A DNA stretch of 64,000 nucleotides, taken from an uncultured Acidimicrobiia bacterium (GTDB taxonomy: Bacteria > Actinomycetota > Acidimicrobiia > IMCC26256 > JAENVU01). This document shows positions 1-64,000 of the stretch, piece after piece; positions within the stretch are counted from its first letter, which is position 1; each line of letters opens with the position of its first letter. A program made the translations under genes and the position numbers. The notes beneath the pieces were generated by a model that searched no databases, was not told where the DNA came from, and saw nothing but the letters and a program-made list of their open reading frames with translations. The stretch is taken from NCBI GenBank assembly GCA_963835005.1, contig CAWIEA010000005.1:44069-108068 (forward strand), read 5' to 3'.

Positions 1-1
1 G

Positions 2-2206
2 GTCGTGGTGCCCGACAACTTCGGGGCCGACGAGGAGTTCTCCTCGTACTTCGGAGCCATGGAGTACCGCAAGAAGTTTGCGGACCCCCGCATCGACGCA
101 CCGGAGGGGAGCCCCCGTCACGCGACGCTCTGCTTCGCCGCGGTCGACTACTTCGCGGAGGTCTGGCTGAACGACGAGCGCCTCGGCGCGCACGAGGGCT
201 GCTTCGCCCCGTTCGCCTTCGACGTGACCGACCGGCTGCAGAAGAGCAATGACGTGCTCGTCCGGGTGCAGGACCCGCTCGAGCCACTCGCCGCCGACCA
301 CTACTTCTTCGCCCACAAGAAGCGGATCATCAAGGGCACGCTGAAGTACCACGACAGCCGCCCCGGCGGGCTCCCCGGCCGCATGCGCCACCCGATCGAG
401 GGCGACGACTCGCGGGACGTGTGGACGCCCGAGTGGGGTCAGTCGATGACGACGGCCGGCATCGTCGGCCCGGTCACGCTCGAGCGCACCGGCGACGTTT
501 CGATCGACGCGCTGTTCGTCACCCCGCTCGACCACCAGGCCGGCACCGTCCAGGTCGCGAGCGTCCTCGTGAACCACGGCGACGCCGACTGCGCCGTCAC
601 ACTCCACCTCGCGGTCGGCGACGACCGGGCCGCCGTCACCTGCACGCTGATGCCGGGTGCGCACCGCGTCGATGTCGTCACCGACCTGCCCGGGCTCGAC
701 CACTGGCAGCCGGTCCACTCCCCGAGCGGAACACCCGCACTCCACGAGCTCGTTGCCATTGCCGAGGTCGACGGCCGCGCCGCCGACAAGCGCGCCACCA
801 CGTTCGGGTTGCGCACCGCCCGGGTCGTCACCGACGACGGGCACCCGCGCCACCTCGAGGTCAACGGGCGGCCGGTCTTCGTGAAGGCGGTCAACTACAT
901 CCCGTGGCAGCACTTCGCCGAGGTCGGACGGGCGTTCTACGACCGCGACATGCGCATGATCGCCGACGCCCACGGGAACTCGGTCGGCGTGCACGCGCAC
1001 GTGCAGTCGCCGCACGCGTACGACGCCGCGGACACCGCCGGCGTCCTCGTCTTCCAGGACTTCCCGCTGCAGTGGTTCTACGACAGCGGCACCGAGACGA
1101 ACCGGGGCTTCGTCGAGGAGGCGCAGCGCCAGATCGCGGACATGGCGTACCTGCTGCACGACCACCCGAGCGTCGTCTACTACGCCTGCCACAACGAACC
1201 GCTCCGGCAGTTCATCCCGACGACAGCCGCCGACGACACCCCCGAGCGCGACGTCGGCGAACGCCACCTCGACGCCGCGCTCTTCGAGACGCTGACCTCG
1301 GTCGAGGACTCGCGTCACGTGCACGAAGCATCCGGCATCGGCGACGACGTCCACGCGTACATGGGCTCACTCGGCGGCGGGAATCTCTACCGGGTCTCGG
1401 AGCAGCCCGCGTGGTTCGTGAGCGAGTACGGCTTCTGGACCGTCGGGCCGCAGGCGATGAAGTACGGCGACACGGGTTGGCCACCGACCGTCGAGCAGAT
1501 GCGCCAGTGGGTGAGCCGGCTCTCGTTCATCGGATCGACCGTCGGCTACGCCGGCCTCCCCGACCGCTACGACTCGCTCGACGCGTGGGCCGCGGCCACC
1601 GAGGCGTACGGCGCCGCGCTGGCCAAGCACCAGACCGAGTGGTTCCGGATCCACCGGGGGGAGCCGTACATGGGGTACCGCTGGCACTTCTGGTCCGACT
1701 GGTGGGGCTACACGGGCGGCGGGCTCGTCGACGTCGAACGCAAGCCGAAGCGCACCTACACGGCCTTCCGTGACGCGTCCCGCCCGCGGCTCGTCACCGC
1801 GCGCACCGACCGCTCCGTCTACGAGCCGGGCGACGTCACCCTGCCGGTCTTCGTGGTCAACGACACCGCCGAGTCGTGGACGGGCACCGTGCGCTGGGAC
1901 GTGCGCGACGCGACCTCCGCGGTGATCGCGCCCGACCCGCGCGGGTTCCGCATCGGGTTCGCCTGGCCGGACGACGGCGTGCCGGTCGCCGTCCCCCGCT
2001 CGGAGGGCGACGTGCTCGAGTCGGGCTCGTTGACGATCGATGCCCCGCCCGAGCAGTCGACCCGGCTCGGCGAGCTCGCGGTCCGGCTCGAGCCCGGTAC
2101 CGCGCGCACCGTGAGGTTCACCTGGGGCGACGAGACGAACTTCGTGCACCTCCACTGCCCCGCTCCGGGCGCGACGTTCGCACCCGGGTGGAGCGTGACC
2201 GGGTGA
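2..2206 (+). CDS. glycoside hydrolase family 2 protein (beta-mannosidase/beta-galactosidase-like), 5' end outside window
   Basis: ORF track 5..2206 is open to the window edge. The translation has GH2-style segments (AVDYFAEVWLNDERLGAHEGCFAPFAFDVTD, VNYIPW, YYACHNEP, WFVSEYGFW). Its stop overlaps the next start (GTGA at 2203-2206). Confidence 0.8.
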   Translation, partial: VVVPDNFGADEEFSSYFGAMEYRKKFADPRIDAPEGSPRHATLCFAAVDYFAEVWLNDERLGAHEGCFAPFAFDVTDRLQKSNDVLVRVQDPLEPLAADHYFFAHKKRIIKGTLKYHDSRPGGLPGRMRHPIEGDDSRDVWTPEWGQSMTTAGIVGPVTLERTGDVSIDALFVTPLDHQAGTVQVASVLVNHGDADCAVTLHLAVGDDRAAVTCTLMPGAHRVDVVTDLPGLDHWQPVHSPSGTPALHELVAIAEVDGRAADKRATTFGLRTARVVTDDGHPRHLEVNGRPVFVKAVNYIPWQHFAEVGRAFYDRDMRMIADAHGNSVGVHAHVQSPHAYDAADTAGVLVFQDFPLQWFYDSGTETNRGFVEEAQRQIADMAYLLHDHPSVVYYACHNEPLRQFIPTTAADDTPERDVGERHLDAALFETLTSVEDSRHVHEASGIGDDVHAYMGSLGGGNLYRVSEQPAWFVSEYGFWTVGPQAMKYGDTGWPPTVEQMRQWVSRLSFIGSTVGYAGLPDRYDSLDAWAAATEAYGAALAKHQTEWFRIHRGEPYMGYRWHFWSDWWGYTGGGLVDVERKPKRTYTAFRDASRPRLVTARTDRSVYEPGDVTLPVFVVNDTAESWTGTVRWDVRDATSAVIAPDPRGFRIGFAWPDDGVPVAVPRSEGDVLESGSLTIDAPPEQSTRLGELAVRLEPGTARTVRFTWGDETNFVHLHCPAPGATFAPGWSVTG

Positions 2207-4105
2207 CCCGCACCCTCCGGACCGAGGACGTCGAGCTCGAGCTGGGCTCCGGCGCGTGGACCGCGCGCTGGCGGTCGTGCGGTGTGGTCCTCGGCCCGTG
2301 CCACGCGGCCGTCGACGGCGCGGCGGTCACCTCCGCCGACACGGGCACCTGGAAGGTCGAGACGACCCGCACCGGAGCGCAGGCCCGGTGGACGGGCCGC
2401 AACGGGATCTGGATCGAGCTCCGCCTGCCCGCGACCGGCGACGTGTTCGAGGTGCAAGCGGGCTACCAGCCGACCGCCGACGGCCACATCGGGGCCGTCG
2501 TCGCGCTGACCGGGGCGCTGGCGCCGACCGTCGACCGCACGCTGGTCAACGGCTACGACTCGTGGTCGTACGCCGGTGTGCGCGCCGGAACGGAACCCGT
2601 CGACTCGTGGTGGAGCGCGACGTTCGCGACCCCGGTCGGAGCCGTCGCGGTGCAGGCGCTCACGAGCGAGCGCTTCGTCACCCGCATCGTCGGCACCGGG
2701 ACGTCCGTCGCGGTGCGGTCCGAGCTCGCGCCGACACATCATCTCGTCGAGGGCAGCTGGGGCCACGAGAACCGTCCGAGCCTGCTGACCGTCCCCGCGG
2801 GGGCCGGCGACCAGCTCGTGTCGGAGCCGATCGCGATCACCGCCGACCCCGACCCGCTCGTCGCGACCGAGCGCGTCGCCGCGCTCGTCGCGCGCCGGCG
2901 CGTGGGACGGTCCACCGGCGCTCGGCTGGGAGTCCTGGTACCACTACGCGACGCGGATCAGCATCCGCCGGCTGCTCGAGAACGGGGAGCTCCTGCGCGA
3001 GCGCTTCGGCAACCGGCCCGGCTTCGACCTGCTGCAGATCGACGACGGCTGGCAGGTCGCGCACGGAGCCTGGTGGCCACGCGACCGCTTCCCCGACGAC
3101 TTCGGCGAGGTCATCGAGGCGATCCACCGGCTCGATCTCCGCGCCGGGCTCTGGCTCGCGCCGTTCATGGTCGAGCCCGGCGCGCCGGGTCTCGGCACGG
3201 AGCACGAGGACTGGTGCGTCGTCGACGCCGCGACCGGCGAGACCATCAAGGACCGGCACGGCCGCTGGGCCCTCGACGCGTCCAACCCCGACGCGGTCGA
3301 CTTCCTGCGCGACCTCGGCCGCACCGTGCGCGGCTGGGGCGTCGACATGGTCAAGCTCGACTTCCTCTACCTCGGCCCCCAGGAAGGCACGCGCCACGAC
3401 CCGCGGGTCACCGGGACCGCGGCGCTCCGTCGCGGCCTCCGCGCCTTCGTCGACCAGCTCGGGGAGCAGGTCTACGTGCTCGGGTGCGGGGCGCCGATGC
3501 TCCCGATGGTCGGCATCTGCCACGCGAACCGGATCGGGCACGACCTCGCGGTGCCGATCCTCGCCCGGGAGTGGTTCGATCAGCCCCTCTCCGACGGGTG
3601 GACGGGGTGGCGGGGCATCAAGGCCCAGGCCCGCCAGGCCGCTTGCCGGTGGGCGACCCACGGCCGCTGGTTCCACAACGACCCCGAGATCGTCATGGCC
3701 TGGGGCAGCGACGGACGCGGCGGTCCCGACGGCTACACGCTCGAGGAGGCGCACACCCAGGCGGTCGTCGCCGCGCTGACCGGCGGGCCGTACCTCCTCG
3801 CCGACGAGCTCGCCACGCTCCTCCCCGAGGAGCGGGCGGTGCTCGAGGACCCCGCGGTGCTCGACCTCGCCTGGGACGAGCACGGCTTCCGGCCGCTCGA
3901 CCTGTTCGACCGCGTCGACCGCGGCCGGCAGCACGCGTACGCGCAGCCGGACGACCTGCCGTCGGTCTGGGTCGCGACTCGGAACGTGGGCAGCGTCGTC
4001 GCGCTCTTCAACTGGACCGACGCGGACGCCGAGCGGAGAACCCCGGACGGCAGCACGGTCATGGTGCCCGCCCACGGCGTGCGGATCATCCGTCAGACGC
4101 GGTGA
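2203..4105 (+). pseudogene. alpha-galactosidase (GH36-like), one frameshift near 2895
   Basis: The N-terminal ~230 aa read in the frame of ORF 1876..4164 from GTG 2203 (VTRTLRTEDVELELG...NGYDSWSYAG). The sensible reading then jumps +1 into the frame of ORF 3167..4105 (GAWDGPPALGWESWYHY...LLQIDDGWQ...VDMVKLDFLY...GCGAPM). After ~2900 the first frame becomes Arg/Pro-rich nonsense. Confidence 0.75.
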
Positions 4106-4132
4106 TCCGAACCCGGAAGCTGCGTTTCTCAC

Positions 4133-4190
4133 CCTCGTTTCGGTGTGAGTTCCCGGTGCTCTGAGGCCCCGAACTCACACCGAAACGAGG
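4133..4190. terminator. perfect 20-bp inverted repeat with 18-nt loop between convergent genes; copy 1 of the TTTCGGTG...CACCGAAA element family
   Basis: The arms CCTCGTTTCGGTGTGAGTTC (4133-4152) and GAACTCACACCGAAACGAGG (4171-4190) are exact reverse complements. The element lies between the alpha-galactosidase stop (4105) and the minus-strand gene stop (4210). Confidence 0.75.
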
Positions 4191-4209
4191 TGGATATCAG
4201 TGAAAATAC

Positions 4210-4671
4210 TCAGGCTGCGCCCCGGGTGATCCCGGCGGCCTTCAGGTCCTCTGCGGGGACACCGGCTTCGCGCCAGGCGCTGTAGGAGATCCCCTTGCGC
4301 TTGGCGTAGGGCTTGGCGTGCTTCACGAAGCCCCGACGCAGCTCGCTCAGGTCCACCTTCACCGAAAAGGCCGTCGAGCTCGGTCTCCAGGTCGATGCGA
4401 CGCTGGGCCAGCTCGAGCTTGCGCAGCCCCGTGGCCGGCCCGATCTGGTCCTTCACCTCGTCGAGCTGGCGTTGGACGGTGTCCTTGGTCCGCTTCCGGC
4501 CGCGCTTGGGCTTGTTGGCGTCGAGCGCCTCGAGGTAGGCGCGCACGTGGCGCGACGCCTCGCGGCCCTCGGCGAGCGCCTGCTTGTGCTCCGCCGTCAT
4601 CTTCGCGGGGCCCCGCTTACGGCCGGTCTTTGCGGGGCGCGGCTTCCAGTGGCCTTCTTTGCCGGAGGCAT
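4210..4671 (-). pseudogene. conserved basic hypothetical protein, frameshifted near 4365 (possibly also near 4640)
   Basis: ORF 4175..4726 reads ...KPRPAKTGRKRGPAKMTAEHKQALAEGREASRHVRAYLEALDANKPKRGRKRTKDTVQRQLDEVKDQI...LETELDGL and then turns to nonsense. Shifting one base at the A4/T4 run (~4365) gives VKVDLSELRRGFVKHAKPYAKRKGISYSAWREAGVPAEDLKAAGITRGAA-stop (TGA = 4210-4212). AAGGAG lies 8 nt before an ATG at 4671, but that ATG is in a third frame, so the start is uncertain. Confidence 0.5.
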
Positions 4672-4817
4672 CGGAGCTGTTCTCCTTGGGTGACTGTCGA
4701 TACAAAGTCCCTGCCTCGCGTCGCATCCTAGCGACAATCGCGTCTCGGGTCTCACCTCCAAAGTTTCACCCTCTGATTGCGGTTCGTCAGCGGCTCGAAC
4801 CCATAGAGTTTTCGCCT

Positions 4818-5081
4818 GTGCTCATTCTGGTCTTGATCGTGATCGCCGGTGCCGTGGGGACCTTCTTCGGCATCGTGACGGTCATCCTCAAGAATGAGCG
4901 CACCACCAATCGCCATCAGCTGTTGACCAACATCCCGGCCTCGGTCGCGCTCGGGGCGATCATCAGCGTGCTACCGGCCGGGATCGTCTACGTGCTCACC
5001 AATTCACCGGCCGTCACCGGGCTCGGCGCGGTGCTCTCGGGCTTCCTCGCCGCCTGGCTGATGGAGGCGCTCGACCACTGA
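4818..5081 (+). CDS. small hydrophobic membrane protein (about 87 aa)
   Basis: This is the tail of ORF 4584..5081 from GTG 4818: VLILVLIVIAGAVGTFFGIVTVILKNE...ASVALGAIISVLPAGIVYVL...GLGAVLSGFLAAWLMEAL. It has 2-3 hydrophobic spans. No family was recognised. Confidence 0.4.
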   Translation: MLILVLIVIAGAVGTFFGIVTVILKNERTTNRHQLLTNIPASVALGAIISVLPAGIVYVLTNSPAVTGLGAVLSGFLAAWLMEALDH

Positions 5082-5087
5082 GGGCGG

Positions 5088-5645
5088 TCAGGCGCCGGGG
5101 TGCTGGGCCGGCCAGAGATCCCGCAACAACGCGAGCTCGGCGCCGTGGTGGACGTATTCGTCGAGCATGTGCAGGACGTACGCGGCGCGAGTGCTGTCGG
5201 CCCAACGGCCGGCCACGGGCCCGACGGTCGCCGCGAGCCGGGCGTCGTCCACGAGATCGAGGTGCGCGTCCCAGCGGTCGTGCGCGCGCTCGAGCAGCGC
5301 GATCGCGCCGGCCGCGGTCCCGGGGGGCTCGCCGTCGGGGTCGTCGAGCCCGATCGCCGGGCCCTGCGGCGGGAGGTCGAGCCACGTCGGTGCCCGATCC
5401 TCGCCGTAGAGGTCGGTCAGGTGCCAGAGCCGCCACGCGATCGTCGTGAACGGCGCGTCGGGCCCCGACGGCGGATCCCAGACCCAGCGGCCGTCGGCAC
5501 CGGGCCGGACGGACATGCACCCCGGCACGGGCTCCCAGAGGTACTCCTCGTCGGTGAGCCCCTCCAGACGACCTCGAGTGCGCTGCCAGACGTGGTCCGA
5601 CAGCGCCCGCAGCTCGCGGGTCACGTCGATCGTCGGTTCGGTCAT
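5088..5645 (-). CDS. DinB family protein (DinB_2-like four-helix bundle)
   Basis: ORF 5088..5645. The pattern ...EEYLWEP...TIAWRLWHLTD...VLHMLDEYVHHGAELALLRDL is typical of actinobacterial DinB/mycothiol-transferase-like proteins. Confidence 0.8.
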   Translation of the reverse strand: MTEPTIDVTRELRALSDHVWQRTRGRLEGLTDEEYLWEPVPGCMSVRPGADGRWVWDPPSGPDAPFTTIAWRLWHLTDLYGEDRAPTWLDLPPQGPAIGLDDPDGEPPGTAAGAIALLERAHDRWDAHLDLVDDARLAATVGPVAGRWADSTRAAYVLHMLDEYVHHGAELALLRDLWPAQHPGA

Positions 5646-5652
5646 CGCCGGG

Positions 5653-6802
5653 TCATACCCCGAGCGACCGACCGATGATCTCCTTCATGATCTCCGTCGT
5701 CCCGCCGTAGATCGTCGTGATCCGCGCGTCTGTGTACGCACGGGCGATCGGGTACTCGGCCATGTAGCCGTAGCCGCCGTGGAGCTGCAGGCACGTGTCG
5801 ATGACCCGCTTCTGGAGCTCGGTGCACCACCACTTGGCCATCGCAGCCTCCTCGGCGGTGAGCTCGCGCGTCGTTGAGCGCGAGCACGCAGCGGTCGACG
5901 AACGTCTGCGCGAGCTCGAGCTCGGTGGCCATCTCGGCGAGCTTGAAGCGGCTGTTCTGGAACGACCCGACCGGCTGGCCGAACGCGGTGCGCTCCTTGG
6001 TGTAGGCGAGCGTGGTGTCGAACGCCTGGCGGGCCGCGGCCACGCCGGTGACCGCGATCGACAGCCGCTCCTGGGGCAGCTTGTCGACGAGCGAGCGGAA
6101 CCCGCTCCCCTCTTCGCCCAGCCGGTTCGTGATCGGGACCTCGACGTCGTTGAAGAACAGCTCTGCGGTGTCCTGCGCGTGCATCCCGATCTTCTCGAGG
6201 TTGCGCCCGCGCTCGAAGCCGGGCATCCCCCGCTCGAGGATCATCAGGCTCATGCCCGCGTGCCGTTGCGACGGGTCGGTCTTCACCGCGGTGACGACGA
6301 GGTCGGCGTTGATGCCGTTGGTGATGAACGTCTTGGACCCGTTCACCACGTAGTGGTCACCGTCGAGGATCGCGCTCGTGGACATCGACGCGAGGTCCGA
6401 GCCGATCCCCGGCTCGGTCATCGCGATCGCCGTGATCAGCTCGCCCGAGCAGATGCCGGGCAGCCACCGCGCCTTCTGCTCGTCGGTGCAGAGCGTGAGG
6501 AAGTACGGGAGGCAGATGTCGTTGTGGAGCGTCCACCCGAGACCGGCGGCGTTCACGCCGGCCTGCTGGATCTCCTCCGCGATGACGACGTTGTAGCGGA
6601 AGTCGTCGACCCCGCCACCGCCGTGCTCCTCGGGTGCGGCCATGCCGAGGAATCCCTGTGCGCCCGCCTTGGCGAACACCTCGCGATCGACGATTCCGGC
6701 CTGCTCCCACTGCTCGGAGTGCGGCACCAGCTCCTTCGCGATGAAGCCGCGGACGGAGTCGCGGAAGAGCTCGTGATCGGAGTCGAAGAGCGTGCGCTGC
6801 AT
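5653..6802 (-). pseudogene. acyl-CoA dehydrogenase, one frameshift near 5866
   Basis: ORF 5642..6841 reads from MQRTLFDSDHELFRDSVRGF through ...TEPGIGSDLASM...FITNG...FGQPVGSFQNSRFKLAEMATELELAQTFVDRCVLALND. The C-terminus continues in ORF 5653..5841 (MAKWWCTELQKRVIDTCLQLHGGYGYMAEYPIARAYTDARITTIYGGTTEIMKEIIGRSLGV). Confidence 0.85.
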
Positions 6803-6821
6803 GCCCGAGACGGTACCTGTC

Positions 6822-7541
6822 TCACCAGTCGGCGGCGGCAAGGCGCTCGAGCGCGCCCGGGGTGCGGATCCCCCACCAGAACAGATCCTTGCCGTCGACC
6901 ATCCGCACCCGCGCGGTCGGGATGCCCGTCGCGACCTCGTCCAGATGCCGCGCCTTGAACGGGTACGGCTCGTCGGGCAGGAGGACCAGCTCGGGCGCGA
7001 GCCCGAGCAGCTGCTCGAGGGTCGCCTCTGGGTAGCGGTCGTCCGCGCGGCTCGACACGTTCTCCCACCCGAGCACCTGCGCCACGCTCGACCCGTAGGT
7101 GAGCGCGCCGGCGAGCATCCACGGCCGGCGCCAGATCAGCACCGCCACTCGGCCGCGGCGGTCGCGCGTCGACGACTGGACGAGGTCGCGCCACACAGCG
7201 TCGGTGAACACCGACGGCGCGTCCACGCGCACCTCCGCCGCGAGATCGGTGACGGCCTGCCCGACGTCCGAGACGGAGTGCGGTGACATCGAGTGCACTG
7301 CGAGGCCACCGCTCTGCAGGGCGGTGAAGTCGTCGAACCGGTTCTCCTCGTCGTTGACGACGACCAGATCGGGCGCGAGCGCGACGATCGCGTCGACGTC
7401 CGGGTCCTTGGTCCCACCCACGGTCGTGATGCCCGGCTGCTCGCAGAACCGGGTGCACGCAATGGGCGTGACGCCGAGCGCGAGCAGCGTCTCGGTGGCC
7501 GACGGAACGAGCGAGACGACGCGCACGGCGTACCGGCTCAC
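6822..7541 (-). CDS. periplasmic-binding-protein-fold (BtuF/cobalamin-binding-like) protein
   Basis: ORF 6822..7712 is trimmed to GTG 7541, which shares a GTGA overlap with the upstream stop. VVSLVPSATETLLALGVTPIACT...DPDVDAIVALAPDLVVV...LLGLAPELVLLPDEPYPF resembles Peripla_BP_2 proteins. No signal peptide is evident. Confidence 0.7.
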   Translation of the reverse strand: MSRYAVRVVSLVPSATETLLALGVTPIACTRFCEQPGITTVGGTKDPDVDAIVALAPDLVVVNDEENRFDDFTALQSGGLAVHSMSPHSVSDVGQAVTDLAAEVRVDAPSVFTDAVWRDLVQSSTRDRRGRVAVLIWRRPWMLAGALTYGSSVAQVLGWENVSSRADDRYPEATLEQLLGLAPELVLLPDEPYPFKARHLDEVATGIPTARVRMVDGKDLFWWGIRTPGALERLAAADW

Positions 7542-8203
7542 ATGCGCTCGAGCAGCTCGGCCTTCTTCGCCTCGTACTCGGCTTCGGTGATGTGGCCCTG
7601 GTCGCGCAGCGCCGCGAGCTTGGAGATCTGCTCCGTGATGTCGGGCGTCTCGTGCACCGGGATCGCCGTCGGCGCACCGAAGCCGGCCTCGGCGGCGGCG
7701 TGACCGGACCACGAGGCCTGGCGCTTCGCGTTCGTCTCCATCTGCCGGTAGATCTCCTGCTGGACCATGTCCGGGTGACGGACGTTGTCGAAGTGGCTCT
7801 GACCGTCGCGACCGGCCGACTCGATGTCGAGGTCACCGGCACCGATGACCCGCAGCAGGATGTTCTGGTGGAAGTCGATGTTGTTGATGCGCTCGAGCGG
7901 GATCTCGGTGCCGCGCTTCGAGACGATCCCCGACCGTGAGATGACCCTCCGGTCCGTGAGCACGAAGTGCGTGTACGTCCAGACGAGGTACTTCTCGACG
8001 ACGAAGCCGGCGTAGATCAACAGGCCGATCCCGAGCGGCCAGCCGAACCAGCTCGCGCTCCCGGTCGGGCCGATCCAGATCACGAAGGCCACCAGGAACA
8101 CCGCGCCGACGACGATGTGCTTCCAGAAGAAGAACCAGTGCGGCTTCAGATCGAGGACGACGGACTCGCCCTCGTTGATGAGCTTCCGTGGGTACGGCGG
8201 CAT
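7538..8203 (-). CDS. PH-domain (bPH_2/YdbS-like) membrane protein with C-terminal SHOCT domain
   Basis: ORF 7538..8203. It has LINEGESVVLDLKPHWFFFW, two TM spans, YTHFVLTDRRVISRSGIVSKRGTEIPLERINNIDF, and a C-terminal ISKLAALRDQGHITEAEYEAKKAELLERM. Confidence 0.8.
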   Translation of the reverse strand: MPPYPRKLINEGESVVLDLKPHWFFFWKHIVVGAVFLVAFVIWIGPTGSASWFGWPLGIGLLIYAGFVVEKYLVWTYTHFVLTDRRVISRSGIVSKRGTEIPLERINNIDFHQNILLRVIGAGDLDIESAGRDGQSHFDNVRHPDMVQQEIYRQMETNAKRQASWSGHAAAEAGFGAPTAIPVHETPDITEQISKLAALRDQGHITEAEYEAKKAELLERM

Positions 8204-8212
8204 GCCCGAAGC

Positions 8213-9523
8213 CTACGGCGCGCCCAGCACGCGATCGGCGAACTCGTTGCGGAACGTCCCGTCCGGATCGAGCTGCCGCCGGACGGCCGCGAAGCGTGAC
8301 CACTCGGGGTAGCGCGGGGCCAACGTGGCCGCGGTCTGGAAGTGCATCTTCCCCCAGTGCGGACGGCCGCCGAGCCCGTCCATCACCGCCTCCACGCCGT
8401 GGAAGTACCGCTCGAACGGCATCCCGCGCGACAGGTGCACCGCCAGGTAGCAGGTCTCGCGACCCGCAGCCATGCTCAGCGGGATGTCGTCGGCGCCGAT
8501 GCCGCGGATCTCGACGGGGATGTCGACGAGCAGGCCTTCGCGCTCGATGAGCTCGCGGATCCCGCGCAGCCCGTCGGCCATCGCGGCGCGAGGGATCGCG
8601 TACTCCATCTCCACGAACCGGACGAGGCGCCGGGTGCAGAACACGCGGTAGCTCCAGTCGACGCGCTCGCCGCCGCGCCGGAACCCGGCCACGTTCTCAC
8701 GGGCGATCTCGGGGATGCGGTCGGGATGGCGCCGACCGCGGGCGACGTCGAGACCGTGCTGGACGTTCCCGTACCAGATCTCGCGCTTCCACTTCTTGTA
8801 GCCCCGCTTGGCGCGGATCGGCGCGTCCGTGCGGTTGCTGGCCTTCACGCTGCACACGTCGGTGTGCGGGAACCAGTAGCAGTCGACGTGGTCGTTGGCG
8901 TCGAGGATCGCGTCCCACCCGCCCAGGAAGTCGGCCCACGGCATCGGCTCGACGACGGAGTGCAGCTTGAACAGCGGCTCGCACTGCAGCGTCACCTGGG
9001 TGACCACACCGAGCACCCCGAGGCCGACCCGCGCGCTCGCGAACACCTCCGGCTCCTCCGTGGCCGAGCAGCGCACGACGTCACCCGCGGCGGTGACGAG
9101 CTCCAGCCCGATGATCGCGGCGGCGATCGAGCCGTAGCGGATGCCGGTGCCGTGCGTCCCTGTCGACGTCGCGCCCGCGACCGTCTGGCGGTCGATGTCA
9201 CCGAGGTTCGAGAGCGCGAGCCCGCGGCGCGCGAGCTCCTCGTTGAGCCGCCAGAGCGGGATGCCCGCCTCGACCGTCGCGGTCAGCGCTTCCCGGTCGA
9301 TCGCGACGAGCCGGTCGAGCGCGCCGATGTGCATCATCCGACCCGACGTGCAGGCCACGTCCGAGAACGAGTGGCCGGACGCGGCCACCTTCATCGTCTG
9401 CCCGGCGCGGGACGCGCCCTGCACCGCCTCGACCACCTCGAGCAGGCTCCGGGGCTCGTCGACCGCGACCGGGTCGGCGCGCTGGTTCCCACCCCAGTTC
9501 CGCCACCCGGCCCGCCGGCTCAC
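8213..9523 (-). CDS. FAD-linked oxidoreductase, D-arabinono-1,4-lactone / L-gulonolactone oxidase family
   Basis: ORF 8213..9523 is intact at 436 aa. It has WRNWGGNQ, ASGHSFSD, the FAD-binding PCMH-type N-terminus and the ALO C-terminus (EMEYAIP...GRPHWGK). Confidence 0.85.
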   Translation of the reverse strand: MSRRAGWRNWGGNQRADPVAVDEPRSLLEVVEAVQGASRAGQTMKVAASGHSFSDVACTSGRMMHIGALDRLVAIDREALTATVEAGIPLWRLNEELARRGLALSNLGDIDRQTVAGATSTGTHGTGIRYGSIAAAIIGLELVTAAGDVVRCSATEEPEVFASARVGLGVLGVVTQVTLQCEPLFKLHSVVEPMPWADFLGGWDAILDANDHVDCYWFPHTDVCSVKASNRTDAPIRAKRGYKKWKREIWYGNVQHGLDVARGRRHPDRIPEIARENVAGFRRGGERVDWSYRVFCTRRLVRFVEMEYAIPRAAMADGLRGIRELIEREGLLVDIPVEIRGIGADDIPLSMAAGRETCYLAVHLSRGMPFERYFHGVEAVMDGLGGRPHWGKMHFQTAATLAPRYPEWSRFAAVRRQLDPDGTFRNEFADRVLGAP

Positions 9524-10019
9524 TGGTACTTCACCCGTGCGAACACCTCACCGACCGACGCGACCCGGTCGAGGAACACCAGGCCGTCGAGATGATCGAG
9601 CTCGTGGAGGATCGCCCGCGCTTCGAATGCGTCCGCCTCGATGACGCGCTCGGTCCCCTCGGGCGTCAGGCCCTGGACCACGATCTCGGTGGCGCGCGCG
9701 ACGTTGCCCGTCAGGTCGGGCACGCTCATGCACCCTTCACGCGCGGTCTCGGCGCGCGGGCCACCAGCAGTCGCGGGTCGAACAGCACGAACGCACCATG
9801 GCACGACTTGGCCTTCTTGTGGCCGCTGACGTCCACCGAGAACGCGCGCCGGTTCGATCCGATCTGGTTCGCGGCGAGCCCGACGCAGGCGGGCGACTCG
9901 CGCATCGTCTCCATCAGGTCGCCGGCCAGCCGGCGGGCATCGTCGTCGATCGTGCCGACCGGCCGCGCGACATCTTGCAGCACCGGGTGCGGCAGGCGGA
10001 GGACCGGACGGACGGCCAA
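9520..10019 (-). pseudogene. def: peptide deformylase, one frameshift near 9765
   Basis: The N-terminus is in ORF 9726..10019 (MAVRPVLRLPHPVLQ...GLAANQIG...). The C-terminus is in ORF 9520..9804 (...EGCMSVPD...HELDHLDG). All three PDF motifs are present but split over two frames. Confidence 0.8.
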
Positions 10020-10028
10020 GGTGCAGGG

Positions 10029-10571
10029 TCAGAGGACGTCCGCGTCGGCGACGCGGATCGACGCTTCGACACCCAGCTCGGCGGCGAGCGCGGTGAGGCC
10101 CGCCCGCAGCCCGTCGACCGCGAGACCGGTCGGGAGGGTGACCTCGAGGACCATGGCGTAGACGGGGTCGGCGGCGTCACCGATGACGCGGGTGGCGAGG
10201 TCCGTGATGTTGACGGACGCACCGGCCAGGTGCGTGACCACCCGGTGGACGATCCCGGGACGGTCTGCGCCGTAGACCGAGAGCACGCAGTGCTCCCCCG
10301 GCGCGGCCAGGGCCTGCTCGGCTCCGATCGCCCGGACCGCGAGCCCGAGGTCGAGGCGGCTCGCCGGCTCCCGCAGGGCCCGTTCGAGGTCGACGACGCC
10401 CACGCCGTCGGGCAGCTCGACCACGAGGACCATCGCGAACTGCCCCGAGAGGATCGTCATCGAGCAGTCCTCGAGGTTGCAGCCCTCCTCGAACAGCGGC
10501 CCGGTGATCGCGGCCGCGATCCCGGGGCGGTCCGCGCCGAGCGTCCAGACGACGGCCCGGTTCACGCCCAC
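10029..10571 (-). CDS. tandem ACT-domain protein (GcvR-like)
   Basis: ORF 10029..10571 has two repeats of the DRPGI(A/V)...(T/I)...L....G.NI pattern (GADRPGIAAAITGPLFEEGCNLED; GADRPGIVHRVVTHLAGASVNITD). Confidence 0.7.
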   Translation of the reverse strand: MGVNRAVVWTLGADRPGIAAAITGPLFEEGCNLEDCSMTILSGQFAMVLVVELPDGVGVVDLERALREPASRLDLGLAVRAIGAEQALAAPGEHCVLSVYGADRPGIVHRVVTHLAGASVNITDLATRVIGDAADPVYAMVLEVTLPTGLAVDGLRAGLTALAAELGVEASIRVADADVL

Positions 10572-10936
10572 CCCAGCTCGTGCAGGCGCGCGTCATCGAG
10601 GCCGAAGTAGTGGCCGACCTCGTGCAGCACCGTCACGCGCACCTGAGCGGCCAGCTGGTCGCGGTCCCGTGCCCGCGCGCAGAGCGGACCCTTGAAGATC
10701 GTGATGCGGTCGGGCATGACGCCGGCATACCCGAGGGGTGAACGCCGGGTGACGTTGATCCCCTCGTACAGCCCGAGCAACGTTCCCCGCCGTCCGCCGA
10801 GCTGCGCGGCCGTCGGCCAGTCCTCGACGACGACCGCGACGTTGTCGAACTGGTCGGCGAACTCGTCGGGAATCGAGTCGAGCGCGTCCGCGACGAGCGA
10901 CTCGAACTCCTCCTCCGAGACCTGCACCGGCGTCAC
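10562..10936 (-). CDS. metallopeptidase family protein (HExxH, DUF1025-type)
   Basis: ORF 10562..10999 has SEEEFESLVADALDSIPDEF...LGLYEG...VLHEVGHYFGLDD. I place the start at GTG 10936 because a TACGTT -10 (10944-10949, minus) lies 7 nt upstream, matching the leaderless pattern. Confidence 0.75.
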   Translation of the reverse strand: MTPVQVSEEEFESLVADALDSIPDEFADQFDNVAVVVEDWPTAAQLGGRRGTLLGLYEGINVTRRSPLGYAGVMPDRITIFKGPLCARARDRDQLAAQVRVTVLHEVGHYFGLDDARLHELGWA

Positions 10937-11390
10937 CGCGCCGAACGTACCCGCGAAAACTTCCTTGACGGGTCGCGGTCGCGTTCGTACGATGCACATC
11001 CGGTCCGAACGAGGTTCGGTCCCGGGAGTCGGAAGCGAGGGTCGCCCGCAAGGGCCATCGGAGCGGAGGGCACCCGGACGACGAGCATCGATCGGGTCGG
11101 AGCACCACTCACGATCCGGAGTCGGTGGCCAGGCCCTCGGGCCGGGTGGCCGGAGCCGGTGGGCGACGGTGGAGCTGCCGGAGGCGGCGGCGGGACCTCG
11201 GTCTCGACGGCGGCGACGGGAGCGTCGAAGCCGGCGCCGGTGGAGTGGAGCGAGGGCGAAGCCCCGAGGAGATCGGAGCTGCTACGCAGCCGAGACTACT
11301 CGGGGCTCGCTCGCGTCTACGGCCCGATCGCGCCGTCCCGGACGGTCCGCGGACCAGGTCGCTGTCCCAGCCCGCCGGTAGGTTGAGCCC

Positions 11391-13382
11391 GTGGCCGTCG
11401 ACGACCTCCTCGCCGACCTCGACGAGTCGCAGCGCGCCGCGGTCACCGAGCCGCAGGTGCCGCTCGCGATCCTCGCCCCCGCCGGGTCGGGGAAGACGCG
11501 CGCGCTCACGCGCCGGATCGCCTGGCAGGCCGGCCAGGACAACCTCGACGCGAACCACGTCCTCGCGGTCACGTTCACCCGGAAGGCCGCGGGCGAGCTG
11601 CGATCCCGCCTCAACCGCCTCGGAGTGCGGGGCGCGGCCACCGCGGGCACGTTCCACGCGGTGGCTCTCGCGCAGCTGCGCCGCCGCCACGCCGACCTCG
11701 GCACCCAGATGCCCGCAATCCTCGATCGCAAGGCTCGAATCCTCGGCCCGCTGCTCGGCGGGCTGCGCGGCTCGGCGCTGGCCGTCGCCATCAACGAGCT
11801 CGCTTCGGAGATCGAGTGGGCGAAGGCGCGCCGCCTCTCCCCCGACGCGTACGTCGAGCAGGTGCAGCGGATCGGCCGTGAGACGCCGCGCCCGGCGGAC
11901 GAGGTCGCCGGGATCTACCTCCGCTACGAGCGGGAGAAGAAGCGCCGGGGTCTCGTCGACTTCGACGACCTCATCACCGACTGCCGCATCGCCCTCGCAC
12001 AGGACCCGAAGTTCGCGGCCGCACAGCGCTGGCGCTTCCGGCACCTCTTCGTCGACGAGTTCCAGGACGTCACCCTGTCCCAGCTCGCGCTCCTCCGAGC
12101 CTGGCTGGGCGACGGCACGGACCTCTGCGTCGTCGGCGACCCGGACCAGTCGATCTACGGCTTCGCGGGCGCCGACTCAGAGCTGCTCAGCCGGTTCGGC
12201 GAGCGGTTCGAAGGTGCCGCCGTCGTCCGCCTGGCGGTCAACTACCGGTCGACGCCCCAGATCGTGAAGGTCGCGCGGGCGGTCCTCCCCGACGGCGAGC
12301 GGGCGGAGGTGCGCGCCGCGGGCCTCGACGGCCCCGACCCGACCGTCACCGCGTACGCGAGCGACACCGCGGAGGCGCGGGGCGTCGCCGACGCGCTCCT
12401 CAACGCGCGCGGGCGCACGCCGTGGTCGCGCCAGGCCGTCCTCTACCGGGTGAACGCGCAGTCGGCCGTCTTCGAGGAGGCGCTGGGCCGCGCCGGCATC
12501 CCGTACCGGGTGCGGGGCGCGGGAGCATTCCTCGACCGGCCCGAGGTGAAGACGGTGCTCGACGACCTGCGCGCGTCGGCGAAGGCCGCGCCCGGTCGCG
12601 CGTTCGCCGAGCACCTGACCGATCTGATCGCGACCGCACAGGAGCTGTCCGAGGAGCGACGCGAGCACATCGACGCCGTGGTCGCGCTCGGGCGCGAGTA
12701 CCTGGCGGCCGAGGGCAGCACCGGCTCGGTCGCCGGCTTCCTCGAGTACCTGCGCGCCTCGTTGAAGGGCGGCGACGACGGCGGCCTGCAGGACGACGCG
12801 GTCGAGCTGCTCACCTTCCACCGGGCCAAGGGACTCGAGTGGGACACGGTGTTCGTCACCGGGCTCGAGCGCGGGCTGGTGCCGATCTCGCACGCGCAGG
12901 GCTCCCCCGCCGAGCTCGCCGAAGAGCGGCGCCTGCTCTACGTGGCGCTCAGCCGCGCCGAGCGCGAGCTGCACGTGTCGTGGGCCCGGGAGCGGGCCCG
13001 GGGCGAGCGCACGTCGTCGCGCACGAAGAGCCCGTACCTGGGCGAGATCGAGCGCATGCTCGGGGGCGAGCCCGCGCCCCGGCTCCCCGAAGGCGAGCGG
13101 GGGGCGTCCGCGGCCAGGAAGGTCCTGTCCGGGATGGAGGTCGGCGACCTCGCCGTCGCGGACAAGCCGCTCTACGACGACCTCGTGAGCTGGCGCCACG
13201 AGCTCGCCCGCGCCGCCGCCGTCCCCGCCTACGTGATCTTCGACAACAAGACGCTGCGTGGCGTCGCCGTGGCGCGTCCCCGCTCGTCCGAGGCCCTCCT
13301 CGAGGTGCCCGGCATCGGGCCGGTGAAGGTCGAGCGCTACGGCGCGGCGCTCCTGGAGGTCGTCGACCGCCACGCCGGTTGA
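11391..13382 (+). CDS. uvrD2: ATP-dependent DNA helicase, UvrD2-like (UvrD/REP core + C-terminal HRDC)
   Basis: ORF 11391..13382 is intact at 663 aa. It has APAGSGKTRALT (Walker A), FVDEFQD, VGDPDQSIYGF, TFHRAKGLEWD, and an HRDC-like tail (LYDDLVSWRHELARAAAVPAYVIFDNKTLRGVA...PGIGPVKVERYG). TAGGTT lies 6 nt upstream of the GTG. Confidence 0.85.
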   Translation: MAVDDLLADLDESQRAAVTEPQVPLAILAPAGSGKTRALTRRIAWQAGQDNLDANHVLAVTFTRKAAGELRSRLNRLGVRGAATAGTFHAVALAQLRRRHADLGTQMPAILDRKARILGPLLGGLRGSALAVAINELASEIEWAKARRLSPDAYVEQVQRIGRETPRPADEVAGIYLRYEREKKRRGLVDFDDLITDCRIALAQDPKFAAAQRWRFRHLFVDEFQDVTLSQLALLRAWLGDGTDLCVVGDPDQSIYGFAGADSELLSRFGERFEGAAVVRLAVNYRSTPQIVKVARAVLPDGERAEVRAAGLDGPDPTVTAYASDTAEARGVADALLNARGRTPWSRQAVLYRVNAQSAVFEEALGRAGIPYRVRGAGAFLDRPEVKTVLDDLRASAKAAPGRAFAEHLTDLIATAQELSEERREHIDAVVALGREYLAAEGSTGSVAGFLEYLRASLKGGDDGGLQDDAVELLTFHRAKGLEWDTVFVTGLERGLVPISHAQGSPAELAEERRLLYVALSRAERELHVSWARERARGERTSSRTKSPYLGEIERMLGGEPAPRLPEGERGASAARKVLSGMEVGDLAVADKPLYDDLVSWRHELARAAAVPAYVIFDNKTLRGVAVARPRSSEALLEVPGIGPVKVERYGAALLEVVDRHAG

Positions 13383-13452
13383 CGTGGCCCGGCTCGGGGC
13401 GCACCATGCAAGAGCGGACGGGTTGGGCGGATCCGGAGGTGTGACCGTGCCG

Positions 13453-13767
13453 ATGCGATCGACGCACCCGCTGTTCCCCACCGACGAGGGCTGGCCCTAC
13501 CCGGACTCGGACGGTGACCCGGGGCTCGCCCGGGCCGGGTTCGTGGTCGATGACGAGGTCGACCTCGATGCGCTGCAGCTCGTGGCGAACTCACACGCGT
13601 TCGACGGGTTGAGCGCGGTGGAGCGCGAGGCGCTCGATCGCCGGTTCTGGCAGGGCGAGTCGATGAAGGAGCTCGCCCGCTCGCTCGGGTGCACGCACGC
13701 GGAGGCGGCGGTCGTCCTCGGGCATGCGGTCGACAAGGTACGGGCGCGGCTCGCTCCTGACGGCTGA
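13453..13767 (+). CDS. small sigma-70 region-4-like HTH protein
   Basis: ORF 13384..13767. LSAVEREALDRRFWQGESMKELARSLGCTHAEAAVVLGHAVDKVRARL reads like an ECF sigma region 4.2 HTH with no region 2. The start is uncertain (ATG 13453 or earlier). Confidence 0.5.
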   Translation: MRSTHPLFPTDEGWPYPDSDGDPGLARAGFVVDDEVDLDALQLVANSHAFDGLSAVEREALDRRFWQGESMKELARSLGCTHAEAAVVLGHAVDKVRARLAPDG

Positions 13768-13874
13768 CCCGCCGCTCGGGCGCGGTTGTGCGCGGGCCGG
13801 CCGACCTGTGCCTTGGTCGGCTCACGCGTCGGGGTCGTCTCGGTCGTGTGGCGGGCGTGCGTAGCCTCGGGCGG

Positions 13875-15230
13875 ATGCACAGGTACGACGCCGAGACGGA
13901 TGTGATCGCACAGCTCTGCTTCGACTACTCGCGGGAGCGGCTGCGACTGGACCCGGTGCCGCTCGACGGTCCGCGCACCCCCGGCGAGCTCGAGGCGCTG
14001 GCGGGCGGGATCATCACCCCGGAAGGTCGCGACCCCGGCGAGGTGATGCGCCTGTTCGCCGAGGTGCTCGCGCCCGCCTGTGTGTCCAACGACAGTCCCA
14101 AGTTCCTGGCGTTCATCCCGGGAGCGCCGACGAAGGCGTCACAGCTGTTCGACGTCGTCGTGTCCGCGTCCGCGATCTACGCGGGGTCCTGGGTCGAGGG
14201 CAGCGGCGCGGTGTTCGCCGAGAACCAGGCGCTGCGCTGGGTCGCCGACCTCGCGGGCTTCCCCCCGGAGGCCGGCGGCTGCTTCGTCTCCGGCGGGTCC
14301 GCCGGCAATCTCTCCGCGCTCGTGGCCGCACGCGAGGCCGCGCTGCGCCGTCGCGGTGGTGATCGACCGCCGCGGTGGCGGGTCGCAGTGGGTGACCAGG
14401 CGCATTCGTCGCTCGCGAGCACGATCCGGATCATGGACGCCGAGGCCCTCGTCGTCCCGACCAACGACGACGACCGCCTCGACGGCTCCGACCTGCGCGC
14501 CGCGCTCGACGCCGACCCCGACCCCGGCTCCGTCTTCGCGGTGGTCGGCACCGGTGGCACCACCAACACCGGCCAGATCGACGACCTCGCCGGGATCGCC
14601 GATGTCGCCCGGGCCCGGAATCTCTGGTTCCACGTCGACGGCGCGTACGGCCTCGCCGCGCTCGCGGCGCCGAGCGTGCGCGACCGTTTCCGGGGCGTCG
14701 AGCTCGCGGACTCGTTCGTCGTCGACCCGCACAAGTGGCTGTTCGCTCCGTTCGACTGCGCCGCGCTCGTGTACCGCGACCCGGAGCTCGCGCGGCTCGC
14801 ACACACCCAGCACGCCGCCTACCTCGACCCGATCAACGCCCGCGAGGAGTGGAACCCGTCCGACTACGCGTACCACCTGACCCGCCGGGCCCGGGGGCTT
14901 CCCTTCTGGTTCTCGCTCGCGGTGCACGGGACCGCCGCGTACTCGGACGCGATCGAGCAGACGCTCGCGATCGCGCGCCATGCCGCCGAGCACATCGACG
15001 CCGCGAAGCACGTCGAGCTGGTCCGCCCGCCCGACCTCGGCGTGGTGCTCTGGCGCCGACCGGGTTGGACCGCGGAGCAATTCCGCACCTGGTCGGACGA
15101 CCTCCTCGCGGACGAGCGGGCGTTCATCATGCCGACGACGTGGCGGGGCGAGACCGTCGCCCGGGCGGTGTTCCTCAACCCCACGTGCCCGCCGAGCGTC
15201 ATCGAGGACGTCGTCGCCTCGATGGCGTGA
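13875..15230 (+). CDS. pyridoxal-phosphate-dependent decarboxylase (group II, aromatic amino acid/DABA decarboxylase family)
   Basis: ORF 13788..15230 is trimmed to ATG 13875 (TAGCCT -10 lies 7 nt upstream). It has SGGSAGNLSAL, HVDGAYG and the VVDPHKWLFAPFDC PLP-lysine motif. Confidence 0.85.
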   Translation: MHRYDAETDVIAQLCFDYSRERLRLDPVPLDGPRTPGELEALAGGIITPEGRDPGEVMRLFAEVLAPACVSNDSPKFLAFIPGAPTKASQLFDVVVSASAIYAGSWVEGSGAVFAENQALRWVADLAGFPPEAGGCFVSGGSAGNLSALVAAREAALRRRGGDRPPRWRVAVGDQAHSSLASTIRIMDAEALVVPTNDDDRLDGSDLRAALDADPDPGSVFAVVGTGGTTNTGQIDDLAGIADVARARNLWFHVDGAYGLAALAAPSVRDRFRGVELADSFVVDPHKWLFAPFDCAALVYRDPELARLAHTQHAAYLDPINAREEWNPSDYAYHLTRRARGLPFWFSLAVHGTAAYSDAIEQTLAIARHAAEHIDAAKHVELVRPPDLGVVLWRRPGWTAEQFRTWSDDLLADERAFIMPTTWRGETVARAVFLNPTCPPSVIEDVVASMA

Positions 15231-15358
15231 GCAGGACTCGGCGTAGTCTCCTGCCCAGAGCGGAGCGGGAGCGCGATCCATCTCGCAGCCGTGAGACGAG
15301 CGGAGCGTTGTCGGTGGCATGGTTGCCGGCCCGGTCCGCGAGACCGAGAGCGGGAGTG

Positions 15359-15751
15359 ATGGCGGACCGGAATGTCCTCGGTGGCGAGCTCGAGCCCTGC
15401 GGCACCGACCCGGTGACCGGCTTCTACCGCGACGGCTGCTGCAGCACCGGGCCCGAGGACATCGGCAGCCACACGGTCTGCGCCGTCGTGAGCGCGGAGT
15501 TCCTCGAGCACCAGCGCAGCATCGGCAACGACCTCAGCACGCCGATGCCGCAGTATCGGTTCCCGGGGCTCGTTCCCGGCGACCGCTGGTGCTGCACCGC
15601 GCGCAACTGGCTGCGGGCCCACCAGGACGGTGCGGCCGCCCCGGTCGTCCTCGCCTGCACGCACGAGCGCGCGCTCGACATCGTCCCGCTCGAGATCCTG
15701 CAGCAGTACGCGGTCGACGTCCCGTCGGACCCGGGCGCGATCACCGGCTGA
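15359..15751 (+). CDS. DUF2237 family protein
   Basis: This is the tail of ORF 14735..15751 from ATG 15359: NVLGGELEPCGTDPVTGFYRDGCCSTGPEDIGSHTVCAVVSAEFLEHQRSIGNDLSTP...GDRWCCTARNW, the characteristic Cys-rich DUF2237 sequence. Confidence 0.8.
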   Translation: MADRNVLGGELEPCGTDPVTGFYRDGCCSTGPEDIGSHTVCAVVSAEFLEHQRSIGNDLSTPMPQYRFPGLVPGDRWCCTARNWLRAHQDGAAAPVVLACTHERALDIVPLEILQQYAVDVPSDPGAITG

Positions 15752-15763
15752 CGGGCTGACCGT

Positions 15764-16984
15764 CTAGCTCGCGCGGACCGCCTCGAGCGCGTTCGCCTGG
15801 CACACGCTCTTGGCCGCGCCCGGCTGGGCGATGAAGTACCCCTGGCCGAAGTCCACCCCGAGCGCCCGGACCGTCGCGAGCTCCGAAGCGGTCTCGATCC
15901 CCTCGGCCGTGAGCGCGGCACCGAGCTCCGTCGCGAACAGGGTGAGCGCCGACGCGAGCGCCCGCTTCACCGGATCGACGTCGATGTCGCGGACGAGCGT
16001 CAGGTCGAGCTTGATGACGTTCGGGCGCAGCTTGAGGATGTGGCGCAGGCTGGCGTAGCCGGCCCCGGCGTCGTCGACGCACACGAGCGCGCCCCGGGCC
16101 CGGAGGTCCGCGGTCACCTCCGCGAGCGTGTCGTAGTCGTCGACCGGGTGGTGCTCGGTCACCTCGAACGACATGCGCTCGAGCGGCCAAGCGTGCAGTC
16201 GGTCGCGGAACGCGGGCTGGAGCATCGTCGCGGCCGACACGTTCACCGCCACGATGAGCGACGGGTCGAGCTCCGACAGGTGGCGGAGCGCGGACCCGAT
16301 CGCGGAGAGCTCGAGCTCCGTCCCGAGTCCGAGCGCGGCCGCATCGGCGAACCAGGCATCGGGACCCCGCTCGGGCTCGGTGCCGAAGCGGGCGAGCGCC
16401 TCGACCCCGACCGCAGTGCCGGTCGTGAGCTCGACGATCGGCTGGAACACCATCGCCGGGCCACCGCGATCGGCGATCGAGCGGATCACCTGCGCGCGGT
16501 GCTCTCGATCCGCGGCGACGACGTCCTCGGAGCGAGTCCGGGTCCGCAGCGCGTCGGCCAGCTCCGCGTTGTGATGGCGGAGCTCTCGGTGGGCGAAGCG
16601 GATCGAGAGCAGGTTGCGCACGCGCAGCAGCACCTCGTCGGCGTCGATCGGCTTCGTCACGAACTCGTTCGCACCGCGCTCGAGTGCACTGCGCAGCGCG
16701 GTGCGGGTCGCGTCTCCGGTGATCACGATCACCGGCACGAGCTCGTCCTCGCCGACGTGCGCACGGAGCGACTCCAGGAAGTCGAGGCCGTCGAGGTCCG
16801 GCATGTGGAGGTCGAGCAGGACGAGGTCCGGGCACCAGAGCGATGCGGCCTCGAGCGCGGCGGCCGGGTCGGTGAAGGCGCGCACCGACGTGTATCCGTC
16901 GGACTCGAGGATCCGGGTCATCAGCCGGACGTTCGCCGCGTCGTCGTCGACGACGTAGATCTGTGCGCTGGTCAGGTTCGGCAT
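15764..16984 (-). CDS. response regulator with EAL (c-di-GMP phosphodiesterase) output domain
   Basis: ORF 15764..17092 is trimmed to MPNLTSAQIYVVDDD. The REC domain has (DD...D...K) residues. The EAL domain has QPIV...EALAR, VNVS, EVTEH, DDAGAGYASL, KLD, EGIE and QGY. Confidence 0.85.
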   Translation of the reverse strand: MPNLTSAQIYVVDDDAANVRLMTRILESDGYTSVRAFTDPAAALEAASLWCPDLVLLDLHMPDLDGLDFLESLRAHVGEDELVPVIVITGDATRTALRSALERGANEFVTKPIDADEVLLRVRNLLSIRFAHRELRHHNAELADALRTRTRSEDVVAADREHRAQVIRSIADRGGPAMVFQPIVELTTGTAVGVEALARFGTEPERGPDAWFADAAALGLGTELELSAIGSALRHLSELDPSLIVAVNVSAATMLQPAFRDRLHAWPLERMSFEVTEHHPVDDYDTLAEVTADLRARGALVCVDDAGAGYASLRHILKLRPNVIKLDLTLVRDIDVDPVKRALASALTLFATELGAALTAEGIETASELATVRALGVDFGQGYFIAQPGAAKSVCQANALEAVRAS

Positions 16985-17127
16985 GTGGCCGTCCCCCTCA
17001 CACCCTGCCCTCGGGCGCGTTCGCGGTTTGGATGTCGCGGACATCGGCCGCCCCGCGAGGCCCTGAAGACCTGTCGGCGCGGGCAGCACCAAACGTCCGA
17101 ATCATCCACTCCCCCATGCAGGGGTTC

Positions 17128-18865
17128 TCACCGTCGGGCGGTGTCGGCGAGCGTCTCGTCGAGGACGGCGACGAGCTCGTCGACGTCGATCGGCTTCGTG
17201 ATGAACGCGCGCGCGCCGCGCTCGAGGGTGCGGCGTTGCTGCGCCTCGGTCGCGTCCGCGCTGATCACCACGATCGGGATGTCGCGGGTGCGCTCGTCGA
17301 CGCGGAGCTGCTGCATCACCTCGGACCCGTGGAGGTCGGGCAGGTGCAGGTCGAGCAGCACGACCGCGGGCCGGCGGACCACCGCGAGCTCGATGCCGAG
17401 CTCGCCAGTGCCGGCCGAGATCAGCTCGAAGCGGTTCGTCGTCGCGAGGATCCGCTCGACGAGCCGGAGGTTCGCGAGCTCGTCCTCGACGTAGAGCACC
17501 AGCTCGCGCGCGCTCGTCGGCGTTGCGGGGAACGCCGGACGCGGCGGTGCGGGCGTTTCGGTGCGGTCGGTGGACCCACCCGCGGCACGCGCGTCGCGCA
17601 GCACGACGGTGAACGTCGTTCCCGCCCCGAGCTCGGTGCGGATCCCGATCACCCCACCCATCTGCTCGACCAGGCCCTTGGTGAGCGCGAGCCCGATGCC
17701 GGTGCCCTCGGTGGCGGCGGCCTGCCGGCCCAGGCGCTCGAAGGGCGCGAACACCCGATCGAGGTCCTCGGGCGCGATCCCCGGCCCGGTGTCGCCCACC
17801 TCGATCAGGAGCGTCCCGTCGTCGCGCGGCATCCACCCGACGGCAATGCTCCCGCCGGGCTGCGTGTACTTCACCGCGTTCGAGAGCAGGTTGAGCAGGA
17901 CCTGCCGGAGACGTTGGCGGTCCGCCCACACCAGGAGCTCGCGCCGGCCGGGCGCGGGTTGGACGTCGAGCGCGAGGCGGCGGTCGGCCGCGAGCGTGGT
18001 CATCAGCTCGGCCGCCTCGGTCACGACGGACTCGAGGTCGACGGGCTCGATCGACATCGAGAGCGTCCCGCTCTCGATCCCCGAGATGTCGAGCACCTCG
18101 TTGATGAGCCCCAGGAGGTGCTCGGCGCCGGTGAGGATCTGGTCGACGCTCTCGCGCTGGTCGTCGCCGAGGTCGTCCTTCGCGAGCAGCTGGGCGAACC
18201 CGATCACCGAGTTCAGCGGGGTCCGCAGCTCGTGGCTCATGCGCGACAGGAAGTCGGTCTTCGCGCGGTTGGCCTCCACCACCGCCTGCTCCGACGCCTT
18301 GCGAGCCGTGATGTTCGTCGAGATGCCGGCGAGCGCGTAGGGCCGGCCCCCGAGGTCGAGCAGCGGGAACTTCATCGAGAGGAACGTCTGCGTCCCGTCC
18401 GGTCGTTCGAACAGCTCCTCGACCGTCACGGCCTCCCCCGCCTCGACCACCGCGACGTCATGCGCGCGCCAGGTGTCGACGTCGGCACCGGGGAACAGCT
18501 CGTGGTCGGTCCGACCGATCATCTCGTCGTGCGGGATCCCGGACTCGATCTCGATCTGCTGGTTCGCGAAGACGTAGCGACCGTCGAGGTCCTTCACGAA
18601 GACCTGCGACTCGACGAAGTCGAAGACCGACTCGAGCAGTGCGCGGTGCTCGAGCAGGCCGGCCTCCGCGGCGCGCTGCGGGGTCGAGGGGCTCGGGATC
18701 CGGCACGGGCGCACCCGGGGGCGGGCTCGACCCGTCACCGAGGCTGGCCAGGCCCGCCACTGTCGACCACGCCGCACGCGTGCGGCTCGCGACTTCGCTC
18801 TGGGCGACTGCCGCGGTCCGCAGGACCACGTCGACCGCATCCCGCGTCCGGGACGGCACGCTCAC
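17128..18865 (-). CDS. PAS-sensor hybrid histidine kinase (PAS-HisKA-HATPase_c-REC)
   Basis: ORF 17128..18840. The PAS region has FVKDLDGRYVFANQ...ISTNITARK. It also has the H-box SHELRTPLNSV, the N/G boxes NLLSNAVKYT and DTGPGI...GTGIGL, and a C-terminal REC (VLLDLHLPDLHG...TKP). The N-terminus is uncertain. A better-looking N-terminal reading (VSVPSRTRDAVDVVLRTAAVAQSEV...) starts at GTG 18865, 8 nt after a TACCGT -10, but it needs a frameshift near 18665. Confidence 0.75.
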
Positions 18866-18951
18866 GGACGTCAACGGTACTGCCGCGCCGCGCGGATCCG
18901 TGCGACCACAGGGGCCACGTGCCGCGTTCGCTCCTTCGTCGCCGTCTCGAC

Positions 18952-19446
18952 TCAGCAGGCGCCCCAGAGGCCGCGGCCGGCGCGTTTGGCCGCGAGCTCC
19001 TCGGCCAGCATCGTCCGCGCGTACCGACCGTTGGGCGGGATGACGAGCAGACGGGCGTAGCCGAGCTCGAGCAGCTCGTCGTTGAACCGGCGGCCGTCGA
19101 CGGAGATGTACGCGAGGTGCCGGCCGTAGATGTCGCGGGTCTCGACGTCGTCCTCGAGCACGACGGTGCGGCCGGTCAGCCGGTGGGCCGTGTACGCCGA
19201 CGCCTCGGGCCCGAAGCACTGCACCGGCTTGGTCGGATGGTGCGTCTCGGGGGTGTCGATCCCGAGGAACCGGATCGTGTCGGTGCGCGACCCGATGCGC
19301 ACCTCCACGGTGTCGCCGTCGATCGCCTTCGTGACGACGGCGGTCGTGCCGCTGCTGCTGGCGCCGCGATCGGCACGTCCGAGCCACCACCCCCCGAGCG
19401 AGGCGGCGGCGAGGATCGCCACGACCACGGCCCGGGTCCGGACCAT
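18952..19446 (-). CDS. secreted thermonuclease (staphylococcal nuclease, SNase) family protein
   Basis: ORF 18952..19770 is trimmed to MVRTRAVVVAILAAASLGG (signal/anchor). It has VTKAIDGDTVEV......IRFLGIDTPE...DIYGRHLAYI...NDELLELGYAR. Confidence 0.8.
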   Translation of the reverse strand: MVRTRAVVVAILAAASLGGWWLGRADRGASSSGTTAVVTKAIDGDTVEVRIGSRTDTIRFLGIDTPETHHPTKPVQCFGPEASAYTAHRLTGRTVVLEDDVETRDIYGRHLAYISVDGRRFNDELLELGYARLLVIPPNGRYARTMLAEELAAKRAGRGLWGAC

Positions 19447-19490
19447 CCCGGCACGGTACCCGTAGCCTGGGACGTCGACCGGGCCGGGCC

Positions 19491-21221
19491 TCAGTAGGCG
19501 GGCGAGTCGAGCACCGAGAACGAGTCGCGGGGCACGTGCCGGCGGAGTCGCCAGATCGATCCGCGCGTGCCCGCGACCGTCGTGCGGGGCGTCGGGTGGA
19601 AGCCATCGCCCGCGAGCATCGCCTCGGCCGCGAATCCCGAGACGATCGTCGGGATCCGGTCGACCCGCGGCCGCTCGACGCGGAAGACGTAGGCCCACGG
19701 GCCGCGCGCCTCCGGCCGGAACTCGGCCGCCAGCGGCAGACCGACTGCGGCGCCGTTCTCGCGGAGCCATGTCGCGAGGCCGATCGGCCCACGCCGGCCC
19801 GGGCCCGTCAACACGAGGAAGTCGCCGTGTTCGACGGAGCTACGGAGCGACGCGCGGGTCACGGTCTGATAGCCGTCGCCACGGATGTCGATCGCCACTG
19901 CCGAGGCGAGGTCCGGCGCCCGCTGCGTCGTCCGGAAGCCGAGATCGTGGAGCACGGCGTCGCCGTCGAGTCGTACCCACAGGGGGGTGCGGAACTTGAA
20001 GGTGGTCACGACGTCAGGAGTGCCGTCACGGGCGCTGAGCCAGTGGGACAGCTCACGGTCCAGCCCCGGAACCGCGGAGTCCAGCTCGAGGCGGCTCTGG
20101 GTGAGCATGACCGGCACCGCCATGACCGCGACCGCCCCGACCACGAGCGGCACTGCGACCAGGCGCCGCGGCTCGTCGCCGAAGCGTCGGACGACCCTCG
20201 CGATCACGTCCGTCGCGGCGACTCCGACGGCGATGCACGACAAGAGCGCGATCGGCACGAACTGGCGGAGCGCGAGCTCGTCGAACCACGCGATCGCGGT
20301 CGCGGGCACGAACGCGAGCGCGGCGAGCCCGAGGAGCCGGGCCCGGGGCTCGCGGTGACGCCACACCGCGAGCAGCACCCAGCCAAGCACCCAGACCGAG
20401 AGCAGCAACCACGCCGAACCGTCCAGCGACCAGCTGCGCGGGACGCCCCGCTTGGCCGCCTGCCGGAGCCCTTGCAACGGGAAGACCTCACCGTCGATCA
20501 CGAGCACCACGACGAACCACCAGCTGACGGTGACCGCGAACGCGGTGACGTAGCGGGCGGCGAATCGCCACCAGGCATCGCCGCGCAGCACCCCGACGTA
20601 GGCGAGCGGCAGGAGCACCAGCGGCGCAGACGTCTCCTTGATCAGGAGCGCGAGCCCGGCCACGACGCCGCCGACGATCGCACGACGCGTCGTGGGAGTG
20701 TCGACCACGAGGAGCAGCGAGACGACGCAGCACGCCAGCGCGGTGTCGATCCGAGTCGTCGGGACGATCGTCCAGACGACCGGCGTCGCGAGCAGCACGG
20801 CGGCGGTGGCGACCGCCGCCCACCCGCGCGCGATCCGGGCCGCGACGATCGTCGCGAGCCCGAGCGCGGCCGTAGCGAGAGCCCAGCCGAGGATCCGCGA
20901 TCCGAGGAACGGGTCGCTCCCCCCGACGAGCGACGCACCTCCGGTGAGGAACGGGTACACCCAGGACCGGATCGTGTAGGTCGAGCCGTCGATGAACACC
21001 GGCGCATGGAGCCGCCACAGCTCGCGTCCGACATGGATGTAGGCGGCGTCGTCGGCGGCGACGAGATCGAAGCCGTGCGCGACGACTCGGGCGACGGACA
21101 CGATCACCAGCACCGCGACAGCCAGCGCCGGCGCGAGCTTCTCGACGCGCTCCCGGCGCCATGCCTCCGGGGACTCCGGCGAGGAGGCGGCCGCGGATCC
21201 GACCTGTTGCCCCGGCTGCAT
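19491..21221 (-). CDS. polytopic GT-C-type (GT39/ArnT-like) glycosyltransferase-like membrane protein
   Basis: ORF 19491..21221 is intact at 576 aa. It has about 11 hydrophobic spans followed by a ~200-aa soluble C-terminal domain. The family assignment rests on architecture only. Confidence 0.55.
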   Translation of the reverse strand: MQPGQQVGSAAASSPESPEAWRRERVEKLAPALAVAVLVIVSVARVVAHGFDLVAADDAAYIHVGRELWRLHAPVFIDGSTYTIRSWVYPFLTGGASLVGGSDPFLGSRILGWALATAALGLATIVAARIARGWAAVATAAVLLATPVVWTIVPTTRIDTALACCVVSLLLVVDTPTTRRAIVGGVVAGLALLIKETSAPLVLLPLAYVGVLRGDAWWRFAARYVTAFAVTVSWWFVVVLVIDGEVFPLQGLRQAAKRGVPRSWSLDGSAWLLLSVWVLGWVLLAVWRHREPRARLLGLAALAFVPATAIAWFDELALRQFVPIALLSCIAVGVAATDVIARVVRRFGDEPRRLVAVPLVVGAVAVMAVPVMLTQSRLELDSAVPGLDRELSHWLSARDGTPDVVTTFKFRTPLWVRLDGDAVLHDLGFRTTQRAPDLASAVAIDIRGDGYQTVTRASLRSSVEHGDFLVLTGPGRRGPIGLATWLRENGAAVGLPLAAEFRPEARGPWAYVFRVERPRVDRIPTIVSGFAAEAMLAGDGFHPTPRTTVAGTRGSIWRLRRHVPRDSFSVLDSPAY

Positions 21222-21319
21222 AGCGCCCGGAGTCTATGGGCGCGCCCACCCGAACCCGCCGCGACCGGTGCCCGGTCACGGTTCACCGGAGGTTGCGTCG
21301 GTAGTGTGGGTCCCTCGTC

Positions 21320-21885
21320 ATGGGCCGCTGGATTCGCTGGACCGTGCTCGCGCTCGTCGTGGTCGTGGTGACCGGGACCGTGATCCTCGTGATCACCGTC
21401 CGGCCCGGGCTCCAGGACGATGCCCAGGAGGTTCGGCGCACGTGGAAGCCGCTCCTCCAGCCGCTCGCGACCCGGTACCTGGCGCTGAAGGGCGTCGAGA
21501 GCACGCTGACGGCGGCCGGGAACGGCGACCGGAAGCTCACCGTCGACCTGCGCCGGACGCTGAGCGACTGGGATCTGCTCCAGTCGACCAGTGACGACGC
21601 CACCCAGTCGCGCACGGCCGACGAGCTCGAGAGCCTGGCGTCGCACGTGCGCGCGCGACGGTCGCCGCGTCGCCCCGCCTGAAGCCGAACGCGACGCTGA
21701 ACCAGGCGATCACCACGTTCGACGCGGCAAAGGTGTCGCCGGTGCTCGTGGAGCGCTACAACGACTCGGTGCTGACCTACGAGCGCAATCGGGACGGGAT
21801 GCTGCGCGGCATCGTCGCGAACCTCGACGGGTACGAGCCCCACCCCACCCTGCAGCTCTCGACCCCGCCGGCGACGACGCCGTGA
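21320..21885 (+). pseudogene. membrane-anchored hypothetical protein (weakly LemA-like), frameshift near 21650
   Basis: ORF 21320..21682 starts MGRWIRWTVLALVVVVVTGTVILV... It continues one frame back as ...AASPRLKPNATLNQAITTFDAAKVSPVLVERYNDSVLTYERNRDGMLRGIVANLDGYEP...stop at 21883-21885, overlapping the purK GTG. Confidence 0.45.
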
Positions 21886-22998
21886 CCGACGCGCAGGGGC
21901 GTCCGCTCGTCGCGGTGCTGGGGGGCGGGCAGCTCGGGCGGATGCTCGGGTTGGCGGGCATCCCCCTCGGGGTCCGGTTCCGGTTCCTCGACCCCTCCCC
22001 CGTCGCGCCCGCGCGGGCCGTCGGCGAGCTCGTCGTCGGCGCGCTCGACGACGAGGCCGCGCTGCTGCGGACCGTCGAGGGCGCAGACGTCGTGACCTAC
22101 GAATGGGAAGGCGTCCCCGCCGACGCGGCGCGCCTGCTCGAAGCGCGTGGACACACCGTGCGCCCGTCGACGGCCGCGCTCGAGGCGTCCCAGGACCGCC
22201 TGACGGAGAAGACGACCTTCCGCGAGCTCGGCATCCCCGTGTTCCCGTTCGCCGCGGTCGACGATCTCGACGGGCTGCACGCCGCGGTCGCCGGGATCGG
22301 GCTCCCCGCGGTGCTGAAGACCCGTCGGGGCGGCTACGACGGCAAGGGCCAGGCGGTGCTGCGCGAGCCCGGCGACGTCGAGCCCGCGTTCGCGGAGCTG
22401 GAGGCCGGCGGGCCGTTGATCCTCGAGGCCTTCGTGCCGTTCGACCGCGAGGTGTCCGTGCTCGCGGTGCGCAAGCCCGACGGTCACATCCACGTCTGGC
22501 CGCTGGTCGAGAACCACCACGAGGGCGGGATCCTGCGGGTGTCGATCGCACCGGTGACCGACGCGGAGGACGAGCTCCAGGTCGTCGCCAACGGCTACGT
22601 GACGAAGCTGCTCGAGCACTTCGAGTACGTGGGGGTCATCGCGGTCGAGCTGTTCGAGGTCGACGGCACGCTCGCCGCGAACGAGATGGCACCGCGCGTG
22701 CACAACTCGGGGCACTGGACGATCGAGGGCGCGGTCACGAGCCAGTTCGAGAATCATCTCCGCGCGGTGCTCGGCTGGCCGATCGGCTCGGCCCGGGCCG
22801 TCGGCGTCGAGCGCGATGGTGAACGCGATCGGCGCGCTGCCCGACCGCGACGAGGTGCTCGCGGTTCCGGGCGCGCACTTCCACGACTACGAGAAGGCCC
22901 CGCGTCCCGGCCGCAAGGTCGGCCACGTCACGGTCACCGCCGAGGACACCGACGACCTCGACGCCCGCCTCGCCGCCCTCCCCGACTTCCGCGGCTGA
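21882..22998 (+). pseudogene. purK: 5-(carboxyamino)imidazole ribonucleotide synthase, frameshift near 22810
   Basis: It starts from GTG 21882 inside ORF 21591..24257: VAVLGGGQLGRMLGLAG...ATP-grasp (LKTRRGGYDGKGQ...EMAPRVHNSGHWT...FENHLRAVLGWP). The C-terminus is in ORF 22816..22998 (MVNAIGALPD...YEKAPRPGRKVGHVTV). Confidence 0.85.
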
Positions 22999-23007
22999 CC
23001 CTCACTG

Positions 23008-23057
23008 GTTTCGGTGTCGAATTCGGTCGCTCTGGCGACGGATTCCGACACCGAAAC
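23008..23057. terminator. TTTCGGTG...CACCGAAA palindromic element, copy 2
   Basis: GTTTCGGTGTCGAAT (23008-23022) pairs with ATTCCGACACCGAAAC (23042-23057): 12 bp perfect, then a bulge, then 3 bp. There is an inner GTCGC-TCTG-GCGAC hairpin. The element lies between the convergent stops of purK (22998) and the CoA-transferase (23070). Confidence 0.7.
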
Positions 23058-23069
23058 GAGCCCGAAGGG

Positions 23070-24212
23070 CTACTTGATGGCGCCGGACTCCTTGAGCTTC
23101 GCGATGCGGTCGGCCGCGAAGCCCCAGTCGGCGAGCACCTCGTCGGTGTGCTGGCCGGGCCACGCCGCGGGACGGGACACCGCGCCCGGCGTCCGGCTGA
23201 AGCGCGGCGCGGGGGCGGGCTGCAGCAGCCCGCCGTCCTCGATGATCGTGTTGCGCGCCTTCATGTGCGGGTGCTCGGCCGCCTCGGACATCGTCAGCAC
23301 CGGCGCGAAGCAGGCGTCGGTCATCTCGAGCACCTCGCACCACTCGTCGCGTGTCTTCGTCTTGAACAGCGCGGTGAGCTTGTCGCGGAGCTCGGGCCAC
23401 GAGGACGGGTCCATCTGCCGGCCGAGGTCGACGTCGTCCGCGATCCCGAGCCGGTTGACGAGCTCGGCGTAGAACTGCGGCTCGAGCGATCCGAGCGAGA
23501 CGAACTTGCCGTCCGAGGTCTCGTAGGTGTCGTAGAACGGCGCGCCGGTGTCGAGCACGTTGGTGCCGAAGTCGCCCCAGATGCCGAGGGCCTGGAAGCC
23601 CCAGATCATCGTCATGAGGATCGCGGAGCCGTCGACCATCGCCGCGTCGATCACCTGGCCCTGCCCCGACCGGCCGGACTCGACGAGCCCGCACGCGACG
23701 CCGAACGCCATCAGCATCCCGCCGCCGCCGAAGTCGCCGACGAGGTTGATCGGCGGGGTCGGCTTCGTGCCGGCCCGTCCGAAGTGCGCGAGCGCGCCAC
23801 CGAGCGCGATGTAGTTGATGTCGTGGCCGGCCGCCTGCGCGTACGGGCCGTCCTGGCCCCACCCGGTCATGCGGCCGTAGACGAGCTTGGGGTTGCGGGC
23901 GAGGCAGTCGTCGGGCCCGATGCCGAGCCGCTCCGCCACGCCGGGCCGGAAGCCCTCGATCAGCGCGTCGGCCTGCTCGACCAGCGCCATCACCGTCTCG
24001 ACGCCGTCGGGCGACTTCAGGTCGACGCCGATCGAGCGCCGGCCCCGGTTCAGGATCTCGAGGTTCTGCTTCGAGAAGTCGCTGCCGACGGCCCCGGCAC
24101 GGTCCACCCGGACCACCTCGGCGCCCATGTCCGCCAGCATCATCGCGGCGAACGGGCCGGGCCCGATCCCGGCGATCTCGATGACCTTGATGCCCGAGAG
24201 CGGTCCCGACAC
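23070..24212 (-). CDS. family III CoA-transferase (CaiB/BaiF), alpha-methylacyl-CoA racemase-like
   Basis: This is the C-terminal two-thirds of ORF 23070..25001 from GTG 24212: [36 protein letters not shown]...[10 protein letters not shown]...EGFRPGV...[11 protein letters not shown]... Confidence 0.85.
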
Positions 24213-24283
24213 GTCATTCCCCCACTGGCTCGATGTTGCGAATCCGGCCGACGTTAGGCCGCGCCCTCGGGAGGGACGCCAGA

Positions 24284-25206
24284 TCAGAACGCGAGCTGGA
24301 GGCCGGGACGCGGCCACGGGATCGGACGCCAGCTTCCCGGTCGCGGAGAACGTGCAGAACGCGGTCTGCAGGCTCTCGCCGCCGAAGCACACGTTCGTGA
24401 CCATGAGGTCCGGCAGCGGCACGTGCTCGGGGTCGCCACCGTCGGCCGGCATCACCGTGAGGCCGCCGTTGACGAGCGTGCCGACGACGACGTTCCCGCC
24501 CGAGTCGACCGCGAGCGAGTCGAGCAGCTGCATCCCCGGCAATCCGTGGAGCAGGAGCCCGCCGTTCCCGACCGGGCTCGGCTTGCCGACCTTCCCCGGG
24601 CCCTCGACCGGCCACCAGTAGACGCGGCCGGTGTGCGTCTCCGCGACGTAGACCCGGTCACCCTCCGGTGAGAGCCCGATCCCGTTCGGCGACTCCATCG
24701 GGTAGATCACCTCGGTGATCGACGAGCCGTCGGGCGCGGCGTAGTAGACGCCGCCGTGGTCACGCTCCCGGGCGCGGATCTTGCCGTGGTCGGTGAACCA
24801 CATCCCGCCCTGCCCGTCGAAGACGAGGTCGTTCGGACCCATGAGCGGGTTGCCGTCGCACTCGGTGTAGAGGACGGTGACCTCACCGGTCGCGAGGTCG
24901 ACGCGCTCGATGCGGCCACCCGTGTAGTCCTCGGGCTGCTCGATCTCCGTGATGGTGAGACCCATCAACTCGTGGAAGCCGAATCCCCCGCTGTTGCACA
25001 CGTACCCCGCGCCATCGGGACCGATCGCGAGACCGTTCGGGCTGCCGCCGGGCGTCGGCGACGGTCTCGATCATCCCGTCGGGGTGCACGCGGTCGACCG
25101 TGCGGCGCTTCAGCTCGACGCAGAGCACCGTGCCGTCGGGCATCCACACCGGACCCTCCGGGAATTCCAGACCGGTCGCGATCTCGGTGACGGCGGGCTC
25201 GGCCAC
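24284..25206 (-). pseudogene. SMP-30/gluconolactonase/LRE family protein, two frameshifts (about 24318 and 25055)
   Basis: The N-terminus is in ORF 24883..25245 (VAEPAVTEIATGLEFPEGPVWMPDGTVLCVEL...). The middle is in ORF 23070..25001 (GYVCNSGGF...[16 protein letters not shown]...[19 protein letters not shown]...TNVCFGG). The natural end [12 protein letters not shown]-stop (TGA at 24284-24286) is in a third frame. Confidence 0.75.
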
Positions 25207-25301
25207 GGTTCCCCCCGGGTGGATCGCGACGCGACGGCCGCGCACCGTAGCCCGGCGCGCTCACCTTGCGCCCCGACGACAGGTCAAGTCGAATGCGCCA
25301 C

Positions 25302-26335
25302 ATGAAGCTGCGCCTGGAACCGTCCGATGAGCTCATGCACCCGCTGGAGACCGCGGAGAACTTCAACGAGAGCATGTACTTCAACGTGTACGACCCGAAC
25401 GAGCGCGTCGGCGGGTTCTTCCGGCTCGGCAACCGCGCCAACGAGGGCTACGCGGAGATGACGACGTGCATCTACCTGCCCGACGGTCGCGTCGGCTTCA
25501 TGTTCGGTCGTCCCGAGATCGAGAGCAACGACGCGTTCGACGCGGGCGGCATGAAGTTCGAGGTGATCGAGCCCTTGGTCGAGCTGCGGGTGACGTACTC
25601 CGGCAAGGTCGTCATGCTCGACGAGCCGCTGCAGATGGCGGACCCCCGCAAGGCCTTCACCGAGAACCCCTGGGTGGACTGCACGCCGACCTCTCGTACC
25701 GCGGCCTCGTGAAGGCGTTCGGCGGCGAGCCGGTCAACGACGACGGCAGCCCGCTCATGGAGGACCTGTCCGGCGGCTTCGCCCGGGGGCACTACGAGCA
25801 GCACGTCGGGCGCGGGGCGTCATCCGCGTCGGCGACGAGGAGTGGGAGATCGACGGCCACGGGCTTCGCGACCACTCCTGGGGTCCGCGCTACTGGCAGG
25901 CGCCGTGGTACTACCGGTGGCTCACGATGAACTTCGGCGAGGACGCCGGCTTCGTGGTGTCGGTCATCACCGCGAAGGACGGCTCCGAGCGCGTCGGCGG
26001 CGTCGCGTTCGAGAACGGCGAAGTACACGCACATCACCGAGGCGTCGATCGAGACCGACTGGCAGGGTGACGACCAGTACCACGAGGAGATGCGGATCAC
26101 CGCGAAGGCGGGCGACCGCACGTACGAGATCACCGGCAGCGTGCTCAGCATGATCCCGCTGCGGAACCGGCGGAAGACCCCCGAAGGTGAGCAGCTGGTC
26201 ACCCGCATCTCCGAGGGCATGACCGAGTGGAAGTGGGACGGGAAGTCCGGGTACGGCCTGTCGGAGTACCTCGACCAGATCGTCGACGGCGCGCCGGTCG
26301 GCGCGCGCGTCCCGGTCGCAGCGGCTCACTCGGTA
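25302..26335 (+). pseudogene. conserved hypothetical protein of acyl-CoA-metabolism neighbourhoods, at least three frameshifts; 3' end undefined
   Basis: A coherent reading needs frames 0>2>1>2: MKLRLEPSDELMHPLETAENFNESMYFNVYDP...GGMKFEVIEP (ORF 25266..25712), then ...LSYRGLVKAFGGEP...FARGHYEQHV (ORF 25466..25930), then IRVGDEEWEIDGHGLRDHSWGPRYWQAPWYYRWLTMNFGEDAGF, then KYTHITEASIETDWQGDDQYHEEMRITAKAGDRTYEITGSVLSMIPLRNRR...GYGLSEYLDQIVDGAPVG (ORF 26090..). No in-frame stop lies near the expected end. Confidence 0.55.
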
Positions 26336-26340
26336 CTCCT

Positions 26341-26751
26341 TCATCGATCGCGGTGCGGAACCGCTCGATCACCTTCACGAGGAGCTTGTAGGCGATCGAG
26401 CCGTCGGCCTTCAGCAGCGGACGGAAGTTCCACTCCGCGATCGACCACGTCTTCATCGGCTCGCACGCGATCACGTCGCCGAGCGCGGGCAGCCGTCGAT
26501 GAGCGACAGCTCGCCGAAGTAGTCGCCCGGCTCGAGCGCGACCGTCCGGCCTCCGCGCACGACCTTCGCGAGCCGGACTCGATCACGTGGAAGCGCCCGC
26601 CGGGCGTGCCCTCCTCGGTGACCTCCTCGTCCTCCGAGAATTCGAGCGGCTTCGCGAGCGCGACCACCTTGCGGAGCTCGACCGGCGTGAGGTCGACGAA
26701 GAGGTCCACCTGCGCGAGCAGCTCCACCGGCGGCTGGATTTGCGGCGTCAC
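26341..26751 (-). pseudogene. cyclic-nucleotide-binding (cNMP) domain protein, two to three frameshifts
   Basis: ORF 26341..26751 starts MTPQIQPPVELLAQVDLFVDLTPVELRKVVALAKPLEFSEDEEVTEEGTPGGRFHVIESG. It continues in other frames as AKVVRGGRTVALEPGDYFGELSLIDGCPRSAT, then VIACEPMKTWSIAEWNFRPLLKADGSIAYKLLVKVIERF (ORF 26199..26474). Confidence 0.65.
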
Positions 26752-26802
26752 CTCGGTCGGAGGCTACCGGCGGGCGTGAGCTGCCCGCCTAGGTTGACCG
26801 CC

Positions 26803-27793
26803 GTGGCCCCCCGGACCCTCGACGCCGAGCGACTCGCCGCGACCTGCGCGCGCCATCTCGGTGGCGCGGTGACCGTCGAGGGCCTGCGTCGGCTCTCGGG
26901 TGGAGCGTCGCGCGAGAGCTGGTCGTTCGACGCGGTGATCGACGGCGGGGCGCGGCAGGGGCTCGTGCTGCGCCGCGACCCGGGGTCGACCGTCGGGTCG
27001 TCCGAGCGCTCGACCGAGTACCGCCTGCTGGAGGCTGCGGCGCGGCGCAGGCGTGCCGGTGCCGACGGTCCGGTTCCTGCTCGAGCCCGATGACGACATC
27101 GGCGACGGCTTCGTCATGGACCGCATCGACGGCGAGACGATCCCGCGCCGGCTCCTCCGCGACGACGGGTACGCCGCGGCGCGCGACGTGCTCGTCGGCC
27201 AGTTCGGCGCGATCGCGGCGCAGATCCACGCGGTCGACGTCGCCACGCTGCCGAAGATGGCCGGGCTCGGTCCGCTCGAGCAGATCGACGCAGTACCGCG
27301 GGCTCCTCGACCTGCATGGGCGAGCCGCACCCCGCGTTCGAGCTCGGGCTGCGCTGGCTCGAGGACCGGGTCGCCGGCGCCGGACGCGGCGAGCCGCGGC
27401 TGGTGCACGGCGACTACCGGAACGGCAACTTCATCGTCGGGCCGGAAGGCATCCGGTCGGTGCTCGACTGGGAGCTCTCGCACCTCGGCGACCCGGTCGA
27501 GGACCTGGGCTGGCTGTGCGTGAAGTCGTGGCGGTTCGGCGTGCTCGACAAGCCGGCGGGCGGGTTCGGGTCGGCCGACGCGCTGCTCGAGGCGTACGCC
27601 GCGGCCGGCGGCGGCGACGGTGTCGATGGAGCACCTGCGCTACTGGGAGACGTTCGGCACGCTGAAGTGGGGCGTGATCTGCGAGATGCAGTGCTTCAGC
27701 CACCTCCAGGGCCTCGTCCGTTCGGTCGAGCTCGCCGCGCTCGGCCGCCGCATCGCCGAGACCGAATGGGACCTGCTGGAGCTGATCGCATGA
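26803..27793 (+). pseudogene. phosphotransferase (APH/choline-kinase-like) family protein, at least three frameshifts
   Basis: GTG 26803 lies 7 nt after a TAGGTT -10. The pieces are LRRLSGGASRESWSF...STEYRLLEAAA, then VPVPTVRFLLEPDDDIGDGFVMDRIDGETIPRR..., then QYRGLLDLHGEPHPAFELGLRWLED...LVHGDYRNGNFIV...VLDWELSHLGDPVEDLGW, then MEHLRYWETFGTLKWGVI...LLELIA-stop. Together they span ORFs 26587.., 27053.. and 27316.. plus a short frame-2 piece. Confidence 0.75.
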
Positions 27794-28139
27794 CGCTGCA
27801 CGACCGCCCCACCGCGACCGAGCTCGTCGCCGCGGTGCGCGAGTACCTGGAGCGCGACGTCGATGACCGCGACCGAGGGCCGGGTCGCGTTCCATGCGCG
27901 GGTCGCCGTCAACGTCCTGGGCATGGTGGAGCGCGAGCTCGAGCTCGGCGCGGCTCAGGACGCCGAGGAGCACGACCGGCTCGTCGAGCTGCTCGGACGC
28001 GACGGCACGGTGCGCGAGCTCACCGAGGTGCTGGCCACGCGGCATCCGCGACGGCAGCCTGGACATCCCGTGGCCGGACACCGTCGCCGCGGTCCGCGAG
28101 ACCGTGCGGGCGAAGCTCGAGGTCGCCAACCCCCGCTAG
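27790..28139 (+). pseudogene. DUF6285-like small protein, two frameshifts
   Basis: The ATG overlaps the upstream stop (ATGA). MTLHDRPTATELVAAVREYLERDV is followed by TATEGRVAFHARVAVNVLGMVERELELGAAQDAEEHDRLVELLGRDGTVRELTEVLATR and then IRDGSLDIPWPDTVAAVRETVRAKLEVANPR (ORF 27894..28139). Confidence 0.6.
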
Positions 28140-28165
28140 CTGGATCGAGCCCCGAAGGAGCGCAC

Positions 28166-28950
28166 GTGAGGATCGCGACGTGGAACGTCAACTCGCTGAA
28201 GGCACGGATGCCGCGGGTCGAGGAGTGGCTCGAATATGCGCAGCCCGACGTCCTCGCGATGCAGGAGACGAAGCTGAAGGACGAGGCGTTCCCGAGCCTG
28301 GCGTTCTCCGGGCTCGGCTACGACAGCGTCCCGCACGGGCACAACCAGTGGAACGGCGTCGCCATCTTGTCGAAGGTCGGGATCGAGGACGTGACGACGC
28401 GGCTTCGACTCGGAGAGCGTGGACCCGTACGAGGGAGACGCCCGGGTCATCGCCGCGAAGTGCGGCGACGTCAACATCGTCTGCGTCTACGTGCCGAACG
28501 GCCGCGAGGTCGGGACCGAATTCTACGACCGCAAGCTCGTCTGGTTCGAAGTGCTCCACGACTGGATCGCGAAGACGTACTCCCCGGAGGACCCACTCGT
28601 CGATCCTCGGCGACTTCAACGTCGCGCCCGAGGACCGCGACGTGTGGTCGCCGAAGGCGTTCGTCGGCGCGACGCACGTGACGAAGCCGGAGCGCGCGGC
28701 GGTGCAGAAGCTCGAGCAGTGGGGCCTCGTCGACGGGTTCCGGACGCAGTACCCGGACACCGACAAGCTCTTCACCTACTGGGACTACCGCGGCGGCGAC
28801 TTCCACAAGCACAAGGGCATGCGCATCGACCTCATGCTCGTGACGCAGCCCGTCGCCGAGCGGATCACCTGGGCGACGATCGACCGCAACGCCCGCAAGG
28901 GCAAGGGCCCGTCGGACCACACCCCGCTGATCGTCGACCTGGCCGACTGA
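28166..28950 (+). pseudogene. xthA: exodeoxyribonuclease III, two frameshifts (about 28400 and 28600)
   Basis: VRIATWNVNSLKARMPRVEEWL...DVLAMQETKL...NGVAILSK is followed by DPYEGDARVIAAKCGDVNIVCVYVPNG and then ILGDFNVAPEDRDVW...YWDYRGG.F.KHKGMRIDL...SDHTPLIVDL. The pieces lie in three ORF-track frames. Confidence 0.85.
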
Positions 28951-28966
28951 CCCGAGCCGGAGCCAC

Positions 28967-28992
28967 GTCGGCCGTCGGCCGTCGGCCGTCGG
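28967..28992. repeat. tandem heptanucleotide repeat (GTCGGCC) x3.7
   Basis: Read directly: GTCGGCC GTCGGCC GTCGGCC GTCGG. It lies between the xthA stop and the -10 (TAGCGT, 29011-29016) of the downstream dehydrogenase. Confidence 0.8.
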
Positions 28993-29023
28993 AGATCTTC
29001 GACCACGGCGTAGCGTGCCGTGC

Positions 29024-30106
29024 ATGCGCGCAGCCGTCCTCGAATCCGTCCCCGGCGATCTCGTCATCGACGACCTCCAGATCGGCGACGTCGGTCCTCG
29101 CGAGGTGCTCGTCCACACGGTCACCGCGGGCATCTGCCACTCCGACCTCCACTTCATGGAGGGCAAGTACCCCTGCCCGGTGCCCGCGGTGCTCGGGCAC
29201 GAGTCGGCCGGGATCGTCGAGGCGGTCGGCTCGGAGGTCAGCTACCTCCAGCCCGGCGACCACGTGATCTCCTGCATCTCCGGCTTCTGCGGGATCTGCG
29301 CGTACTGCCTCACCGGACGGCCGAACCTCTGCGACAGGACGGGGATGGCCGCGGACCCGACCGGACCGCCGCGGCTGCGACGGGGCGACCAGGCCGTCCA
29401 CCAGTTCTTCGACCTGTCGAGCTTCGCCGAGCAGCTGCTCGTCCACGAGAACCACCTGGTGAAGATCCGCGACGACATGCCGCTCGACAAGGCCGCACTC
29501 ATCGGCTGCGGCGTGACCACCGGCGTCGGTGCGGTGATGAACACCGCGAAGGTCGCGCCGGGCGAGACCGTCGCGGTGATCGGTTGCGGCGGGATCGGGC
29601 TGAACGCGATCCAGGCCGCGGCGATCGTCGGTGCCGGGCGCATCATCGCGGTGGACCGAGTTCCGGCGAAGCTGCAGATGGCCGAGGACTTCGGCGCGAC
29701 CGACCTCGTGAACGCGTCCGAGGTCGACCCGATCCTCGCAGTCCTCGAGCTCACCGGCGGTGGCGTCGACCACGCGTTCGAGGCCATCGGGCTGAAGGCG
29801 ACGGCCGAGCAGGCGTTCAACATGCTCGCCAAGGGCGGGACGGCCACGGTCATCGGCATGATCCCGCTCGGCGAGAGCATCGAGCTCCAGGGCTTCCAGC
29901 TCCTGCTCGAGAAGAAGATCCAGGGCTCGAACATGGGCTCGAACCGGTTCCGGGTCGACATGCCGCAGTACGTCGAGTGGTACCTCGCGGGCCGGCTGAA
30001 GCTCGACGAGCTCGTCAGCGCAGTGATCACCCTCGACGAGATCAACGACGGCTTCGCGGCGCTGAAGACCGGCGAGGTCGCCCGCACCCTCATCGCCTTC
30101 GACTAG
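29024..30106 (+). CDS. zinc-dependent alcohol dehydrogenase (MDR superfamily, class III-like)
   Basis: ORF 29015..30106 is intact. It has GICHSDLH, GHESAGIVEAVG, C..C..C......C (structural zinc) and GCGGIGLNAIQ. TAGCGT lies 7 nt before ATG 29024. Confidence 0.9.
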   Translation: MRAAVLESVPGDLVIDDLQIGDVGPREVLVHTVTAGICHSDLHFMEGKYPCPVPAVLGHESAGIVEAVGSEVSYLQPGDHVISCISGFCGICAYCLTGRPNLCDRTGMAADPTGPPRLRRGDQAVHQFFDLSSFAEQLLVHENHLVKIRDDMPLDKAALIGCGVTTGVGAVMNTAKVAPGETVAVIGCGGIGLNAIQAAAIVGAGRIIAVDRVPAKLQMAEDFGATDLVNASEVDPILAVLELTGGGVDHAFEAIGLKATAEQAFNMLAKGGTATVIGMIPLGESIELQGFQLLLEKKIQGSNMGSNRFRVDMPQYVEWYLAGRLKLDELVSAVITLDEINDGFAALKTGEVARTLIAFD

Positions 30107-30176
30107 CCGCACCCACGTTTCCGGGGCGCGTTGCGTATAGTCCCCGCGGAATCCGGAGCCGGCGAGTCAGGGCGGG

Positions 30177-31666
30177 ATGCGGACGGTCTGGGGAGTGCTG
30201 GGAGCGATGGTCGCGGCGCTCGGACTCGCCCTGTCCTGCGCGTTCGCACTGCCGACGTTCGCGGGCTCCGACGAGGCTGCGCACTACTCGTACACCCTCG
30301 AGGTGGCGAAAGGTCGGCTCCCGACCATCAACACGAAGATGCCGACCGACGAGTCGCCACTGCTCAAACGCTGGCTCTCGCTCAGCAACACACCGGACCG
30401 TCGACGCACCATCTGGGTCGCCAATCATCCACCGCTGTACTACGCGCTCGCGGCACCAGTCGAGAAGCTCGCGGAGGCCACGGGCGGGGAGAACTCCGGC
30501 TTTCACTCGCTGCGCGTCCTCGAGCGCGATCTTCACCGCGCTCAGCGTCGGCACGATGGCGCTCTTCGCTCGCGAGGCGTTCGGGGACGAACCGCTGCTC
30601 GTGGTCGCAACCGCGGGGATGACCGCGGCGCTGCCGTACGTCCCCGGAACCGGCGGCTTGGCCTTCAACGATTCGCTCGGTCTCCTGCTCAGTGCCGCGT
30701 CGCTCACCGCGGCCGCCCGCATCGTCCGGCGCGGGCCGAGCTGGCCCCGCGTGATCGGCGCGACGATCGCCGTCGGAGCGGCCGCCTTGACCCGGGCGGA
30801 GCTGCTGCTCATCGCTCCGCTGTTGCTCGCCGCGTTCGGCATCAGCGTGTTCGCGAGGTCCGGTCGCCCGAAGGGGCGCGTGTTGGTGGAGCAGCTGGCG
30901 TGTCTCGCCGTCGTCCCGATCGCGGCGAGCGCGTGGTTCTATCTCCGGAACCGCAACCTGTACGGGAGCTGGACCGGATCCGAATATCTGCTCCACCGGT
31001 TCCACCGATCACCCGAGCTCGGCAGCGTCTTCGACGTCCTCTGGAAGCACCAGCTGCTCCAGAGGATGTGGTCGCGCATCTTCACCGCGACGCCGACCTT
31101 GGCCGGGACGTTTCGCACCGAAGGCATCTTCGGTGGGTCCTGGAACTCCCCGAACTGGCGCTCCGGGTTCCCCGTCGCGCTGGTCGTGCTCGGTCTCGCG
31201 CTGCTCGGTGCCGTCCGCGGGGATCCGCCGGTGGCGGACGTCGAGAGCATGGTCACCCGAGGGGCGGCGCTGGCTCGGCTTCGTCGCGCTCCTGCTCGTC
31301 TACTGCGTCGTCGTCAGCGTCGCGGTCGCCCAGTCGGTCGCGGCCGGTCACTCTCCCTGGGCTCGATACCTCTTCCCGGTGGTGCCGGTCGTCGTCCTCG
31401 GCGCAGTGTGGGGCCTGCACCAGCTCTGGGCCTCCCGCTGGTTGCTGGTCGCCGTGGTGACCATGATGTTCGTCGTCGAGGCCGTGGTCCTGGTCTCACT
31501 CGTCCCCGATCACCTCCTGTACCCGTACATCGGGATGGGGGCTCCCGGCCTCAGCCCCGTCGGCCGCGACCTCGGCCGCATCGTGGCGCTGATCGGGGCG
31601 ATCGTCACGGTCGCGGCGATCGCATGGCAGCCGCGCGCTCGAGTCGACGCGGTGGACCTCAGGTGA
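30177..31666 (+). pseudogene. polytopic GT-C/PMT_2-like membrane protein, two frameshifts (about 30500 and 31255)
   Basis: ORF 30177..31460 starts MRTVWGVLGAMVAALGLALSC...DEAAHYSYTLEVAKGRLP...NHPPLYYALAAP. The middle lies in the frame of ORF 29020..31806 (IFTALSVGTMALFAREAFGD...AWFYLRNRNLYGSWTGSEYL...). The end lies in ORF 31133..31666 (WLGFVALLLVYCVVVSV...). It is hydrophobic throughout. Confidence 0.55.
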
Positions 31667-32697
31667 AGTCGAGGGCGCGGCGGGCCAGGGCCGGGACGCC
31701 GGCTTCGAGGAACGCGAACACCGCGTCGTCGCTCGTTCCCGCGGTGAAGCGCGCGTACGACCCCTCCATGACGCACGCGAGCTTGAACAGCCCGAGCACG
31801 CAGTAGAACGCGAGGTTCGAGAGGTCGCGGCCGGTCGCCACGGCGTAGCGGTCGGCGAGCTCCGACCGGGTCGGGACGGGCCCGTGGCCGAGCAGCGCCA
31901 CGTTGGCGCCACCGAAGAACGACGCTTCCTCCCCCGGGTCCACCCAGAGACCGAGCAGCCAGCCGAGGTCGACGAGCGGGTCGCCGACCGTCGCCTGCTC
32001 CCAGTCGAGGACCGCGAGCGGCGTCACCGGCGGCGTCGGCTCGAACATGACGTTGTCGAGCTTGTAGTCGCCATGGATGACGGTCGGGTCCTGCATCTCC
32101 GGCGTGTGTCGCCTGGAGCCAGCGCCCCGCCTCCTCGACCTCGGGGATGTCGCGGGTCTTGTACTTCTCCAGCTGCCCGAGCCAGCGCGGGACCTGGCGG
32201 TCGAGGTAGCCCTCGGGCTTCCCGAAGCCGTCGAGGCCGCCCGCCTCCCAGTCGAAGGCGTGGATGCCGGTGAGCAGGTCGACGAGCGCGTGCGCGAAGG
32301 CGGCCGGCGATCCCTCGTCCGCCGCGAACGCCTCCGGCATCGCGTCCCGCACCACGATCCCCTCGAGCCGCTCCATCAGGTAGAAGGGCGCGCCGATCAC
32401 CTCGGGATCCGTGCACAGCGCGATCGGCGTCGGCACCGGCACGTCTGCGCCGTGCGCCACGAGAGTGCTCAGCAGCAGGTGCTCCCGGGCCATGTCGTGC
32501 GCGGTCGGCGACAGCGGCGTACGCGGCGGCCGGCGCAGCACGTAGGTGTTCGAGCCGCGCTCGACGAGGAACACCTCGTTCGAGTGCCCGGTCGTGATGC
32601 GCGCGACGGCGATCGACTCGCCCGGGTCGATCCCCTGCGCGTCGAGCCAGGACCGCAAGCGGTCCGGGTCGACGAGCGGTAGCTGGTCCTTCCCCAC
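31659..32697 (-). pseudogene. phosphotransferase (APH-like) family protein, one frameshift near 32100
   Basis: ORF 31510..32697 covers the N-terminus ([25 protein letters not shown]...APFYLMERLEG...). The C-terminus is in ORF 31659..32096 (VIHGDYKLDNVMF...VLDWEQATVGDPLVDLGW...). Confidence 0.75.
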
Positions 32698-32722
32698 GGG
32701 CCCGGAGGCTAGGGGACGAGGG

Positions 32723-33682
32723 TCAGCTGCGGGCCTTGAGCGCCTCGATCAGCTTCGGCACGACCTTCTTCACGTCGCCGACGACACCGAGGTCGGCGAT
32801 CGAGAAGATCGGAGCCTCGGCGTCCTTGTTCACGGCGATGATGTTGTCCGAGCCCTTCATGCCGACCATGTGCTGGGTGGCACCGGAGATGCCGAGGGCG
32901 ATGTACAGCTTCGGCTTCACCGTCTTGCCGGTCTGGCCGACCTGCTTCGAGTACGGCACCCAGCCGGCGTCGACGATCGCACGCGAGGCACCCGACGCGC
33001 CCTTGAGCAGCTTGGCCAGCTCCTCCACGAGCGGGTCGTAGTTCTCGGCGTCGCCGAGCCCGCGCCCGCCGGACACGACGACCGTCGCCTCCTCGAGCTT
33101 CGGGCCTTCCTGCTCCTCGACGTGACGGTCGAGCACCTTCGCCTCGGTGGAGCGGCCCGCGCTCACGTCGGCGACGGCCACGACCTCGCCCGCGCCACTG
33201 CCGCCCGCCTCGGCCGCGAACGACTTCGGGCGCACGCCACACAGGTACGGCTTCGGGCCCTCGAACTCGGTGTCGACGAGCGTGTTGCCGCCGAAGATCG
33301 CGGTGCGGGCCTTCAGCGTGTCGCCGTCGGCCGAGAGGTCCATCAGGTTCGTGAGCACGGTGCGGCCGAGACGGGCCGACAGGCGACCCATCGCGTCACG
33401 GCCGTCGTAGCTCTGCGCGAACAGGATCACGTCGGGCGACTCGGCCTCGACGATCGAGGCGACGACCGCGGCACCGAACACACCGGCGAGCGCGTCGCCC
33501 TGGTCGGCACTGAACACCTTCGCGGCGCCGTACTCGCCGAGCGCGGGCGCGATGACGGCCGCGTCGGAACCCACGTACACGGCCTCGACCGTGTCCCCGA
33601 GGTCGCGCGCCTTCGTCAGGAGCTCCAACGTGGCGGTGGTCGGCTTGTCGCCGTCTGCTTCGGCGAACACCCAGATCTTCAC
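32723..33682 (-). CDS. etfA: electron transfer flavoprotein subunit alpha
   Basis: ORF 32723..33784 is trimmed to GTG 33682 (VKIWVFAE...). It has VVSGGRGLG...[11 protein letters not shown]...[25 protein letters not shown]. It is intact. Confidence 0.9.
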
Positions 33683-33709
33683 AACCAGTCTCCTCAGATC
33701 CTCAGATGA

Positions 33710-34473
33710 CCTTGAGCTGCTCGAGGAACGCCACGATGCGCTCGTACGCCTCGCCCTCGTCCTCGATCTTCTCGCCGGCCTCACGGGCGGGCGCGGCTTC
33801 GACGTTCACGATCTTCTGGTTCGGCGCGACGTCGTCGGCGCTCAGGCCGAGGTCCGCCGACCGTCACCTCGTCGACCGGCTTGCTCTTCGCCGCCATGAT
33901 CCCCTTGAACGAGGGGTAGCGGGGCTCGACGACACCGGCCGTCACGCTCACGACCGCGGGGAGGGGCGCCTCGACCTCGTCGTAGCCGGCCTCGGTCTGG
34001 CGCTGCACCTTCGCCTTGGAGTCCGCGATCTCGATCTCCTTGGTGAACGTCAGCGACGGCCAGTCGAGGAGCTCGGCGACCTGCGCCGGGATCGTGCCGG
34101 TGTACCCGTCGGTCGCCTCGGTCGCGGTGATGACGAGGTCGACGGCGCCGGCGCGCTCGACGCACTTGGCGAGCACCTTCGAGGTGGTCAGCGCGTCGGC
34201 GCCGTGCAGCGAGTCGTCCGAGACGAGGATCGCCTTGGCCGCGCCCATGGCGAGCGCGGTGCGCAGACCCGACACTTCGCCGTTCGGGGCCATCGAGACG
34301 AGGGTGACCTCGCCGCCGCCGGCCTTGTCGACGAGCTGGAGCGCCATCTCGACGCCGTAGCTGTCGGACTCGTCGAGGATGAGCTTGCCCTCACGCTTCA
34401 GCGTGTGGTCTGCGTTCAGCTCGCCCGGGACCGCCGGGTCGGGGATCTGCTTGACGGTGACGACGATGTTCAT
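33710..34473 (-). pseudogene. etfB: electron transfer flavoprotein subunit beta, one frameshift near 33855
   Basis: ORF 33781..34473 reads MNIVVTVKQIPDP...LDESDSYGVEMAL...VSMAP...IMAAKSKPVDEVTV and then nonsense. An adjacent frame gives ...DLGLSADDVAPNQKIVNVEAAPAREAGEKIEDEGEAYERIVAFLEQLKVI-stop at about 33710. Confidence 0.85.
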
Positions 34474-34570
34474 CGGTCTCCGAGGGGTCGGGGCGCGCCG
34501 AAAGGCGGCGTACCGCGGGGTGACGACGGGAGATTCTGGCCCGAGTGACGGCCGAGTGTCGAAGCGGGCC

Positions 34571-35383
34571 TCAGGTCACGTCACGGCGGGCGAACGTCGC
34601 CAGCGCCGCCCCACCGAGCACGACGAGGTAGAGCACGATCACCAGGGCGCCGGCGAGGGGCTCCATCGTGTAGCCGCTCATCCGCGTCTCCTCGCCGCCG
34701 AACGCGGCGATCAGGTTCTCGACGAGCAGCCAGGGCGTCACCACATGCACGTTCCCCTGGAGGACCCCCTCGACCCCCACGAGGTAGCCGAACCAGATCC
34801 CGAGGGCGGCGGCGGTGTTGCGGCCGAGAGTGGCAACCGCGGCGCTCAGCACCGTCAGCGCCCCCGCGATGAGGACGCCGCGAGCCAGCGTCACGAGCAG
34901 CTGCCCCCAGAACTCGCCACCGGTGCCCGCCGAGGACCCGTTCGCGGCCACGCCCACGATCCATCCGCCGACGAACACACCGAGCACCACCACGAAGGTC
35001 CCCATCCCGACCAGGGCGATGGCGAGGAAGCGCACGAGCAGCAGCCGGACCCGGCGCGGCTCCCACGTCAGGATCGTCGTCACCGTCCCGGCCCGGAACT
35101 CCGCGCCGACCGCGCTGGCACCGAACGCGAGGAGCCCGAGGTACGTGAAGACGGAGATCGGCACGATCCGGTTGCGTTGCGCGACGCCGAGCTCGATCGC
35201 GCGGGAGTCGCGCAGCCACAGGTCGGTCGTCCGCATCACGTCGTTGTCGATCGACGACGGATGGCTGTTCACGATGGTCACGACCAGCCAGATCGCCACG
35301 ATCGCCAGGAGCGCGATCACGGTCCAGAACCACATCCGCCGGCTGGTGAGCCGACGCAGCTCGCTCGCGAGCAGCGCGTTCAC
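34571..35383 (-). CDS. ABC-2-type transporter permease
   Basis: This is the tail of ORF 34571..35710 from GTG 35383, which shares a GTGA overlap with the ATPase stop. It has six hydrophobic spans (VNALLASELRRLTSRRMWFWTVIALLAIVAIW...). Confidence 0.7.
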   Translation of the reverse strand: MNALLASELRRLTSRRMWFWTVIALLAIVAIWLVVTIVNSHPSSIDNDVMRTTDLWLRDSRAIELGVAQRNRIVPISVFTYLGLLAFGASAVGAEFRAGTVTTILTWEPRRVRLLLVRFLAIALVGMGTFVVVLGVFVGGWIVGVAANGSSAGTGGEFWGQLLVTLARGVLIAGALTVLSAAVATLGRNTAAALGIWFGYLVGVEGVLQGNVHVVTPWLLVENLIAAFGGEETRMSGYTMEPLAGALVIVLYLVVLGGAALATFARRDVT

Positions 35384-36303
35384 CGGTCGGGCCCTCGGCC
35401 CTCGGTCAGCTGCAGGAAGACCGTCTCGAGATCCACTTCCTCGGCGCGGAGCTCGGCGAGGAAGATGCCGTCGCGTGCGAGCACCTCGGTGACCCGGGCC
35501 CCCTGCTCTGGCGGGACGTCGACGTAGAGGAGATCGGTCGTCGGGTCGTACGCGCTCGCGACGATCCCCGCGTGGCCGAGCACCTGCGTCGCGATCCCGG
35601 CGTCCGGCACCTTGACGAGCACACGAGCCGCGCCGCCGAGCGCCAGGACCTCGCGGACCGTCCCCTCGGTGACCAGCCGACCGCGGGCGATGATCGCGAC
35701 CCGGTCGCACATGTGCTGGACCTCGCCGAGCAGGTGGCTCGACACGAACACGGTCCGCCCCTCGGCCCCGAGCGACCGGATCAGATCGCGGAACTCCTTG
35801 ATCCCGGCCGGGTCGAGCCCGTTCGCGGGCTCGTCGAGGATCAGGAGCGCGGGATCCTTCAGCAGTGCGGCCGCGAGCCCGATCCGCTGCTTCATCCCGA
35901 GCGAGTAGGTGCGCACCTTGTCGTCCTCACGGCCGTGCAGCCCGACGCGCTCGAGCATGTCGGCGCACGCCTTCGGACCGATCCGCTCGATGCGGCCGAG
36001 CAGCTCGAGGTTCTTGCGCCCGGAGAACTGCGGGAACAGCGCGGGCGTCTCGACGATCGCGCCGACCCGGCTGATGACCGAGGCGAGGTCACCGGGCACC
36101 GCGGCGCCGAGCATCGAGATCTCACCGCCCGTCGGCCGGACCAGCCCGAGCAGGCACCGGATCGTCGTCGTCTTCCCGGAACCGTTCGGCCCGAGGAACC
36201 CGAACACGCCACCGTCGGGCACGGCGAGGTCGAGCCCGGCCACCGCGACCGACTTCCCACCCGCGTACTCCTTGCGGAGCCCGCCCAGCTCGATCACTGC
36301 CAT
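35380..36303 (-). CDS. ABC transporter ATP-binding protein
   Basis: ORF 35380..36303 is intact. It has GPNGSGKTT (Walker A), LSLGMKQRIGLA (signature-like), LLILDEP (Walker B) and SSHLL. Confidence 0.9.
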   Translation of the reverse strand: MAVIELGGLRKEYAGGKSVAVAGLDLAVPDGGVFGFLGPNGSGKTTTIRCLLGLVRPTGGEISMLGAAVPGDLASVISRVGAIVETPALFPQFSGRKNLELLGRIERIGPKACADMLERVGLHGREDDKVRTYSLGMKQRIGLAAALLKDPALLILDEPANGLDPAGIKEFRDLIRSLGAEGRTVFVSSHLLGEVQHMCDRVAIIARGRLVTEGTVREVLALGGAARVLVKVPDAGIATQVLGHAGIVASAYDPTTDLLYVDVPPEQGARVTEVLARDGIFLAELRAEEVDLETVFLQLTEGRGPDR

Positions 36304-36342
36304 CGGCGGGAGACGCTAGGGCACGGCGGCCGCGCCCTCGGG

Positions 36343-37401
36343 TCAGACGTTCAGGATGGCGGCACCGGCGCCCGGCTCCACGAGGATCTTCACCTGCTGC
36401 TCGGGGTTTGCGAGCGCGTCGAACGCGCCGGGAACGCCGTCGACCCCGACGATGCCGGTGAGCATCGGCGTGACGTCGAGCTCGCCCTCCGCGATGTGGC
36501 GGAGCGTGTCCCCGAATTCGTCGGGCCCGTAATAGAACGTGAACTGCAGGTTCAGCTCCTTCACGATGCCGACGAGCGGGAGCATGTGGTCGGTCTCCAT
36601 GCAGACCCCGACGATCACGATCCGCGTGAGCGGCGGCGCGTCGCGCATGGCCTGGTCGATGATCCCGGGGATCCCGATCGCCTCGAAGATCACGACCGGT
36701 CGCACACCACCGACGCGGTGCCACGCGTCGATCGCGGACTCGGTCGTCGGGGTCACCACCTCGTCTGCGCCCATGGCCGTCGCGATCGCACGCCGACGCT
36801 GCGAGTAGTCCGCGGCGACGACCGGCTCGATCCCCTTGGCCTTCAGCGCCGCGATGAGCGCAAGCCCGACCGGCCCGCAGCCGAGGACGAGCGCGCCCTC
36901 CCCCGGCTTGATGCCGGACTTGTTCACCGCGTGCAGGCCGACGGTCATCGGCTCGGTCAGCGCGGCACGGCGGGAGTCCAGGCCGTTCGGGACCTTCAGG
37001 CACATGCCGGCGGTGAGCCGCATCCGGTCGGCGTAGCCACCGTTGTAGGTGTTCGAGAAGCCGATCGGCTGGAGGCCGGCGCCGCCGTCGGTGAGCGCGA
37101 ACGGCATCGACACCACGAGGTCGCCCGGCTGCACCGGCGCGCCGTCGGTCTCGGGCCCGAGCTCGAGCACCTCGGCCGAGAACTCGTGGCCCATCACGAA
37201 GTCGGCCTCGGGGTCGAAGCCCGCGTCGGCGCCGCTCAGGTTCGCAACCTCGAGCATCGAGTCGGCGTGGTGCAGCGTGTGCAGGTCCGACCCGCAGATG
37301 CCGCACGCCTTCACCGCCACCAGCGCGTCGCCCGGTCCGGGGACCGGATCGCTGACGTCCTCCACCACCATGTGCCCTCGACGGGCGATCGCTGCACGCA
37401 T
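36343..37401 (-). CDS. zinc-binding MDR dehydrogenase (threonine/sorbitol dehydrogenase-like)
   Basis: ORF 36343..37653 is trimmed to ATG 37401 (MRAAIARRG...). It has CGICGSDLH, GHEFSAEV and GCGPVGLALIAA. The start was chosen because GAGGAT lies 7 nt upstream and TTGACC lies 17 nt further. Confidence 0.85.
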   Translation of the reverse strand: MRAAIARRGHMVVEDVSDPVPGPGDALVAVKACGICGSDLHTLHHADSMLEVANLSGADAGFDPEADFVMGHEFSAEVLELGPETDGAPVQPGDLVVSMPFALTDGGAGLQPIGFSNTYNGGYADRMRLTAGMCLKVPNGLDSRRAALTEPMTVGLHAVNKSGIKPGEGALVLGCGPVGLALIAALKAKGIEPVVAADYSQRRRAIATAMGADEVVTPTTESAIDAWHRVGGVRPVVIFEAIGIPGIIDQAMRDAPPLTRIVIVGVCMETDHMLPLVGIVKELNLQFTFYYGPDEFGDTLRHIAEGELDVTPMLTGIVGVDGVPGAFDALANPEQQVKILVEPGAGAAILNV

Positions 37402-37420
37402 GCGCGCCATCCTCGGCCCG

Positions 37421-37438
37421 CTTGACCGCCCGGTCAAG
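37421..37438. promoter_or_regulatory. 18-bp perfect palindrome CTTGACCG-CC-CGGTCAAG in a 70-bp divergent promoter region (candidate operator; both halves double as TTGACC -35 boxes)
   Basis: Read directly. It lies between the MDR dehydrogenase start (37401, minus) and the carboxyltransferase start (37472, plus). A second perfect copy is at 50477-50494. Confidence 0.7.
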
Positions 37439-37471
37439 CGAACGGGACACTCGACGCGTGGTGGTCGCGAG

Positions 37472-39027
37472 GTGACCTGGGATCCCGAGCTCGGCGAGCT
37501 GCGGAAGCGGCACGCGTTCGCCCACGAGATGGGTGGGCCCGAGAAGGTCAAGAAGCACCGCGACCTCGGCAAGCTCCCCGTGCGCGAGCGCATCGACGGG
37601 CTCCTGGACCCGGGGACGTTCCACGAGATCGGCGGGCTCACCGGCCGCGGCACCTACGAGGAGGGTGAGCTCAGCTCGCTCACGCCCGCCAACTTCGTGA
37701 TGGGACGCGGCCGGATCGACGGCCGCACGGTCGTCGTCGGCGGTGACGACTTCACCGTCCGGGGCGGCGCGGCCGACGCGTCGATCTTCCAGAAGCAGGT
37801 GCACGCGGAGCGGATGGCCCACGACCTCGGGCTCCCGATCGTGCGCCTGGTCGACGGCTCGGGTGGCGGCGGCTCGGTGAAGACGCTCGAGACCGAGCGG
37901 CGCGCGTTCGTGCCGTTCAACCCGGGCTGGGAGTGGGTGGTCGGCAACCTGGCACGGGTGCCGGTCGTCAGCCTGTGCCTCGGATCGGTCGCGGGCCTCG
38001 GCGCGGCGCGCGTGGTCACGAGCCACTACTCGATGATGGTGAAGGACACCTCGCACCTGTTCGTCGCCGGCCCCGTCGTCGTGAACCAGCTCGGCACCGA
38101 GACCGTCGACAAGGAGACGCTCGGCGGGAGCCGGATCCACACCCGCAACGGCACGGTCGACGACGAGGTCGCCAGCGAGTGGGAGGCGTTCGCCCGCGCC
38201 CGGCGGCTCCTCTCGTACCTCCCGTCGTGCGTGGACGAGCTGCCACCGCGCGGCGAGGTCACCGACGACCCCGAGCGCCGCGAACCGTCGCTCATCGACG
38301 CGATCCCGCGCGAGCGCCGCAAGGTCTACAAGGTGCGGTCGGTCATCGACGCGGTCGTCGACCTCGAGTCGTTCTTCGAGATCGGTCGGGGCTGGGGCCG
38401 GTCCGCGGTCACCGGGCTCGCCCGGATCGACGGCTGGCCGGTCGCGGTCCTGGCGAACGACCCGTACCACTACGCGGGCGGATGGACCGCCGACGCGTCG
38501 CGCAAGGTCGAGCGGTTCGTCGACCTCGCGGAGACGTTCCGCCTCCCCGTCGTGCACCTCGTCGACAACCCCGGGTTTCTCATCGGGTCCGCGTCCGAGC
38601 AGGCCGGGACCATCCGCCACGGGGCGCGGGCGCTCGCCGCGGTGTACCAGGCGACGGTGCCCTGGTGCTCGGTGCTGCTGCGCAAGGTGTACGGCGTGGC
38701 CGGCGCCGCGCACCAGAACGCATCCCGGTACTCCTACCGGTTCGCGTGGCCGTCCGGCGAGTGGGGCTCGCTGCCGCTCGAAGGCGGGATCGAAGCCGCG
38801 TACCGCGCGCGCAGCTCGAAGCGGCGGAGGACCCCGCTGCGCTCCGGACCGAGATCGAGGCCCGGCTCGCGAAGGCGCGCAACCCGTTCAAGACCGCGGA
38901 GGCATTCATGATCGAGGAGATCGTCGACCCCCGCGACACCCGGCCGCTCCTCTGCGAGTTCGCGAACCTGGCCGCCCCCCGCCGCGCCCGCGCCGCCGGC
39001 ACCCCACCGACCCGCCCCCGCCCCTAG
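37472..39027 (+). pseudogene. acyl-CoA carboxylase carboxyltransferase (beta) subunit, one frameshift near 38815
   Basis: It starts from GTG 37472 in ORF 37049..38911: ...KLPVRERIDGLLDPGTFHEIG...GRIDGRTVVVGGDDFTVRGG...ARIDGWPVAVLANDP...GGWTADASRKVERFVDLAETFRLPVVHLVDNPGF. The C-terminus (...LEAAEDPAALRTEIEARLAKARNPFKTAEAFMIEEIVDPRDTRPLL) is in the frame of ORF 37933..39027. Confidence 0.8.
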
Positions 39028-39039
39028 CCCCACGGTCGG

Positions 39040-39494
39040 TCAGAGGTCGAGGCGGAACCACGAGTCGGAGCCGAAGGTGCCGTCCTCGTCGTGGGTGTGG
39101 GTGAAGCCGGCGGCGAGGTAGAAGGCAACGGCCTCCGTCCACGCGGTCGACGTCTCGAGCACGACCCCGCCACACCGCCACTCGCGCGCGACGTCGATCA
39201 GGGCGCGCAGCACCGCGGATGCGATTCCGTGGCGACGGTGCTCACCGCGACCGACATTCTCTTCACCTCCGCCTCGCCCGGACCTGCGGGCACGATCACC
39301 CCGCACCCGACCACCGCGTCCCCGAGCCGGGCCACGACGACAGTGCCGTCCACGTACGCGGCACCGAGGTCGTCGACGTCGGGGTTCAGCGTGAGATCGA
39401 GGTCACCCCAGCGCTCCTCGAGCCCGGCGAGCACCACCCCGCGCACCGCGAGCCGGTCCTCGGTTCCGTACCGGTCGACGACGACGTCGCCCAC
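39040..39494 (-). pseudogene. GNAT family N-acetyltransferase, one frameshift near 39250
   Basis: ORF 39198..39494 (MGDVVVDRYGTEDR...VVGCGVIVPAGPGEAEVKRMSVA) continues in ORF 39040..39306 (EHRRHGIASAVLRALIDVAREWRCGGVVLETSTAWTEAVAFYLAAGF). Confidence 0.7.
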
Positions 39495-39497
39495 GGC

Positions 39498-40094
39498 TCA
39501 GTCCCGGATCCACACGCGCAGCGGACCGATCGCGGTGAAGCCGGCGGCGCGAGCGGCGTCGAGCATCGACCCGGTCTCGTAGCCGAAGAGGTCCAGACCC
39601 GGGTACCGGTCGCCCACCACTGCGACGAGCCAACGCCAGAGGTCGGACTCCGAGGTGGTGCCGTCCGGCTCGACGTTCGAGACACCGACCGCGTCGGCGC
39701 TGAGGTTCACGCGCACGCTCCCCACCCCGTCGGCCACGAGCAGCACCGGATCGGGGTCGGCCGCGGCGATCCCCCGCGACGCCGCCGACGCGCGCTGGAT
39801 CCATTCGGCGTCGAAGAGCACGCGGTAGCCGAACCGGGTGAGGTCGAGGTCGGCGAAGCTGTCCTTCACCGACGCACCGTCCGAGTCGTCGATGCGGGCG
39901 AGCACCGAGCGAGCGTCGGCCCCGGGCGCCAACGTGACCGCGTCCGGATGCAACGGGGGTGTCCGCTGCGGCGCCGTCCACGCATCGTCGGCGAAGGCGC
40001 CGACTACTCCTTGTGACCGCGCGACCGCATCGCACAGCTCTGCATTGTTCCGCGCCGCCCGCCTGACCCGGTCGTCCATCACGGAAAGCATCAC
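39498..40094 (-). CDS. hypothetical protein
   Basis: ORF 39498..40094 is intact at 198 aa with non-degenerate composition (MMLSVMDDRVRRAARNNAELCDAVARSQG...GYETGSMLDAARAAGFTAIGPLRVWIRD). No family was recognised. Confidence 0.5.
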   Translation of the reverse strand: MMLSVMDDRVRRAARNNAELCDAVARSQGVVGAFADDAWTAPQRTPPLHPDAVTLAPGADARSVLARIDDSDGASVKDSFADLDLTRFGYRVLFDAEWIQRASAASRGIAAADPDPVLLVADGVGSVRVNLSADAVGVSNVEPDGTTSESDLWRWLVAVVGDRYPGLDLFGYETGSMLDAARAAGFTAIGPLRVWIRD

Positions 40095-40128
40095 ACGACC
40101 GGATCACGCGTCGCGACACAATGCTGCC

Positions 40129-40804
40129 GTGCTGAGCCAGGCCATGAGCTCCGTGCTCCCCGCCGCAGTCGGTGTCGCCCTCAGTCCGATCCCGATCGTG
40201 GCCGTGATCCTCATGCTCGGGACTCCGCGTGCCCGCATCACCGGCACGATGTTCGCGATCGGCTGGATCGCCGGGCTCGTGGTGGTCAGCGTCGTGGTGC
40301 TCGTGGTGTTCGGCGGCGCCGACGATCCGAGCAGCACGAGCGCCGACACGACCAATTGGCTGCAGGTCGGGCTCGGTCTCCTCCTCCTCGTGATGGGGCT
40401 CCGGCAGTGGCGCAAGCGACCCAAGCACGGGGAACCGCCCGAGATGCCGAAGTGGATGCGGTCGGTCGACCACTTCACCGGCGTGCGGGCGCTCGTCCTC
40501 GGCGTCGCGCTCTCGGCGGTCAACCCGAAGAACCTCGCCCTCACGCTCGCCGCGGCGGCATCGATCGCGCAGGCCGGGCTGTCCTCGGGCGACGATGTGC
40601 TCGCGGATCGCGATCTTCGTGGTGCTCAGCTCGGTGACGGTCGTCGGTGCGGTGCTGCTCTACCTGATCGGGGGCGAGCGGGCCGAGCGCCCGCTCGCGT
40701 CGATGCGCGAGTTCATGGCGCAGCACAACGCCGTGATCATGATGGTCATCCTCCTCGTGCTCGGGGCCAAGCTCATCGGCGACGGCTGGGCCGGCCTGGG
40801 CTGA
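40129..40804 (+). pseudogene. GAP-family (DUF2910-like) membrane protein, one frameshift near 40595
   Basis: It starts from GTG 40129 (or ATG 40144) in ORF 39838..40977: MSSVLPAAVGVALSPIPIVAVILMLGTPRA...NWLQVGLGLLLLVMGLRQWRKRP...AVNPKNLALTLAAAASI. The end is in ORF 40595..40804 (IAIFVVLSSVTVVGAVLLYL...VILLVLGAKLIGDGWAGLG). Confidence 0.6.
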
Positions 40805-40973
40805 CCGCCCGGCGACGAGCACGCCCGAAAGGCTTCGAGCAGGCCGGCTTGGCGAGGTCTTCACACGCAGCGCACCGTTCGCGGCGAATTCCTGGGTTCG
40901 CGTCACCCGGACCGGGGAACGACCTCGGGGAGAGCGTCGCCGCAACGTGCGGCCGGCGAGGGAGGAAGCCGCC

Positions 40974-43703
40974 GTGAAGATGCGGGCCGTGATTCTGGTA
41001 GTCGTGCTGGCGGTCGTCGCGGCCGGCTGCGACTGGTGGCAATGGGGCGGGAACGCGGAGCACCGGGGCGGCAACGCCGCCGGTGGCCTGACCACGGCCA
41101 CCGCGCCCTCGTGGGTCGCGTCGAAGGTCGTCGACCTCCAGCCGACCGGTCCCGTCGTCACCGCCAACGGTCTCGCGTTCGTGCAGGCGACCGATCGCAT
41201 CGTCGCGTTCGACCCGGCGACGAACGGCGTGGTCTGGAACGCGGCCCTTCCCGCCGGCTCGACGGTCGGCAGCACGCCGGCGATCAACGGTGCCGGCGCC
41301 AACAGCACGCTCTTCGTGGTGGTCTCGACCGCGGCCCGGCCCGTGCTCCTCGGCTACGACGTCGACGGGCTCCGCGGCTGCAACACGATGATCCGCCAGT
41401 GCTCACCGATCTTCACCGCCAACTTGGGCAACGCGCCCGGAGCGTCGACGCCCGTCCTCGTCAACGGCGGGCGGGTGTTCGCGCGCGGCGCCACGTCCCT
41501 GTTCGCGTTCGACGCGCTCGGCCAGACGAGCTGCACCGGTGGATCGAGCAACGCGACGTGCACGCCGCTCTGGTCGACGTCGACCGGCGGTGTCGTGAGC
41601 GGCGTCGGTCCATCAGCCTCCAACGGGGTCGTCTACGACCCGGAGACCGCGAGTGGCGCTCCGGTCCTCCGCGCCTACAACCAGACGAACGGCGCGTTGC
41701 TGTGGACCGGGACGCTCGGGGCCGCCGCAACCGCGACGCCGAGCGTCAGCCTCAACAACCGGGTGCTCGTCCCGGCCGGTGACCGCATCGAGGCGTTTCT
41801 CGCCGGCGGTTGTGGCGGCCCGACGTGCTCCTCGCCGTTCGCCCTGGCCCGGCGCGCCGGCGATCCCGCCGGGAGCTTCCTCTCCACGCCGGCGTACGAC
41901 GGCGGCACCGCCATCGCGACGAACGCCAACGGGACCATCTCGTGGTGGTCGACGAGCGACTGCGGCGCCGCCACGTGCGCACCGACGCGTGTCAAGACGG
42001 TGAACACACCGCTCGCCGGCTCGACCACCTACCGCCAGTCACCGATCCTGGCGAGCGGCATTCCGCTCGTCCTCACCCAGCGCGCGATCGGCGGCGCCGA
42101 CCACATCGTGCTCGTGGCGCTCGACCCGGCCACCGGCAACGACCTCAAGGTCTGGGACTTCGGCGCGGGGACGTTCGGCGCGGGCCTCGCCAATGCGTCG
42201 ACGGCGAACGAGGTGACCTACGCGCCGGTGGCGAACGCGCTGTTCGCAATCCGGGCGCCCGCGGTCCAGCCGCTTGCCGCGCTCTCGGTCTCTCCCCTCG
42301 CGCTGAGCCCCGCGTTCAGCCCGTCGACGTCCGACTACGTCGTCCGCTGTGCGGCCGGCACGAACTCGCTCACCTTCACGATGACGGCCCAGGCCGGCGG
42401 CACCGTCGCGCTGACGTCTCCGACGACGACGTCGCCTTCGGCGTCGCAGACCGTGCCCGTCGCCCTCACCCCGAACCAGGCCGCGGTCGTCCGCGCCACC
42501 GACCCGGCGGGGAACACCGCTTCGTACTGGGTCCGGTGCCTGCCGCCGGACTTCCCGACGATGGCCGTCGCGAAGCACCCTGCCGCGGGCACCGCGACCC
42601 CGGGCTGGTACCTGCTCGGCAACAACATCCTGCCGACCTCGGGTGGAACCTCGAGCTACGCGATGATCCTCGACACCAACGGGACGCCGGTCTGGTACAA
42701 GAAGTCGGCGCCTCCCGGGGTCAACGTCACGCCGACGCGTCCCGGTCACGTCGCGTTCGAGTCGACGGCGACCGCCACCGGGTACACCACCGACCCGAAC
42801 GCGACGTACGACGAGTACTCGCTCGCCGACGGCAGCGTGCAGCGCTACCGGGCGGTCGGGGTCCCACCGGACCTGCACGAGCTCAACGTGCTGCCGAACG
42901 GGCACCACATGGTCATCTCCTATGTGCTGCGCAGCGGCATCGACCTGACCGGCCTGAACACGACTCCTACGCCAGGCCCGAATTCGACGATCGCGGACTG
43001 CGTGGTCCAGGACGTCGACGCGGCAGGGAACCTCACCTGGCAGTGGACCGGCAGCGACCACATGGATGCGAAGACCGAGTCGCTCGCCTCGCCGTCCGTG
43101 GTGATCAACGGCCAGACGGTCTACGACGTCTTCCACTGCAACTCCGTCGACGTGAAGCCGAACGGAGACCTGCTGGTCTCGGCCCGCCACATGAACGCCG
43201 TGCTCGACGTCCGCCGCTCCGACGGCCACGTGATGTGGAAGCTCGGCGGCACGCCGGTCAACAAGGACAACGCAACGATCGTCCAGATCCAGGACGACCC
43301 CGAGAACGGGAACTCCTTGCAGCACGACGCTCGCTACATCGACGACACGCACGTCTCGATGTTCGACAACCACGCGGTCGGAGCGGACCCGAGCTACCCG
43401 GCGCGTGGCATCGAGTACGCGATCGACTTCTCGACGAACACCGCGCGCCCGTCGTTCTCCTACACGAACCCTGAGAACCTGCCCAGCTGCTGCATGGGGT
43501 CGTTCCGGCGTCAGCCGGACGGCCACCGGGTGATCGGCTGGGGCTACATGATCTCGAACGGCCGCGCCATGACCGAGCTGAACAACGCCGGGCAGTCGGT
43601 CCTCGACGTGTCGCTCGGCACCGGCAACGGCTCCTACCGGTCGATCAAGGTGCCGTCGTCGTTCTACGACGTCGATCAGCTGCGCGCCCGGGCCGGGACC
43701 TGA
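40974..43703 (+). CDS. lipoprotein: PQQ-like beta-propeller + cadherin-like beta-sandwich + arylsulfotransferase (ASST)-like C-terminal domain
   Basis: ORF 40947..43703 is intact at about 910 aa. GGAGGAAG lies 8 nt before GTG 40974. The signal plus lipobox is VVLAVVAAGC. The propeller-like N-terminal half has four C-x(4-8)-C-[STA]-P loops. LSVSPLALSPAFSPSTSDYVV is the cadherin-like beta-sandwich signature. The C-terminal half has ASST-like segments (ELNVLPNGHHM..., FHCNSVD, NSLQHDARYIDDTHVSMFDNH). Confidence 0.7.
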   Translation: MKMRAVILVVVLAVVAAGCDWWQWGGNAEHRGGNAAGGLTTATAPSWVASKVVDLQPTGPVVTANGLAFVQATDRIVAFDPATNGVVWNAALPAGSTVGSTPAINGAGANSTLFVVVSTAARPVLLGYDVDGLRGCNTMIRQCSPIFTANLGNAPGASTPVLVNGGRVFARGATSLFAFDALGQTSCTGGSSNATCTPLWSTSTGGVVSGVGPSASNGVVYDPETASGAPVLRAYNQTNGALLWTGTLGAAATATPSVSLNNRVLVPAGDRIEAFLAGGCGGPTCSSPFALARRAGDPAGSFLSTPAYDGGTAIATNANGTISWWSTSDCGAATCAPTRVKTVNTPLAGSTTYRQSPILASGIPLVLTQRAIGGADHIVLVALDPATGNDLKVWDFGAGTFGAGLANASTANEVTYAPVANALFAIRAPAVQPLAALSVSPLALSPAFSPSTSDYVVRCAAGTNSLTFTMTAQAGGTVALTSPTTTSPSASQTVPVALTPNQAAVVRATDPAGNTASYWVRCLPPDFPTMAVAKHPAAGTATPGWYLLGNNILPTSGGTSSYAMILDTNGTPVWYKKSAPPGVNVTPTRPGHVAFESTATATGYTTDPNATYDEYSLADGSVQRYRAVGVPPDLHELNVLPNGHHMVISYVLRSGIDLTGLNTTPTPGPNSTIADCVVQDVDAAGNLTWQWTGSDHMDAKTESLASPSVVINGQTVYDVFHCNSVDVKPNGDLLVSARHMNAVLDVRRSDGHVMWKLGGTPVNKDNATIVQIQDDPENGNSLQHDARYIDDTHVSMFDNHAVGADPSYPARGIEYAIDFSTNTARPSFSYTNPENLPSCCMGSFRRQPDGHRVIGWGYMISNGRAMTELNNAGQSVLDVSLGTGNGSYRSIKVPSSFYDVDQLRARAGT

Positions 43704-43785
43704 CGAGCGCCCGCCCCGGTGCGACCTCGGTCACCGCCGGCCACGGGTACGGACCTTGGCGAGCGACCGTCCCTACACTTGGGCG

Positions 43786-44508
43786 ATGGCCACTTCCCCC
43801 GTCGACGAGGCACAGCCGTTCTGGCCGAACCACGACCACTGGTCGGTCGAGATCCCCGGTGCCACGCCACACCCCCGCCTCGAGGTGATGGCGCCCCTGG
43901 GCGTCGTCCGGCTCCGTGACCTGACCGAGCCGATCCCGCCCCACGAGTACCTCGACCTCGAGTACATGGACTGGAAGAGCGGCGGCGACACGAACTTCGC
44001 GCCCATTGCCACCGCCGACGGCCAGCTCGACTGCCGCGGCTTCTGGAACCAGGGCGACGAGCGGCCGGACAAGGGCGCGACCTTCACGACCAATGCCGAG
44101 CAGTGCCCGACGATCAAGCGGTACGTCGAACGTGTCGGCGCGAGCTTCGGCCGCGTCCGCACGATCAAGCTCGAGCCGCAGGACCACGACACCGCGATTC
44201 GCAGCTTCCACCGCGACGACAACAACCGCTTCAACCCTGACGACGAGGGCTGGGTGGTCCGGTCGTGGCTGGAGCTCACCGACAACCCGGACAGCTACAT
44301 GCTGCTCATGGAGTCGGGGGCCGACGGCCTGCCGGACCCCGCGACCGAGATCCGGATGCCGCTGAACCGCGGCGCGCAGTTCGTCGTCGACACGCAGCGC
44401 CTCTGGCACGTCGTCGTCCACAACGGTGACGCACCGCGTTACACGCTCATCAGCTCTTTCGAGAGCAGTCCCGCGCTCGACCGCTGGATCGCGTCAGAGC
44501 TTCCCTGA
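43786..44508 (+). CDS. hypothetical protein, possible cupin/2-oxoglutarate-Fe(II)-oxygenase-like fold
   Basis: ORF 43756..44508 is trimmed to ATG 43786 (TACACT -10 lies 6 nt upstream). It is an intact, non-degenerate sequence. The HxD...H spacing (SFHRDDN ... LWHVVVHNG) is the only functional hint. Confidence 0.5.
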   Translation: MATSPVDEAQPFWPNHDHWSVEIPGATPHPRLEVMAPLGVVRLRDLTEPIPPHEYLDLEYMDWKSGGDTNFAPIATADGQLDCRGFWNQGDERPDKGATFTTNAEQCPTIKRYVERVGASFGRVRTIKLEPQDHDTAIRSFHRDDNNRFNPDDEGWVVRSWLELTDNPDSYMLLMESGADGLPDPATEIRMPLNRGAQFVVDTQRLWHVVVHNGDAPRYTLISSFESSPALDRWIASELP

Positions 44509-45812
44509 CGGGCGCAGGGGCGCCAGCTCCTCGGAGACCAGCCGCACGACCAGGTCGTCGAGGGACAGCACCGAGTAGTCGTCGACGTGGTGCGTGGTCG
44601 TGTCGCCGGGCTCGGGCGCACCCGCGGCGCCGTAGGTGAGGAAGCTGAAGCGACCGCCGGTCAGCTCGGCGAGCTGACGGAAGACGAACTCGCCCTGGTC
44701 GTCGAGCCCGCTCGATGCGATCGGCTCGACCAGGATGGCGCGCTTCGCCGCCTCGAACACCTCGACCGCGTAGTCGGCGTCGTCCGGGTAGTCGAGGTGC
44801 GGGGCCGCGTCGCCGACGAGGAAGGCGAGGCTGACGGTCTGCCCGCCCCGCCACGACGGCTTGTGGATCGCGTCGTGCAGCGCCGCGTTCACCGACTCCG
44901 GGGTGTCCCCACCCCCGTCCGCCACGACGGCACGGAGGGCGTCCTGGAACGCGCGGACGTCGGGCGTGAAGTCGAACGTGCGGGTGACGAAGGCGTCGCC
45001 CCGGTCGCGGAACACCGTCGTCGCGAACCGCACGTCGGGCGACCCGGGGAGCTCGGCCAGCCGATCCGAGATCGACACCACGTTCGCCTTCAGCTGGTCG
45101 ATCTCGTCGCCCATGCTCCCCGTCGCGTCGATCACGAACATCACGTCGAGAGCGAGCGGCCCCGGGTCGTCGACGGCGAGCGTCACCGGGACCTCGGGCG
45201 CGCCGGTGACCGGCGCCTCCGCGTGCATGCCGTCGCGCTCGACCTCGACGCGCCACGCGCCGGACGACTGCTGCGCGTCACCGGTCCGCGCGGGCGGGAA
45301 CACGAAGGCGCGGCCGTCGGCGTGCGTCCGGGCCTCCGCGACGACGCTGGCCCCCTGCAGCACCCGGACCCTCGCCCCGATCACCGGGTGTCCGCTCGCG
45401 TTCGTCACGCGCACGATGCGACGACCGCTGACGTCGACGTCGTGCACCTCGATTCCGGAACGCAGCGCCTCCTGGCGGTAGAGGAGGTAGTCCTCGAACC
45501 GCTCGTTGTCGTCGACGCTCCCCGCCCGCAGCGCCGCCGACGACTGCGGGTTGGTGACGGGCGTGTCGGGCGGCACCGCGGTGCCGGGCTCGGCGGCCCC
45601 GACGCTGCTGCTGGCGTCGCTCGTCATGGCCTCGCCTCCGGCGCCCCCGAACGAGGCCGCACGCTCGCGGCTCGGTTCGCCGTCGAGCCAGCGGCCACCG
45701 CCGTCTGCGTGATCCCCGGGCCCGGCGCCCGGCCCGGCGCACCCGGCGACCAGGGTCAGCGCGATCAGGCCTGCGGCCAGGGCCGCTCCTCGTGGACCGC
45801 GGATGGTGCGCA
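44494..45812 (-). CDS. lipoprotein with carboxypeptidase-regulatory-like and von Willebrand factor A (VWA/MIDAS) domains
   Basis: This is the C-terminal part of ORF 44494..47670 from ATG 45812. The signal plus lipobox is AAGLIALTLVAGC. It also has RIVRVTNASGHPVIGARVRVL, the MIDAS motif VIDATGSMGDEI, and GGGDTPES...FLVGDAPPH-like segments. It is intact. Confidence 0.8.
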
Positions 45813-46461
45813 TCTCGATTCCCCCCGGTTCGGGACCGTCAGGGGCTGAGACGACGCGACCGGCGCCTGCGGTTCCCACGTCGGCGGGATCGGGCTCGGG
45901 ACCGGCCTCGGGATCGGGGCCGGCCGGGCCCCGAGCGGCCTCCGGGCGTCGATGATCCGCAGACCGACGAGCCCGCCCACCAGGAGCGCGGCCCCGACGA
46001 TCGCCACCATGGCGACCGGGCTGCCGGCGTCGGTGCCGACGAGGAGGAAGTGGATCGTGACGGTGACGAGCAGGGCGAACGAGAGGTAGTGCACCCGGCG
46101 CCACATTCGCTTCGGCATCCGCCGCCGCAGCAGCGAGGTGATCTCCACCGCGAGCAGCAGGTACATCGACACGATCCCCCACGCCACCCACACCGGGTGC
46201 CACGAGGACGCGAGCGGGACGAGCACGTCGGTGATCCCGAACGGGACGTAGGAGTCGAGCACGATCGCACCGACGTGCACGCCGACGAAGACCACGGCGA
46301 GCCCACCCAGGAACCGGTGGAGGTCGGTGAGCCAGGCAGGCGTCACGCGGCCAGGACGCACCTTCGCCGACAGCAGCAGCCCCAGCACCACGCTCCCGAC
46401 GAGCAGCGACCAGGCCACGATGCCCGCCGGCGCGCGCCGCGTACCACCAGAGCTGGCTCAC
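45765..46461 (-). pseudogene. ferric-reductase-like transmembrane domain protein (MsrQ/YedZ-like, di-haem b), frameshift near 46425
   Basis: GTG 46461 shares a GTGA overlap with the apbE stop. VSQLWWYAARAGG continues in ORF 45765..46418 (VAWSLLVGSVVLGLLLSAKV...). It has six TM spans with four His (DLHRF, GVHVG, RVHYL, TIHFL). The last ~16 codons overlap the VWA gene start. Confidence 0.7.
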
Positions 46462-47409
46462 GGTCCCACCTCCACATCCGTCATCCCGCTGAGGTCGACG
46501 ACCTCGGCGACGTCCGCGAAGTCGTCCCAGCGGGCGGAGGTCAGAACGCCGTCGGGGACGAGGACCATCGCGGCGGCACCGAGGTCGTCGACCAGATCGA
46601 GCCCGTGGGCGGCGCCGAGGAACGCGGCTTTCGCCAGCACCTCGGCCTGCCAGCCCTGCGCGGCGACCGCGGTCGCCGCGAGCACCGGCGAGCGCGCGCT
46701 GGTGCCGGTCGACGGGTCGACGAGGTGGTGGCGCTCGTCGCCGTCGGCGGTCGTCCAGCGGCGACGCACGCGCGAGCTCGTCGCCACCGCACCGTTGCGC
46801 ACCTCGAGCGTCGCGACCGGGAGTCCGGTGACCGGGTGCTCGACCTCGATCCGCCACGCGTCGCCCGACGGTGCCGCACCGGCCACCCGGACGTCGCCGC
46901 CGACGTTGACGCACACGCCCGCGGCACCGAACCGCATGAGGTCCTCGGCGACGATGTCCGCGGCGAGGCCCTTGCCGATCCCGCCCGGGTCGAACCCGAC
47001 ACCATCGGGGATGCGGATGGTCCCGGCTTCGTCGTCGATCTCGATGCGGTGCGCGCCGGTGCACAGTGCGGACGTCTCCTGGGGCGCGCCGTCTTCCAGG
47101 CGCTCGAAGCTGTCGACGTAGCCGGCGCGCAGCACTGCCCCGAGCAGCGTCGGGTCGAAGCGGCCCGCGGTGACGCGATAGCCCTCGAGCGCGCGGCGCA
47201 CGAGGAGACGCGTCTCGGCCGACACGCGCCAGCGGCACTCCCCCGGCGCGGTTGAGCCGGCTGATCTCGCTGCTCGCGACGAACCGGCTCCATCGCCGTT
47301 CGAGGTGCACGAGCCGGCCACGCGCGATCTCGGGGAGCCCGCGCGGGCCGTCGACCACGGTGACCTCCGCGGTCGCACCCATCACCGCGAACGACGCGTC
47401 AGCTCGCAT
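46458..47409 (-). pseudogene. apbE: FAD:protein FMN transferase (ApbE family), one frameshift near 47240
   Basis: The N-terminus MRADASFAVMGATAEVTVVDG...LERRWSRFVASSEISRLNRAGG lies in the frame of ORF 44494..47670. The rest is in ORF 46458..47378 (GRFDPTLLG...GFDPGGIGKGLAAD...VNVGGDVRV...AVATSS...HHLVDPSTG). Confidence 0.8.
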
Positions 47410-47743
47410 GGCTGCTGGAGTCCGGCGACTGGCTCTGGGCGTCCGGGGACGAGGTGCCGGGCGCGCCCTGCGCGCCCCAGCGGTCACCGGATCCCCAGGG
47501 ATCCGTGGGCGCTCCCCACTCGTCGCCGTACCGGGACTGGTCGGAGCCCTGCGACCCGTCCGTCGCGGTCGACCCGCGGTCGGTGTCGGCCGAGCCGTGG
47601 TCGGTCCCGGTGGCGCCGCTGGTGCTCGACGTCGCCATGAACCCGCCGAGCCCGCAGAGCGCCGCGACACTGGCGGTGGCGACGACCTTGCGGGCCCGAC
47701 GGGCGGGATGGGGCGTTCGGGGGCTCGGGGTGGGCTGGGCCAT
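47399..47743 (-). CDS. small exported Ser/Thr/Asp/Gly-rich, probably disordered protein (copy A); carries an S-G-A-T motif
   Basis: ORF 47399..47743. GAGAGGAG is the SD. The signal is RRARKVVATASVAALCGLGGFMA, followed by TSSTSGATGTDHGSADTD...EWGAPTDPWGSGDRWGAQG...SSSHAS. Its stop region overlaps the apbE ATG by 11 nt. Confidence 0.55.
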   Translation of the reverse strand: MAQPTPSPRTPHPARRARKVVATASVAALCGLGGFMATSSTSGATGTDHGSADTDRGSTATDGSQGSDQSRYGDEWGAPTDPWGSGDRWGAQGAPGTSSPDAQSQSPDSSSHAS

Positions 47744-47785
47744 CGGGGCTCCTCTCGGACCGGGCCCGCGCAGCGTGATGAGCGA

Positions 47786-47829
47786 ACGTAAGAGCCAGCG
47801 GAGAACGTCCGGAGCGCCAGGTAAGAAGG
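47786..47829 (-). promoter_or_regulatory. pair of GTAAGA motifs (ACGTAAGAG-N24-GGTAAGAAGG on + strand) 43-86 nt upstream of small gene A; candidate response-regulator site / promoter
   Basis: GTAAGA occurs at 47788-47793 and 47821-47826, 33 bp apart. The same two motifs with the same spacing and the same distance to the start codon recur upstream of copy B. Confidence 0.55.
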
Positions 47830-47853
47830 CCGTCCCGAGGTCGGATCGACCGG

Positions 47854-48186
47854 TCAGCTCGCATGGCTGGTGGTGTTCGCGGTGGCGGACGTGCTGTGGG
47901 CCGACGAGCTGCTCGAGCTCGAGCCGTCCGCGGCGGACACCGACGTCGCGCTCCAGTCGGAGGAGTCCGACGACGGCGACACGTCAGTGGTGGTCGTGGT
48001 CGCCTGGGTGCTCTTCGAGCTCGTGGCGCGCTTCGTGCCGGCCGACGACGCGGTCAGCGTCGCGGGCGCCTGGCTGGCCATGAGGCCGCCGAGCCCGAGC
48101 ACCGCGACGACGCTCGCGCCGCCGACGATCCTCCGGGCCCGGAGCGCCGCGTGCCGGCGGCGACGTCGTGGTGTGGATCCGGCCAT
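47854..48186 (-). CDS. small exported Ser/Thr-rich, probably disordered protein (copy B, paralogue of 47399-47743)
   Basis: ORF 47854..48345 is trimmed to ATG 48186 (GGAGGAAG SD). The signal is [31 protein letters not shown], followed by an S/T-rich tail ending TTSHAS. The last 16 nt are identical to copy A. Confidence 0.5.
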
Positions 48187-48228
48187 GGCTTCCTCCGTCG
48201 GTTGGGGGTCGTGCCCACCCTCCGCTCC

Positions 48229-48297
48229 GGACGTAAGAGGCCGTCCAGAGGTGGCGGAGGCCGCGGTAAGAAGGCTTCCGGCGCGGGTCTTACGTCC
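48229..48297. promoter_or_regulatory. divergent control region: GTAAGA x2 (33-bp spacing) plus inverted TCTTAC; outer 10-bp inverted repeat GGACGTAAGA / TCTTACGTCC
   Basis: GTAAGA occurs at 48233-48238 and 48266-48271, and TCTTAC at 48288-48293. GGACGTAAGA (48229-48238) is the exact reverse complement of TCTTACGTCC (48288-48297). The latter sits about 30-40 nt upstream of the leaderless response-regulator start (TAACGT -10 at 48315-48320, ATG 48329). Confidence 0.55.
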
Positions 48298-48328
48298 CTC
48301 TCGCGTCGTCGCCGTAACGTGGCGAGCC

Positions 48329-49025
48329 ATGGCCACCGACACCACGGCCCGAGTGCTCGTCGCCGAGGACGACCGCAGCGTGCGCGAGTCCCTCGTGCTC
48401 GCGCTGAGCGTCGAGGGCTACGACGTCGAGGCCGTGCGCGACGGCGACCAGGCGCTCCAGTCGGTCGCCCGCGCCGTCCCCGACGTGATCGTGCTCGACG
48501 TGATGATGCCGATCCTCGACGGCCTGACCGTGTGCCGCCGGCTGCGCTCGCAGCAGTGCGAGACGCCGATCCTCATGCTCACCGCCCGCCACGAGGTCTC
48601 GGACCGGGTGTCCGGGCTCGACGCCGGCGCGGACGACTACCTCCCGAAGCCGTTCTCGCTCGACGAGCTGCTCGCGCGGCTGCGCGCGCTGCTCCGGCGG
48701 ACGAGCGTCTCGGGATCGGACGAGCAGCTCCGGATCGCGGACCTCACCCTCGACCCGCAGCGCCGCACCGCGTCACGAGGCGGCGCGCACGCTCGAGCTG
48801 ACGAAGACCGAGTTCGACCTGCTCGAGCTGCTGATGCTGAACACGGGCATCGTGCTCAGCCGCGAAACGATCTACGACCGCATCTGGGGCTTCGACTTCG
48901 AGACCGGGTCTCGCTCGCTCGACGTCTACATCGGCTACCTGCGCCGCAAGACCGAGGCCGGCGGCGAGCCGCGCCTCGTCCACACCGTGCGCGGCGTCGG
49001 GTACGTCGTGCGCGAGTCCTCGTGA
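48329..49025 (+). pseudogene. OmpR-family response regulator, one frameshift near 48785
   Basis: [22 protein letters not shown]...[14 protein letters not shown]...[26 protein letters not shown] lies in the frame of ORF 47870..49135. The winged helix is in ORF 48834..49025 ([32 protein letters not shown]...[11 protein letters not shown]). Confidence 0.85.
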
Positions 49026-49131
49026 GCGCGGGTGACGGCGTGAGCCGAGGACTGCACGCGACGCCCACACCCGAACGGGTCCGAGGCGGGGCCACCGCGG
49101 CCCGGCGACGGAGTCGCCGAGAGCGGGCCCG

Positions 49132-50481
49132 ATGAGCCTTCGCTGGAGGATCGCGATCGGGCTCGCGGTGATCGCCGCGCTCGTGTGCGCGCTCGGCGCC
49201 GCGACCGCGTACATCACGACTCGCAACCGGCTGGAGAGCAACGTCGACGACTCGCTGCGTCGCCGGTGCCCGGGCTGCGGACCTCCGCGCCGGTCAACCG
49301 CCCCGGCGGCAACCCGGGCGGCGGCGAAGGGGCCCTGTTCGGTGGCTGCCCGCCCCCGGGCGTCATCGGCGGCTCGGCGGCGCAGGTCGTCGACGAGAAC
49401 GGCACGAAGACGCCGTGCTTCTTCGGCAGCCTCACGCTCCCCTACAACGCCTCGGACCGCCGGCTCGACGTCGGCGAGGCCGGACTGCGCAGCGTCGACA
49501 TCGGCGGGACCCGAGTACCGCCTGCTCACGCTGCCCCGCTCGGACGGGACCACGTTCCAGGTCGCCCGGTCGCTCTCGGAGAACGAGGACGTGCTCTCGT
49601 CGCTGCGGCTCCAGCTGCTGCTGATCAGCGCGATCGGGATCGCGGCCGCGGCCGTCCTCGGCTGGTTCTTCGCCCGCCGCATCGTGCGCCCCATCGAGAA
49701 GCTCCGCGACACCGCGGAGCAGATCGCGCGGACGCAGGACCTCGACGCGCCGATCCCCGAGTCCGGCAGCGGCGAGGTCGGAAGCCTCGCCGGCTCGTTC
49801 TCGACCATGGTCGGCGCGCTCGCGGAGTCCAAGCGCCAGCAGCAGCAGCTGGTCGCCGACGCGAGCCACGAGCTCCGCACACCGCTCACCAGCCTGCGCA
49901 CCAACGCGGAGCTCCTCGACCGCACCGGCGCGCTCACGTCCGATCAGCGCGACCGCGCCGTCCAGGGCATCCGGCTCGAGGTGAACGAGCTCACCGACCT
50001 CGTGTCGGAGCTCGTCGAGCTCGCGACCGATCGGGCCGACGCCGAGGTGCCCGAGCCGGTCGCGCTCGCCGGGCTCGCCGAGGACGTCGCCGAACGCACC
50101 CGCCGCCGCACGGGACGTGAGGTGACGGTCACGGTGAACGGCGACGCCGGCACCGCGCTCATCGGCCCGCACGCGCTCGACCGTGCGCTCTCGAACCTGG
50201 TCGAGAACGCCGTCAAGTACAGCCCGGGCGCGATCGACGTCGTGGTGCACGGCCAGCAGGTCGAGGTTCTCGACCGGGGCATCGGGATCTCGGTCGACGA
50301 CCAGGCCCACGTCTTCGACCGCTTCTTCCGAGCCGCGACCGCGCGGACCGAGCCGGGCTCGGGCCTCGGGCTCGCGATCGTCCAGCAGATCGTGGAACGC
50401 CAGGGCGGACGGGTCTGGGCCCGGAGCCGCGAGGGCGGCGGCGCCGCCGTCGGCTTCGAGCTGCCGGCCGCCCCGTCTTGA
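49132..50481 (+). pseudogene. sensor histidine kinase (two TM, HAMP, HisKA, HATPase_c), two compensating frameshifts (about 49260 and 49510)
   Basis: ORF 49132..50481 has TM1, then about 85 aa of Arg/Ala nonsense. The sensible sensor domain (...GLRTSAPVNRPGGNPGGGEGALFGGCPPPGVIGGSAAQVVDENGTKTPCFFGSLTLPYNASDRRLDVGEAGLRSVDIGG) is in the frame of ORF 49185..50120. Back in frame it reads YRLLTLPRSDG...HAMP...ASHELRTPLTSL...NLVENAVKYS...DRGIGI...GSGLGLAIV. Confidence 0.8.
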
Positions 50482-50494
50482 CCGAGCGGTCAAG
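50477..50494. promoter_or_regulatory. second perfect copy of the palindrome CTTGACCG-AG-CGGTCAAG (candidate operator overlapping a TTGACC -35)
   Basis: Read directly. It overlaps the kinase stop codon (TGA 50479-50481). The layout is TTGACC, 17 nt, TCGAAT, 7 nt, then ATG 50514 of the LLM oxidoreductase. Confidence 0.7.
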
Positions 50495-50513
50495 TGCGGG
50501 TCGAATGGGTCGC

Positions 50514-51662
50514 ATGAGATTCGGCATCTTCATGGCCCCCTTCCACCCCGTCGGCCAGAACCCCACGCTGGCGATGGAGCGCGACCTCGAGCTGATCCAG
50601 CACCTCGACCGCCTCGGGTTCGACGAGGCGTGGGTCGGCGAGCACCACTCCGCCGGCTACGAGATCATCGCCTCGCCCGAGGTGTTCATCGGGATCGCGG
50701 CCGAGCGCACGAAGCACATCAAGCTCGGCACCGGGGTGAGCTCGCTCCCCTACCACCACCCGCTGCTGCTCGCCGACCGCATGGTCATGCTCGACCACCT
50801 GACCCGCGGGCGCACGATGCTCGGGGTCGGCCCCGGCCAGCTCACGTCGGACGCGCACATGCTCGGCATCCCGGCCGACGCGCAGCGTCCGCGCATGGAG
50901 GAGTCGCTCGACGCGATCATGCGCCTGCTGCGCGGTGAGACCGTCACCATGCACACCGACGGGTTCATCCTCCAAGACGCGCGCCTGCAGCTCTCCCCGT
51001 ACAGCGATCCGTGCTTCGACATCGCAGTCGCAGCGTCGTTCTCACCGACGGGCGCGCGAGCGGCCGGCAAGCACGGCATCGGGATGCTGTCGGTCGCAGC
51101 CACCGCGAAGCAGGGCATGGACCTCCTCGGTCACCACTGGAACCTGTGGGAGGAGATCGCGCTCGAGCACGGGCACGTCGCCGACCGCTCGAAGTGGCGC
51201 CTCGTCGGCCCCATGCACCTCGCAGAGACGCGGGAGCAGGCGGAGCAGGAGGTCGAGTACGGCATCGCGCAGTTCTCGAAGTACTTCACCCACGTCCTGC
51301 CCGCGGGTCCCGTCCAGGGCGACACCGCCAAGGAGATCATCGAGAACAACAAGGCCGCGGGCTTCGCGGTCATCGGCACGCCCGACGACGCCATCGCCAA
51401 GCTCGACGAGCTGGTCGAGTCGAGCAACGGGGGCTTCGGCGCGTTCCTGCTGTTCGGTCACGACTGGGCGACGCCCGACGCCACCAAGCGGTCGGCCGAG
51501 CTGTTCGCGCAGTACGTCATGCCGAAGTTCCAGGGTCAGCTCGAGGCGCCGGCCGACTCCTGCGAGTGGGTCACCGGCAGCGGCGGCGAGTTCGTCGGCC
51601 GCGCCGCCAACGCGATCGCCAAGGCCATCGAGGACCACGAGAAGGAGAAGTCCTCGAGCTAG
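50514..51662 (+). CDS. LLM-class (luciferase-like) flavin-dependent oxidoreductase
   Basis: ORF 50478..51662 is trimmed to MRFGIFMAPFHP... It has GFDEAWVGEHHS...KLGTGVSSLPYHHP... It is intact. Confidence 0.85.
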   Translation: MRFGIFMAPFHPVGQNPTLAMERDLELIQHLDRLGFDEAWVGEHHSAGYEIIASPEVFIGIAAERTKHIKLGTGVSSLPYHHPLLLADRMVMLDHLTRGRTMLGVGPGQLTSDAHMLGIPADAQRPRMEESLDAIMRLLRGETVTMHTDGFILQDARLQLSPYSDPCFDIAVAASFSPTGARAAGKHGIGMLSVAATAKQGMDLLGHHWNLWEEIALEHGHVADRSKWRLVGPMHLAETREQAEQEVEYGIAQFSKYFTHVLPAGPVQGDTAKEIIENNKAAGFAVIGTPDDAIAKLDELVESSNGGFGAFLLFGHDWATPDATKRSAELFAQYVMPKFQGQLEAPADSCEWVTGSGGEFVGRAANAIAKAIEDHEKEKSSS

Positions 51663-51670
51663 GAGCCTGC

Positions 51671-51718
51671 TTTCGGCGCGAGTTGCACCCCCTCCGAGGG
51701 GGCTGAGGCGCACCGAAA
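51671..51718. terminator. TTTCGG...CCGAAA palindromic element, copy 3 (degenerate) with inner C5/G5 hairpin
   Basis: TTTCGG (51671-51676) pairs with CCGAAA (51713-51718). GCG/CGC pairs and an inner CCCCC-TCCGA-GGGGG hairpin follow. It lies between the convergent stops at 51662 and 51729. Confidence 0.55.
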
Positions 51719-51728
51719 CCAGCGAGGG

Positions 51729-52184
51729 CTACGGCTCGGTGGGGTCGGAGGCGTCGTCGACGGCGCCGGCGACGGGTGAGCCGTGGTGGAGGACCATGCG
51801 CCAGCGGCCGTCGACGTGGACGAAGACGTTCGTGGCCGCGACCCGACCACCCTGCAGCTCGGCGACGTCCTCGCCGCCTTCGCGTGAGCTGTGCGACTGC
51901 AGGATGTTCTCGTCGCAGGTGACCCAAGCGGTGGTGCCGGCGACGTGCACGACCTCGTCGGTCAGCACGAACTGGATGAACGCGGTGTTGGCGAAGATGG
52001 CGTCCCACGAGCCCGCGACGCGCGCCCAACCGTGGAGCGTCGGCCATCCGGGGTGCGTCACCGCACTGCGATCGGTGCGCTCCCACACGTCGGCCATCGC
52101 GTCGAGATCCCGGGCTTCGAACGCGGCGTAGTAGGCGGCGTTCGCCGCGGCGACGGCGGCTTCGGGCTCGGACACGGATGCCAT
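51729..52184 (-). CDS. SnoaL-like / NTF2-family (DUF4440-type) protein
   Basis: ORF 51729..52184 is intact. The pattern AANAAYYAAFEARDLDAMADVWER...VTHPGWP...W......VVHVAG..AWVTC.E is typical of NTF2-like proteins. Confidence 0.75.
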   Translation of the reverse strand: MASVSEPEAAVAAANAAYYAAFEARDLDAMADVWERTDRSAVTHPGWPTLHGWARVAGSWDAIFANTAFIQFVLTDEVVHVAGTTAWVTCDENILQSHSSREGGEDVAELQGGRVAATNVFVHVDGRWRMVLHHGSPVAGAVDDASDPTEP

Positions 52185-52195
52185 GATGGCGCACC

Positions 52196-53071
52196 GTGCC
52201 CGCCGTCGCGCCGACCTCCCACGCGTTCGCCTCGCCGTCGGGCGTCACGCTCGTGGTGCACGACTGGGGCGGCGACGGCGACCCGGTGCTGCTCGCGCAC
52301 CCGACCGGGTTTCACGGCCGGGCGTGGGCGCCGGTCGCAGCCGGGCTCGTGGCGCGCGGCCGGAAGGTCTGGTCGTTCGACTTCCGCGGCCACGGCGACA
52401 GCGACCGCTCACCGAATGGCACCTACTCGTGGGCCGAATTCGCACAGGACGCGCTCGCGGTCGCGCACCACCTGGACGTCGCCGGCAACTCCCGGCTCCT
52501 CGCGGCCGGCCACTCGAAGGGCGGCGCATCGCTGCTCGCGGGTTCGGTCGACGAGCCCACCGCGTACCCGCGCGTCTGGACGTTCGAGCCGATCATCATC
52601 CCGGTCGACGCACCGATCCTCGCCGCGCAGGACAACCCGCTCTCCAGCGGCGCGCGCAGGCGGCGCGACCAGTGGAGCTCGCGCGACGAGGCGCTCGCGT
52701 CGTACTCGTCGAAGCCGCCGCTGAACGCGCTCGCCCCCGAGGCGCTGGCGGCCTACGTGGAGTACGGGCTGCGCGATCGTGACGACGGGACCGTCGAGCT
52801 CAAGTGCCGGCCCGAGGACGAGGCGACGATGTACATGATGGGCGCGAGCCTCGGGCTCTTCCCGAAGCTCGCCGACGTCAGCGTGCCGGTGGTCGTCGGC
52901 TGCGGTGCCGACACGACGTCGATCACCCCCGAGATGGGCGGCGAGATCGCGGCGCGACTCCCCCTCGGCACGCTCGAGGTGTGGAAGGGCCGCGGTCACT
53001 TCGGCCCGCTCGAGGATCCCGAGCTCGCGGTCTCGTCGATGCTCCGGTTCGCCGACGCCACCGCCGGTTGA
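52196..53071 (+). CDS. alpha/beta hydrolase
   Basis: ORF 52196..53071 is intact. It has an HG-type oxyanion region (VLLAHPTGFHGRAW), the nucleophile elbow GHSKGG, and a C-terminal GRGHFGPLEDP. Confidence 0.85.
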   Translation: MPAVAPTSHAFASPSGVTLVVHDWGGDGDPVLLAHPTGFHGRAWAPVAAGLVARGRKVWSFDFRGHGDSDRSPNGTYSWAEFAQDALAVAHHLDVAGNSRLLAAGHSKGGASLLAGSVDEPTAYPRVWTFEPIIIPVDAPILAAQDNPLSSGARRRRDQWSSRDEALASYSSKPPLNALAPEALAAYVEYGLRDRDDGTVELKCRPEDEATMYMMGASLGLFPKLADVSVPVVVGCGADTTSITPEMGGEIAARLPLGTLEVWKGRGHFGPLEDPELAVSSMLRFADATAG

Positions 53072-53120
53072 CCGCAAGCTCGCGGAGTCTGCGAGTGGGC
53101 CACCGGTACCCTCGATCAGC

Positions 53121-54029
53121 GTGGTCGTGCGACGCGAGCTGCTGCAGGGAATCGAACGCCTGGACGCGACGACGACCGTCCTCCAGCGGGCGCGCCGGGC
53201 CGATGCGCTCGGCGGCATGTGGGAGAGCTCCGACGTGCAGTGGTGGTGGCGGAAGTCCCGCACGACCGACGATCTGGCGCTCCCCGTCTGGTTCGACACC
53301 GAGGGCCCGGTCGCGGCAGTGGGCCTGACCGCCTGGGACCGGGCGTGGCAGGTGGACGTCCACGCGGTGCCGGGCGTGGTCGAGGCCGCGGAGGTCTGGG
53401 CCGCGGGGATGGACGCGGTGGCGGAGCACCCGGCGCGGGCCCTCGAGACGCTCGTCCACGAGGAGGACTCGGAGCTGACCGGGCTCGCCGTCGGCAGCGG
53501 GTTCACGATGACCGACCATCGGTCGGGCACGTCGTGGATGGACGGCGACGACCATCCGCCCCTCGCGCCGGTCGAGGGGTTCGCGATCGTCGACCGTGCC
53601 GCGAGCCCGAACCGCCCGCACCCGATGGCGCGGCGCAACGGCGAGCACATCGAGTCGCGCCTGCGGCAGTGCTCGCTGTACGACCCCACGCTCGACCTCG
53701 CGGTCCAGGACGCCGACGGGCACGTCGCCGGCTACGCGCTCTACTGGCATGACCCCACGACCCAGGTCGGGCTCCTCGAGCCCATGCGCGTCGAGGACGA
53801 GTTCCAGCGTCGCGGTCTCGCCCGCTCGCTGCTGCACGAAGGTCTCGCGCGCCTCGCCCGCGCCGGTGCGCGCCGGCTGAAGGTCGGGTTCGAGACCGAC
53901 GCGGCCCGCAACCTCTACCTCGGCGGTGGCTTCGTGCAGACGGCCGTGGACCGGCTGCTGACCCGACCGGCGCCGGCCGCGTCGAGCGCGGCGCCGGATC
54001 AGGCTCCCGGCACGTCCCCGAGGAGGTAG
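53121..54029 (+). CDS. GNAT family N-acetyltransferase
   Basis: It starts from GTG 53121 in ORF 52905..54029. The C-terminal GNAT core is VAGYALYWHDPTTQVGLLEPMRVEDEFQRRGLARSLLHEGLARLARAGARRLKV. The 3' end overlaps soxR convergently by about 30 nt. Confidence 0.7.
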   Translation: MVVRRELLQGIERLDATTTVLQRARRADALGGMWESSDVQWWWRKSRTTDDLALPVWFDTEGPVAAVGLTAWDRAWQVDVHAVPGVVEAAEVWAAGMDAVAEHPARALETLVHEEDSELTGLAVGSGFTMTDHRSGTSWMDGDDHPPLAPVEGFAIVDRAASPNRPHPMARRNGEHIESRLRQCSLYDPTLDLAVQDADGHVAGYALYWHDPTTQVGLLEPMRVEDEFQRRGLARSLLHEGLARLARAGARRLKVGFETDAARNLYLGGGFVQTAVDRLLTRPAPAASSAAPDQAPGTSPRR

Positions 54030-54454
54030 CGGGCTCCGGCGCCGTGGACCGCAGCGCGGTCGCCGGGGTTGTACAGGTGGCACGCCTTGAGCGTCAGGCA
54101 GCCGCAGCCGATGCACTCGTCGAGCTGGTCGCGCAGGCGCACGAGGGTGGCGATCTGGTCGTCGAGCCGGGGCCGCCACGAGTTCGACAGGCGCTCCCAG
54201 TCGCGCTGGTTGGGCGTCCGGCCGTCGGGCAGCGACGCGAGCGCGTCACCGATCTCCGCGAGGGACAGCCCGACCTGCTGCGCGACCCGGATGAACGACA
54301 CCCGGCGGAGCGCGTCGCGCGGGTAGCGCCGTTGGCCACCGTCGGTGCGCGCCGCGTGCAGCAGCCCCTCGGCCTCGTAGAAGCGCAGCGCCGAGGTCGC
54401 GACGCCGGTGCGCTCGCTCAGGGCGCCGATCGTCAGCTCGGGCTCGCGGTCCAC
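53999..54454 (-). CDS. soxR: redox-sensitive MerR-family transcriptional activator SoxR
   Basis: ORF 53999..54454 is intact. It has the MerR HTH (LTIGALSERTGVATSALRFYEAEGLL) and the [2Fe-2S] motif CIGCGCLTLKAC. Confidence 0.9.
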   Translation of the reverse strand: MDREPELTIGALSERTGVATSALRFYEAEGLLHAARTDGGQRRYPRDALRRVSFIRVAQQVGLSLAEIGDALASLPDGRTPNQRDWERLSNSWRPRLDDQIATLVRLRDQLDECIGCGCLTLKACHLYNPGDRAAVHGAGARYLLGDVPGA

Positions 54455-54473
54455 CTGCCACGGTAACCCGCGA

Positions 54474-54495
54474 AACCTCGAGCAAGGTCGAGGTT
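54474..54495. promoter_or_regulatory. SoxR-box-like palindrome AACCTCGA-GCAAGG-TCGAGGTT
   Basis: Read directly. The 8-bp arms are exact reverse complements with a 6-bp centre, the same geometry as the E. coli soxS operator ACCTCAA-GTTAAC-TTGAGGT. It lies 20-41 nt upstream of the soxR GTG (54454) and abuts the stop of the upstream LLM gene (54495). Confidence 0.7.
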
Positions 54496-55493
54496 CAGCC
54501 GGCGTGGAACCCGGCGAGCACCGTGGCCCACTGGTCGGCGTTCGACTGGTACGGCGCGTACAGCGAGATGCGGTCGAGCACGTCGCCGTAGCGGGCGAGC
54601 ATCAGCTTCGGGATCTCCGACGGCTCGCCGACCACCGCGAACGTCTCGAGGACCTCGTCGGTGACGACCTCCCCCATCGTCTCCCACTGGCCCTGCTTCG
54701 ACAGCTGGTTCAGCTCGGTCTGCAGGTCGCCCCAGCCGTGCAGCTCGAGCACGCCGCGGTACGCGGGCGTCGAGCCGTAGAAGCCGATCTGGCGCTTCGT
54801 GCCCGTGCGCGCCGCGGCCATCTCCTCCTCCGTCGTGCCGGTCACCACGAACATCGGGCCGGTGATCTCGAACTGGTCGCGGGTCTTGCCGCCGGCCTCC
54901 CAGCCGCGCTCGAGCGCCGGCAGCGTGACCTCGCGCACGTAGCGCTCGGTGGTGAAGCCGTGCAGCAGGATGCCGTCGCACACCTCGCCCGAGACCTCGG
55001 TCATCTTCTCGCCCACCGCCGCGAGGAACACCTTCGGCGTCCCGTACTGGTTCGGGCCCGGGTTGAAGAACGGCGTCATCAGGGTGTGCCGGTAGAAGTC
55101 GCCCTGGAAGTCGAGCTTGGCGCCGTCGTTCCACGACGCCCAGATCGCCCGCATGGCGAGCACGAACTCGCGCATGCGTGCCGCCGGGTGCGACCACGGC
55201 ATCGAGAACCGCTTCTCGATGTGCGCCTTGATCTGGCTGCCGAGCCCGAGGATCGTGCGGCCCTGCGAGAACGACTGCAGGTCGTTGCCGATGTTCGCCA
55301 TGATCATCGGGTTGCGTGCGAACGCGACGGCGATGCCGGTGGCGAGCTCGATGCGCTCGGTGTGCTCGGCCGCGATCAGCAGCGGGAAGAACGGGTCGTG
55401 GCCCGTCTCCGCGGTGAGCAGGCCGTCCCAGCCCTGCGCCTCCGCCTCCTTCGCCGCCGCCGCGATCTTCCGCGGGTCCGTGCTCATCGGCAA
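54495..55493 (-). CDS. F420-dependent LLM-class oxidoreductase (TIGR03617-like)
   Basis: ORF 54495..55493 is intact: ...AKEAEAQGWDGLLTAETGHDPFFPLLIAAEHTERIELATGIAVAFARNPM...LGLGSQIKAHIEKRFSMPW... Confidence 0.8.
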   Translation of the reverse strand: MPMSTDPRKIAAAAKEAEAQGWDGLLTAETGHDPFFPLLIAAEHTERIELATGIAVAFARNPMIMANIGNDLQSFSQGRTILGLGSQIKAHIEKRFSMPWSHPAARMREFVLAMRAIWASWNDGAKLDFQGDFYRHTLMTPFFNPGPNQYGTPKVFLAAVGEKMTEVSGEVCDGILLHGFTTERYVREVTLPALERGWEAGGKTRDQFEITGPMFVVTGTTEEEMAAARTGTKRQIGFYGSTPAYRGVLELHGWGDLQTELNQLSKQGQWETMGEVVTDEVLETFAVVGEPSEIPKLMLARYGDVLDRISLYAPYQSNADQWATVLAGFHAG

Positions 55494-55655
55494 GTCCGGT
55501 GTCCACCTTCATGCCGGCGAACCTACCGCTGACCATGCCGATGGTGCACCAGTGGGTCCCGTGGGAGGAGCGCTCCGACGAGCGGGACGGGCCGGCGTTC
55601 GTCGTCTTCGGCGTCCTGCTGGTCGTCGAGGGGCTCGCCGGCTGCGGGTGGTCGG

Positions 55656-56971
55656 CTACTTCTGCCAGACCCGCACGTAGTCGACCTCCATCGTCCCCGG
55701 CAGGTCCGCGACGAGGTTGCCGTTGCTGTAGCTACCCGATCCCTCACCACCGGTGTACCCGTGATCGCCGGACCGGGGCCCGCTCCCGCCCATCGCGAGG
55801 TTGAGGATGATGCTGTGCTCGTACGCGAGCGCGGTCAGGTCGTTGTTCGACGCCGCGGTGTAGGTGCGGACCTTCACCCCGTCGATGAACCACTCGAGCT
55901 TGCTCGCGGTCCAGTTGACGCCGTAGGTGTGGAAGCTGTTCGTGCCGCCGGCGACGAAGGCGTTCGGCGGGTTGATGTTGCGACCGGTGCTGCTCGACCC
56001 GGGCGTGTTCACGTTGTGGTTCTGTGCCCCGATGTCGCCACCGGTGCGGTGGAAGTTGCTCTCGCTCACGTCCGGTCGCGAGCCGTAGATCTCGGTGACG
56101 TCGATCTCCCCGTAGGCCGGCCAGCCGGGGCTCGAGCCGTCACCGGCGCCGACGAGCCAGAACGCGGGCCAGTAGATGTTGCCGCGGGGGACGCGCGTGC
56201 GGACCTCCGGCGTAGCCCTGCCGGTACTTCATCGTCAGGCCGCCGTCCTGCGCGCGCGGGTGGTCACCATGCCCGACGTGAAGTAGTAGCTGCTCCCCCC
56301 GTCGGGGTTGCTGCCGCAGCCGGTGACCGTCTGGCGCTTGCCGACCATGCGGAGCGTGCCGCCGGTGACGGTGGTGTTCGCAGCCTTGTAGCACTGGTCC
56401 TCGTCGTTGCCGCTCCCGAAGTTCGAGCTGTCGGCGACGTTCCACTTGGCCCGGTTCACTGCGGTGCCGGTGAACTCGTCGTCGAAGATGGTCCGCCAGG
56501 TCGCGCCGCCCGTCACCGCGGCCGGGGGCTGCCCGGTGCCGGTCACCGGCGGGGGCGGAGGCGACGATCCCGCCAGCACGCGACGTTCTTCACGTACTTG
56601 TTGTTCTTCGGGACGAGCTTGAGCGCGCAGCCGTCTGCGGACGTGACCGCCATCGTGTCGCCGTTGACGAGCGTCTGGATGCGCGGCGCCGCGGGCTGGG
56701 CGGGCGGCGCCTTGACGACGCCGGCGAACCGGCACACGAAGTTCCGCACGTACTTGCGCCCGTTCGAGGGCGGCGCGGCCTTCACCGTGCAGCCGTCACC
56801 CGACCGGATCGAGATGGTCCCGCCGCTCGCCAACGAGGCCGAGCGCGCCGCGGCGTCGGCGGCGGTGGACGCCACCAGCGTGCCCGCGACCAGCGCGAGC
56901 GCGAGGAGCAGCGTGGTGGTGACCGGGCGTCGGGGGCGTCGTCGGTTCCGTGACGGGCGTCGCGCATCCAT
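55656..56971 (-). pseudogene. secreted glycoside hydrolase family 16 (beta-glucanase/laminarinase-like) with two N-terminal Cys-pair modules, three frameshifts
   Basis: The signal and modules are in ORF 56543..56971. The GH16 N-terminal part is in ORF 56235..56735 (WRTIFDDEFTG...NEDQCY...FTSGMVTT). Then comes QDGGLTMKYRQGYA (ORF 56140..56445 frame), then EVRTRVPRGNIYWPAFWLVG...GEIDVTEIYG...(ORF 55656..56069 frame)...HTYGVNW...WFIDG...MEVDYVRVWQK. Confidence 0.8.
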
Positions 56972-57259
56972 GCGTTACGTGCTCTCCTGGGCGGTGCGGG
57001 CAGTGGGCGGTTCGGACGGGGAACTGCGCAGTGAGCACCGTTCCCTACTATCGGCGCGGCACAACCTCAACCTCGGAAAACCCTCGCTTCGCGGCATACG
57101 GGACAGAGGCGTCGGAAGTTTCCGATTTCGCGAGCGCGCTCCGTCGCAGGATCGCCACGCTCGGTCGCCCGCTGTGTCGGCACATCGACGTCGCCGCGGA
57201 TCCGGCCCGTCCCCGGGCGTCCACGTCACTGTCCCAGCCCCGTGAGTACCCTCGTGGCC

Positions 57260-58107
57260 ATGGGAGTAGGGCTGCCTCGAGGGCTGTCGCCGAGCTCGTT
57301 CGGTGCGTTCAAGAGCTGCCCGCTCGCGTTCAAGTTCTCGTACCTGGACAAGCTGCCCCAACCGCCGTCACCCGCGGCGAGCAAGGGGACGCTCGTCCAC
57401 CGTGCACTCGAGCTGCTGATGCTGCGCGACGCACCGGACCGCACGATCGAGGCCGCGCTCGCGGACCTCGGCCCGCGCGCGCGTCGAGCTCGCCGACGAC
57501 CCCGACTTCGCGGACCTCGAGCTGAGCGACGCCGAATGGGACACGTTCCACGCCGAGGCCGAGCAGCTCGTGCACCGCTACTTCGAGCTCGAGGACCCGA
57601 CGACGGTGCGGCCGATCGGCCTCGAGCTGCGGCTCGCGGCGACGGTCGGCTCCGTGCACCTGCGCGGGATCATCGACCGCCTCGAGCTGGTCGAGGACGA
57701 CGAGCTCGTGATCACCGACTACAAGACCGGGTCGGTGCCGGGCGAGCGCCACGAGCTGCAGCGGCTCGCCGGCGTGCACATGTACGCGCTCATGGTCGAG
57801 CAGCTGCTCGGCAAGCGGCCGATCCGCGTGCAGCTCCTCTACTTGTCGCGACCCGAGGCGATCATCGCGATCCCCTCGGACCAGACGGTCACCGGCGTCG
57901 CCGCGCAAGACCCAGGCCCTCTGGAACGCGATCCAGGCGTCGTGCGCGCGTGACGACTTCCGCCCGCGCCCGGGGCCGCTGTGCGAGTGGTGCTCGTACC
58001 AGGCCTACTGCCCCGCGTTCGGCGGCGACCCGACGATGGCGCCCGAGCTGCGCGGTCCGGGCACGGTGATCGCACCGTCGCTGCCGCTGACGGCCGCGCC
58101 CGCCTAG
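57260..58107 (+). pseudogene. PD-(D/E)XK nuclease family protein (RecB/AddB/Cas4-like, Fe-S cysteines), two frameshifts (about 57470 and 57900)
   Basis: MGVGLPRGLSPSSFGAFKSCPLAFKFSYLDKLP...GTLVHRALE (ORF 57242..) is followed by ...LRGIIDRLELVEDDELVITDYKTGS... (ORF 57570..57953). Then comes ...LWNAIQASCARDDFRPRPGPLCEWCSYQAYCPAFGG...stop TAG 58105-58107. Confidence 0.75.
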
Positions 58108-58127
58108 CGGCGCGTACCCTCGCGTCG

Positions 58128-58683
58128 ATGGACCCGGGCTTCCGGCTCCCCAGCCCCGAGGAACTGCCCGCGGTCCAGGCGTTCGACCGCGCGGTCGAGC
58201 GCGCGCTCGAACCACTGAGGAACCCCGCACTCGACCGGGTGATGTACACGATCTCGAGTGCCGCCGACCACAGCCTCCTCTGGTTCGGCATCGCGGGACT
58301 GCGGTCGCTGCGGCGCGGTGACCTCCCGTTCGCGCTGAAGTTCGCGGCCGCGATGGGGATCGAGTCGGGTCTGACCAACGGCGCGATCAAGGCGCTCTTC
58401 CGCCGCGGTCCGGCCGGAGCACGAGATCGCCGAGGGTCCACTCCCCTACGGGATGCGGCGGCCGATCACGTCGTCGTTCCCGTCCGGGCACGCGACCGCG
58501 GCGTTCACGGCCGCGTCGATCCTCGCCCGCAGCGGCCACGGCGACGCGTTCTGGTTCGTGCTCGCGACCGTCGTCGCGAGCAGCCGCGTCTACGTGCGGA
58601 TGCACCACTCGTCGGACGTGGTGGCGGGCGCGTTGGTCGGCCTGGCCCTCGGCCGCGTGGCGCGGCGCTTCTTCCCCGCCTGA
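58128..58683 (+). pseudogene. PAP2-family phosphatase, one frameshift near 58405
   Basis: The MDPGFRLPS... segment of ORF 57981..58847 (...LTNGAIKALFRR) continues in ORF 58453..58683 (RRPITSSFPSGHATAAF...SRVYVRMHHSSDVVAG). Confidence 0.75.
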
Positions 58684-58774
58684 TCCGCCACGCCCGGACG
58701 GGCTCGGGCCCGGAATGCGTGGTCCGGGCCCGGCGTTACCATCGAGACCGCCGTCACCATCGGGAGGATCCTCC

Positions 58775-59363
58775 GTGCCCCGTGAGATCGCCGCCACCTG
58801 GGACTATCGCTGCCCCTTCGCCCGCAACGGTCATGAAGCGATCGTGAACGCGATCCGGGAGGGCACCGACATCGAGTTCCGGTTCCTGGCGTTCTCGCTG
58901 GACCAGGCGCACGTCGAAGAGGGCGAGCCGCCGGTGTGGGACCGGGGTCCCGAGGCATGGGGCACGGGGACGCTCGCGCTCCTCTACGGCATCGCGATCC
59001 GGGACAACTTCCCCGAGAGGTTCCTCGACGCCCACGTCGAGCTGTTCGCCGCAGCGCCACGATCACGGCCTGCAGCTCGGGCACGAGGACGTCCTCGAGG
59101 CGGCCGTCGAGAAGGTCGGGCTCGACGTCGACGCGGTCAAGGCCGAGGCCTGGAGCGGACGCCCGCTGAAGACGTTGATCGCCGAGCACACCGAGGCGGT
59201 CGAGCAGCACGCCGTGTTCGGGGTCCCGACCTACGTCGAGGGTGACGAGGCGGTGTTCATCCGGTTCATGGAGCGCGGCCGCGCCGACGACCTCCTCCGG
59301 GCCCTCGACCTGCTCGACTGGTCCCGGCTGAACGAGTTCAAGCGCACCAAGATCGCCCGCTGA
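58775..59363 (+). pseudogene. DsbA-like thioredoxin-fold protein, one frameshift near 59055
   Basis: It starts from GTG 58775 in ORF 58715..59245 (IAATWDYRCPFARNGHEAIV...). The C-terminus is in ORF 59175..59363 (...HAVFGVPTYVEGDEAVFIRFMERG...). Confidence 0.7.
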
Positions 59364-59526
59364 CCGCGGTCGAGGTCGGGACGAGCGAGCCCCGTCGACC
59401 CGGCCTACGCTCGACTCTCCAGGTCGCTCCGGCCTTCTGGCACTGCGGGTCGTTCGGGTGTCGCACTCCGTCCCGCTACCACCCTCTCTCCTCCTCCGTG
59501 ACCGTCCCCGGCCTACGCTCGGCTCC

Positions 59527-60952
59527 ATGACGGCGCGCATGTCGCCGAGCGAAGCGATCATGTGGGCAGCCGAGAAGGACCCGTCGCTCCGCTCGGACTT
59601 CGCCAACCTGACGATCCTCGACGGCGTCCCCGACATGGAGCGGATGCGGTCGAAGGTCGAGCAGGCGCTCGTCGAGCTGCCGCGCCTCGAACGAGCGGGT
59701 CGTGAGCCCGCCTTTGCGGATTGCGCCGCCGGAATGGCGGACCGACCCGACGATCGATCTCGACTACCACCTGCGGCGCGTCGCGCTCCCCGAGCCCGGG
59801 TCGATGCGCGACCTCCTGGACGTCGCGGCGACGTTGACCGCGACGCCCCTCGACCGCTCCCGGCCCCTGTGGGAGTTCACGCTGCTCGAGGGCCTGGCCG
59901 ACGGACGGTCCGCACTCCTCCAGCGCGTGCACCACACCGTCACCGACGGCGTCGGCGGGCTGAAGCTCTCGCTCAGCCTCGTCGACTTCGAGCGCGGCCG
60001 GCGCCCGAGATGCGCGACACCGTGCGCGCGCTCACCGACGACGAGCAGTCGCGGATCATGCAGGACCTCGCCGAGGACCCCGTCGACCGGGACTCGCCGA
60101 TGAACGTGCTGCGCGACGCGGTCGGGTTCCGCTGGCAGCGCAACGTCGACCTCGCGCGCGAAGGGTGTCGTGGCGGGTGGCTCGATCGCCCGGCACCCGA
60201 CGGCCGTCCCTCGCCTCGCGAAGGACTCCATCGGGATGGCCGCGTCGCTGCGCCGCCAGGTGCTCATCGCCGGGCGCTCCAAGTCCCGACTCCTCGCGAC
60301 CCGCTCCCTCGGCCGCCGCTACGACGTGCTCGACCTCGGTCTCGAGGACGCACGCGAAGCGGGCCACGCGCTCGGCGGGACCATCAACGACGTCTTCGTC
60401 ACCGGCGTCGCGGGCGGACTCGGCCTGTACCACGACCGACTCGGCGCGCCCGTCGAGGAGCTCCGGATGGCCATGGCCGTCAGCACCCGCGAGGGCCATG
60501 GCGACAACGCCGGGAACCACTTCGTGCCGACCCGCGTCACCGTGCCCGTGATCCCGAAGGAGCCCGGCGAGCGGTTCGGGAAGGTGCGGACCAAGATCAC
60601 GACCGTCCGCCACGAGCCCGCGCTCGAGGCCGCGGACGCGTTCGCGGCCGTGGCCGCGGGCCTGCCGACGTCGGTCATCGTCGGCCTGCTGCGCAACCAG
60701 ACCCGATCGGTCGACTTCGCGACGTCGAACCTCCGCGGCAGCCCCATCGACCTCTACATCGGCGGCGCGCGCATCGAGGCGAGCTACCCGATGGGGCCGC
60801 GGAGCGGGTGCGCGGTGAACGTCACCGCCCTCTCGTACTGCGGCGACCTGTGCGTCGGCATCCACTCGGACCCAGCTGCCGTCACCGACCCCGACGCACT
60901 GGTCGAGTGCCTGCGCGACTCGTTCGACACGCTGTTCGCCACCGGCGTCTGA
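59527..60952 (+). pseudogene. wax ester synthase/diacylglycerol acyltransferase (WS/DGAT), three frameshifts (about 59690, 60000, 60165)
   Basis: MTARMSPSEAIMWAAEKDPSLRSDFANLTILDG (ORF 59458..) is followed by ...LWEFTLLEGLADGRSALLQRVHHTVTDGVGG (HHxxxDG motif, ORF 59702..60103). It then returns to the first frame, and the C-terminal half is in ORF 60170..60952 (...GGTINDVFV...NLRGSP...). Confidence 0.8.
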
Positions 60953-60961
60953 ACCCTGCGA

Positions 60962-61312
60962 TCAGGGACGGCGGGGTGCGGGTCCCGCCGGTGACACCGC
61001 GTCGAGCCACTCCTCGTGGCCCGGGTCGAGCCAGGCCCGGTGGTCGCAGTGGCCGCGGCCGTCGACCACGTACACGTGCAGCGTCGGCGCGTCTTCGGCG
61101 AGCGCGAGCAGGTCGTTGGCCCGCGGGTGCGGTGGTGCGGCGTCGAGCAGGTCGACGAGCGCGACGACGGCGACGACGCGGCTGGCGCAGTCGGGACAGG
61201 CCGAGACGGTCGCCGCCTCGAGGTTGCCGGTGATCGACAGGAGGCCCGACGCCTCGTCCGCGTCCATCTCGACCCGCTGACCGTCGTCATCGACGAACGC
61301 GAGCTCCGCCAT
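60962..61312 (-). CDS. hypothetical protein with CxxC ... HCxH residues
   Basis: ORF 60962..61312 is intact at 116 aa (MAELAFVDDDGQRVEMDADEASGLLSITGNLEAATVSACPDCASRVVAVV...GRGHCDHRAWLDPGHEEW). TAGGTT lies 6 nt before the ATG. Confidence 0.5.
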   Translation of the reverse strand: MAELAFVDDDGQRVEMDADEASGLLSITGNLEAATVSACPDCASRVVAVVALVDLLDAAPPHPRANDLLALAEDAPTLHVYVVDGRGHCDHRAWLDPGHEEWLDAVSPAGPAPRRP

Positions 61313-61318
61313 CGCCCG

Positions 61319-61375
61319 AACCTACCCGCCGCACCGGGACCAGCCGGCCTCCCACCGCCGTCCCCGGCGTACGCT
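61319..61375. promoter_or_regulatory. back-to-back leaderless promoters (-10 TAGGTT for 61312 minus; -10 TACGCT for 61383 plus)
   Basis: AACCTA at 61319-61324 is TAGGTT on the minus strand, 6 nt from ATG 61312. TACGCT at 61370-61375 lies 7 nt from ATG 61383. Confidence 0.6.
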
Positions 61376-61382
61376 CCCGGCC

Positions 61383-62364
61383 ATGCGAGCGGTGGTGTTC
61401 CCCGGCGACGGCAGGATCGAGCTGGCCGAGCGCCCGTCCCCCACGCCCGGGCCCGGCGAGGTGCTGGTGCGGGTCCACGGCGCCGGTCTGAACCGCGCCG
61501 ATCTGGTCCAGCGGGCCGGCTTCTATCCCGCGCCACCCGGCGTCCCGGCCGACATCCCGGGGATGGAGTTCTCGGGCGAGGTCCTCGCGACCGGAACCGG
61601 CACCGGCACGGTCGCGACCGGGGACCGCGTCTTCGGCGTGGTCGGAGGCGGCGCGCAGGCCGAGGAGGTCGTCGTCCCCGAGTCGTGCTGCGTGCTCGGT
61701 GCCCGGCCACCTCGACCTCGTCGACGCGGGCGGGATCCCGGAGGTGTTCGTCACCGCTCACGACGCGATGCGCACCCGCGCCGGCCTTCAACCGGGTGAG
61801 CACGTGCTCGTCCACGCGGTCGGCTCGGGGGTGGGCACCGCGGTCGTGCAGCTCGCCAAGGCGTTCGGCAACACCGTCACCGGCACGGCCCGAACCGCCG
61901 ACAAGCTCGAACGGGCACGTGCGCTCGGCCTCGACCACGGCGTCCTCGCCCCCGATCCCTTCGACGCGGCGGTGCTCGCGCAGGCGGTGCTCGACGCGGG
62001 CGGGCCGGCGGACGTCGTCGTCGAGCTGGTCGGTGGCGGCTACGTGGAGGTCGACCTCGCGGTGACCGCGATCCAGGGACGGATCGTGATCGTCGGCACG
62101 CTCGCAGGCGGGGGCGTTCAGCTGCCGTTGATGACCTTGATGAGCAAGCGGCTCGCGCTCCACGGCACCGTGCTGCGGGCAAGGACGATCGAGGAGAAGG
62201 CCGCGGCGACCGCAGCGTTCGTCGGTGAGGTCGCTGCCGCTGCTCCAGGACGGGCGCCTGCAGCCGGTCGTCGACCGGATCCTGCCGCTCGACGCCGCCG
62301 CCGAGGCCTACGACCTGATGGCCTCGAACACCACATTCGGCAAGGTGATCCTCTCGGCGGTCTG
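61383..62364 (+). pseudogene. NADPH:quinone oxidoreductase (MDR, zeta-crystallin type), two frameshifts (about 61695 and 62235)
   Basis: ORF 61383..61799 covers the N-terminus (VRVHGAGLNRADLVQRAGFYP...). The middle is in ORF 61699..62676 (VHAVGSGVGTAVVQLAKAFG...). The end ...LPLLQDGRLQPVVDRILPLDAAAEAYDLMASNTTFGKVILSAV-stop (62362-62364) is in the first frame. Confidence 0.8.
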
Positions 62365-62373
62365 AAGCCGGGC

Positions 62374-63015
62374 TCAGCCGACCCGGATCACGACCTTGGC
62401 CGAGGACGCGTCGACGGCGAACGGCCGTTGGCCGTCGAGCCCGATCACCCAGCCGACCACCGCCTCGCTCGCGTCGTAGAGCGCGAGCCCGCGGACGGAG
62501 TGCAGGCCGGTCGGCGTGATCGTCCGCGGACCCTGGTAGGTGAGCGGCGCGACCCCTGGTTCAGGTCGGCGATCCACGCGGGGATGAAGCGGACCTTGAG
62601 GAACGCGGTCCCCGGCGGCGTGACCATCTGCCCCGCGCTGTTGCTGAACGGAGGATCGGCGTACTCGACCTGGTAGCCGGGCGCCGGCGCCGCGTTCGGC
62701 TGAAACGTGAAGGTGATCGTGTCCGTGCAGCCGTCGGTCGCGGTCGTGACGTCGGTGAGGAGCTGGTCGACGGCCGGCCGGGCGCTGTCCTTCGTGTCGG
62801 TGTTGCCGACCGTCGGGCACCCGCCGGTGGTGGTGCTCGACGTGGTCGCAGCCGCGATCGTCGTCGTGGTGGTGGTGCGATCGCGCGGCTCTGTCCGCTC
62901 CGTCGTCGCTGCTGCTGCAACCGGCCACCACGAGCGCCGCGACCACGGCGCCGACCACGATGCGAGACACGGCGGACCTCCTGCCCGGGCGTCGGGCCCC
63001 ATCGACGATGGCCAC
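62374..63015 (-). pseudogene. hypothetical lipoprotein, two frameshifts (about 62895 and 62555)
   Basis: The signal plus lipobox is VGAVVAALVVAGCSSS (ORF 62374..63015). The middle, in ORF 62445..63017, reads TTTTTTIAAATTSSTTTGGCPTVGNTDTKDSARPAVDQLLTDVTTATDGCTDTITFTFQPN...YQVEYADPPF...TAFLKVRF. The end returns to the first frame (PLTYQGPRTITPTGLHSVRGLALYDASEAVVGWVIGLDG...VVIRVG). Confidence 0.5.
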
Positions 63016-63112
63016 ACTCTGCCCGAAAGGGGCCCGTCATCACGAGCGGTACGATCCGCGGCACCGACCGCGACCGGAACCGGCGCGGTCCCACCATCGC
63101 CGGGAGGAACTC

Positions 63113-64000
63113 GTGGCCGAGCTCAAGGACACCGATGTCGTCATCGTCGAGGCGGTCCGGTCGCCGCTCGGGCGCCGCAACGGCGGGCTCTCGACGGTCC
63201 ACCCCGCCGACCTGCTCGGGTCGGTCCAGGTCGCCGCGGTGGAGCGGGCGGGCATCGATCCGATCGAGGTCGGCCAGGTCGTCGGCGGCTGCGTGAGCCA
63301 GGTGGGAGAGCAGACGTTCAACGTCGCCCGCACCGCGTGGCTCTCGGCCGGCATGCCGCTCGAGGTCGCGGCCACGACCGTCGACGCTCAGTGCGGCTCG
63401 TCGCAGCAGGCCACGAACCTCGCCGCGTCCCTCGTCTCGGCGGGCACGGTCGACGCCGTGCTCAGCTGCGGGGTCGAGAGCATGAGCCGGGTGCCGCTCG
63501 GGGCGGCGGTGCGCGGCGACTTCGGCCGTCCGACGCCGAAGACCTACTTCGCCCGCTACGAGGTCACGTCGCAGTTCGAGGGTGCGGAGCGGATCGCCGA
63601 CCAGTGGGGAATCACCCGTGAGGACTGCGATCGCTTCGGGCTCGAGTCGCAGACCCGGGCGCAGCGCGCGTGGGCCGAGGGGCGGTTCGAGCGCGAGGTG
63701 CTCCCCGTCGACGCGCCCGATGTCGACGAGGAGGGCAAGCCCACCGGGTCGACCCACCAGGTCGCGCGGGACGAAGGGCTGCGTGAGACCTCGCTCGAGG
63801 CGCTGGCCAAGCTGAAGCCGGTCGGGCGCGAGAACGGCGTGCACACCGCCGGGTCGTCGTCGCAGATCACCGACGGCGCGGCGGCCGTGCTGATGATGAC
63901 CGCGGCGAAGGCGAAGGACCTGGGGCTGCGACCACGCGCCCGCCTCGTGGACCAGTGCCTCGTCGGTGTCGACCCGGTGCTGATGCTCACGGGCCCGATC
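63113..64000 (+). CDS. acetyl-CoA C-acyltransferase (thiolase), 3' end outside window
   Basis: This gene is not in the ORF track (GTG start, no stop in the window). I translated it by hand from GTG 63113: VAELKDTDVVIVEAVRSPLGRRNGGLS...VDAQCGSSQQA (active-site Cys)...GVESMSRVP...TAGSSSQITDGAAAVLMM. The frame is uninterrupted to 64000. Confidence 0.9.
   Translation, partial: MAELKDTDVVIVEAVRSPLGRRNGGLSTVHPADLLGSVQVAAVERAGIDPIEVGQVVGGCVSQVGEQTFNVARTAWLSAGMPLEVAATTVDAQCGSSQQATNLAASLVSAGTVDAVLSCGVESMSRVPLGAAVRGDFGRPTPKTYFARYEVTSQFEGAERIADQWGITREDCDRFGLESQTRAQRAWAEGRFEREVLPVDAPDVDEEGKPTGSTHQVARDEGLRETSLEALAKLKPVGRENGVHTAGSSSQITDGAAAVLMMTAAKAKDLGLRPRARLVDQCLVGVDPVLMLTGPI

Follow-up and report, generated by a model that had tools for sequence, protein, structure and literature searches.

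The 64,000-nucleotide stretch of DNA analysed here (the window) carries five co-directional minus-strand genes that are transcribed divergently from a two-component system. The minus-strand genes encode small protein B (110 aa; 47854..48186), small protein A (114 aa; 47399..47743), a member of the FAD:protein FMN transferase family ApbE (46458..47409), an MsrQ-like or ferric-reductase-type six-helix cytochrome (45765..46461) and a VWA/MIDAS lipoprotein (44494..45813). The plus strand encodes an OmpR-family response regulator (RR; 48329..49025), located by tblastn, and a sensor histidine kinase (HK; 49132..50481), delimited by tblastn and by DNA alignment with an intact 448-aa orthologue from the relative L001. 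An earlier note on this sequence described all five minus-strand genes as coupled, which holds for A, apbE, the cytochrome gene and the VWA gene, the only overlapping or abutting genes at the locus. The 3' end of A runs 11 nt into apbE from its ATG (47399 versus 47409), GTGA at 46458-46461 contains both the apbE stop and the GTG start of the cytochrome gene, and the 3' end of the cytochrome gene (stop at 45765) overlaps the VWA gene from its ATG (45813) by 49 nt; these boundaries, like the divergent two-component genes, are as that note reported. However, B and A are separated by 110 nt without coupling, and A is preceded by a separate copy of a control element. In the relatives L003 and L004, which like L001 are intact and syntenic, a gap of about 53 nt separates the cytochrome and VWA genes.

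Four of these genes, previously taken as intact, are interrupted in this assembly. Neither apbE (47409..46458, 952 nt) nor the cytochrome gene (46461..45765, 697 nt) is an open frame; each contains one frame switch, as does the RR gene, which tblastn splits over two frames, whereas the HK gene contains three. Alignment with L001 locates the single-base insertions of the window near 47230 (apbE), 46432 (cytochrome), 48785 (RR) and 49259, 49288 and 49512 (HK), with those in HK putting the sensor domain out of frame for approximately 84 codons. Assembly error is the likeliest cause, because similar frame breaks are present in purK, xthA and other genes of the window.

When repaired, ApbE matches PF02424 over positions 1-264 of 266 (E 5e-50). 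No signal peptide is found on any ApbE of its clade, including that of the window, a feature that was overlooked previously. The catalytic Ser and His of the ATS and HH-x-x-DP motifs are kept in 84/84 ApbEs, and alignments with PDB structures place Glu and Lys at the metal-site-1 positions, where the canonical ligands are Asp and Thr (D280 and T284 in E. coli ApbE; PMC4767422). The chemistry of this clade might differ because of these replacements. The repaired cytochrome matches PF01794 (E 5e-8) and has six helices but no NAD/FAD domain; its four transmembrane histidines, recognized earlier, are conserved in 73 relatives, and its conserved Ser/Thr positions are LS, TS and GTD. The L001 response regulator (231 aa) carries Response_reg and Trans_reg_C domains, and kinase orthologues in relatives carry HAMP, HisKA and HATPase_c (Pfam). 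The best NCBIfam matches to RR all fall below equivalog cut-offs.

The region between RR and B contains a minus-strand control element (48233..48293), recognized by alignment across lineages, that consists of GTAAGA (48288-48293; TCTTAC in the plus-strand reading) and the composite TTCTTAC-N26-CTCTTAC (48233-48272) and is nearly invariant across 11 aligned lineages. A pattern search located a second minus-strand composite upstream of A (47788..47827). Two copies occur in the 64-kb window, upstream of both small genes, when none is expected, and all five TCTTAC hexamers in the window lie inside the two control regions. The element is conserved in 21 loci; the composite occurs once per locus, at the same position, in L003, L004, L008-L023 and L027, and L001 and L002 have the second copy upstream of A. 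In the clade with an orthologous regulator, the module lies behind a conserved GTAAGAC...TTCTTAC-N26-CTCTTAC. A direct repeat, D1, adds to this picture: minus-strand positions 47844..47879, which hold the 3' end of B and a 12-nt apbE start stub (ATGCGAGCTGAC), are 83% identical to 47389-47424 at a spacing of 455 nt. Judged from this similarity, the junction is a relic of tandem duplication of the control element and the small gene.

Neither A nor B matched a Pfam or NCBIfam model in the profile search that the earlier note had proposed. Eight database homologues of A share 57-74% identity with it (GC3 0.92, dN/dS 0.34), and B (GC3 0.94, dN/dS 0.69), whose indels relative to L001 are all multiples of three, is a member of a conserved small-protein family of which A is a diverged paralogue. 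Family members have an N-terminal RRR-H-P-A-x-R-A-R motif and one helix, followed by a disordered tail rich in Ser and Thr; H-P-A-x-R-A-R is found in 71 of 82 members. In the AlphaFold model of A, a single helix (residues 17-29) is predicted and the remainder has pLDDT below 70. B likewise has an Arg-rich N-terminus, one helix and a Ser/Thr-rich tail, which ends N-T-T-S-H-A-S (nt 47857-47877). By the positive-inside rule, the N-terminus is predicted to be cytoplasmic and the tail to lie outside the cell. Tails of this composition can bear many other modifications, which counts against assigning them a flavin.

We surveyed 80 ApbE-anchored loci from Acidimicrobiia and other Actinomycetota. A small-protein family gene is present in 70, a PF01794 cytochrome in 68, two-component genes in 53 and a VWA gene in two; some of the approximately 10 loci without a visible small gene are on truncated or frameshifted contigs. 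The small gene lies upstream with the 11-nt overlap in 47 loci, is adjacent without overlap in 13, and in about 12 resides elsewhere in the locus, in most cases on the downstream side of the cytochrome gene. Several lineages have the order RR-ApbE-cytochrome-small-HK, forming one operon between the regulator genes. No recurrent FMN_bind gene was found among 148 neighbouring ORFs; because the search covered the loci themselves, these genomes may still encode an FMN_bind, NqrC or RnfG substrate at another position. As the neighbourhood check suggested earlier indicates, the conserved and widespread unit of this soil-actinobacterial module comprises one or two small proteins, an ApbE lacking a signal peptide and a di-haem PF01794 cytochrome, usually adjoining an OmpR-type two-component system. 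Because it is a constant companion of the ApbE/cytochrome pair, the small exported disordered protein is the best candidate for a partner or substrate of ApbE. The VWA lipoprotein was rejected as a component: its gene is adjacent in only the two ApbE loci noted above, and its orthologues in L005-L007 occur without the module. Because these orthologues stand alone, the VWA gene is best seen as an ancestral gene that is the downstream neighbour in one sub-lineage and a bystander to the conserved module.

The C-terminus of the small proteins offers a candidate site for modification. The minimal ApbE motif comprises seven residues, D-x-x-[ST]-G-A-[ST], with flavin attached to the last; it is most effective at a protein terminus, and changing D to A has a minor effect whereas changing G to A leaves about 50% (PMC12052999). 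The final heptapeptide of A, D-S-S-S-H-A-S (aa 108-114; 47402..47422, minus strand), aligns with this motif, and all 82 family members end in [ST]-x-[AG]-Ser-COOH, compared with 2.4 expected. Position -2 is His, Lys or Arg rather than the canonical Gly, and Asp at -6 occurs in only 26 of 82. Synonymous codon variation is seen at positions -1 and -3 of the motif, the terminal Ser is always encoded by AGY, and the motif is retained where the small gene and apbE do not overlap. We infer that this terminal Ser is a candidate FMN acceptor and that these proteins may represent an undescribed kind of flavin carrier.

Our tentative reading, to which we give slightly less than an even chance, is that the locus is a variant of the ApbE/'MsrQ-like' module for flavin-based transmembrane electron transfer that is specific to Acidimicrobiia and their relatives among the Actinomycetota and in which the terminal Ser accepts FMN. 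The response regulator would bind the TCTTAC boxes and switch on the small genes together with apbE and the cytochrome gene, whose translation is coupled. ApbE would then move FMN from FAD to the C-terminal Ser of A or B, probably before the unfolded tail is exported, because ApbE appears to be cytosolic. Since ApbE has no export signal and the predicted location of the tail is extracellular, the model needs either such pre-export modification or some route for ApbE export. Tethered to the membrane on a flexible stalk, the flavin could exchange electrons with the cytochrome via the outer of its two haems and pass them to an extracellular acceptor. Having no NAD(P)H domain, the cytochrome would itself be supplied by quinols of the membrane pool or by a reductase in the cytosol.

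Although the earlier note knew of no system of this composition, the 'MsrQ-like' clusters of Meheust et al. (2021, eLife, PMC8238504) come closest. These uncharacterised clusters, enriched in Actinobacteria, likewise place apbE beside a PF01794 six-helix two-haem membrane protein and were proposed to transfer electrons across the membrane to an extracytosolic flavin. However, they typically include an FMN_bind-domain gene, in place of which our locus has the small disordered proteins; it also has no NAD domain, and it falls outside the published definition, which needs a signal peptide or lipidation site on ApbE or a known substrate. Genomes with orphan apbE genes imply unidentified substrates, and DUF2271 and DUF3570 were recognized as ApbE substrates from such contexts by the same logic, as conserved neighbours with a conserved Ser/Thr motif (PMC8238504). 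Those domains are folded, canonical in [ST]GA[ST] and experimentally proven, whereas the present family is disordered, non-canonical and a candidate only. Cytosolic ApbEs do exist: that of Klebsiella pneumoniae, also without a signal peptide, flavinylates a soluble fumarate reductase with an FMN_bind domain (PMC12052999), whereas here a disordered peptide, membrane-anchored or exported, is the only conserved candidate. MsrQ (YedZ) from the E. coli MsrPQ system shares the PF01794 haem-b fold and delivers electrons outward, but our locus has no MsrP-type molybdoenzyme and is linked to ApbE and a two-component system. The engineered 'flavin-tag' (Tong et al. 2021, reviewed in PMC12052999) is a short, unstructured seven-residue terminus ending in an FMN-accepting Ser/Thr, and the family aligns with it at D(-6), [ST](-3), A/G(-1) and S(0). 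The tag is synthetic with Gly at -2, whereas the natural candidates have His, Lys or Arg there. If our reading is true, the small-protein C-terminus is the natural counterpart of this tag.

A possible though rather doubtful alternative is that the small proteins are single-pass accessory subunits and that ApbE flavinylates the cytochrome or a protein encoded elsewhere. They might assist cytochrome assembly or stability, dock ApbE, or act as HK signalling accessories as in three-component systems. The residue at -2, the predicted placement of ApbE and the tail on opposite sides of the membrane, and the cytoplasmic N-terminal motif, which plays no part in the flavin model, all fit such a role, and the RR-ApbE-cytochrome-small-HK order suits a sensory accessory. 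However, the conserved Ser/Thr positions of the cytochrome include no [ST]GA[ST]-like site, known substrate domains do not recur nearby, and both the invariant terminal Ser after Ala/Gly and the tight coupling to apbE are left without a reason.

It is improbable that the module here is a decaying pseudogene cluster in which the six insertions are real mutations. They lie outside long homopolymers and are confined to four adjacent, functionally linked genes, and the other seven genes checked against L001, among them A and VWA at the locus, are intact. However, all six changes are +1 insertions, and codon-model segmentation indicates frame switches within many unrelated genes of the window; stitching restores Exo_endo_phos 1-225 of 225 in xthA and full-length Pfam domains in purK, an APH kinase, a WS/DGAT and a zinc ADH. 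Furthermore, close relatives derive from long-read MAG projects on soil, whose records carry 'contig_N' names in the manner of Flye.

Very little probability attaches to the proposal of a five-gene operon in which Thr45 of A carries the flavin or electrons end up on the VWA lipoprotein. T-S-G-A-T is indeed found at aa 41-45 of A (47609..47623, minus strand), after the signal sequence, where it fits the four-residue core motif, and G-A-T-T-T-D-H is kept in 8/9 A-type orthologues. Strict [ST]GA[ST], however, is present in only 3/9 of these (one has GGTT), position -6 lacks Asp, neither B nor the single small gene in L003 and L004 contains the motif, and the family-wide frequency of the motif is that of chance (15/82 versus 12.7 expected). 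The VWA gene points the same way as the cytochrome gene and overlaps it in the window, but it is missing from 78/80 ApbE loci and found alone elsewhere; its product matches Pfam VWA_4, and the model (pLDDT 79) finds integrin beta-I and anthrax-receptor VWA domains in Foldseek, an adhesin- or integrin-like fold with nothing redox-related. What survives of the conduit proposed in the earlier note is its outline, a recurrent module with a small protein, without TSGAT or VWA.

We give equally little credence to the small ORF being a mere translational-coupling leader, or the split-off signal-and-linker of a once-anchored ApbE, with no function of its own: the apbE ATG lies within the 11-nt ATG...TGA overlap with no preceding Shine-Dalgarno sequence, the ApbE domain starts at residue 1 and the tail evolves fast (dN/dS 0.34-0.69), but programmed frameshift fusion is unlikely because the relative reading frame of the small gene and apbE varies among groups, and both terminal motifs persist where the small gene is non-overlapping or away from the apbE start.

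The minus strand of the module region, which contains about 72% G+C, carries small gene B (48186..47854), small gene A (47743..47399), apbE (47409..46458), a ferric-reductase-type cytochrome gene (46461..45765) and a VWA lipoprotein gene (45813..44494). Genes for an OmpR-family response regulator (48329..49025) and a sensor histidine kinase (49132..50481) reside on the plus strand and diverge from the small genes, as the earlier note had described. That note also proposed five coupled genes, and its boundaries hold from A onward: A overlaps apbE by 11 nt, the apbE stop and the cytochrome start share GTGA at 46458-46461 (a 4-nt overlap), and the cytochrome tail runs 49 nt over the VWA start. 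B and A are separated by 110 nt and show no such coupling. Promoter and terminator scans returned no sigma-70 or intrinsic-terminator match, and are uninformative at 72% G+C.

The arrangement is real, although the earlier account of it missed a series of frame breaks, and neither the apbE span (952 nt) nor the cytochrome span (697 nt) is continuous in frame. When the intact proteins of L001, a syntenic relative from a JGI metagenome with 83% nucleotide identity to the window, were used as tblastn queries, apbE and the response regulator gene were each found to be split over two frames. DNA alignment with L001 revealed six single-base insertions in the window, located near 46432 (cytochrome gene), 47230 (apbE), 48785 (response regulator) and 49259, 49288 and 49512 (histidine kinase). 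We retain real pseudogenisation of the module as a minor alternative. Pseudogenisation specific to this locus was dropped as the main reading, since frame switches appeared within many unrelated genes when the entire window was segmented by codon usage with a Viterbi procedure. Close relatives derive from soil MAG projects based on long reads, with records that carry Flye-style ‘contig_N’ names. Given these window-wide switches and the long-read origin of the relatives, assembly indels are the likeliest cause, and the window looks like an indel-prone long-read assembly. Stitching the segments together restored full-length Pfam domains for the exonuclease III homologue, purK, the APH-type kinase, the WS/DGAT acyltransferase and the zinc alcohol dehydrogenase. 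The switches fall at 21314-22995, 25251-30103, 57284-62362 and elsewhere, and the genes involved also include those for a DUF7064/7065 protein and PDDEXK, PAP2 and DSBA proteins.

Intact versions of the locus, with the response regulator and kinase genes divergent from a small gene, apbE, the cytochrome gene and the VWA gene, are present in three syntenic relatives (L001, L003 and L004). A scan anchored on ApbE and restricted to one genome per species yielded 80 loci with 46-74% identity, all from MAGs of Acidimicrobiia or other Actinomycetota save one (L043), which is binned as Burkholderiales. The neighbourhood of apbE includes a small-family gene in 70 of the 80, a PF01794 cytochrome gene in 68, both of these in 60, and a response regulator and/or histidine kinase gene in 53. 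On these counts, the conserved module consists of the small protein, ApbE and the cytochrome, usually with a two-component system, and the five-gene operon originally proposed as one unit shrinks to three components plus a regulator. Pfam searches of 148 neighbouring ORFs revealed no further recurrent partner: the most frequent family was glycosyltransferase family 2 (7/148), and FMN_bind did not appear in the list of the 25 commonest families (down to 2 members). Soil Acidimicrobiia, which are little studied and for the most part uncultured, commonly carry the module.

The VWA lipoprotein, which had been put forward as one possible electron-receiving partner, is a bystander of this module, judging from its genomic distribution. 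It adjoins only 2 of the 80 ApbE loci, and in its distant orthologues (L005 and L006 from Actinomycetota, L007 from Anaerolineales) the VWA gene and a convergent 240-aa gene are kept where the two-component system, small gene, apbE and cytochrome gene are all missing. Pfam recognises VWA_4/VWA and a carboxypeptidase-regulatory-like beta domain in the protein, a D-x-T-G-S MIDAS motif is present, and the VWA fold is confirmed. The structure model (pLDDT 79, pTM 0.79) shows a beta-sandwich followed by the VWA domain, for which Foldseek retrieved integrin beta-I, anthrax-toxin-receptor and bacterial adhesin VWA domains; nothing in the model or these matches points to redox chemistry. The convergent gene (43756-44508, plus strand; 240-250 aa) shares 15 nt with the 3' end of the VWA gene and has a weak Asp/Arg-hydroxylase-like Pfam match (E 0.012). 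Among relatives L008-L016 it is kept beside either the VWA or the cytochrome gene.

The small proteins form a conserved family that accompanies the haem/flavin module and its two-component system and has so far escaped annotation: no Pfam or NCBIfam model was matched by A, B or their relatives. Comparison of 82 sequences revealed a basic N-terminal motif (consensus RRR-H-P-A-x-R-[AS]-R) in 71, followed by a moderately hydrophobic helix ending G-L-x-G-x-M-A and an S/T/A-rich tail of 50-90 residues, which the positive-inside rule predicts to lie outside the cell. In 43 of the 82, against 4.3 expected when the sequences are shuffled with their composition preserved, the tail also carries [WY]-[SAG]-A-[TSQP], typically 20-38 residues before the protein end. 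AlphaFold models A with one helix (17-29) and with pLDDT <70 for the remainder. GC3 reaches 0.92 in A and 0.94 in B, the indels relative to L001 are multiples of three, and dN/dS is 0.34 (A) and 0.69 (B), which together mark both as real coding genes with fast-evolving tails.

Only one small gene, of the B type, is present in L003 and L004. Gene A arose by tandem duplication and has since diverged; it occurs in the window and the L001 lineage. About 445-455 nt were duplicated, comprising a control element (copies at 47788-47827 and 48233-48272), the small gene itself and 12 nt from the start of apbE (ATGCGAGCTGAC). Direct repeat D1 (47389-47424 versus 47844-47879) retains 83% identity at a spacing of 455 nt, and the junction sequences agree. 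After duplication, A lost the Thr of W-S-A-T (now W-G-A-Q) and gained G-A-T-x-T-D-H beside the anchor.

A word-index search with B found no homologue, and an A-type alignment profile run against 1.84 billion representatives returned only 20 matches at E <= 1e-3, all with the same architecture as the family. Gene callers took the opposite strand in relatives, and the family is therefore largely missing from protein databases; automatic calls oppose the small genes at 9503-9877 in L001 and 5951-6376 in L004, with a counterpart at 47870-48175 in the window. Several other interpretations of the small genes failed. A Tat signal is not supported, as the twin Arg beside the hydrophobic core varies among members (R-A-R-Q, R-S-R-V). 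A pure leader ORF or gene-fission remnant is ruled out by small genes placed apart from the apbE start, and a programmed-frameshift fusion with ApbE was rejected because the frame offset varies between locus groups and the small gene can sit downstream of the cytochrome gene.

The earlier note had pointed to the TSGAT of A (aa 41-45) as a candidate flavin-accepting site. This sequence is present but not conserved: among nine A-type sequences, three have a strict [ST]GA[ST] and one has GGTT, and no site of this kind was found in B-type proteins. Across the family the strict motif appears in 15 of 82 members, versus 12.7 expected from composition. By contrast, a C-terminal [ST]-x-[AG]-Ser is invariant (82/82 versus 2.4 expected). 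The last residue (position 0) is always Ser, position -1 is Ala (43) or Gly (39), position -2 is mostly His (49; Arg 10, Ser 9, Gly 5), position -3 is Ser (70) or Thr (12), position -5 is Thr in 59, and position -6 is Asp in 26, A included, His in 18 and Asn in 15. A itself ends D-S-S-S-H-A-S. Overlap with the apbE start does not explain this conservation. The motif is kept in 13 loci whose small gene ends ahead of apbE and in 12 with the small gene at another position (mostly downstream of the cytochrome gene), and synonymous codon changes are seen at -1 and -3. The codon for the terminal Ser is held in the AGY class.

The minimal ApbE recognition motif comprises seven residues, D-x-x-[ST]-G-A-[ST], with FMN attached to the last (PMC12052999). 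According to the same source, a 2025 review of ApbE, a seven-residue tag is most effective at a protein N- or C-terminus, D-to-A changes have only minor effects, and G-to-A changes leave about half of flavinylation (PMC12052999). The family consensus, [D/H/N]-T-[ST]-[ST]-[H/K/R]-[AG]-S-COOH, fits this motif at -6, -3, -1 and 0 and differs at -2, whereas TSGAT has the four-residue core but Ser at -6. We infer that the C-terminus is the better candidate site, and the invariant terminal-serine motif appears to be the most attractive candidate flavin acceptor. No conserved [ST]GA[ST]-like site was found in the cytochrome or the VWA protein.

The enzyme that would modify such a site belongs to a distinctive clade. 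With its 1-nt frame breaks mended, the window ApbE matches PF02424 (E 5e-50) over profile positions 1-264 of 266, and phmmer matched the window protein to the structures of TM1553, V. cholerae ApbE and Listeria FmnB. The catalytic residues of the V. cholerae enzyme are Ser241, His257 and Asp285 (PMC12052999). The Ser (A-T-S) and His (H-H-L/I-x-D-P) are invariant in all 84 clade members, whereas the Asp285 position is Glu in 84/84 and the Thr four residues beyond it is replaced by Lys in 83/84. In E. coli ApbE, D280 and T284 are ligands of metal site 1 (PMC4767422). An invariant A-E-x-L-x-K (L001 10344-11294, L008-L087) thus stands where solved ApbE/Ftp enzymes have A-D-x-L-x-T. This variant may possibly reflect altered metal dependence or substrate recognition. 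An N-terminal lipoprotein or secretion signal is typical, though not universal, for ApbE proteins. No signal peptide was found in the clade, in which the domain begins at residue 1-10 (M-x-A-[DE]-x-x-F-x-x-M-G) in 80/80 loci, and the upstream frame encodes no hydrophobic segment. ApbE proteins located in the cytosol do exist (PMC12052999). The repaired cytochrome, a six-helix membrane protein, matches PF01794 (Ferric_reduct) above the gathering score (E 5e-8), and the four transmembrane histidines noted previously are conserved across 73 sequences, within DLHRF, xHV, WRxxH and TxH.

The earlier view that no described system has this composition needs revision, as the MsrQ-like flavinylation class (Meheust 2021, PMC8238504) is the nearest described counterpart and the locus is a distinct variant of it. 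Clusters of that class are defined by PF01794 within five genes of apbE, which is the arrangement here. However, they typically include an FMN_bind gene, whereas FMN_bind, DUF2271 and DUF3570 domains are all absent from this locus by Pfam, as the earlier observation of no FMN_bind-type protein anticipated. Further differences are the signal-less ApbE with its variant metal site, the lack of an NAD domain and the new small-protein family. To pass the published filter, ApbE or an FMN_bind, DUF2271 or DUF3570 protein must carry a signal peptide or lipidation site (PMC8238504); the module would be passed over, as its ApbE has no signal peptide and it contains none of the known substrates. A similar argument from gene context identified DUF2271 and DUF3570 as ApbE substrates, and about 4% of genomes retain an ‘orphan’ apbE whose substrates are still unidentified (Meheust 2021, PMC8238504). 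Literature searches for a module of this composition turned up nothing beyond the papers cited here.

It is conceivable, if on balance unlikely, that these membrane-anchored disordered proteins of about 100 residues constitute an unrecognised class of ApbE substrate. Their sole invariant features are the anchor and the terminal serine motif. In such a scheme, the signal-less ApbE clade with the Glu/Lys metal-site variant would flavinylate the small proteins in the cytoplasm, with covalent FMN on the very last residue, so that [ST]-x-[AG]-Ser-COOH would serve as a natural ‘flavin-tag’. Export would follow, and the flavin would ride on a flexible tether that couples the di-haem cytochrome to extracellular redox partners. 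The predicted external position of the tail is at odds, topologically, with a cytosolic ApbE. Modification of the unfolded tail before export would be the simplest, albeit speculative, answer, and it is the weakest step of the model. Cytoplasmic flavinylation would remove any need for FAD export. If the terminal Ser carries FMN, the recognition rules of ApbE would broaden, flavinylation would be shown to occur ahead of export, and natural short tags for protein labelling would become available. Without FMN on this residue, the small proteins would remain an unannotated family in conserved association with a two-component-linked haem/flavin module that has a defined candidate operator.

A second possible reading is that the module acts as a sensory accessory of the two-component system. 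In other lineages (e.g. L082, L084, L054 and L044) the genes follow the order response regulator, ApbE, cytochrome, small protein and kinase on one strand, which places the module between the two regulatory genes; by gene order, the linkage there is even tighter. The regulators themselves are, on domain content, generic OmpR/PhoB-type family members only: intact orthologues carry Response_reg and Trans_reg_C or HAMP-HisKA-HATPase_c domains, and no named equivalog reaches its cut-off. The extracytoplasmic sensor domain of the kinase (~49300-49480, in a shifted frame) includes cysteines in G-G-C-P-P-P-G and T-P-C-F-F-G, both kept in the window and L001 (residues ~70-100). These might form a disulfide or redox switch.

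The small genes adjoin a candidate control element. The region between the response regulator gene and the small gene is alignable across 11 lineages and contains near-invariant blocks, ACGCGAGAG-n5-GTAAGAC, TTCTTAC and CTCTTAC, with the last two at a spacing of 33 bp. The pattern TTCTTAC-N26-CTCTTAC occurs twice in the window, once upstream of each small gene (0 expected), and all five TCTTAC hexamers of the 64 kb lie within these two regions. A relaxed pattern is found once per locus, at the corresponding place, in L003, L004, L008-L023 and L027, and a second copy precedes gene A in L001/L002. The loci that bear it are those with a response regulator at least 72% identical, and the element is a good candidate for the operator of the adjoining regulator. 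In one sub-clade of these loci (L017-L023 and L027), a family-2 glycosyltransferase with a membrane domain is encoded ~2.5 kb downstream of apbE, and the S/T-rich tails might be its glycosylation targets. A further secreted-protein gene precedes the small gene in the same sub-clade, ~1 kb upstream (e.g. L019 3913-4725).
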